The position numbers and the translations under genes are program-made. Of a stretch of DNA of 64,000 bases, positions 1 to 64,000 are shown one piece after another. Each line of letters opens with the position of its first letter. Position 1 is the stretch's first letter. A model generated the notes under the pieces. It did no database searches and was not told the origin of the DNA. It saw nothing but the letters and a program-made list of their open reading frames with translations. This stretch comes from Eledone cirrhosa (taxonomy: Eukaryota): assembly GCA_964016885.1 (NCBI GenBank), contig OZ024741.1, forward strand, positions 76,198,001 to 76,262,000, in the 5' to 3' direction.

Positions 1-3000
1 CATACATATGCATACAGGTACACATACATATATGCACGTATCAGTTTAGCGGCGCTAACGTCGCTTTGTTCGTTTGTAAACAAACTGAACAGCCTGAATT
101 TATGCATACGGTGTTAAGGCAACCACGTCACCTTTTTGTTCAACACTGACACAGGAACGATGTACTAGTTTCAAGCTTGTTAGCTATCATCAGCACCGTT
201 TACCCATCTGCCAGATAGTTGAACGTTCGAAAGTATATACTTTCCTTATGAAAATTAACGGCTGAGCAGCCTAATTTGCATATTGAGTGAGTTAAATCGG
301 TCAGGCATACCGAAAACGATAAATTGAAACAAAATGAAAACGAAATTTCATTTCTCACTCTTAGTATGGCACTTACTTAAATGTAAGTATGCATGTATAC
401 GTACATACATATATGTATACAGACGTACAGTAGCATGCACATATATATATATATATACATATATACATACATATGCATACAGGTACACATACATATATGC
501 ACGTATCAGTTTAGCGGCGCTAACGTCGCTTTGTTCGTTTGTAAACAAACTGAACAGCCTGAATTTATGCCATACGGTGTTAAGGCAACCACGTCACCTT
601 TTTGTTCAACACTGACACAGGAACGATGTACTAGTTTCAAGCTTGTTAGCTATCATCAGCACCGTTTACCCATCTGCCAGATAGTTGAACGTTCGAAAGT
701 ATATACTTTCCTTATGAAAATTAACGGCTGAGCAGCCTAATTTGCATATTGAGTGAGTTAAATCGGTCAGGCATACCGAAAACGATAAATTGAAACAAAA
801 TGAAAACGAAATTTCATTCTCACTCTTAGTATGGCACTTACTTAAATGTAAGTATGCATGTATACGTACATACATATATGTATACAGACGTACAGTAGCA
901 TGCACATATATATATATATATACATATATACATACATATGCATACAGGTACACATACATATATGCACGTATCAGTTTAGCGGCGCTAACGTCGCTTTGTT
1001 CGTTTGTAAACAAACTGAACAGCCTGAATTTATGCCATACGGTGTTAAGGCAACCACGTCACCTTTTTGTTCAACACTGACACAGGAACGATGTACTAGT
1101 TTCAAGCTTGTTAGCTATCATCAGCACCGTTTACCCATCTGCCAGATAGTTGAACGTTCGAAAGTATATACTTTCCTTATGAAAATTAACGGCTGAGCAG
1201 CCTAATTTGCATATTGAGTGAGTTAAATCGGTCAGGCATACCGAAAACGATAAATTGAAACAAAATGAAAACGAAATTTCATTTCTCACTCTTAGTATGG
1301 CACTTACTTAAATGTAAGTATGCATGTATACGTACATACATATATGTATACAGACGTACAGTAGCATGCACATATATATATATATATACATATATACATA
1401 CATATGCATACAGGTACACATACATATATGCACGTATCAGTTTAGCGGCGCTAACGTCGCTTTGTTCGTTTGTAAACAAACTGAACAGCCTGAATTTATG
1501 CCATACGGTGTTAAGGCAACCACGTCACCTTTTTGTTCAACACTGACACAGGAACGATGTACTAGTTTCAAGCTTGTTAGCTATCATCAGCACCGTTTAC
1601 CCATCTGCCAGATAGTTGAACGTTCGAAAGTATATACTTTCCTTATGAAAATTAACGGCTGAGCAGCCTAATTTGCATATTGAGTGAGTTAAATCGGTCA
1701 GGCATACCGAAACGATAAATTGAAACAAAATGAAAACGAAATTTCATTTCTCACTCTTAGTATGGCACTTACTTAAATGTAAGTATGCATGTATACGTAC
1801 ATACATATATGTATACAGACGTACAGTAGCATGCACATATATATATATATATACATATATACATACATATGCATACAGGTACACATACATATATGCACGT
1901 ATCAGTTTAGCGGCGCTAACGTCGCTTTGTTCGTTTGTAAACAAACTGAACAGCCTGATTTATGCCATACGGTGTTAAGGCAACCACGTCACCTTTTTGT
2001 TCAACACTGACACAGGAACGATGTACTAGTTTCAAGCTTGTTAGCTATCATCAGCACCGTTTACCATCTGCCAGATAGTTGAACGTTCGAAAGTATATAC
2101 TTTCCTTATGAAAATTAACGGCTGAGCAGCCTAATTTGCATATTGAGTGAGTTAAATCGGTCAGGCATACCGAAAACGATAAATTGAAACAAAATGAAAA
2201 CGAAATTTCATTTCTCACTCTTAGTATGGCACTTACTTAAATGTAAGTATGCATGTATACGTACATACATATATGTATACAGACGTACAGTAGCATGCAC
2301 ATATATATATATATATACATATATACATACATATGCATACAGGTACACATACATATATGCACGTATCAGTTTAGCGGCGCTAACGTCGCTTTGTTCGTTT
2401 GTAAACAAACTGAACAGCCTGAATTTATGCCATACGGTGTTAAGGCAACCACGTCACCTTTTTGTTCAACACTGACACAGGAACGATGTACTAGTTTCAA
2501 GCTTGTTAGCTATCATCAGCACCGTTTACCCATCTGCCAGATAGTTGAACGTTCGAAAGTATATACTTTCCTTATGAAAATTAACGGCTGAGCAGCCTAA
2601 TTTGCATATTGAGTGAGTTAAATCGGTCAGGCATACCGAAAACGATAAATTGAAACAAAATGAAAACGAAATTTCATTTCTCACTCTTAGTATGGCACTT
2701 ACTTAAATGTAAGTATGCATGTATACGTACATACATATATGTATACAGACGTACAGTAGCATGCACATATATATATATATATACATATATACATACATAT
2801 GCATACAGGTACACATACATATATGCACGTATCAGTTTAGCGGCGCTAACGTCGCTTTGTTCGTTTGTAAACAAACTGAACAGCCTGAATTTATGCCATA
2901 CGGTGTTAAGGCAACCACGTCACCTTTTTGTTCAACACTGACACAGGAACGATGTACTAGTTTCAAGCTTGTTAGCTATCATCAGCACCGTTTACCCATC

Positions 3001-3685
3001 TGCCAGATAGTTGAACGTTCGAAGTATATACTTTCCTTATGAAAATTAACGGCTGAGCAGCCTAATTTGCATATTGAGTGAGTTAAATCGGTCAGGCATA
3101 CCGAAAACGATAAATTGAAACAAATGAAAACGAAATTTCATTTCTCACTCTTAGTATGGCACTTACTTAAATGTAAGTATGCATGTATACGTACATACAT
3201 ATATGTATACAGACGTACAGTAGCATGCACATATATATATATATATACATATATACATACATATGCATACAGGTACACATACATATATGCACGTATCAGT
3301 TTAGCGGCGCTAACGTCGCTTTGTTCGTTTGTAAACAAACTGAACAGCCTGAATTTATGCCATACGGTGTTAAGGCAACCACGTCACCTTTTTGTTCAAC
3401 ACTGACACAGGAACGATGTACTAGTTTCAAGCTTGTTAGCTATCATCAGCACCGTTTACCCATCTGCCAGATAGTTGAACGTTCGAAAGTATATACTTTC
3501 CTTATGAAAATTAACGGCTGAGCAGCCTAATTTGCATATTGAGTGAGTTAAATCGGTCAGCATACCGAAACGATAAATTGAAACAAAATGAAAACGAAAT
3601 TTCATTTCTCACTCTTAGTATGGCACTTACTTAAATGTAAGTATGCATGTATACGTACATACATATATGTATACAGACGTACAGT
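1..3685 (-). repeat. 466-bp tandem array (about 8 units, open at window start); one hammerhead motif per unit on the minus strand
   Basis: Near-identical units recur every 464-466 bp (AACGATGTACTAG at 156, 622, 1087, 1553, 2017, 2482, 2948, 3412). Confidence 0.97.
156..200 (-). ncRNA. Minimal type I hammerhead ribozyme motif (identical core copies at 622-666, 1087-1131, 1553-1597, 2017-2061, 2482-2526, 2948-2992, 3412-3456)
   Basis: Minus strand reads AACGGTG-CTGATGA-T-AGCT-AACA-AGCT-T-GAAAC-TA-GTA/CATCGTT: conserved cores, 7-bp stem I, 4-bp stem II, palindromic minimal stem III (ACTAGT), GUA cleavage triplet. Confidence 0.85.
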
Positions 3686-5779
3686 GTTGAACAAAAAGGT
3701 GACGTGGTTGCCTTAACACCGTATGGCATAAATTCAGGCTGTTCAGTTTGTTTACAAACGAACAAAGCGACGTTAGCGCCGCTAAACTGATACGTGCATA
3801 TATGTATGTGTACCTGTATGCATATGTATGTATATATGTATATATATATATATATGTGCATGCTACTGTACGTCTGTATACATATATGTATGTACGTATA
3901 CATGCATACTTACATTTAAGTAAGTGCCATACTAAGAGTGAGAAATGAAATTTCGTTTTCATTTTGTTTCAATTTATCGTTTTTCGGTATGCCTGACCGA
4001 TTTAACTCACTCAATATGCAAATTAGGCTGCTCAGCCGTTAATTTTCATAAGGAAAGTATATACTTTCGAACGTTCAACTATCTGGCAGATGGGTAAACG
4101 GTGCTGATGATAGCTAACAAGCTTGAAACTAGTACATCGTTCCTGTGTCAGTGTTGAACAAAAAGGTGACGTGGTTGCCTTAACACCGTATGGCATAAAT
4201 TCAGGCTGTTCAGTTTGTTTACAAACGAACAAAGCGACGTTAGCGCCGCTAAACTGATACGTGCATATATGTATGTGTACCTGTATGCATATGTATGTAT
4301 ATATGTATATATATATATATATGTGCATGCTACTGTACGTCTGTATACATATATGTATGTACGTATACATGCATACTTACATTTAAGTAAGTGCCATACT
4401 AAGAGTGAGAAATGAAATTTCGTTTTCATTTTGTTTCAATTTATCGTTTTCGGTATGCCTGACCGATTTAACTCACTCAATATGCAAATTAGGCTGCTCA
4501 GCCGTTAATTTTCATAAGGAAAGTATATACTTTCGAACGTTCAACTATCTGGCAGATGGGTAAACGGTGCTGATGATAGCTAACAAGCTTGAAACTAGTA
4601 CATCGTTCCTGTGTCAGTGTTGAACAAAAAGGTGACGTGGTTGCCTTAACACCGTATGGCATAAATTCAGGCTGTTCAGTTTGTTTACAAACGAACAAAG
4701 CGACGTTAGCGCCGCTAAACTGATACGTGCATATATGTATGTGTACCTGTATGCATATGTATGTATATATGTATATATATATATATATGTGCATGCTACT
4801 GTTACGTCTGTATACATATATGTATGTACGTTATACATGCATACTTACATTTAAGTAAGTGCCATACTAAGAGTGAGAAATGAAATTTCGTTTTCATTTT
4901 GTTTCAATTTATCGTTTTCGGTATGCCTGACCGATTTAACTCACTCAATATGCAAATTAGGCTGCTCAGCCGTTAATTTTCATAAGGAAAGTATATACTT
5001 TCGAACGTTCAACTATCTGGCAGATGGGTAAACGGTGCTGATGATAGCTAACAAGCTTGAAACTAGTACATCGTTCCTGTGTCAGTGTTGAACAAAAAGG
5101 TGACGTGGTTGCCTTAACACCGTATGGCATAAATTCAGGCTGTTCAGTTTGTTTACAAACGAACAAAGCGACGTTAGCGCCGCTAAACTGATACGTGCAT
5201 ATATGTATGTGTACCTGTATGCATATGTATGTATATATGTATATATATATATATATGTGCATGCTACTGTACGTCTGTATACATATATGTATGTACGTAT
5301 ACATGCATACTTACATTTAAGTAAGTGCCATACTAGAGTGAGAAATGAAATTTCGTTTTCATTTTGTTTCAATTTATCGTTTTCGGTATGCCTGACCGAT
5401 TTAACTCACTCAATATGCAAATTAGGCTGCTCAGCCGTTAATTTTCATAAGGAAAGTATATACTTTCGAACGTTCAACTATCTGGCAGATGGGTAAACGG
5501 TGCTGATGATAGCTAACAAGCTTGAAACTAGTACATCGTTCCTGTGTCAGTGTTGAACAAAAAGGTGACGTGGTTGCCTTAACACCGTATGGCATAAATT
5601 CAGGCTGTTCAGTTTGTTTACAAACGAACAAAGCGACGTTAGCGCCGCTAAACTGATACGTGCATATATGTATGTGTACCTGTATGCATATGTATGTATA
5701 TATGTATATATATATATATATGTGCATGCTACTGTACGTCTGTATACATATATGTATGTACGTATACATGCATACTTAC
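3682..5779 (+). repeat. Inverted continuation of the 466-bp array (about 4.5 units); hammerhead on plus strand
   Basis: Reverse complement of the same unit, joined through shared CAGT at 3682-3685; runs out into (TA)n at ~5780. Confidence 0.97.
4097..4141 (+). ncRNA. Minimal type I hammerhead ribozyme motif (copies at 4563-4607, 5031-5075, 5496-5540)
   Basis: CTGATGA 4104-4110, GAAAC 4125-4129, GTA 4132-4134; stem I AACGGTG/CATCGTT extended by GGG/CCT, CTGGCA/TGTCAG and GTTCAAC/GTTGAAC. Confidence 0.85.
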
Positions 5780-11760
<5,981 letters not shown>

Positions 11761-11764
11761 TATC

Positions 11765-13480
11765 ATAATCATCATCATCGTTTAACGTCTATATTCCACA
11801 CTTGCATGGGTTTGGACGGGAGTTTTCCCACTTGAGGCAAGAGTGGTTGTCTTGCTCGCATAGGACTGTCTGGCGGGTTTTCTACACCAACATACTTTAC
11901 ATTGAAAGGGGCGGTGTGGATGGGGTGGGGGTGGTGGGACGGGGGTGTATTTTGTTAGAGATGCCTACTGACTGTAGTAGGTTTTACTTTGTATTTAGGT
12001 AAGGCAGGTCTTCTCTATTACTGAGTACTGCCAAAGATCTCGCTCCAGTGACATTGTCTTGGAGAGGTGTAAGTGTGTGAGGTCGGAATTTATCAAGTCG
12101 TCCCAGGTTTTTCTGGGTCTGCCTACTCCGTGGCTACCATCTATCTTTATTGCCCTGCACTTTTTTATACAGCTGTCGTCTTTCATGCGCATCACGTGAC
12201 CATACCAACGTAGCCTTCTCTCGAGTAAACAACATCTGATCCCTCTTATTTCTAATTTTTCCCTTAGTTCGTTAATGCTTTGCCGTTCACGTATATTACT
12301 ATTACACATCCAGCGGAGCATGCAAGCTTCGTTCCTCTCTAGTCTGCCTATATCCTCTGCACACAATGCCCAGGTCTCACCGCCATGCAACATTGCTGTT
12401 CGTATGCAGGCATCATACAACCTGCCTTTCATTTTTAGTGAGAACCCTTTAGCAGCTAATAGTGTTATAAGCTCTCTGAACTTTTTCCATCCAGTTCTGA
12501 CTCTAGCTACTGTACTTTCAGAGCACCCTCCCCCACTGCTGATTTTGTCACCCAGGTAACGGAAGCTGTCCACTATTTCTATAGAACCCTCTGCGCAATT
12601 GAAAGAGCTAGTATTTTGTGTGCACTTGCTGCTACTTATTGCACCAGAGCACCGACCACATGTAAAATCTATGTTCTTAGTTAGCTTACCTGTGATCCCA
12701 CTACGTCTTTTATGCACCCATACTTTGCATTTGGGACATAAAATGGAGTTTCTACCTACGCCTTTCCTACACACTGAGCATGGCCATTTCCCGGAAGGGA
12801 CCGGCGCCTTATTTTCTTTCCAACAAACTAGAACTTTAGTCTTAGCCAGGTTAATTTTAAGGCCTTTTGATTCTAGGCCGTACTTCCATGTTTGGAATTT
12901 CTTCTCTAGCTCGGCCATTGATTCAGCTATGAGCGTTAGATCATCTGCGTATAGGAGTTCCCATGGGCAGCCGGTCTTGAACTCCATTGTTATAGCCTGA
13001 AGGGCAATAATAAATAGTAGTGGGCTAAGAACAGAGCCCTGATGAACACCAACTTTTACACTAAACTCTTCACTATATACGTTGTTAATTCTAACCTTGC
13101 TGACTGTTTCTATATACATGGCTTGTATAGCTCTCACAAGCCATTCGTCAACACCTAGTTTTCTAAGAGCCCACCAGATAATGGAACGGGGGACTTTGTC
13201 GAAGGCTTTCTCCAAGTCAACAAAAGCTAAGTATAGGGGTTTACTTTTAGCTAGGTACTTCTCCTGTAGTTGTCGTACAATAAAAAGAGCGCCTGTGGTA
13301 CTTTTGCCTGACACAAACCCGAACTGCATTTCATCTAGATCAATTCTCTCTCTGATTAGTTGCGCTATTACTTTTTTCGTGACCTTCATGACCTGGTCGA
13401 TTAATTTAATGCCTCTATAGTTACTCCTATCTAGGGCATCTCCTTTACCCTTGTAACAGTTAATGATGATGCTAATACGC
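11765..13480 (-). mobile_element. 5'-truncated RTE-clade LINE (subfamily B): RT region, PHD-like finger, 3' UTR, (GAT)n tail
   Basis: ORF ending at 11995 has [25 protein letters not shown] and RLRWYGHV; tail appears as (ATC)n on plus strand. Confidence 0.93.
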
Positions 13481-14321
<841 letters not shown>

Positions 14322-15057
14322 TGTTATACTTTGCGTGTGTTTCTTATTGGCAACATGACCCTCCCAAAGTATAACAATATCGGTTTCAACACACGATTTC
14401 AGATAAAGAATCTTGCTAAACAAATTCAGAAACGAAATGTATATATATATATAGTAGAATAATCGAGTATTGAAAAATCGGTGCACGAGTTCACAATTAA
14501 CAAAATTTGAGATGAGCGGCAGAGGGCTCTATAATTCAAATAAATCAGAGCTATAACTATCGTTAAAATACCGTCACACGTAGAATATGTCTACAATCAA
14601 CCAAACAACCGAAAAATTGCGATATGGAAGATTCGGGACACTCAGATAAATTATCAATGAATCAATAAATCAAATGAATGTAAAAAGCATACCCGGACCC
14701 ACTAGAGAGATGGTATATCTAGCTTCTTGGGTTTCTGTAAATCCTTAAACCGTCCTCTATCAGCTCACATAAAAATATAAGACTTACAAACGACGGGGGA
14801 CTGGAGTTACTTCTTCAACGAGCTTTAGTCCGAACGGATGAAAAGACAAGACCCAGGCTGAAAATACGCACATGGATTTCAGCAAGGGAGATAACCTTTA
14901 TATCCGCAAAAAATATTCGGGAAAATGTGGAATAACACATATCGAATAAGAGTGCTCAATAGACATGTTAAAATAAACAGGAGCTATTCATCATTTAATA
15001 GAATCGACAAAAAATGAACAATAAAATTAACTGGTCAATAGCTAGGTCTAGAGCTAA

Positions 15058-16965
<1,908 letters not shown>

Positions 16966-19610
16966 CCTTAGAAGAGGTCCTTGAAAAACTGGACCAGGGT
17001 CTCAACATTCTACTGCTGGGAGACTTCAACCTGCCAAAGGTCAAATGGCCTGAGGGCCACCTCCTCTCTGGAATGACGTCAATAGAACAGAGACAGACGG
17101 AATCCCTGCTGGCTCTCACACACAGGCTGTTCATGGAACAAGCAGTACTCCTCCCAACAAGAGGCAAAAATGTCCTGGACCTTTGTTTTACAAACAACGA
17201 AGTGCTCATCCATAATGTAAAGGTAACACCAACAATTTTCTCGGATCATAACTTAGTAGAACTAATGATATGTGGTCCGAGAGAACCAACAGACACACAA
17301 CCATCAAGAAGCACCGGGACGTTATCCAGCCTTAACTTCTACAAGGCTAACTGGAAAAAGATCAAGAGAGAAATCCGGAAGCAAATATGGAGCAAAAACA
17401 CTGCCACACAAGACACCAACACACAATTTCAACACTTCATGACAATGATTCACACTATATGCAAGAAGTTTGTCCCGGAGAAAAAGGCAAACAGACACAA
17501 AAATCTTATTCCCTGAGATAGGAAAATGCTTATGAGATGTAGAACCAAGCTCTCAAACCAGTTGAATGCACAACAAGAAAACAAAAACAAGAAGCAATCC
17601 TATTTGAAATGTGCACTACTTGACACCGAGATTGCACTCAAACTTTCCCTTGAAAATGAGAGGGAAAAGAAAGAAAGCAGGGCCATAGAAAACATTAAAA
17701 CAAACTCTAAGGCCTTCTTCAAATTTGCAAAAGAAACTGCAAGATTGGGCCACTCTTCCATACAGACGGTTCATTAACCGAGAATCCCCAAGAGATATGT
17801 GAAATACTGAACGAACAGTACAAAAGTGTGTTCACATGTCCACTGAGGCACATGCAAATAACAAAGCCAGAGGAGTTCTTTGATGCCACAACACTACATG
17901 AAGAAATGGCGACCATCAACCACATACACATAACGGAGGAGGATGTGGTATATGCCATAGATGAAATTAGAACAGACTCAGCTGCTGGACCTGATGGATT
18001 CCCAGCAGTCCTCTTAAAAACCTGTAAGCGGACCTTAGCAACTCCACTGAAGACTCTCTTCAGAAGCTTCTTGGCTAGCAGTATACTACCCAGGGAGCTG
18101 AAAGAAGGCACAATATGCCCTATCCATAAAGGAGGTAGCAGAGCGAAGGCCAAAAACTATAGCCCAGTCTCCCTGACACTGCATATCAGTAAGGTCATGG
18201 AGCGAGTCGTCAGAAAGAAACTGATCACTTTCCTCGAGGAAAATGACCGCCTGACTAGCACGCAGCATGGCTTCCACCCAGAAAGAAGCCACCTTACACA
18301 GCTGCTACATGACTACGACTGGGTACTGAAGCAACTGCTAGTCAGCTCACATGTGGACATGATATATCTTGACTTTGCGAAGGCCTTTGACAAGGTCAAC
18401 CAGGGAATGATATGTCACAAACTACACGGACTCGGCATAACTGGAAAAGTAGGTGAGTGGCTGCATGACTTCTTAAAGGACAGAAGCCAGACAGTCACAG
18501 CAAACGGGGCTCTCTCAAAGGAAACTTCAATAACAGGTGGGTTGCCCCAGGGACAGTCCTGGGACAATTACTGTTTTTGGTGGCTCTCTCAGACATGCGC
18601 TCTGTAGTTCATACAACATCCCTCACTAGCTATGCTGATGACACTAAGGTAGCACAGGCAATCAAAAACCCGGCTGACGCTGCCCTTTTACAACAAGATC
18701 TGGATGCCATATACAAATGGGCGGAAGAAAACAACATGCAGTTTAATGCTGGCAAATTCCAAGCCCTACAATACAAACCTGCAAACACAAATACAATACA
18801 ACACAGTTACGCAGGACCAGGAGGGACCGATATCCCTGTGTCAAAATCGATACGAGACCTGGGTATAGACATGAACGATGATGCATCTTTTTCCTCACAC
18901 ATCATGAAAGTGGCGACAATGTGCAGACGACTTGCTGGCTGGATCTTGAGGACTTTCCCGACAAGAGACCGAGACACCATGTTGACACTATGGAGGACCT
19001 TTGTCCTAAGCCGCCTGGACTGTTGCTCCCAGTTGTGGTCACCCCATAGTGTGAAACTAACCACAGAGCTTGAGGCAATCCAGCGAAGCTACACCAAGAG
19101 GATTGCCACGATGAAGGAGATAAGCTACTGGGAGAGGCTAAAAGAACTGAACCTCTACTCCTTGGAACGAAGACGGGAGAGATATGCAGTGATCTACATG
19201 TGGAAAATCCTGGAGGGACTAGCACCAAACTTTGGCATTGGGAGCTGGACCAACCGTCGAACAGAACGTCACTGTGTGGTGCCAAAGGTCTCGTCTTCCA
19301 CATCTAGAATAAGGAGCAGGTATTGCAATATCCTGGGATTCAAGGGCCCTCAACTCTTCAACAAGCTGCCGAGAGATCTGAGAGATTTGCATGGTGTGGA
19401 GGTGGATGTCTTCAAAAAACATCTCGACACCTTGCTATCCAGGATCCCGGATGAGCCCACAGCAAGGCACGAGGGAAACCTAAGGGCAGCAGCAACAAAC
19501 TCCCTCTTACACCAGTGGCCAACCAATACAGGCTGGAGATAAAATGTGTAGCAACAAGGGCGGTGCCCCAGCATGGCCTCAGCCGTATGGCTGGAACAGG
19601 TAAAAGAGTA
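16966..19610 (+). mobile_element. 5'-truncated CR1/L2-group LINE with frameshifted APE-RT ORF
   Basis: LLLGDFNLP, PTRGKNVLDL, SDHNLV (APE C-terminus); AAGPDG, YLDFAKAFDKV, SYADDTK, SLERRRER (RT and C-terminus) across ORF pieces 16836-19542. Confidence 0.9.
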
Positions 19611-20320
19611 TACATATATATCTATATATATATACTCACATATATCATCATCATCACCGTTTTACATCCATTCTTCCACATATACATGATGATGATAGCT
19701 CTATTGTTGCACTCCACCCTCTCTATAGATGAACTATGATGTATAGAAAATGAATAAAAATGTGTGCATGTGTGTATATTTTTAGGTGTAAGTAGTAATA
19801 TTCTTCTTTTGTCAATTCTTTATCTACACCCACAACTCAACTCCCCCTCCTTCAAATACACATTCACATGATTTATTTCTATTTGTTGTTTTTTTTCCTT
19901 TGTTTCTATCTCTCTCTCTCTCTCTCTCTCTGTGTTCTTCCTCCTTCCTTTCCTCTTATGCAGTTTGCTCCCTCCCTCTTTCCTCACCTGCCTTTCTTCC
20001 CCCCATAATTTATAATAGATATTTCCCTTTTTTCCACCTGTCTACTTGCTTATATATTATATACTTGCTGAGTAGACTGTTGACTAGAGGGGGGAAAAGT
20101 TTTTTAAAAGAGATCAAAAAGAAAAAGAACCTACACAAAATTATACATACACATTAATATATATATATATATATAAACATAACACCAATTACTTCTCTCA
20201 TAACAGTTAAAAGACTGTAAAATATACCCACATTTGTTTTCATTTTGAAAAGCAAATAAAAACAAAACAACTTGCTAGTCTTTTCCTAACTTACCTTTAT
20301 TTATCTTTTTGGATTACAAG

Positions 20321-20483
20321 GGAGATTTTTTTCTATTGAGGAGAATGGGAGTTCGTGGCCACCAATTGCCTGGAGCTGTGCCTGTCTTGCAGCCTTTTAA
20401 CATCAGAAATTCTTTTTCAAATTTCAGAAATGACTACGACCCTCATCCAACCAGGGCATTTAACTATAACAGAAATTCTGGAG
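20321..20483 (+). other. Possible host exon
   Basis: Preceded by CTAAC, a pyrimidine tract and AG; ends GAG|GTAGGA; open frame (MGVRGHQLPG...RNSG); no recognised homology. Confidence 0.3.
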
Positions 20484-21882
20484 GTAGGATTATTCATACA
20501 TACTTCATCTTTAAACATCTTTCATTTATTTCCTTCTTCTCTCTGTTAGTTTCTTTCTTTCATTCTTATTTTCATTCTTTTTTTCTTTCTCTCTCTTTCT
20601 GTATTTTATTTCTTTCATTATTAATTTGTTATTTATTTCCTAAATTTATTTCTCCAATGTTTGCTCCCAGGTGTATGTAGACATTGTGTTGCTTTTTTGT
20701 TCCTGTTTTTTTTTAGATCTATCCCTGAACATTGACATAGACACATTCTTTGGATTAAACCAGATTTAATATATTTTAATATTAGTGAATGAGGACTCAA
20801 TACCATAGTAGAGATTAAATCTTTTGTTGCCGTATTTCTAAAGAAGTACACTGTGGATGTGTTCATTGAATTTTTAAGATAATCAAAAATTTGGTGGAAT
20901 TTATATTAAAATAACTTTTTCATTCGTAAATAGATGTTTGGAACATTACTTAAATGTATGATGGAATGTTTTAATATAAGTATATATTAAAATTAGCAGT
21001 TTTCTATCATAAAACTAAGGCAGTTTCAGGTGGGTTGGTATAAAAAGGGTTAATATTTGAAAGTTTAAGGTTGATCCAGTTACCTGTTACTGTATAACCA
21101 ATGTGTATATATATATATATATATGGTGGTAGTGCTGGAGTCACAATAAAAGCACCCAGCCCATTCTGTATGGTGGTAGTGCCAGAGTCACGATAAAATA
21201 CTCTCAGTAAAACACTGTGAAGTGTTTGATATCCAGCTGTAGAAACCAAGTTAAAATGAAGCTTACAAGCAGGACCTAGGCACTTGACCAATGCAGCCTC
21301 AGTGCATGACTAGTCTAACCCATGGAAAATAAACATTAACAATAATGATAATTATGATGTGTATATTAAGCTATGTATTACATTACTATGCATTACCATG
21401 TATTGCATTACTGAAGCATGGAACAAACTCCCTGCATCAGTTGTTAGCTGTCAAGACACTGCATCCTTTAAAACCTCCATGCTTCCTGAGATTTGCCAAC
21501 ACTACACCTAATATTCCCCTCCATACACACGCACACATGTATATCATGACTCATTCACTTCCCTGACATTTGTACATTATTCTATGTACTATACATGCAC
21601 CTTTGATGAGTTGTAGTGCACCTGAGCACTGTACACAATAATTTCATTATTATTATTTATATATGGGACCTATTTAACTCTTAGCATCATGTAATGGTTT
21701 AGCGTAAAATATTTAAAAACTAGTTTAATTCAAATGTTTATAATATCTGTACTAGTGGACAGATTGTTGTGAAAATTTGCTGCAAACTAAAATAAAGACT
21801 TTAATTTCTAATGTGGTGCAAGCATTGTGTTGTTTTGCTAATATGTTTTTATGTGGTACAGGCCATTAAGAGTTAATTTGAA

Positions 21883-22052
21883 TCATCATCATTTTACATC
21901 CGCTTTTCCCTGCTTGCAAGGGTAGGACGGGTTCTCTTCAGCACAGCACCTCTCCATTTGTCACGGTCCTTCGTCACCTCCTCTGTGAGCTTCAGCGATC
22001 TAAGGTCAGCTCTCACCACCTCCACCCATGGTTTTCGTGGTCTTCCTCTACT
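21883..22052 (-). mobile_element. Short RTE 3'-end fragment (related copy at 43959-44105)
   Basis: Encodes RGRPRKPW...DL...DRDKWR and has an (ATC)n tail. Confidence 0.7.
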
Positions 22053-22114
22053 GAATATAAGCCGACCCCCTATTTTATGTCTGAGAAATGAACAAAAACT
22101 CAAACCCCATTAAT

Positions 22115-22525
22115 AAGTCTTCTTCTTTATGTTTATTCCTGTGAGAGGCTCGTTAGGGCAGAGTCCTCAAACACTCCTTCCAGCAGATCTTATCAGAAGC
22201 AACTGATCCGGCTGGATCTCCAAGTGAGACCAGCCAATCTCATGGAAGTATCTAACCTTCTTGCTCTGGGTCTCCTGCCAGTTGGTTTTGCCCGTAAAAT
22301 CTGTCCATAGTATTGGAGCTGTGATCTTTCAACTCAGAGAAGTAGCGTCTCTACCTGTAGTGACTCTCTGATCTCCGAGCTACACACTCTATTGAGTAAC
22401 TTTCTTCAAAGATCCTTTGGAGGAACCCCATTTCAGCCGCTTGCATTCACAATCATATTCTTTCGGTCATTTCCCAAATTCATGACCATAGGTAAGGGTT
22501 GGTGCAAATACAAGCTGAAGCAGCT
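22115..22525 (-). mobile_element. Degraded RTE (Rex3/Expander-like) 3' fragment
   Basis: Reverse complement resembles 33440-33890 (PTLTYGHE motif region). Confidence 0.6.
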
Positions 22526-23116
22526 AATTTTGAAATTCTGATGAGTGAAGAAAATATTTACAAAGTTTTTATATTTTGATATTTAAAATGTTTTAAGTGT
22601 AGTTTAGAGTAAAATTTTTGTCACACAAATCTACTACATAATGACTTTTTTTACTATTTCATCTGTTTTATAAAGTTTTAAGTTTCTTAAATGTTTGTTT
22701 ACCTTCAGCTACTCAAATGCTGGAAGTATTTTTTTTAAGTAGATAATAGCACGGTCTCCCAAATGTAACAGGTTTTTATTTAATATACACATCGAATGGA
22801 AACAATTTAATGGTATACAAGTATTAAAGCTTTAGGTAGATTTTTTACAGCAAGCAAGAAAAAGAGAGAGCAAGAGAAGGGAGAGAGAGCAAGTGAAATA
22901 AAGCAAAACAAGATTGAAATATTATATTCACATGTTTGAATGTGTGCAATATAATGAATCATTTTAGTCAAATACAGGCATATTTTTATTCAAACTGATA
23001 CATTTTTACCTACTGTTATCTTTAGTGGCAAACATACCTCCAAATTTACCTGTCATATGGCAGTTAACATTCTAATACATGAATATTGTATCAGGTTTGT
23101 TTCCTCATAATTCAGT

Positions 23117-23237
23117 TAATATATACAGTTGATAAGTGTAATAATATATACAGTTGATAAGTGTAATAATATATACAGTTGATAAGTGTAATAATATATA
23201 CAATTGATGAGTGTAATATATACAGTTGATGAGTGTA
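23117..23237. repeat. ~25-bp minisatellite, ~5 copies
   Basis: AATATATACAGTTGATAAGTGTAAT repeated. Confidence 0.85.
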
Positions 23238-23674
23238 GAATTCAAGCAAAGATTATTCCCTCTCTATCAAACTTCACACTTTGACAAAGTGAACATAATA
23301 ATAATTATGATTTTTTAAAAATGTTCATACAGATTGAAGATGATGGGGACAGTACAAAAGTTAAATAGTTAAGCAATACACTTCATTTCACAGTGCTCTT
23401 GTCCATTCAGTTAGAAAATACATGCTACTAGCAACTAGGTGTTAACATTGTGATGGACTGGTATTCCCTCCAGGAGGAAATCTTGTACTCTGTTGCTTAA
23501 CACTTCATGAAACCAGGATAAATTCCAGCCTGATGAATCTCTAGGATAAACTCCAGGCTTGAGAATGACTTTAACACTATTTTTGAAAACAAGATAGGGG
23601 TGGTTTGGAAATCATTTGATTATAGGTCTGCTCAGGCAAGGCTGATCTGAAGTTAAACAACTTCGATTCCTTTA

Positions 23675-23985
23675 ATCGGAAGCCCCTTTTGGTCATGGCT
23701 GACCATGGTTTTGCTCCTAGAAAATTTCTCCCCAAGGCACAAGTCTAGGCAAGGTGTTTTCATAGGAGATCAGAAGTCGCCAAAGCATACCAGTCTCCCT
23801 TCTCCACACCACTGATGTTGTCCAAGGGAAAGGTAATAGTCAATACTACTTGGTTCCAGTACGTCGCAGCCCATTTTTTCCAGCTGAATGAAGTGTCTTG
23901 TTCAAGGGCACAACATGCCACTCTGTCAGAATTAAACTCACAATCACTTAATTATGAACTTAACCCTCTACCCACTAAACCATAA
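23675..23985 (-). mobile_element. Degraded tRNA-derived SINE with CORE-like segment
   Basis: Minus strand has decayed A/B-box-like head followed by TTGTGCCCTTGAACAAGACACTT. Confidence 0.45.
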
Positions 23986-24042
23986 ATGACTTAAGTAATG
24001 TGCTTGTTCATTTGATAATTTCCTTGAAATATATATATATAT

Positions 24043-24376
24043 CAAAACACCCCCCCACCCCACCCCATCCACACCGCCCCTTTCAATGTAAAGTTATGTT
24101 GGTGCCACAACATCCAGGCCGAAACAAATGAGATCGTGTAGGTGTCACGACAAAAAACACACAGTCCATGCTGTAATGTGGCCGTGTAGGCAACACAGTA
24201 AAAACCTCCCAGCCCCACACTGTAAATGTGGTTGGTGTTAGGAAGGGCATCCAGCTGTAGAAAACCCGCCAGACAGTCCTATGCGAGCAAGACAATCACT
24301 CTTGCCTCAAGTGGGAAAACCCCCGTCCAAACCCATGCAAGCGTGGAACACGGACGTTAAACGTTGATGATGATGA
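24043..24376 (+). mobile_element. RTE subfamily B 3' UTR fragment
   Basis: Reverse complement of 63430-63780-type sequence; (GAT)n tail. Confidence 0.85.
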
Positions 24377-24441
24377 TATATATACACACACATATATATA
24401 TCATGCTAGCATGGAAAGTGGATGTTAAACGATGATGATGA

Positions 24442-24487
<46 letters not shown>

Positions 24488-26194
24488 TATAAATGTATAA
24501 ATAGGAGTTGTGGCGGCAGTAGAGCAGATACCGATCAAATTGTTTGAGGCACTCTATGGTGCGAAAAGTTAATACATTTTTGTCCAGAGTAAACACAAAG
24601 TTAAGAAAGTGAGACCATGAACAAAATGACCAGGTGTATATGGCCATAGTTTATAGCCACAACAACAATAAACAGGTAGGATACTAATATATATATGTAT
24701 AGTTTAGTCAAGGTGGGAAAGGCACTCTCCATGACTCTTTACAGAGCCTTGTGGCTGGTGTGGGAAGGTATTCTCAAAATGTAAACTTAGTCTGAATGCG
24801 TGCAACAGAATGGATTCTGTTAAAGAAACTCAAGCACCAAGTTGTGGTGTTAAGCTGGGCAACACAGCAAGTTGACCACCCAAGTAGGCTTCAGTGGAGT
24901 TTTAACTCAAAATGCCAGGAATCAGAGCAATTACCTCTAGGTATCTCATCCAACACTATCAATTTGACCACTCCATCACCCTGGAGAGGTAATATATTTT
25001 ATTGATCCTAAAGACAAAGTTGACGCCAGCTACAATTGAACTCAAAAGAACAGAGAACCACAACAAAATCTATAATAATTTTGTCTAACACTAATAATTT
25101 CAGCAATCCACCATCCTGTTATTGGTTCTTTATTTTAACAACCCTAGAAAGATGAAAAGCTAAGTTGATCTGAGCTAGATATGATCTCAGAGCACAGAAA
25201 GCCATCACAAAAACCACAATCATTTTGTCCAACACTAATAATTCCAGCAGTCCATCACCTCGCATTGGTTCTTATTTCATCAATCCTGGAAGTATAAAAG
25301 CAAAGTTGACCTTGATGGGATACCACAAATTATTTTGTCATATGCTCTAATTACTCTGCCAGTTAACCATTGTATGTAAGAGGTATTTAAATTCATTGAA
25401 ATCTCTCTACAGATCAGATAAGATATTGGCTGGTATGTAGATGTGATTTTAATCTCCCCGATGAACTTACTGTTCAAGGACATCTTTCATGGAATATGTA
25501 CTATCCTGTTATGCTCGCATAATTTATCAAGTTTACTTGGTCATAAACATTTCAAAATGGAAAAAATAAAGAAAATTAGATTTACTGCTCACACCTATGA
25601 GGTTGTATCTCAGAGGTTTCAGAAAAAGCAACATGAAGCATCTAGCTCAAGAACACAATGTGCCAACTTGCCCCGGAATCAAACCCATGTGTTTATATTT
25701 ATATAAAACTCTCTATTATAATTTTATGTAAGAATGTTTGTTTTGTGCCAAACATCAGTGTAATAATTACTAAATCCTTCCAAATTCTTGATTGTTTTCA
25801 AAATTATTTGAAAATCATAGGCAGTTTTTCATAAGATAGGTAACAAAAGGTTGAAGCTGATGAAGTGTCTAAATGTCCATGCCAATTGAGTAGCCTTTCT
25901 CTGAGCACAGACGCACACACTTGATTTTGACTTCACCTAAAATAACTGGCTTACCACTACTACCATGGAGGTTTATATATTTCTCTCCTGTTTATTTTTG
26001 CTTCTAATATAAAGGGCTCTGCTTCATTGGCAATGTTGATTGTACTTAAACTAAATTCTGATCTCTACAGAAGAAATAGAAGCCTAATTCAGTTCTCAAT
26101 TACTGAACCACAATTTTGATACTCAACAGAGTGCTGTTCACAAACAGTGTAGTTAAAAAGGTTAACCCTTTTGTTACCATATTTCTATTGACAC

Positions 26195-29100
26195 ATCATC
26201 ATCATCATCATCATCATCATCACCGTTTTACGTCCGTTCTTCCACGCTAGCATGGGTTAGACGGGTTGTCCTGTTGTGGGCAGTGTCTGGTCGGCTGACC
26301 ATGCCTTGCTCATACAGGAACTGATCTGGCTTGATTTCTACAGCTGGATGCCCTTCCTAACACCAACCTCATTTACAGTGAGTGCTGGGTGCTTTTTCGT
26401 GGCGCCTACACGTCCACTTTACAGTGTGGGCTGGGTGCTTTTTTGCCGTGGCACCTCCACGATCACCTTGCGGTAGGGGGAGTGGGGGCATATTGTTTAT
26501 ATGCTTCAGCATGTACCCATGGGAGGTCGGGTACCCTGTATTACTGCGTGACGCCAGAAGTCACGGTCGTGTGTCATTGACTTTGAGAGGTGTAGTTGGG
26601 TAAGGTCGGCTTTTATCACCTCATCCCAAGTCATCTTGGGTCTCCCCACTCCGCGGTTTCCATCAACTTCTAGTGCTCTGCACCTTTTTATGCAGCTGTC
26701 ATCCTTCATACGCATCACATGTCCATACCAGCGTAACCGCCTCTCCTGCACGCAGCATTTGATTCCTCTTATGCTCAGTCTCTCTCTCAATTCCTTTATG
26801 CTTTGTCGTTCACGTATATTACTGTTACACATCCATCGGAGCATGCAGGCTTCGTTTCTCTCTAATCTACGTAAGTCTTCAGCGCCCAGGTCTCACTACC
26901 ATGCAACATCGCTGTTCGGATACACGCATCATACAGTCTGCCTTTCATTCTGAGGGAGAAGCCTTTTGCAGCTAGCAGTGGTAGTAGTTCCCTAAACTTC
27001 TTCCATCCCGTTCTTACCCTAGTTATTGTACTTTCTGAGCACCCACCTCCGCTGCTAATTCGGTCACCTAGGTAGCAGAAGCTGTCTACTGTTTCTACAG
27101 GGCCCTCCCAGAGATTGGTGGTACTTGTTTCCTGTGGCTGTTTGCTTGCTGTTTCAGCACAGCTGCTGCATGTGAATCCTACATTCTTAATTAAGCTTCC
27201 TGAGATCCCGCTACATCTCTTGTGTACCCATTGTTTGCATTTGGGGCAGAGAATGGAGTTCCTACCTACACCTTTCCTACATACTGAGCAAGGCCATTTC
27301 CCTGAGGGGATCTGGGTTCTGTTTTCTCGTCTACTTATAAGGACCTTAGTCTTTGTCATGTTGACTTTGAGGCCCTTTCTCTCTAGTCCCTGCTTCCAGG
27401 TTTGGAATTTATTCTCTAGTTCTACCATAGATTCAGCTATGAGTGCGAGGTCATCAGCATACAGGAGTTCCCATGGGCATCCGGTCTTAAACTCCTCCGT
27501 TATTGCCTGCAGGACTATGATGAACAGGAGAGGGCTAAGAACAGAGCCCTGGTGGACTCCAACCTGTACGCTAAATTCCTCGCTATACTCATTGCTAATC
27601 CTAACTTTGCTGACTGCTCCCCTATACATGGCTTGTACCGCTTTCACAAGCCATTCATCTACTCCTAGTTTTCTAAGAGCCCACCAGATTACTGCACGTG
27701 GAACTCTGTCAAAGGCTTTCTCAAGGTCGACAAATGCCAAGTAGAGTGGCTTACTTTTAGCTAGGTACTTTTCCTGTAATTGCCTCACAAGGAAGAGGGC
27801 ATCAGTGGTGCCTCTTCCTGGTACAAACCCAAATTGCATCTCGTCTATATTCACCCGGTCCCTAATCAGCTGTGCTATAACTCTTTCTGTTACTTTCATG
27901 ACCTGGTCCATCAACTTTATACCTCTATAGTTTCCTCTATCTAGTGCATCACCTTTACCTTTGTAGCAGTTGACAATGATGCTACTGCACCAATCTTTTG
28001 GTATGGCCCCCTCTAGTATTACCTGGTTAACGATGCGTGTGGTTATAGTGTGACCTACAGACCCAGATGCCTTCAGCATCTCGGCAGCTATACCCGATGG
28101 ACCGGTTGCCTTCCCTATCTTCATATCTCTGATTGCCTTACTTACTACGCTGCCGCTGACTTGTACTGCTGGTCCCTCTATAGGGTCTACGTGGGGTAGG
28201 GTCTCTTCTTCCCATGCATTCTCCTCATTTAGTAATCTATCATAATGACTCTTCCATGCATCTTTCTTCTCAGCACTTGTGAGGGCAAGCTCACCTTTAT
28301 CATTCCGGATACACTTCTCTCCAATGACATCACAACTATCTCTGACACACTGCCTCGCAATCTTGAATACCTCCTGTTTCTGGTCCTCACGTTGTAAAAC
28401 ATGCTTGAATTTTCTATCCTCTGCTTCCCTCCTAGCTAAGTATACTTGTCGCCTAGCTTGCCTCTTGGTCTCTATGTAATGTACCCTGCTCCCCCCGTTC
28501 TTCCATTCTTTCCATGCCTGTCTCTTGGCCTTGACTGCTTCATCTACCTTATTGTTCCACCACCAAGTCACTCTCCTCCTGCTTGAGGTCTTACTCCAGC
28601 CACAAACCTCATCCGTCGCCTCTAGTAAGTTATTTTTTAGGAACTCCCAGTTCTCTTCTACGTTAAATGTCTCTATCTGTTCTTCTTTACTGTCGTAGGC
28701 GTTGAGTAAAATATCTTTAAATCTGTTACTGGTTGAGGGGACTTTCAGCTTCCAGATCTTTGTTCTCCAGGTTGGCCTCTGTTTCCGGGTTCGTCTAGTT
28801 CTGACCGTGAGGTCGCTGACAACTAAGCTATGTTGGGATGTACATTCCTCACTAGGGAAGGCTTTTGTGTTTACGACCGTCCATCTGTCACGTCCTCTGA
28901 TGAGGATAAAATCTAACTGACTAGAGTGCTCCCCTGATCTATAGGTGATCAGGTGGTTGTGTTACATATCGACATGTCATTGGCGTCGCAGAATTCTAGA
29001 AGTCTGAATCCTTCCTCATTCCTTGTGCCAACTCCATGGCCTCCATGTACTCTATTGAAGCCGTCGCAGTGTTTACCTACGTGTCCGTTAAAATCTCCTG

Positions 29101-29830
29101 CAATGATTAGGAAGTCCTTGTCGTCTGTTAGAGCAGTAGTGTGTATTAGGGACTCATAAAACCTATCCTTAAGTACGTCTGGCAGCCCCGATTGGGGTGC
29201 GTAAGCTGATAATATTGTGGTAATTGTCTTATTCAGGACTAGTCTGAGTTTAATGATTCTTGCATTTACCCTGTACACTGAGATTACTTTACCCACTTGT
29301 CAGCTAATAGTATACCTACACCACCCATCCCATCGTTATTTCCCACCCAGAAAAATTTGTAGCACTGGCTTTTTCCTATAAGGACTCTAGCAGACCCTCC
29401 TCTCCATCTAGTCTCTTGCACACAGCATACATCAACTTCCTTTCGCTCTAGCATTTCTACGATTTCTCCTGCTCTTCCTTTCATTGAGCCTACATTGATG
29501 GTACCAACTCGGAGTTTTGGGCATTTGTCGACACTCGTAGGCGAGGGTCTCTGGGTTGGCGCTTCACGTGGGTGCTTGGTAGCTCGCAGATTCATATTTC
29601 ATCTATTGATTCAGAGTTGCTCAAATGTATTCTCAGCTCATCTATCCATAACCGTGGGAACATTGAGGGCTAGAAGAACAGTGGTGGTGGGGTAATGGCA
29701 GGGTGTGTTGGGATGCTCCAGAGGAGGAGAGAGTTAGTTAGGCAGGTAGTAGCAACAGCAGTGGAAATGGCATGCTAGGTTTGATTGGTCGAATAGACTA
29801 TGGTGGTGTGTGGGGGAGGGAACTTGTGAG
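26195..29830 (-). mobile_element. Full-length but frameshifted RTE LINE (subfamily A)
   Basis: Near-identical to 45845-49510; ORF broken into 29284-29595, 28949-29296, 26862-28571 and 26506-26844 by small deletions. Confidence 0.95.
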
Positions 29831-32445
29831 GTAGGAAGTGAGGGTCGCATGGTAAATAACTGAGAGCGATACAATAGAATTAGAATACCGCATGGAAAAT
29901 ATCCAAGTTAATACTACATCAGTAAAATTAACAATAATAATGTCATGAAAACTACTAAGAAAAATCCTCGAAAATTTATCGCTAATACAGCAGGGAAAAT
30001 TTATCGCTAATACAGCAGGGAAAATTTATCGCTAATACAGCAGGGAACATCATTAATCATTAATATTAACAACAATATGTAGGCTAAAATACCTTCGTAG
30101 ATTAGTAAGGATGGATGGCTGGAAAATTGGAATCAACTCTAGTGATACATTTTAGCAGAGAAGAATGGGAAAGTGTCTTATCTCTTCAATATTTTCAGAT
30201 TGAATGAATTAGGTTAAAGACAGGGTAGTAAACCTTAAAGAGATGCATAGAGAGGGGGGGGTGGGGTAGGAAGTGAGGGTCGCATGGTAAATAACTGAGA
30301 GAGATACAATAGAATTAGAATACCGCATGGTAAATATCCAAGTTAATACTACATCAGTAAAATTAACAATAATAACGTCATGAAAACTACTAAGAAAAAT
30401 CCTCGAAAATTTATCGCTAATACAGCAGGGATAATTTATCGCTAATACAGCAGGGAGCATCATTAATCATTAATATTAACAACAATATGTAGGCTATGGT
30501 AAATAACTGAGAGAGATACAATAGAATTAGAATAGCGCATGGAAAATAAAATATCCAAGTTAATACTACATCAGTAAAATTAACAATAATAACGTCATGA
30601 AAACTACTAAGAAAAATCCTCGAAAATTTATCGCTAATACAGCAGGGAAAATTTATCGCTAATACAGCAGGGAACATCATTAATCATTAATATTAACAAC
30701 AATATGTAGGCTAAAATACCTTCGTAGATTAGTAAGGATGGATGGCTGGAAAATTGGAATCAACTCTAGTGATACATTTTAGCAGAGAAGAATGGGAAAG
30801 TGTCTTATCTCTTCAATATTTTCAGATTGAATGAATTAGGTTAAAGACAGGGTAGTAAACCTTAAAGAGATGCATAGAGAGGGGGGGGGGGGTAGGAAGT
30901 GAGGGTCGCATGGTAAATAACTGAGAGAGATACAATAGAATTAGAATACCGCATGGAAAATATCCAAGTTAATACTACATCAGTAAAATTAACAATAATA
31001 ACGTCATGAAAACTACTAAGAAAAATCCTCGAAAATTTATCGCTAATACAGCAGGGAACATCATTAATCATTAATATTAACAACAATATGTAGGCTAAAA
31101 TACCTTCGTAGATTAGTAAGGATGGATGGCTGGAAAATTGGAATCAACTCGTAATACATTTTAGCAGAGAAGAATGGGAAAGTGTCTTATCTCTTCAATA
31201 TTTTCAGATTGAATGAATTAGGTTAAAGACAGGGTTGTAAACCTTAAAGAGATGCATAGAGGGGGGGGGGGGTAGGAAGTGAGGGTCGCATGGTAAATAA
31301 CTGAGAGAGATACAATAGAATTAGAATACCGCATGGTAAATATCCAAGTTAATACTACATCAGTAAAATTAACAATAATAATGTCATGAAAACTACTAAG
31401 AAAAATCCTCGAAAATTTATCGCTTATACAGCAGGGATAATTTATCGCTAATACAGCAGGGAACATCATTAATCATTAATATTAACAACAATATGTAGGC
31501 TAAAATACCTTCGTAGATTAGTAAGGATGGATGGCTGGAAAATTGGAATTAACTCTAGTGATACATTTTAGCAGAGAAGAATTGGAAAGTGTCTTATCTC
31601 TTCAATATTTTCAGATTGAATGAATTAGGTTAAAGACAGGGTAGTAAACCTTAAAGAGATGCATAGAGAGGGGGGGGGGGGTAGGAAGTGAGGGTCGCAT
31701 GGTAAATAACTGAGAGAGATACAATAGAATTAGAATACCGCATGGTAAATATCCAAGTTAATACTACATCAGTAAAATTAACAATAATAACGTCATGAAA
31801 ACTACTAAGAAAAATCCTCGAAAATTTATCGCTAATACAGCAGGGATAATTTATCGCTAATACAGCAGGGAACATCATTAATCATTAATATTAACAACAA
31901 TATGTAGGCTATGGTAAATAACTGAGAGAGATACAATAGAATTAGAATACCGCATGGAAAATATCCAAGTTAATACTACATCAGTAAAATTAACAATAAT
32001 AACGTCATGAAAACTACTAAGAAAAATCCTCGAAAATTTATCGCTAATACAGCAGGGAAAATTTATCGCTAATACAGCAGGGAACATCATTAATCATTAA
32101 TATTAACAACAATATGTAGGCTAAAATACCTTCGTAGATTAGTAAGGATGGATGGCTGGAAAATTGGAATCAACTCTAGTGATACATTTTAGCAGAGAAG
32201 AATGGGAAAGTGTCTTATCTCTTCAATATTTTCAGATTGAATGAATTAGGTTAAAGACAGGGTAGTAAACCTTAAAGAGATGCATAGAGAGGGGGGGGGT
32301 AGGAAGTGAGGGTCGCATGGTAAATAACTGAGAGAGATACAATAAAATTAGAATACCGCATGGTAAATATCCAAGTTAATAAGTTAATACTACATCAGTA
32401 AAATTAACAATAATAACGTCATGAAAACTACTAAGAAAAATCCTC
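29831..32445 (-). repeat. Tandem array of ~400-bp monomers fused to the RTE 5' end
   Basis: GTAGGAAGTGAGGGTCGC recurs at 29831, 30266, 30892, 31273, 31681, 32299; internal 23-bp subrepeat in 1-3 copies; same monomer precedes the intact copy at 45270-45845. Confidence 0.92.
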
Positions 32446-33169
32446 TGTATATCAATTAATTAATGAATAATTTGGATGGATTTACTAAAATTATTAAGTA
32501 TTTCTTTTCCAAGATAACATTTGTAATATAACAAACGCTTTTTTAAACAAAATTATGCAATATGCCATAATCCAAAAGACCCATCTACCTGTACAAGCAC
32601 TGCAACACTAAGTAAATATGGTGAGAGACTGGAGAATACAGTTTTTGATAATCAAAATCAAATGGATACAATACAGGTTTTGAGAGAATTTTTCAGTCTG
32701 GCCAAGCATATGACAACCTCTCAATAAAATGCACCTAGAAGACCCTGTAAAGTGTTAGTGTTGGTACAGTGATGAAACATACCCAGTCCACTATTTAAAG
32801 TGATAGTACTGGTGTCATGAAAAATGCACCCAGCACAATATTTAAGATGGTTGGCTTTAAGAAAAGCATGTCAAATATGAAATGTAACAAGCAAGATTGT
32901 TCACTCCAACTGAACCCATCCAACACATGCCAGCATAGAAAATGGATATAAGATGATGATGAAGATATGTTGAAAGGCTTTAATTTAAATAGGAATCCTT
33001 TAAGATTGGTGGTTTTGTTTCGTAGAACCAGAGCTACCCAAATCAGTATAAAATGGGTTAAAGCCTTTATTGAACTCCAGAGGCCCATCAGGTATGAGTT
33101 TATTCTGTATTGTGTCTGGGAGTTCAAGGCTACTCTTTGGATAGGACTCCAGTTTGTTACAATGTTAAC

Positions 33170-33890
33170 CCTGAAATGAAAATCAGTGCTGCAAAGACTG
33201 AGACACTCGTCCTCTCAAGAAAGCTTGTGCAGTGCACTCTACATGTGAGTGGAGTTCCACTGAAGCAGGTGGAGAAGTTCATGTATCTTGGGGCCATGTT
33301 CATGAGTGATGGAAGGCAGGAGGCTGAATTAAGTGCAAGTATTGCAAGAGCTTGTGCAGTAATGTGCCAGTTTCAATATTTGGTCATCAGAAGAAGGGAG
33401 CTAGGTATAACAACCAAATTTGCTATCTTCAATTTGGTATTCTTGCCAACCCTTACCTATGGTCATGAATCTTGGTTAATGACAGAATGAATACAATTGT
33501 GAATACAAGCAGCTGAAACGGGATTCTGAAGGGTCTTTGGAGTAATGCTACTCAATAGAGTGTGTAGCTTGGAATTTTCAGAGAGTCACTCCAGGTAGAG
33601 CCACTACTTTTTCGAATTGAAAGATAACAGCTCCGATACTACAGGCATGTGGTTAGAAGGTCTCAGGAAAGAATCACTGGGCAGATTTTACGAGCAAAAC
33701 CAACTGGCAGGAGACCCAGCCGTAGACCCCAAGCCAGATAGTTGGATAACATCCATGAGCTTAGCTGGTCTGGCTTGGGAATCCAACCAGATCAATTGGA
33801 GTCAGTTGTTTCTGACAGGAGTCACTGGAAGGCATGCTTGAGGACTCTGTCCCCATGAGCTTCACAGGAATAAGTGAGTGAAGAAGAAGA
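33170..33890 (+). mobile_element. Degraded RTE (Rex3/Expander-like) 3' fragment
   Basis: MKISAAKTE...LKQVEKFMYLG...PTLTYGHESW; (GAA)n-like tail. Confidence 0.75.
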
Positions 33891-34119
33891 ACACAAGAAC
33901 TCAGAACCAGAATAAATACTACAAGGTATTTTTTATCCTATGCTCTATATAGTCCATCAATTCACTACCTACTGTCTGTCAATTTCCCACCTCTACTCAG
34001 CTGATTTGTTGCTTATGCTGTACCAATTCACCATGTTTACTCTACTAATTCATCACAGACTCTTAATTTGGCACCTATACTGTCACTTCACTGCCTATAG
34101 TGATGACTGGTGAGATGTT

Positions 34120-34335
34120 ATTATATTAGCTGGTAGAGTTATTAGAGTTGGACAAATGCTTAGCAGTATTTATGCTGGCTCTTAACATTCTAAGTTCAAA
34201 TCCATCCACAGTCAACTTTGCCTCACATCTTTCCAAGGCTGATAAAATAAATTAGCAGTCAAGAACTGGGGTTGATATGATTGACTTTCCTTTCTCTTCC
34301 CAAATTGTTGGCCTTGTGTCAAAATTAGAAACAAT
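34120..34335 (+). mobile_element. Diverged tRNA-derived SINE (same family as 42975-43182)
   Basis: AAGTTCAAATCC B-box-like motif followed by GTCAACTTTGCC...GATAAAATAA. Confidence 0.55.
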
Positions 34336-34749
34336 TACAGTATATACTCGAATATAAGCTGAGGAATATGTGTCAGTTTATTGTATTTTAGCTAGGCTGT
34401 GTAGTCCTGAGCACTCATTGACCATTCCATTGTGGTCTGAACTGACATCATTGTAAACTAGTCAATGGTCATTCTGACATCATCACTACATATTTAGAAC
34501 AATGAGATGACTGGTGAGATATATTATTATATTGGTTGGGCTATTTGTTTACAGAAGTGGAAATAATAAATATATGAGTCACATCAAATATTAACAAGTT
34601 TTAGCTATTAAATGGATAAACTAGCCATAAAATATAGTCTATATTAGACCAGATTCATTTGTTCTCACCTGTGAATAAGTGTTAATTGAGACACACCCTA
34701 TTATAGTTGTGTGTGTATATATATATATATATATATAGATAAATATATA

Positions 34750-37622
34750 GATATCTTTCTTTGTTTGCCACAGGGGCGTACAACAATCGGACATTACAAG
34801 ATGTGACGGCGGGGGTTTTTACATAAAAATAACTTTAACATTAATAAATAACAATAAACTATATATAAGATAGATAGATAACTTTCTTTTTATTTGCCAC
34901 CTGGGCATCAAAAAGTGGGACAAGTACAATGGGGGGAGTTTACATAAAAAGGCGTCCTCAATAAGGAGGAGGCAATAACAAGATATAAAAATAAAATAAA
35001 ATATAACAAAAATAAATTTAAAAACAAAATCCTCAATAGGGAGGAGGCGCCTTGGGGGGTCGCACACACACCCGAAAAAAAGTGTGCAACCCTTCTCCTC
35101 AGGAGCACAGAGAGGGGGTGCTCTCTTCATCTTACATCTTCCTCACCTATAGTCTGATGTAGAGTGAAGGCCCATTCACACGGGCCATTCTCGCCACTTT
35201 CACCCAGCTTTCATAAAAACGGCTGGGGTGCAGCACCTCTCTCCATCCTGATCCTTCTTCCGAAATGATAACGGAAGAAACGGACCAGTTGTTGGCCAGA
35301 GAGAAAGGTGTCTGACCTCAGTTCTTTCAGATGCGTCCACCATACAACCTCTTTCACAATGGCTATTACGCACAGAAACACTGCTTCTCCTTCGTTTTTG
35401 AAGAGGGGAGGTGGCTTGATCGTTACAATAGACTCGGTGGTCAACCGGATCGGTCCCACCCTTGACAGCAGTTGTTTAACATAGCCCCACAGATCGGCAA
35501 TGCCCGAGCAGTGTACCAAAGCATGTGCAATGGTTTCCTCGTCGCACACGCATCTGGGACAGATCTTTTTCAAGGGGTCCCTACCCGGGCACCCGTGTCT
35601 GTAGAGCCTTTCTCGAACGGGCAGAGCCCCTCGGTAGCACTGCCAGGCCAGGGACCTCTGGAAGTTATCCATGGGTCCCGGGCTGAATGTCCTACCAAAC
35701 AGGTTGGCCAGCTCGTCTTCCTCCATGCCTACGGCTTCTCCGAGGGCGTCGTCGCACCTGCTAACCACCAGCCCTCTATAGAATGACGAGGTGGATTCTC
35801 CACTGACAGCCGGGTCCGCCTGCCAGAGAGCCGTGAGCGCCTGGGCACACTCGGTGTGCCAGGCGCCCACTTTTCTCGGTCTTTGCTTGACCCAGGATTG
35901 CAGCTCGGTGAGCGAAACGAGTCTGGGAAAGGCTCGCCTCACAAATGGGGCCCACACCGGTTGACCGGTGAGGAATACCTGGAGGTGCCGTAGCCTTAAT
36001 GCGTGTTTACGTATCATTAGCCACGGCATCCCCAGCCTTCCTTTTGAAGGGTGTTGACAGCAGATGGATCTCCTCACCAAAGGAATTGGAAGAGTGCGCG
36101 CTCCATTTTGGCAAGCGTTTCCCTTGAGCAAGGCACAACGGTCAGGCGGTAGAAGATGGCGGATGCTATATAAGTGTTCGCCACCTCCGCCCGACCTTTC
36201 AGGGACAGTTTGCACTCGGCCCACTTCTGGGTCAGTGCAAACACCCTGTTCGTTACCTCACCCTAGTTCTTCTCCATCTGGAGGTCTGGTCCGAACCAGA
36301 CCCCGAGCAACTTCACTGGGCCCTACGTCCAGCGCCCGACGATGCCATCGGAGGGCATCGATCTGCCCCTCCACGTGCCGAGTTGCAGACCGATCGACCT
36401 GTCCCGGTTCAGCTTAGCACCTGTAAACCTTTCGTACTCCTCCAGTAAGGTGCCGATCGCCCCGATTTCCAAGGCCGTCGACACCATTACTGTTACGTCA
36501 TCGGCGTAGGCCGACACCGCTTTCCGCAATCCCGGTTCCAACGGGATGCCCTGCAACAACTCCAACTTCCGCAGCAGTGGCTCTAGAGTCATTACATACA
36601 GAAGGGAGGAGAGAGGGCACCCTTGTTGGATGGACCGAGCGATTTCGAACGGCTCCGAGAGGTAGACGTTCACCGTGACCCTAGAGCAGATGCGGCTGCT
36701 GTGCATGGCATTGATCCAGCCCCTGAAAACGGGTCCGAAGCCTGCCGCTGCTAGGACCGCATCCAGGTAACCATGGTCGACCCTATCGAATGCCTTAGAT
36801 TGATCCAAGTTGATCAGGGACCCTGGAGATCGAAGATGGGAGAACAAGTCCGGCATAGCTAGATATAGTTAGTATGGAAGACCATCGAGACCCGGGGATT
36901 TGCGTTTGCCGCATTGGCTCAGCACGTCCTCTATCTCAGCGGCTGAAATCGGCTCCTCACAGGACTTCGCCTCCCTGTCCAAGAGACGCGGCAGGCTGTC
37001 GAGGTATGGACCGAAGTCCACTTCCCCAACTGGCTCCCCGCCCCTGCCGAACAATCTGGCAAAGTGCTTTTGAAAAGCCTTGCACGTCTGCTTAGGTTCA
37101 AGGATCACCCGTCCATCCTGGTCTCGCAAAGACCGGATAGTGGATCTACTCCCTCTTTTGGCTTCTGTCACGCGGGCCCAGCTAACAGCTTTGGTCCCCT
37201 CATTTCCCAGAGCACGTATTTTGCTTCGGACGATGCAACCTTCGTGTTTCGCGTCGAAGAACTGGCCCAGGGCCGTTCTCGACGCTAGCACTCTGGCCAC
37301 GTCGCTGCTTCTAATTGCCTCTTCTACACTATCTACCAACTCCCTTTCCTTCCTATTTCTATTTGAGGCTAACTCCTTACTAAATTCTATAGAGACTACT
37401 CTAATCTCTCTTTTGAGAGATCCCCACCACCTGCTGTTGACGATGGCGCCCGTCAACCACTCCTTAACTAAAGTGCTAATCCGGTCCCTGTAAGCCTTAC
37501 TTGCCGGTAAGGACAAGTTGAGCTTCCAGTAACCGGGTCCCTGTCTATGCGTTCTGTCAAGGTTGACCATGCAGGTCACTAACTTGTGGTCTGAATAGCC
37601 AACCATGCGCATTTTTGGACAA
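34750..37622 (-). mobile_element. 5'-truncated Tx1/L1-clade LINE, frameshifted ORF2
   Basis: SDHK...GPGYWKLN, KSPGLDGLP, LDQSKAFDRVDH, QGCPLS, AYADDV and a C-terminal CxxC...HxxxxC knuckle in ORFs 36869-37612, 36323-36856, 35211-36224. Confidence 0.9.
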
Positions 37623-38620
37623 CTTAAAACAACTTATATATAAGACAATTTATATATAAGATAGATAGATAGATGTGTGTTTATGGATCAGTTGAAATTA
37701 TAAAAATTGAATAAGCTTTCATGCACTTATAATTATATATAAGGAATAGTTATCCATATAAATTATTCAATTATTTGATGAGGATATATGCATATATATA
37801 CACATACATACATCCACACAAGGACACAGACACATACATATGCACATATGGACACAGTACATACCTCCAATTATAAGAAAAGTACATGTAGTAATTCAGT
37901 ATTGTTTGTCTAGCTTTCTATATGATTGTTTGTATTTATACTTTTAAAAGGAAAATAATCACATGTACATACATGTAACACGGTGTGTGTATATATGCAT
38001 ATTTACATATATGTAATATATATTACATTATGGACATACACACAATGATATGTTATACCTGTTCTAAACCTGGATACGTACAGCTAAATATATATTTTTT
38101 CTCTGTATGGGTTAGATGTGCTGTCACATTATGTGCTCATACAATCCTTTTTTGCCTTGGTTCTCTATAGTTAGATGCCCTATGAATGTTTGTGTGCATG
38201 TGTGTGTATATACATATCTATATTCATAAAGCTGACGGCCGTATGTATGTAACAAACTTTTCGCCAAACGGCTGGATCAAACGGCACCAAATTTGCACCT
38301 TTTTCCAAGTAAGAAAGTGAGGGTATTTTTGTCTACTAAATTTCATTAAAAGATTAAAGATATTTTATTGTTTATTTAAATATTCACTTCTTTAAAATTT
38401 TCAAATGTCAACACTTCTGGCTAGCGATCACTTATATGACTTTCCTCCCTCTTTCTTAGTCTGTCTTTTTAGATAGATACATAGTTATAACATCACACCC
38501 TTATATGTCTCTGTATGCCTGGCTGTCTGCATTATGAAAACCATTCTGTATATTGACTTCGCTATCTGTGTGTGAGTGTATATATGTATATATATATAGT
38601 GTGTGTGTATATATATATAT

Positions 38621-38661
<41 letters not shown>

Positions 38662-39261
38662 TGTGTGTGTGTGTGTGTATTTATATATATATATATATAT
38701 ATATGTTAAAACAATGAAATAAAAAATGAAGTTAAAGTTATTTCATTGTTTTAACTTATATCATGACTTATTTTTCCTTTTATTGTTGAATTGTTTTCCG
38801 GGATTTATCTTAACCTACAACATTTTCAACATATGGATTACATCGAGTTCTTCATACAGAATAGACCCCACAACTTACTGTGGATAACTCTGTTTATGTA
38901 TATATATATATATAGTGTTAGTATCATAAATAAGAGTTTAAATTGTACATTTTATTACAGCATTCCTTTATACGTATATATATATACATACATAAACATG
39001 TTATATACAGTTGTATAAAAAAGAAGTATAATTGTTTCTACTTTTGACACAAGGCCAGCATTATCCCAGTACATTACTGGTACTTTATTATATATAATAT
39101 ATATAATACAACATTCCTCTCTCTTCCTTATGCTGTCTTTTTAGATAGATACATAGCCTTAACGTTGCGCCCTTATAATATCTCTGTCTGCATGTCTGCA
39201 TTGGCTTTGCTTCTAACCAACTTTTAATTAATTATATATATATAATTATATATTCGTGTAC

Positions 39262-39426
39262 ATATTTTCAATAGTAATACTGTACTATATCTTTTCAACA
39301 GTAATACTGTACTACATATTTTCAACAGTAACAGTAATACTATACTATATATTTTCAACAGTAATTCTATACTATATATTTTCAACAGTAATTCTATACT
39401 GTACTATATATTTTCAACAGTAATAC
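39262..39426. repeat. 26-bp minisatellite, left part
   Basis: ATATTTTCAACAGTAATACTATACT units. Confidence 0.9.
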
Positions 39427-41943
39427 AGATATTTTACTCAACGCCTACGACAGTAAAGAAGAACAGATAGAGACATTTAACGTAGAAGAGAACTGGGAGT
39501 TCCTAAAAAATAATTTACTAGAGGCGACGGATGAGGTCTGTGGCTGGAGTAAGACCTCAAGCAGAAGGAGAGTGACTTGGTGGTGGAACAATAAGGTAGA
39601 TGAAGCAGTTAAGGCCAAGAGACAGGCATGAAAAGAATGGAAGAACGGGGGGAGCAGGGTACATTACATAGAGACCAAGAGGGAAGCTAGGCGACAAGTA
39701 TACTTAGCTAGGAGGGAAGCAGAGGATAGAAAATTCAAGCATGTTTTACAACGTGGGGACCAGAAACAGGAGGTATTCAAGATTGCGAGGCAGTGTGTCA
39801 GAGATAGTTGTGATGTCATTGGAGAGAAGTGTATCCGGAATGATAAAGGTGAGCTTGCCCTCACAAGTGCTGAGAAGAAAGGTGCATGGAAGAGTCATTA
39901 TGATAGATTACTAAATGAGGAGAATGCATGGGAAGAAGAGACCCTACCCCAAGTAGACCCTATAGAGGGACCAGCAGTACAAGTCAGCAGCAGCGTAGTA
40001 AGTAAGGCAATCAAAGATATGAAGATGGGGAAGGCAACCGGTCCATCGGGTATAGCTGCCGAGATGCTGAAGGCATCTGGGTCTGTAGGTCACACTATAA
40101 CCACACGTATCGTTAACCAGGTAATACTAGAGGGGGCCATACGAAAAGATTGGTGCAGTAGCATCATTGTCAACTGCTACAAAGGTAAAGGCGATGCACT
40201 AGATAGAGGAAACTATAGAGGTATAAAGTTGATGGACCAGGTCATGAAAGTAACAGAAAGAGTTATAGCACAGCTGATTAGGGACCGGGTGAAAATAGAC
40301 GAGATGCAATTTGGGTTTGTACCAGGAAGAGGCACCACTGATGCCCTCTTCCTTGTGAGGCAATTACAGGAAAAGTACCTAGCTAAAAGTAAGCCACTCT
40401 ACTTGGCATTTGTCGACCTTGAGAAAGCCTTTGACAGAGTTCTACGTGTTGTAATCTGGTGGGCTCTTAGAAAACTAGGAGTAGATGAATGGCTTGTGAA
40501 AGCGGTACAAGCCATGTATAGGGGAGCAGTCAGCAAAGTTAGGATTAGCAATGAGTATAGCGAGGAATTTAGCGTACAGGTTGGGGTCCACCAGGGCTCT
40601 GTTCTTAGCCCTCTCCTGTTCATCATAGTCCTGCAGGCAATAACGGAGGAGTTTAAGACCGGATGCCCATGGGAACTCCTGTATGCTGATGACCTTGCAC
40701 TCATAGCTGAATCTATGGTAGAACTAGAGAATAAATTCCAAACCTGGAAGCAGGGACTAGAAAGAAAGGGTCTCAAAGTCAACCTGACAAAGACTAAGGT
40801 CCTTGTAAGTAGACGAGAAAACAGAACCTAGATCCCCTCAGGGAAATGGCCTTGCTCAGTATGTAGGAAAGGTGTAGGTAGGAACTCCATTCTCTGCCCC
40901 AAATGCAAACAATGGGTACACAAGAGATGTAGCGGGATCTCAGGAAGCTTAATTAAGAATGTAGGATTCACATGCAGCAGCTGTGCTGAAACAGCAAGCA
41001 GCAAACAGCCACAGGAAACAAGTACCACCAATCTCTGGAAGGGCCCTGTAGAAACAGTAGACAGCTTCTGCTACCTAGGTGACCGAATTAGCAACGGAGG
41101 TGGGTGTTCAGAAAGTACAATAACTAGGGTAAGAACGGGATGGAAGAAGTTTAGGGAACTACTACCACTGCTAGCTGCAAAAGGCTTCTCCCTCAGAATG
41201 AAAGGCAGACTGTATGATGCGTGTATCCGAACAGCGATGTTGCATGGTAGTGAGACCTGGGTGCTGAAGGTGGAAGACTTACGTAGATTAGAGAGAAACG
41301 AAGCCTGCATGCTCCGATGGATGTGTAACAGTAATATACGTGAACGACAAAGCATAAATGAATTGAGAGAGAGACTGAGCATAAGAGGTATCAAATGCTG
41401 CGTGCAGGAGAGGCGGTTGCGCTGGTATGGACATGTGATGCGTATGAAGGATGACAGCTGCATAAAAAGGTGCAGAGCACTAGAAGTTGATGGAAACCGC
41501 GGAGTGGGGAGACCCAAGATGACCTGGGATGAGGTGATAAAAGCCGACCATACCCAATTACACCTCTCAAAGACAATAACACACGACCGTGACTTCTGGC
41601 GTCACGCAGTAATACAGAGTACCCGACCTCCCATGGGTACATGCTGAAGTATATAAACAATATGCCCCCCCCCCCCCCCCACCGCAAGGTGGTCGTGGAG
41701 GTGCCACGGCAAAAAAGCACCCAGCCCACACTGTAAAGTGGACATGTAGGCGCCACGAAAAAGCACCCAGCACTCACTGTAAATGAGGTTGGTGTTAGGA
41801 AGGGCATCCAGCTGTAGAAATCAAGCCAGATCAGTTCCTGTATGAGCAAGGCATGGTCAGCCGACCAGACACTGCACACAACAGGACAACCCGTCTAACC
41901 CATGCTAGCGTGGAAGAACGGACGTAAAACGGTGATGATGATG
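39427..41943 (+). mobile_element. 5'-truncated RTE LINE (subfamily A) with nonsense mutations, inserted in a minisatellite
   Basis: Near-identical to 46990-49510; TGG>TGA at ~39629 and CAG>TAG at 40829; (GAT)n tail. Confidence 0.95.
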
Positions 41944-42802
41944 AATACTATACTATATATTTTCAACAGTAATACTGTACTATATATTTTCAACAGTAAT
42001 ACTATACTATATATTTTCAACTGTAATACTATATTTTCAACAGTGATACCCTACTATACTATATATTTTCAACAGTAATTCTATACTATATATTTTCAAC
42101 AGTAATACTGTACTATATATTTTCAACAGTAATACTATACTATATATTTTCAACATTAATACTGTACTATATATTTTCAACAGTAATACTATACTATATA
42201 TTTTCAACAGTGATACTATACTATACATTTTCAACAGTAATACTATACAATATATTTTCAACAGTAATACTGTACTATATATTTTCAACAGTAATACTAT
42301 ATATTTTCAACTGTAATACTATATTATATTTTCAACAGTGATACCCTACTATACTATATATTTTCAACAGTAATAATATACTATATATTTTCAACAGTAA
42401 TACTATACTATACTATATATTTTCAACAGTAATACTATACAATATATTTTCAACAGTAATACTGTACTATATATTTTCAACTGTAATACTATACTTTATT
42501 TTCAACAGTGATACCCTACTATACTATATATTTTCAACAGTAATACTATACTATATATTTTCAACAGTAATACTATACTATATATTTCCAACAGTAATAC
42601 TGTACTTTATATTTTCAACAGTAATACTATACTATATATTTTCAACAGTAATACTATATATTTTCAGCAGTAATACTATACTATATATTTTCAACAGTAA
42701 TACTATACTATATATTTTCAACAGTAATACTATACTATACTATATGTTTTCAACAGTCATACTATAATATACTATATATTTTAAACAGTAATACTATACT
42801 AC
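41944..42802. repeat. 26-bp minisatellite, right part (~32 units)
   Basis: Same unit as 39262-39426. Confidence 0.93.
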
Positions 42803-42974
42803 ACAGACGGCTTATCGTCTGTTTATCCAAGCGAAGCTAGGTACGTCAGCTATATATATGGATGCCGTAGAACACGCCAATAGTAGCCGGGCACCAGCTA
42901 GTATTATATATATAGTTATATTTGGGGGAGTGTCATATTGTTATGATATTGCCAGAAATGATAATGGTTTCTAC

Positions 42975-43182
42975 TATAGGCATAAGGCCAGCAATTTTGG
43001 GGGCGGGGAAAGTCGATTAAATCGACCCCAGTGCATGACTGGTACTTTATTTTATCGACCACCGTAAGGATGAAAGGCAGAGTTAACCTTGGCGGGATTT
43101 GAACTCAAACCGTAAAGGGCCGTAACTTTATGCAGCAAAGCACGCCATCCAACCCTCTACCAATTCTGCCAATCCACTGCCC
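42975..43182 (-). mobile_element. tRNA-derived SINE
   Basis: Minus strand has GAGTTCAAATCCC B box, then GCCTTTCATCCTTAC..GTCGATAAAATAAAGTACCAG, a central domain of mollusc SINE type. Confidence 0.7.
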
Positions 43183-44269
43183 TATTTGCCAGAAATAATA
43201 ATAAAACACACTCACTGTTTGGTTTGGATTGGTTTTCGCTTCTGTATATTTTATATCCCTATAGTTATTTTAGTTGGCAACCAATGTTTTTCATTGATTG
43301 AGCAACAGTTAAAAATATAGATTTAATTATATATATAAAGCCTATCAAAGTTCTTTCATCACACACCTGTGACATCATCAGTGGTACTATTATGTTTCCT
43401 CACATTGTATTGTAATATATATTCCATTTTTATTTTTATTTATTTATTTATTTATTTATTCTTGTCTCTGTTTGTGCATGTGTTTGTGCGTGTGTCTTCT
43501 ATTTGATGTGTTTGTATTCTATCTTTGTTCACTAGTGTGTGTTTATGTGTGGTTGTTGTTATTGTACCTGTGTATATTTATTTATATTTATCTTAGGTCA
43601 GTATTGTGTGTTTGTGTATGGTTGTTGTTATTCTATTCATTTTTTCTTTTCAACTTTGGTTTTCTTAGTTCTATTTCAGTTCCTTCTCTGATTTGTCTAC
43701 CTGTTGAGTCATTTCTATGTTTAGATATTATTTTAATTTCTATGTTGTCTATATTACTAACATGTCTTTGTCTGGCATGTTCATATAGTACTGAACTGTC
43801 TTTTTGTCCTTTTATTTCACCCCAGTGCTGGACTATTCTCTCTCCCCATATGTTTATATATAGATTTAAAAGAGTTGAAGTCAATGTTGCAGCATATGTA
43901 GAAACTTTATTTGCATATTACAATTGTTTTGATAGCTATATGTAACAGTGTGTGGGTGTCATCATCATCATTTTACGTCCGCTTTTTCCTGCTTGCAAGG
44001 GTGGGACGGGTCCTATTCAGCACAACATCTCTCCACTTGTCACGGTCCTTCGTCATGTCCTCCGTGAGCTTCCGTGATCTGAGGTCTGCTCTCACCACCT
44101 CCGCCCATATACAATATATTTTATTATGGAATTGTGGACTTGTTACACCTGTTCTAAACCCGGATGCATACAGCTATATATATATATATTTATATATATC
44201 TGGTGTTATGCAGTCACACAGAAAAACCATGTGTACAGGTTGAAGCATACATTTTGTATGTACCACCTT

Positions 44270-44680
44270 TCCCTACCTTCCCCTCTCTCCCACTTCAATA
44301 CACCTCCCATGTCCTAACACTCCATGCATGTCCTAACAACCCACCCTTCACTAGATAAGTCCCCACCCTACTCCAGATTTACCTCTCCAATCTCTAAGCA
44401 CATACCCCACCCCATCCACACTGTAGAGTGGTCGTTTTGGTGCCATGACAAAAAGCACCCAGCGCACACTGTAATGTGGTTGTTTTGGTGCCACGATAAA
44501 AAGTACCCATTACACACTGTAAACATGGTTGACATTAGGAAGGCATCCAGCCATAGAAACCAAGCCAAAAGCAGTTCTGTATAAGCAAGATTCAGTCTTC
44601 CGATCTGGCTTGTCTCACAACGGGAAAACTCATCTAACCTATGCTAGCATGGAAAAAATGGACATTGAATGATGATGAAA
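44270..44680 (+). mobile_element. Diverged RTE 3' UTR fragment
   Basis: AAAAAGCACCCAG and AGGAAGGCATCCAGC motifs plus GATGATGA tail shared with the RTE 3' UTRs. Confidence 0.65.
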
Positions 44681-44716
44681 AAGATATATATAGATGTATA
44701 TGTATATAGATGTGTC

Positions 44717-44751
<35 letters not shown>

Positions 44752-44788
44752 CATCATCATGATCGTTTAACGTCTATCTTCCATGCTA

Positions 44789-44826
<38 letters not shown>

Positions 44827-44827
44827 G

Positions 44828-44879
<52 letters not shown>

Positions 44880-44890
<11 letters not shown>

Positions 44891-45265
44891 GTGTGTGTAT
44901 ATATATATATATATATCTATATGTGTGTGTGTATGTATACATATATAAATGTATATATATATATCTATATGTGTGTGTGTATGTATACATATATAAATGT
45001 ATATATATATATATATATATGTGTGTGTATGTATACATATATAAATGTATATATATATATATATGTGTGTGTATGTATACATATATAAATGTATATATAT
45101 ATATATATGTGTGTGTATGTATACATATATAAATGTATATATGTATACATATATAAATGTATATATATATATGTATGTGTATGTATATATGTATACATAT
45201 ATAAATGTATATATATGTATGTGTATGTATATATGTATACATATATAAATGTATATATATATATA
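44880..45265. repeat. Compound micro/minisatellite, continued at 49511-49800
   Basis: GTATACATATATAAATGTATATA units on both sides of the RTE insertion. Confidence 0.85.
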
Positions 45266-48200
45266 CATTATGATTATGATGTTCCCTGCTGTATTAGCGT
45301 TAAATTTTCCCTGCTGTATTAGCGATAAATTTTCGAGGGTTTCTCTTAGTAGTTTTTTTCATGACGTTATTATTGTTAATTTTACTGATGTAGTATTAAC
45401 TTATTAACTTGGATATTTACCATGCGGTATTCTAATCCTATTGTATCTCTCTCAGTTATTTACCATGCGACCCTCAGTTCCTACCCCCCCCCCTCTCTAT
45501 GCACTTCTTTAAGGCTTACTACCCTGTCTTTAACCTAATTCATTCAATCTGAAAATATTGAAGAGATAAGACACTTTCCCATTCTTCTCTGCTAAAATGT
45601 ATCACTAGAGCTGATTCCAATTTTCCCAGCCAGCCATCCATCTAATCTACGAAGGTATTTTAGCCTACATATTGTCGTTAATATTATGATGTTCCCTGCT
45701 GTATTAGCGTTAAATTTTCCCTGCTGTATTAGCGATAAATTTTCGAGGGTTTCTCTTAGTAGTTTTTTTCATGACGTTATTATTGTTAATTTTACTGATG
45801 TAGTATTAACTTGGATATTTACCATGCGACCCTCAGTTCCTACCTCACAATTTCCCTCCCCCCCACCCCCACACACCACCATAGTCTATTCGACCAATCA
45901 AACCTAGCATGCCATTTCCACTGCTGCTGCTGCTACTACCTGCCTAACTAACTCTCTCCTCCTCTGGCGCATCCCAACACACCCTGCCATTACCCCACCA
46001 CCACTGTCCTTCTAGCCCTCAATTTTCCCACCGTTATGGATGGATGAGCTGGGAATACACGAGCAACTCTGAATCAATAGATGAAATATGAATCTGCGAG
46101 CTACCAAGCACCCACGTGAAGCGCCAACCCAGAGACCCTCCCCTACGAGTGTCGACAAATGCCCAAAACTCCGAGTTGGTACCATCAATGTAGGCTCAAT
46201 GAAAGGAAGAGCAGGAGAAATCGTAGAAATGCTAGAGCGAAAGGAAGTTGATGTATGCTGTGTGCAAGAGACTAGATGGAGAGGAGGGTCTGCTAGAGTC
46301 CTTGTAGGAAAAAGCCAGTGCTACAAATTTTTCTGGGTGGGAAATGACGATGGGATGGGTGGTGTAGGTATACTATTAGCTGACAAGTGGGTAGATAAAG
46401 TAATCTCAGTGTACAGGGTAAATGCAAGAATCATTAAACTCAGACTAGTCCTGAATAAGACAATTACCACAATAATATCAGCTTACGCACCCCAATCGGG
46501 GCTGCCAGACGAACTTAAGGATAGGTTTTACGAGTCCCTAATACACACTACTGCTCTAACAGACGACAAGGACTTCCTAATCATTGCAGGAGATTTTAAC
46601 GGACACGTAGGTAAACACTGCGACGGCTTCAATAGAGTACATGGAGGCCATGGAGTTGGCACAAGGAATGAGGAAGGATTCAGACTTCTAGAATTCTGCG
46701 ACGCCAATGACATGTCGATATGTAACACAAACTTTAAAAAACCCGACAACCACCTGATCACCTATAGATCAGGGGAGCACTCTAGTCAGTTAGATTTTAT
46801 CCTCATCAGAGGACGTGACAGATGGACGGTCGTAAACACAAAAGCCTTCCCTAGTGAGGAATGTACATCCCAACATAGCTTAGTTGTCAGCGACCTCACG
46901 GTCAGAACTAGACGAGCCCTGAAACAGAGGCCAACCTGGAGAAGAAAGATCTGGAAGCTGAAAGTCCCCTCAACCAGTAACAGATTTAAAGATATTTTAC
47001 TCAACGCCTACGACAGTAAAGAAGAACAGATAGAGACATTTAACGTAGAAGAGAACTGGGAGTTCCTAAAAAATAACTTACTAGAGGCGACGGATGAGGT
47101 TTGTGGCTGGAGTAAGACCTCAAGCAGGAGGAGAGTGACTTGGTGGTGGAACAATAAGGTAGATGAAGCAGTCAAGGCCAAGAGACAGGCATGGAAAGAA
47201 TGGAAGAACGGGGGGAGCAGGGTACATTACATAGAGACCAAGAGGGAAGCTAGGCGACAAGTATACTTAGCTAGGAGGGAAGCAGAGGATAGAAAATTCA
47301 AGCATGTTTTACAACGTGAGGACCAGAAACAGGAGGTATTCAAGATTGCGAGGCAGTGTGTCAGAGATAGTTGTGATGTCATTGGAGAGAAGTGTATCCG
47401 GAATGATAAAGGTGAGCTTGCCCTCACAAGTGCTGAGAAGAAAGATGCATGGAAGAGTCATTATGATAGATTACTAAATGAGGAGAATGCATGGGAAGAA
47501 GAGACCCTACCCCACGTAGACCCTATAGAGGGACCAGCAGTACAAGTCAGCGGCAGCGTAGTAAGTAAGGCAATCAGAGATATGAAGATAGGGAAGGCAA
47601 CCGGTCCATCGGGTATAGCTGCCGAGATGCTGAAGGCATCTGGGTCTGTAGGTCACACTATAACCACACGTATCGTTAACCAGGTAATACTAGAGGGGGC
47701 CATACCAAAAGATTGGTGCAGTAGCATCATTGTCAACTGCTACAAAGGTAAAGGCGATGCACTAGATAGAGGAAACTATAGAGGTATAAAGTTGATGGAC
47801 CAGGTCATGAAAGTAACAGAAAGAGTTATAGCACAGCTGATTAGGGACCGGGTGAATATAGACGAGATGCAATTTGGGTTTGTACCAGGGAAAGGCACCA
47901 CTGATGCGCTCTTCCTTGTGAGGCAATTACAGGAAAAGTACCTAGCTAAAAGTAAGCCACTCTACTTGGCATTTGTCGACCTTGAGAAAGCCTTTGACAG
48001 AGTTCCACGTGCAGTAATCTGGTGGGCTCTTAGAAAACTAGGAGTAGATGAATGGCTTGTGAAAGCGGTACAAGCCATGTATAGGGGAGCAGTCAGCAAA
48101 GTTAGGATTGGCAATGAGTATAGCGAGGAATTTAGCGTACAGGTTGGGGTCCACCAGGGCTCTGTTCTTAGCCCTCTCCTGTTCATCATAGTCCTGCAGG

Positions 48201-49510
48201 CAATAACGGAGGAGTTTAAGACCGGATGCCCATGGGAACTCCTGTATGCTGATGACCTCGCACTCATAGCTGAATCTATGGTAGAACTAGAGAATAAATT
48301 CCAAACCTGGAAGCAGGGACTAGAGAGAAAGGGCCTCAAAGTCAACATGACAAAGACTAAGGTCCTTATAAGTAGACGAGAAAACAGAACCCAGATCCCC
48401 TCAGGGAAATGGCCTTGCTCAGTATGTAGGAAAGGTGTAGGTAGGAACTCCATTCTTTGCCCCAAATGCAAACAATGGGTACACAAGAGATGTAGCGGGA
48501 TCTCAGGAAGCTTAATTAAGAATGTAGGATTCACATGCAGCAGCTGTGCTGAAACAGCAAGCAAACAGCCACAGGAAACAAGTACCACCAATCTCTGGGA
48601 GGGCCCTGTAGAAACAGTAGACAGCTTCTGCTACCTAGGTGACCGAATTAGCAGCGGAGGTGGGTGCTCAGAAAGTACAATAACTAGGGTAAGAACGGGA
48701 TGGAAGAAGTTTAGGGAACTACTACCACTGCTAGCTGCAAAAGGCTTCTCCCTCAGAATGAAAGGCAGACTGTATGATGCGTGTATCCGAACAGCGATGT
48801 TGCATGGTAGTGAGACCTGGGCGCTGAAGGTGGAAGACTTACGTAGATTAGAGAGAAACGAAGCCTGCATGCTCCGATGGATGTGTAACAGTAATATACG
48901 TGAACGACAAAGCATAAATGAATTGAGAGAGAGACTGAGCATAAGAGGAATCAAATGCTGCGTGCAGGAGAGGCGGTTACGCTGGTATGGACATGTGATG
49001 CGTATGAAGGATGACAGCTGCATAAAAAGGTGCAGAGCACTAGAAGTTGATGGAAACCGCGGAGTGGGGAGACCCAAGATGACTTGGGATGAGGTGACAA
49101 AAGCCGACCTTACCCAACTACACCTCTCAAAGTCAATGACACACGACCGTGACTTCTGGCGTCCCGCAGTAATACAGGGTACCCGACCTCCCATGGGTAC
49201 ATGCTGAAGCATATAAACAATATGCCCCCCCCCCACACACACACACACACCGCAAGGTGGTCGTGGAGGTGCCACGGCAAAAAAGCACCCAGCCCACACT
49301 GTAAAGTGGACGTGTAGGCGCCACGAAAAAGCACCCAGCACTCACTGTAAATGAGGTTGGTGTTAGGAAGGGCATCCAGCTGTAGAAATCAAGCCAGATC
49401 AGTTCCTGTATGAGCAAGGCATGGTCAGCCGACCAGACACTGCCCACAACAGGACAACCCGTCTAACCCATGCTAGCGTGGAAGAACGGACGTAAAACGG
49501 TGATGATGAT
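45266..49510 (+). mobile_element. Full-length, apparently intact RTE LINE with ~1.4 5' monomers, 5' UTR, ORF, 3' UTR and (GAT)n tail
   Basis: Single uninterrupted ORF; the same minisatellite flanks both ends. Confidence 0.95.
46088..49207 (+). CDS. RTE-clade LINE polyprotein (APE endonuclease + reverse transcriptase with PHD-like finger), 1039 aa
   Basis: GTINV, QETRW, SAYAPQ, GDFNGHVG, LDFIL (APE); [32 protein letters not shown] (RT). Confidence 0.96.
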   Translation: MNLRATKHPREAPTQRPSPTSVDKCPKLRVGTINVGSMKGRAGEIVEMLERKEVDVCCVQETRWRGGSARVLVGKSQCYKFFWVGNDDGMGGVGILLADKWVDKVISVYRVNARIIKLRLVLNKTITTIISAYAPQSGLPDELKDRFYESLIHTTALTDDKDFLIIAGDFNGHVGKHCDGFNRVHGGHGVGTRNEEGFRLLEFCDANDMSICNTNFKKPDNHLITYRSGEHSSQLDFILIRGRDRWTVVNTKAFPSEECTSQHSLVVSDLTVRTRRALKQRPTWRRKIWKLKVPSTSNRFKDILLNAYDSKEEQIETFNVEENWEFLKNNLLEATDEVCGWSKTSSRRRVTWWWNNKVDEAVKAKRQAWKEWKNGGSRVHYIETKREARRQVYLARREAEDRKFKHVLQREDQKQEVFKIARQCVRDSCDVIGEKCIRNDKGELALTSAEKKDAWKSHYDRLLNEENAWEEETLPHVDPIEGPAVQVSGSVVSKAIRDMKIGKATGPSGIAAEMLKASGSVGHTITTRIVNQVILEGAIPKDWCSSIIVNCYKGKGDALDRGNYRGIKLMDQVMKVTERVIAQLIRDRVNIDEMQFGFVPGKGTTDALFLVRQLQEKYLAKSKPLYLAFVDLEKAFDRVPRAVIWWALRKLGVDEWLVKAVQAMYRGAVSKVRIGNEYSEEFSVQVGVHQGSVLSPLLFIIVLQAITEEFKTGCPWELLYADDLALIAESMVELENKFQTWKQGLERKGLKVNMTKTKVLISRRENRTQIPSGKWPCSVCRKGVGRNSILCPKCKQWVHKRCSGISGSLIKNVGFTCSSCAETASKQPQETSTTNLWEGPVETVDSFCYLGDRISSGGGCSESTITRVRTGWKKFRELLPLLAAKGFSLRMKGRLYDACIRTAMLHGSETWALKVEDLRRLERNEACMLRWMCNSNIRERQSINELRERLSIRGIKCCVQERRLRWYGHVMRMKDDSCIKRCRALEVDGNRGVGRPKMTWDEVTKADLTQLHLSKSMTHDRDFWRPAVIQGTRPPMGTC

Positions 49511-49597
49511 GTATGTGTATGTATATATGTATACATATATAAATGTATATATATATATATATGTATGTGTATGTATATATGTATACATATATAAATG

Positions 49598-49628
<31 letters not shown>

Positions 49629-51889
49629 GTATGTATACATATATAAATGTATATATATATATGTATGTGTATGTATATATGTATACATATATAAATGTAT
49701 ATATATATATATGTATGTGTATGTAGACATATATAAATGTATATATATATATATGTATGTGTATGTATATATGTATACATATATAAATATATATGTATGT
49801 GTATTTATATTTATATATTCATTATCAAACTTACCTCTATATGATTTGTAACTTGTACTGGAGAGTTGAAAAATATTTACCTGGAATGTTATCTCTTGAC
49901 TCACCCTGCACTGAATTCCATTGTTGTTATTGTGATAGCCATCATCATCACCATTATTATTATTATAATTTTATTTATTATTATTGTTGTTGTTGTTATT
50001 GTTGTCATCATTATTACTGGGTATTAACCCAAATTTCATATCTCTTCTTACCATAGTCTCCCTCCTTTTTCTTGCTCTTTCTTTATTCTCTTCCTGTCTC
50101 AACTTTCTATTTATCCCTCCTCTTCATTTCCGCTGTCTATCAACAGTAGCTGTTAATCTCTATTGCTCTTTCTCCTGTCAACCACACACACTCGTGCACA
50201 CACATGATACTTTGAGACATTCCTTTCTTTATTTCAACAATCACGAAACTAATAAGACTCAGTGGTTGCATCCCTCCTATGTTTACCTTTTTTAATTATG
50301 CAGTGGCTGGACTGGTCAGGTTACTAGGTACTACTAGTACACTTTATTTTGGCTTAGTTTCTACAGCTGGATGCCTTTCCTAATGCCAACTACTTTACAG
50401 TGTGTACTGGGAGCTGCTTTCTATGGCTCGATGCCCTTCCTAACACTAACCACTTATGTGTGTGTTGGGATCATTTTATCATGACTCTGTTAGTTAGTGA
50501 GAGCCCTACGCAACCAGATGCTTTCAGCATCTCAGCTACTATCTCTGATGGACCTGCTTTGCTTGTCTTCATATCCTTAATGCCTTACTTACCACCATGC
50601 ATCTAAATTGGATGGCTGGCCCCTCTGTTGGGTTTGCTTGAGGCAGACCATCTTCTTTCTATGCATTCTCCTCATTTAACTGTTTCTCAATAGATTTTTC
50701 CATGCTTCGTCTCAGCAATGGTGAGGCCAAGTGTGCCACTGTCATTTCAGACGCATTACTCTCCAACAAATATCTTGTATACACATACATTTTTTTAACT
50801 TATGCATAAACACTCATACTCATCATACACAACCAGTACAAATCATGTAATCCTATACAGCCAGTTAGCCATCAAAATTCATGCCTTCCATTCCACTCCC
50901 TTTACAACCACAAAGCTGGGGTCACCTTTAACGCTTTTGATGCCAACCCAGCGGACTCTAGTTCTATGAAATAAAAGCATCTAATTTGAAGGGTTCCTAT
51001 TTAAACTAAAATCTTCCAACATAATTTCATATGAAACCTGGATGTTAAGTTAGTATTTCAATGATGAAATAATTCATACTTTTAGTAAATCTTTTAAAAT
51101 TCTGCAGTAATTCATTGTAAAAGAGTGTATTTCATTAAAAATATGGTGGTGAATTGGCCATGGGCAGTGACTCTTAAAGATACCTCTTATACATCACACA
51201 CACTGTTTTATACTTTTCTAAAACATCTTGCTAATGTGGATACATGTGGTGTAGGACTTTGAATTAAACAGGTTTTTCATTTTCCTTAATTTGGTTGATT
51301 ATTGTCAGTCATGCTTTGACTGTTCCTACCTTTAAAAACTGATGTTTGTTTTTTCCTATTTGTGTTTTTTTTTAGTTTCTCACCAGATTTAATGACAATG
51401 TTATCATTCTCATCATATTCATCAGATCTTGTTGTACATTCAATGTTTTCTCTCTTGCCAGCTATTACTATATGTTAACCCCACACACCAATACACTCAT
51501 ATAGTTTATAGTTCAGTTGTTCTACCATAGGTAGTATAGCCATTTTTATACTTTTCCTGTATTTTTCTTTAATAATTTTAATAAGCCTCTCAAAACCATT
51601 CATGAATCAAACGAAGCACAGTGTATTTCATTAGATATACTGTCATAAAAAGGTTAAGTAACTACCTGCACTACTAGAGTATCAGAGTAACAACTGGCTA
51701 GATGGGTTTCTTGTCTCTCTAGTCTGTGGCTAGTTAGATTACCTGTCCTTCTAGACAGACAACTGAGTAACAGGTTAAATGGATATTTGGAATGATATTT
51801 ATCTCTAAATTTTCCATAATTCAATATAAAAACTGTTATGTACCAAATACCAGCTTGATAATGAGTTCATTATACTAGCAGACTCCTCC

Positions 51890-52350
51890 ACATATGATAG
51901 CTGAACAAAGTCCCAGACTTAGAAGTCCTGAAACAGGCTTGCATCCACAATATCCATACCCTCCTACCGAAGATCCAAGTTAGATGGACAGGTCTTGTTC
52001 TCTGACAGCAAATTACTGAAACAGGTACTGCATGGAGAGCTGAACAAGGACAAGCACTCTATCAGTGGACAGATGAAACATTTCAAAGACAATGAAAAAG
52101 TGTCCTTCAAAAACCTCAACATCAATCCCAGTATCTAGGAATTACTTTCCCTGGATTGCCCAACTTGGTGAAGCAAAATCTTTGAGGGAGCATGTGCAGC
52201 AGAAACCAAACATATCACAGAGACTCATAGGAAGTGCTCCGTGTACTAGACATGGTCTATGTCCACTTCCACATATGCCCCATATGTGGTAGCAGTTTCC
52301 GGCCCCAGATAAGCTTCACCAGTGACCTCTGAACACCCCACTGCTAAAAG
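51890..52350 (+). mobile_element. Highly degraded RTE/BovB-like 3' fragment
   Basis: Translatable remnants QVRWTG and KQVLHGEL..KHSISGQMKHFKD. Confidence 0.5.
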
Positions 52351-52677
52351 TCCTCCACTCAACATTGATATCCTGGTCATCTTGGATTGTGTATGTGAGG
52401 GAAGGAGGATCCATAGATGGAAGATCAAAGAAAACAGTGCTCAATCTGTCACAAGAGAGCTCATTTAGTATGAACAGTTTCATACATTTAACATGTACAT
52501 GTGACCGTTGGTTTCAGAGTCCAGTTGTGGCTGCCACCTTCTATTGGAGGAGGCACTGTATATATATATATACAGACATACATATGTACATAAACATATA
52601 TATATATATATATATATAAACATATATATATATATACATATATATGAACATATATATATATATACCTATATATATAT

Positions 52678-53043
52678 AAGTTGGGATAGGATGAAACGAA
52701 ATTTCATTTCTCACTCTTAGTACGGCACTTACTTAAATGTAGGTATGTATGTATACGTACATACATATATGTATACAGACGTACAGTAGCATGCATATAT
52801 ATATATATATATATATACATATATATACATACAGGTACACATATATATATGTACGTATCAGTTTAGCGGACGTTTATTATAACGCCCACTGTGTCAGTGT
52901 TGAACAAAAAGGTGACGTGGTTGCCTTAACACCGTACGGCATAAATCAGGCTGTCCGTTTATTTACAAACGGACAAAGCGGGCGTTATAATAAACGTTCG
53001 CTAAACTGATACGTACATATATATATGTGTACCTGTATGTATA

Positions 53044-53076
<33 letters not shown>

Positions 53077-53193
53077 GCATGCGACTGTACGTCTGTATAC
53101 ATATATCTATGTACGTATACATACATACTTACATTTAAGTAAGTGCCGTACTAAGAGTGAGAAATGAAATTTCGTTTCATTCTATTACAACTT
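52678..53193. repeat. Palindromic (fold-back) diverged copy of the 466-bp unit
   Basis: ~210-bp arms at 52678-52887 and 52980-53193 around a ~92-bp spacer that is also unit sequence; (TA)n on both sides. Confidence 0.92.
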
Positions 53194-55286
<2,093 letters not shown>

Positions 55287-56046
55287 TAAATTGAAACAAA
55301 ATGAAAACGAAATTTCATTTCTCACTCTTAGTATGGCACTTACTTAAATGTAAGTATGCATGTATACGTACATACATATATGTATACAGACGTATGGCAT
55401 AAATTCAGGCTGTTCAGTTTGTTTACAAACGAACAAAGCGACGTTAGCGCCGCTAAACTGATACGTGCATATATGTATGTGTACCTGTATGCATATGTAT
55501 GTATATATGTATATATATATATATATGTGCATGCTACTGTACGTCTGTATACATATATGTATGTACGTATACATGCATACTTACATTTAAGTAAGTGCCA
55601 TACTAAGAGTGAGAAATGAAATTTCGTTTTCATTTTGTTTCAATTTATCGTTTTCGGTATGCCTGACCGATTTAACTCACTCAATATGCAAATTAGGCTG
55701 CTCAGCCGTTAATTTTCATAAGGAAAGTATATACTTTCGAACGTTCAACTATCTGGCAGATGGGTAAACGGTGCTGATGATAGCTAACAAGCTTGAAACT
55801 AGTACATCGTTCCTGTGTCAGTGTTGAACAAAAAGGTGACGTGGTTGCCTTAACACCGTATGGCATAAATTCAGGCTGTTCAGTTTGTTTACAAACGAAC
55901 AAAGCGACGTTAGCGCCGCTAAACTGATACGTGCATATATGTATGTGTACCTGTATGCATATGTATGTATATATGTATATATATATATATATGTGCATGC
56001 TACTGTACGTCTGTATACATATATGTATGTACGTATACATGCATAC
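55287..56046 (+). repeat. 1.4 units of the 466-bp repeat with a 5' inverted segment
   Basis: 55287-55394 is inverted relative to 55391-56046; junction shares CGTA. Confidence 0.95.
55767..55811 (+). ncRNA. Minimal type I hammerhead ribozyme motif
   Basis: Identical to 4097-4141. Confidence 0.85.
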
Positions 56047-56062
56047 CTATATATATATAAAT

Positions 56063-56111
<49 letters not shown>

Positions 56112-56124
56112 AATATATATATAA

Positions 56125-56179
<55 letters not shown>

Positions 56180-56248
56180 AATATATATATATGTATATAT
56201 ATATATAAATATATATATAAATATATATATATGTATATATATATATAA

Positions 56249-56307
<59 letters not shown>

Positions 56308-56534
56308 AATATATATATATAAATATATATATGTATATATAAATATATATATGTATATATAAATATAAATATATATATGTATATATAAATATATATATAT
56401 AAATATATATATGTAAATATATATAATATCTTTATATATATATATATATAAATATATATATATAAATATATATATAAATATATATATGTATATATAAATA
56501 TATAAATATAAATATATATATATAAATATATATA

Positions 56535-56578
<44 letters not shown>

Positions 56579-56594
56579 TATATATGTATATATA

Positions 56595-56685
<91 letters not shown>

Positions 56686-56879
56686 CTATATATAAATATA
56701 TAAATATATATATATCTATATATAAATATATATATATATATATCTATATATAAATATATAAATATATATATATCTATATATAAATATATAAATATATATA
56801 TATCTATATATAAATATATAAATATATATATATCTATATATAAATATATAAATATATATATATCTATATATAAATATAT

Positions 56880-56911
<32 letters not shown>

Positions 56912-56951
56912 CTATATATAAATATATATATATATATATATAAATATATAT
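56047..56951. repeat. (TA)n microsatellite
   Basis: Directly visible. Confidence 0.95.
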
Positions 56952-57761
56952 ATAAAATATTTAAAAAATAATGAATAAAACAATGAAACAGTTCCTTATA
57001 TTAAACAAAAAAAGTTCATTATTTAACGATCGTTTCTAGGATATATATGTGTTAGAATTGGCATGCATATTCAACAGATCTATGTACAAAATTATACAAA
57101 ATTATACAAACTATCAAAATTAAATATACATACCAACACATATATATGCCGTCTTCAGAAATAATGAAATATATTTATTGATAATAACAACAATTCAAAA
57201 TTACAGGTCTGTTTGGGAACAGAGTTCAAATTGACCAATGAAAACACAAAAAGTTTATACAGTTAGGTGTGTGTATATATGTAAGTAACTTCGTTCACAG
57301 ATATGCATAAAAATATATGTTCACATGCATACGCATGCCGAAAAGATGTATGTAAATACAAAAATTCAGGGCTAATGTCTCTGTATGTTTATAATCTACA
57401 GATAAAATACATATACGCATATAAATATAAAAATAAATGTATACACATTCATATACTCACACATATACATACATTCACACACACACGCGCGGATACGCAT
57501 AAACATACACACAACCACGAACATACATACACACACACACCCCCACACACATATATGTGTATATACTATTATCATAAGCATATGGACATTAATGCGCGCA
57601 CATAAACACTGCCACACATATTTAGATCCAGATATCTGTTGAATATGCATGCCAATTCTAACACATATATATCCTAGAAACGATCGTTAAATAATGAACT
57701 TTTTTTGTTTAATATAAGGAACTGTTTCATTGTTTTATTCATTATTTTTTTAATATTTTAT
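56952..57761. repeat. 128-bp inverted repeats around a ~555-bp spacer
   Basis: 56952-57079 is the near-perfect reverse complement of 57634-57761. Confidence 0.92.
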
Positions 57762-57893
57762 CTTGACTCTGTATTCCGTTTATCTTTCACCGAAAGTGAT
57801 TTTTCATTGCATCTCTTCTTTCCATGATATCCGGATTACATTGAGTTCTTCATACGGATTGGACACTACCGTAAACTCTTGGTAGATTTATCT

Positions 57894-59143
<1,250 letters not shown>

Positions 59144-60042
59144 AGACCAAAGTACTAGTTTGTAGGAAAGAAAACAAGGCGGCGGTCCCTTCTGGGAAAT
59201 GGTCGTGCTCGGTGTGTAGGAAAGGCGTAGGTAGAAACTCCATTTTATGTCCTAAATGCAAAGTATGGGTGCATAAAAGATGTAGTGGGATCACAGGTAA
59301 GCTAACTAAGAACATAGATTTTACATGTGGCCGGTGCTCTGGTGCAATAAGTAGCAGCAAGTGCCCACAAAATACTACCTCTTTCAATTGCGCAGAGGCT
59401 TCTATAGAAATAGTGGACAGCTTCCGTTACCTGGGCGATAAAATCAGCAGTGGGGGAGGGTGCTCTGAAAGTACTGTAGCTAGAGTCAGAACTGGTTGGA
59501 AAAAGTTCAGAGAGCTTATACCACTATTAGCTGCTAAAGGGTTCTCACTAAAAATGAAAGGCAGGTTGTACGACGCCTGCATACGAACAACAATGCTGCA
59601 TGGCAGTGAGACCTGGGCATTGTGTGCAGAGGATATACGCAGACTAGAGAGGAACGAAGCTTGCATGCTCCGCTGGATGTGTAACAGTAATATACGTGAA
59701 CGGCAAAGCATAAACGAACTAAGGAAAAAATTAGAGATAAGAGGGATCAGATGTTGTTTACTCGAGAGAAGGCTACGTTGGTATGGACACGTGATGCGCA
59801 TGAAAGTCGATAGCTGTATAACAAAGTGCAGGGCAATAAAGATAGACGGTAGTCACGGAATAGGCAGACCTAGAAAAACCTGGGACGAGCTGATAAACTC
59901 CGACATCACACACTTACACCTCTCCAAGACAATGTCACTGGACCGAGACCTTTGGCGGTACTCAGTAACAGAGAAGACCCGCCTTACCTAAATATATAGT
60001 AAAACCTACTCCAGCCAGTAGGCATCTCTAACAAAATACAAC
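59144..60042 (+). mobile_element. RTE subfamily B fragment truncated at both ends
   Basis: ORF to 59991 matches the C-terminal third of RTE; 3' UTR breaks off at ~60042. Confidence 0.9.
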
Positions 60043-60269
60043 TGTGTCTGCTTGCTTTGGCTAACCCGCCTGCACCTTGCTTTCGGCCTCTTGCTACTGC
60101 ACGTGAATTCTCCTACCTTCCTTCGATGCACCTCTGTTTGACCATTGGACTCCTGCCCGGGTGTGAACCGGTTTGTGATTACCCCACCGCTCAACTGTGT
60201 GAATGCACACCCGTGACTTTCGAGTGAACTTTTGAGACTGCCCAACCTGGGACGCCTCCATTGCCTTGC

Positions 60270-60430
60270 AATGGTCAAGTGATACTGGTGACTGTGACAC
60301 TTAGTGCCTTCGTGGGCCCCTGATATTTTCAAGAAATATATTCTAAAAAAATGGTCAAGTGATACAGATAACTGTGACACTTAGTGCCTTCGTGGGCCCC
60401 TGATATATTCAAGAGATATATTCTAAAAAA
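60270..60430. repeat. 80-bp tandem duplication
   Basis: ATGGTCAAGTGATAC at 60271 and 60351. Confidence 0.9.
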
Positions 60431-60434
60431 TATA

Positions 60435-60603
60435 TATCTTATTTCAAATTACTTTATTTTATTTTATTTTATTTAATTTCATTTTATTTCATTTTATTTA
60501 ATTTTATTTATTTATTTATTTAATTTCATTTATTTATTTATCTACTTATTTATTTATTTATTTAATTTTAATTTTAATTTTAATTTTATTTATTTATTTA
60601 ATT

Positions 60604-60635
<32 letters not shown>

Positions 60636-61205
60636 TTACATTTAATTATATCTTATATTATATTATTTTACTTTAGTCTATTTTATTTTATTTTATTTTA
60701 GTTTACCTTATTTTATCTTATTTTATGATTATATTATATTATGTTCTATTTTATATAATTTTAATTTTAATTTTATATTATTTTATTTCATTCCTTACCC
60801 TGTATCACTATTATCTGTATATTTTATATTTTATATTTTATATGTAAGTTTGTTATATTTTTTTATATTTTTATATTTTTTTATATTTTCTTATATATAT
60901 TATAAGTCTGTTTTTCACCTATTTTTTACCTACTCTTACCTAATCCTATCTATCTTATCTACTCTTGTCTGTTCTCTTATCCATGTGTATGCTTGTATGT
61001 AACTATATGTTGACAGCACCCCGCCCAACTGTGACTGATAGCACCCCTTATTTTTCATTGTTTATTTTATTATTTTTATTTTTATTTTTATTTTTATTTT
61101 TATTTTTATTTTTATTTTTATTTTTATTTTTATTTTTATTTTTATTTTTATTTTTATTTTTATTTTTATTTTTATTTTTATTTTTATTCTTATTTTTACT
61201 TTTAC
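60435..61205. repeat. (TTATT)n / (TTTTTA)n low-complexity tracts with a unique spacer
   Basis: Directly visible. Confidence 0.85.
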
Positions 61206-61287
61206 TTCCTTAATATCCTTTATCTTCTATTATTTTTCATTCTTCAATGTCTTGGATTTGTTATTGCTTGTATGGTATGTAATTAAC

Positions 61288-61345
61288 CTTTATGCTCTGA
61301 TGAGTCCGACTTATAGTGCGGATGAAACAATGTTAGCAAGTAAAG
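61288..61345 (+). ncRNA. Type I hammerhead ribozyme motif (single copy, different family)
   Basis: CTTTA-TGCT-CTGATGA-GTCCG..CGGAT-GAAAC-AAT-GTT/AGCA-AG-TAAAG; stems I and II pair; GUU triplet at 61332-61334. Confidence 0.75.
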
Positions 61346-61467
61346 ATATGCATATGCTATAGGCGTTCTTTGTTATTTATTATATATATTTATATATATA
61401 TATATTTATATTTATATATATATATTTATATTTATATATATATTTATTTATGAAATATATATATATT

Positions 61468-61498
<31 letters not shown>

Positions 61499-61535
61499 AT
61501 ATTTATATATATATATTTATATTTATATATATATT

Positions 61536-61568
<33 letters not shown>

Positions 61569-61583
61569 TTATATATTTATATT

Positions 61584-61622
<39 letters not shown>

Positions 61623-61623
61623 T

Positions 61624-61788
<165 letters not shown>

Positions 61789-61921
61789 ATATATTTTTAT
61801 ATATATATTTTTATATATATATATATATATTTTTATATATATATTTTTATATATATATATATATATTTTTATATATATATTTTTATATATATATATATAT
61901 ATATATTTTTATATATATATA

Positions 61922-61960
<39 letters not shown>

Positions 61961-61966
<6 letters not shown>

Positions 61967-62988
61967 ATAAATGCTCTGAAATAGCGATATATATGTGAAT
62001 ATAGACATAGAATATTCGAAAATATTCTGTATGTTTATAATAAACATTTTGAAGACCTAATCGCTATAGAATAGAATACGTCACGTATTACAATTAGATT
62101 CTCGATAAAAGCAAGGGAAGTAATCTACGCGTTTCATTCTTGTTAGAAATCATCAGGACTACATATCCAGTGCTTTTATCGAGAATGACACAGCTAGAGA
62201 CTTATAGAATACTTAGCTGTGTACAGGAACTGGTTTGAAAGAGCGGTTGCCGGTCCGGCAGAAATTAGAAATTGGAATAAATGCTCTGAAATAGCGATAT
62301 ATATGTGAATATAGACATAGAATATTCGAAAATATTCTGTATGTTTATAATAAACATTTTGAAGACCTAATCGCTATAGAATAGAATACGTCACGTATTA
62401 CAATTAGATTCTCGATAAAAGCAAGGGAAGTAATCTACGCGTTTCATTCTTGTTAGAAATCATCAGGACTACATATCCAGTGCTTTTATCGAGAATGACA
62501 CAGCTAGAGACTTATAGAATACTTAGCTGTGTACAGGAACTGGTTTGAAAGAGCGGTTGCCGGTCCGGCAGAAATTAGAAATTGGAATAAATGCTCTGAA
62601 ATAGCGATATATATGTGAATATAGACATAGAATATTCGAAAATATTCTGTATGTTTATAATAAACATTTTGAAGACCTAATCGCTATAGAATAGAATACG
62701 TCACGTATTACAATTAGATTCTCGATAAAAGCAAGGGAAGTAATCTACGCGTTTCATTCTTGTTAGAAATCATCAGGACTACATATCCAGTGCTTTTATC
62801 GAGAATGACACAGCTAGAGACTTATAGAATACTTAGCTGTGTACAGGAACTGGTTTGAAAGAGCGGTTGCCGGTCCGGCAGAAATTAGAAATTGGAATAA
62901 ATGCTCTGAAATAGCGATATATATGTGAATATAGACATAGAATATTCGAAAATATTCTGTATGTTTATAATAAACATACAGAATATTT
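61961..62988 (-). repeat. 310-bp tandem array (3.3 identical units) between (TA)n tracts; one hammerhead per unit
   Basis: ATTGGAATAA at 61961, 62271, 62581, 62891. Confidence 0.97.
62120..62162 (-). ncRNA. Minimal type I hammerhead ribozyme motif (copies at 62430-62472, 62740-62782)
   Basis: Minus strand GTAGTC-CTGATGA-T-TTCT-AACA-AGAA-T-GAAAC-GC-GTA/GATTAC; enclosed by a 16-bp stem 62098-62113/62171-62186. Confidence 0.87.
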
Positions 62989-63028
62989 ATATATATATAT
63001 TTATATATATATATTTATATATATATAT

Positions 63029-63060
<32 letters not shown>

Positions 63061-63061
63061 T

Positions 63062-63118
<57 letters not shown>

Positions 63119-63121
63119 ATT

Positions 63122-63225
<104 letters not shown>

Positions 63226-63283
63226 TATATATATATATTTATATATATATATATTTATATATATATATTTATATATATATATT

Positions 63284-63316
<33 letters not shown>

Positions 63317-63429
63317 ATTTATATATATATATATTTATATATATATTTATATATATATATATTTATATATATATTTATATATATATATATTTATATATAT
63401 ATTTATATATATATATATATATATATTTA

Positions 63430-64000
63430 TATCATCATCATCATCAACGTTTAACGTCCGTGTTCCACGCTTGCATGGGTTTAGACGGGGGTAGTCCCAC
63501 TTGAGGCAAGAGTGTTTGTCTTGCTCGCATAGGACTGTCTGGCAGGTTTTCTACAGTTGGATGCCCTTCCTAACGCCAACCACATTTACAGTGTGGAACT
63601 GGGAGGTTTTTACCGTGTTGCCTACACGGCCACATTACAGCGTGGACTGTGTGTTTTTTTGTCGTGACACCTACACGATCTCATTTGTTTCGGCCTGGAT
63701 GGTGTGGCACCAACATAACTTTACATAGAACGGGGTGGTGTGGATGGGGTGGGGGTGGTGGGACGGGGGAGTATTTTGTTAGAGATGCCTACTGGCTGTA
63801 GTAGGTTTTACTATGTATTTAGGTAAGGCGGGTCTTCTCTGTTACTGAGTACCGCCAAAGGTCTCGGTCCAGTGACATTGTCTTGGAGAGGTGTAAGTGT
63901 GTGAGGTCGGAGTTTATCAGCTCGTTCCATGTTTTTCTAGGTCTGCCTATTCCGTGGCTACCGTCTATCTTTATTGCCCTGCACTTTGTTATACAGCTAT
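63430..64000 (-). mobile_element. RTE subfamily B 3' end (continues beyond window)
   Basis: (ATC)n tail, 3' UTR and ORF C-terminus matching 59820-60040. Confidence 0.92.

Follow-up and report, generated by a model that had tools for sequence, protein, structure and literature searches.

A 310-base hammerhead retrozyme array in Eledone cirrhosa and the Penelope-type insertion ends of its family

Non-LTR retrozymes of animals have been described from coral, mussel and axolotl as tandem units of 150-450 bp, each with one type I hammerhead, that contain no open reading frame (ORF), have a GC content below 50%, form a self-paired monomer, and occur as several families per genome and in thousands of copies (PMC7229834). 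Expression and cleavage were shown for these elements, their circles were seen by northern blot in all three animals, and closure of the circle by a host ligase, shown for other retrozymes, is reported there as well (PMC7229834). The canonical animal type I hammerhead combines a 6-bp helix I with an internal loop and an intact core (PMC4209133; RF02275), a helix II of four positions with a 6-nt loop, and a short palindromic helix III (PMC4209133); a dimer mechanism and the looped helix I of such motifs are supported by PMC6155905. That Penelope-like elements (PLEs) mobilise animal retrozymes has been argued from co-occurrence, shared ribozymes and pLTR homology, and the use of a circle as template is a hypothetical step in these accounts (PMC7229834; 10.64898/2026.07.22.740005). 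Vertebrate retrozymes, for instance, co-occur with Neptune/Poseidon-type PLEs and are proposed to be mobilised in trans, a link based on that co-occurrence and on pLTR homology (10.64898/2026.07.22.740005); the family presented here shares its genome with PLEs too, whereas the link is provided by the insertion scar. Insertions of endonuclease-bearing PLEs consist of partial tandems with an inverted, 5'-truncated copy at the 5' end and a 30-40-bp tail between the reverse transcriptase (RT) starts, lie in AT-rich or microsatellite targets, and carry a type I hammerhead (10.1101/2021.04.23.441226; PMC11167929). The inverted copy together with the one-sided tail is the published PLE signature (10.1101/2021.04.23.441226), and in the anole PLE the tail lies between two internal RT start sites, both strands of the AT-rich target being cut and extended (PMC11167929).

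This study concerns a 64,000-nt stretch of Eledone cirrhosa DNA (contig OZ024741.1, positions 76,198,001 to 76,262,000), hereafter the window, near the end of which a 310-nt unit forms an array. The main arm (61961..62977, minus strand) holds 3.3 head-to-tail copies with a period of 310 and a 100% match, and runs from unit phase 79 to phase 165, phase 1 being the base directly after the GUA cleavage triplet. A 19-nt stub of an inverted second arm (62970..62988, plus strand, phases 88-106) overlaps the 5' end of the main arm by 8 nt. The outermost 35 nt of the main arm (61961..61995, minus strand, phases 131-165) open with an internal (UA)4 tract, fall between the two fixed 3' ends of the family, and correspond to a Penelope-type tail. 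Sequence and repeat scan place the array between a (TA)n tract on the left (61381..61960) and a (TA)n-rich tract on the right (62989..63432); a target-site duplication, longer than 4 bp in retrozymes that have one, is not delimitable between two (TA)n flanks. On the other side of the left tract, a lone hammerhead (61290-61342, plus strand), in which helix II is longer, 10.1/11.1 is G·U and the site is GUU, ends a dispersed family of at least 1 kb, with homology over about 60100-61390 to the loci L136 and L137; the copies there run about 110 nt further, where in the window the (TA)n tract with the 310-nt array comes next.

Type I hammerheads occur on the minus strand at 62736..62788, 62426..62478 and 62116..62168, their C3 being 62776, 62466 and 62156, respectively; the cuts are predicted to fall at 62746/62745, 62436/62435 and 62126/62125. 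The predicted cleavage-to-cleavage monomers (62436..62745, minus strand, and 62126-62435) are 310 nt long, and the circular fold of such a monomer is predicted at -67.8 kcal/mol (z=-4.8 vs. 100 dinucleotide shuffles). Every unit also contains a 16-bp inverted repeat (62408..62496, minus strand, arms 62408-62423 and 62481-62496) that, in the predicted fold, lengthens helix I and juxtaposes both ends of the monomer. The GC content of the unit is 34% (0.342) and its longest stop-to-stop frame 59 aa. With tandem units of 310 bp, a hammerhead at three of three junctions, arrays across the genome, and a non-coding, self-paired monomer below 50% GC, the family agrees with every feature of animal non-LTR retrozymes that can be checked in sequence, and a circular RNA is predicted for it. 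The array is no autonomous PLE, as its unit has no RT/GIY-YIG ORF; a tblastn search of the 64-kb window with five PLE proteins gave no match.

Within the 3.0-Gb assembly, the exact 32-nt motif has 4,217 matches, compared with none for a reversed control, and chance is thereby excluded as its origin. When N7 and the loop are left free, 14,189 copies with U at position 10.1 are found, while 4,042 of the 18,231 copies (22%) carry another base there, A in all 100 among the matches listed; reversed controls give 0 for both. The total of 18,231 units amounts to about 5.7 Mb, or ~0.2% of the assembly, and judged by sequence the 310-nt element is a young non-LTR retrozyme family of ~18,000 units. Among four sequencing runs of unknown kind, three give one 340-nt contig that equals the unit plus 30 nt, as expected equally from a tandem array or a circle; the fourth has the loop variant AACA-to-AACG at ~35% of depth. 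A sequencing-run search listed no RNA data set with the unit, which has no bearing on whether it is expressed. The 46 distinct motifs collected fall into the 310-nt family, a clade with units of ~420-500 bp, and older dispersed relatives. Four ~466-bp units compared are 65-97% alike, and an older, degraded relative of the 310-nt unit resembles it by 67-71% over about 370-400 nt. A 311-nt subfamily (L091, L093, L054-L067) has A-U at 10.1/11.1 and a 1-nt insertion two bases past the cleavage site, which shifts helix I and is fixed in all units of those arrays; it resembles, and might be, a scar of a ligation junction or of reverse transcription. Another abundant family (L131, L134, L138, L140, L042, L175-L184) has a shorter U·U hammerhead, in which helix II is 74% like that of the 310-nt unit over about 80 nt. 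Its insertions, too, have two arms and two fixed ends in (TA)n, and UUC replaces GUC at the cleavage triplet in many copies.

At three of three unit junctions the motif reads, on the minus strand, GUAGUC-CUGAUGA-U-UUCU-AACA-AGAA-U-GAAAC-GC-GUA/GAUUAC (slash, predicted cut), and the core, i.e., C3-U4-G5-A6-N7-G8-A9, G12-A13-A14, A15.1-U16.1 and H17, is complete in all three window copies. A U·U mismatch at position 7 of stem I leaves 6 bp and an internal loop, and helix III is a single A-U pair closing the palindrome CGCG. Positions 10.1-11.1, normally paired in type I hammerheads (usually G-C), are U·U in the window copies, which is a documented active exception (PMC3088659; axolotl HHR_Amex2, PMC7229834), U10.1·U11.1 having been reported as an active natural variant by Perreault et al. 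2011 (PMC3088659). In axolotl, helix III of HHR_Amex1 is likewise a single pair under a palindromic tetraloop, and this motif works as a dimer, and helix II of HHR_Amex2 begins with U·U; the 310-nt motif unites the two weak features, whereas the axolotl motifs described have one each (PMC7229834). Searched against the hammerhead clan CL00010 at the Rfam gathering thresholds, the motif gave no hit, its best match being HH9 (RF02275) with 19.2 bits against a 52-bit cut-off (E=0.11). It aligns position by position with the HH9 type I consensus, including the 6-bp helix I with a UUA internal loop and the helix II of 4 bp with a 6-nt loop. The layout of the canonical animal hammerhead is thus shared, and the difference lies in a helix II that is A-U rich and opens with U·U in most copies, and in a score that stays under the Rfam threshold. 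What the units carry is a canonical type I hammerhead; its weak closing pair is already known and is common in this genome. Self-cleavage is predicted. Because helix III offers only the A-U pair closing CGCG, a double hammerhead is probably the best form for cleavage; for two isolated 53-nt motifs it is the minimum-energy dimer (-20.7 vs. -7.3 kcal/mol each). In a nearest-neighbour model of the full tandem unit, helix II reaches p=0.13-0.16 and the swapped pairing of the double hammerhead p=0.00; helix I is predicted to form locally, the core being misfolded.

To describe how the family is inserted, 22 insertions were mapped, namely, the window copy and 21 from the first places listed on one contig (C1). 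Nineteen of them consist of two tandem arms that meet 5'-to-5' in (TA)n. In 18 of these 19, one outer end lies at phase 163-167 and the other at phase 126-139, both entering TA-rich repeats (17 classified by phase, L089/L155 being read from arm maps, and the diverged L153 judged by equivalent sites). The second outer end is mostly at phase 130, where the unit reads on as CAUAUAUAU. The window insertion is the exception among the two-armed cases, with the long end at 61961 and only the 19-nt stub, which stops at phase 106, outside the usual 126-139. The remaining three insertions are one-armed, and one of them borders an assembly gap. The inner 5' phases are scattered from 13 to 278, and where the arms meet they often share a few bases or the 16-bp inverted repeat. 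The longest arm has 19 units and the longest insertion 22, while the short insertion L080 has arms of 0.7 and 1.1 units. Either arm may be the longer one (3.2 vs. 19 units in L083, 14.8 vs. 3.4 in L084), so that the second arm, often the longer, is no fold-back copy of the first cDNA. Taken together, an inverted 5' arm, a one-sided tail and an AT-rich target, with both ends in place, are found in 18 of the 22 insertions, and in its structure the family agrees with a non-autonomous element mobilised by PLEs. An array of two inverted arms in (TA)n, each with a fixed internal 3' end, departs from the retrozymes as described in PMC7229834, for which expression and cleavage are on record, the 310-nt family being known here from its sequence. 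From PLEs the family differs in having no RT/endonuclease ORF, a unit of only 310 nt, two arms that are both long multimers, and no homology to the sampled pLTRs. The 466-type families have the same two-end layout, with ends ~70 nt apart.

Sequence variants within these arrays bear on what was copied. Variants private to one sampled insertion occur on both arms in four of four two-armed cases, being present in 20/20 units of L083, 9/9 of L092, 6/6 of L093, and all but one unit of L089/L155. Other variants recur within an array: in L083 two of them return at a spacing of 7 units and 13T>C is found in one unit of each arm, and recurring variants are also seen in L084 and in the 469-bp array L096.

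Candidates for the proposed enzyme are encoded in the same genome. A search for GIY-YIG nucleases gave 150 scored matches out of 10,595 candidates, and in four of five ORFs tested Pfam places an RT and, at the C terminus, a GIY-YIG domain in one frame (RT above the curated cut-off in one of the four), the ORFs including lengths of 938 and 1,096 aa; autonomous RT+GIY-YIG PLEs are thus present. A CxxxxCxxC motif precedes the nuclease, which is read as the mark of Neptune-like PLEs following 10.1101/2021.04.23.441226. No homology was found between the 310-nt unit and 13 PLE 3' regions and pLTRs in 50 PLE-containing loci, a small sample of the 10,595 candidates. The related minimal hammerhead family, located 3' of PLE ORFs in L140, L178 and L181, was considered as a pLTR and rejected; an inverted arm of its own comes before it in L140 and L181, and it is therefore read as a nested insertion. 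Three further loci (L132, L133, L137) have a minimal hammerhead-like motif ~385-410 nt after the stop of an RT+GIY-YIG ORF; the helix II of this motif, capped by GAAA, has U·U at its base, helix III is palindromic, and the element ends in (TA)n at two positions.

It is considered probable that the array is one insertion of a 310-base retrozyme, pasted into (TA)n by a Penelope-like enzyme that copied a predicted RNA circle from both cut strands. In this scheme, read-through transcripts would cut themselves behind GUA, probably most readily as a double hammerhead in view of the short helix III, and, by analogy with other retrozymes, a host ligase would close the 310-nt monomer into a circle. A GIY-YIG nuclease would cut both strands of (TA)n, and each 3'-OH would prime reverse transcription at one of two internal sites, phase 165 or the (UA)4 tract of the RNA at phase 130-139. 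Each cDNA would then go several times round the template, the two cDNAs would join at short overlaps to give back-to-back arms, and some arrays may later enlarge or mix through unequal exchange. The insertion-wide private variants favour one circle as the template, and the recurring variants of L083, L084 and L096 imply that later exchange or a heterogeneous template plays a part. Several points weigh against this explanation: the motif scores below the HH9 cut-off, the predicted helix II is weak, some arrays are not uniform, three of the 22 insertions have a single arm, the 50 PLE-containing loci gave no pLTR similar to the unit, and the second arm of the 310-nt array in the window ends at phase 106, not 130. 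Among predicted Xenopus retrozyme dimers, moreover, only one of nine cleaved in vitro (10.64898/2026.07.22.740005). According to PMC11167929, the anole PLE needs no ribozyme cleavage and uses mainly unprocessed RNA, and its RT starts are without homology to the cut DNA, unlike the start site with target-like (UA)4 proposed here. A more far-reaching version can be put forward only tentatively, somewhat short of an even chance: each insertion would preserve, like a fossil, a single reaction, a Penelope RT-endonuclease having primed on the two cut strands of a TA repeat and travelled as many as about 20 times round one 310-nt circular RNA; the family would thus be a direct genomic record of how ribozyme-made circles enter animal genomes, and a deliberately slow, dimer-dependent hammerhead would keep the circle closed long enough for copying.

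Since priming takes place in mid-unit, multimeric arms need a template that crosses the cleavage site, which may be a circle or an uncut multimer. The same two-primer PLE insertion could therefore have copied a linear transcript running through a source array, the hammerhead being slow and circles a by-product or absent. That the core is predicted to fold weakly, with U·U and a 1-bp helix III, is in keeping with such a template, as are the axolotl motifs with helices of this kind, which cleave only 6-22% per hour as monomers (PMC7229834), the unprocessed RNA of the anole PLE (PMC11167929), the L083 variant in one unit of each arm, which suggests heterogeneity, and the existence of homogeneous source arrays, from which uniform copies could arise without a circle. 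Arms of up to 19 units and insertions of up to 22 are harder to obtain from a linear RNA, private variants fixed in nearly all units of both arms follow directly from a monomer circle, and the core and stems kept by selection across families indicate that cleavage matters at some step. A linear template is for these reasons regarded as unlikely, and copying of a circle is retained as the preferred reading.

The arms may also have grown in place, monomers or short partial tandems arriving by the PLE route and expanding later by unequal crossover, along the lines of the local satellite expansion model discussed in 10.64898/2026.07.22.740005. Post-insertion exchange is recorded in the 7-unit recurrence in L083 and the recurring variants of L084 and L096, and short insertions such as L080 do exist. 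Against this, at many dispersed young loci the usual finding is two multimeric arms of near-identical units, a tandem has no starting point in an arm shorter than about one unit, and each locus would have had to expand twice independently, which makes growth in place quite improbable as the origin of the arms.

The hammerhead of the 310-nt unit can be compared with that of a second element in the window, a two-armed array of 466-bp units (1..5781, minus arm 1-3685, plus arm 3682-5781), of which a further short two-armed copy of this type lies at 55286-56055. Its motif reads AACGGUG-CUGAUGA-U-AGCU-AACA-AGCU-U-GAAAC-UA-GUA/CAUCGUU. The preliminary description had claimed that both arrays share one hammerhead geometry with different stems, and reading of the two motifs bears this out: stems, the palindromes ACGCGU/ACUAGU, UA bulge and U·U are as claimed, except that stem I position 7 of the 310-nt unit is unpaired (U·U). 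That the units are unrelated beyond the ribozyme also holds, as blastn finds only TA-rich matches (E>=0.02). With the ribozyme removed, the local alignment of the two units has z=1.0, and 52 of 300 shuffles score equally high; in a control with two 466-type families the score is 165 vs. 32±5. A common origin beyond the ribozyme was not detected, with values of z of 0.9-1.7 for three 466-type units and an unconvincing value for a 422-nt relative (z=2.5; 5/300 shuffles). In the ~466-bp clade an octamer, ATGCAAAT, and, 42-43 nt further on, a TATA-like box stand upstream of the hammerhead, as seen at 4010-4060 (plus strand) in the window, in every 466-bp unit, and in L070, L095 and L096. Two U6 promoters read in the genome (L165, L166) have the same octamer 46-47 nt before the TATA box, which suggests an internal U6/snRNA-type promoter in this clade. 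Such a putative promoter is reminiscent of newt satellite 2. The octamer was looked for in the 310-nt unit and is absent.

It had further been proposed that an RNA structure common to several families is under selection. Twenty rows, chosen from 46 distinct 53-nt motifs in the fetched loci and representing about 4-5 lineages only, were aligned; rows that nearly repeat another or differ by a single point mutation were omitted, as were a junction copy, the 311-nt form (helix I shifted) and several singletons in a degraded state, and this choice of rows biases toward pairing. In the alignment 90.3% of cells are paired, compared with 29-52% for control structures slid along the same rows, and 89 cells are changed on both sides (shuffles 37.8±4.8, reached in 0/500). 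Two-sided changes affect seven of ten helix I pairs and four of five helix II pairs. The number of covarying pairs, 12, is matched or exceeded in 187 of 500 shuffles. The proposal accordingly stands as far as paired and two-sided changes are concerned, with the pair count, which does not beat shuffles, as a caveat; covariation across families is taken as support for a selected RNA structure. All but one of the 20 rows have a palindromic loop III, 13 lack a pair at stem I position 7, and the core is unchanged in all 20, as the search pattern demanded. The conserved geometry consists of a 3-bp distal stem, the UA bulge, a helix I of 6 bp, a 6-nt loop with the pattern U-A-A-Y-R-A, and helix III as a palindrome; because the U...A 'closing pair' of helix II is constant in the 20 rows, it reads better as part of the 6-nt loop.

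Positions 10.1/11.1 take seven states in sister families (U·U, A-U, G-C, C-G, C·A, A·A and G·A), and loop II occurs as AACA, AAUA, AACG, AAUG and AAGA. Broad patterns, not strictly symmetric to one another, found 43,945 motifs with U·U (control 11) and 15,209 with a non-U state (control 15) in the genome; 1,044 motifs have other helix III loops (control 44). A pattern for the U·U/AACA motif with a G-C or C-G first pair gave three matches in the genome and no intact new family. The lineage-specific U-U and AACA variant of the preliminary description, understood as a dedicated and required module, is the least credible reading of all, given that U·U, although the commonest state in the genome and recurrent in the 310-nt, 466-bp and minimal families and in the PLE 3' region (L132/L133/L137), is one of seven states and is replaced in 22% of 310-nt copies, that the loop varies and the layout is that of HH9, and that U·U is already published, being the best-tolerated mismatch there (PMC3088659).

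The window contains several other repeats. One LINE-type RT family is present at 11995-14343, 26862-28961 and 39632-41647 (minus strand) and at 46085-49207 and 59146-59991 (plus strand), one copy having a 1,040-aa open frame, and other LINE fragments lie at 16812-19542 and 35211-37633. A complex 384/409/212-bp repeat built on a 25-bp unit occupies 29970-32123, and 27-bp minisatellite arrays are found at 39262-39456 and 41944-42801.

The ribozyme itself is not new, and the insertion scar is the part that could matter. A literature search by title and start of abstract, with most subscription journals outside its range, returned no description of the 310-nt family or of two-armed retrozyme arrays. 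What the family offers is a PLE-specific tail combined with two multimeric inverted arms and start sites located at single-base resolution (phases 130-139 and 165), by which the question of PLE mobilisation becomes directly testable. The ~18,000 units, together with tens of thousands of other hammerheads, provide nature's own mutational scan of type I hammerheads, and a rich one. If the proposed copying of circles is true, the family would be a direct genomic record of ribozyme-made circles entering animal genomes, as well as a ready in vitro substrate.
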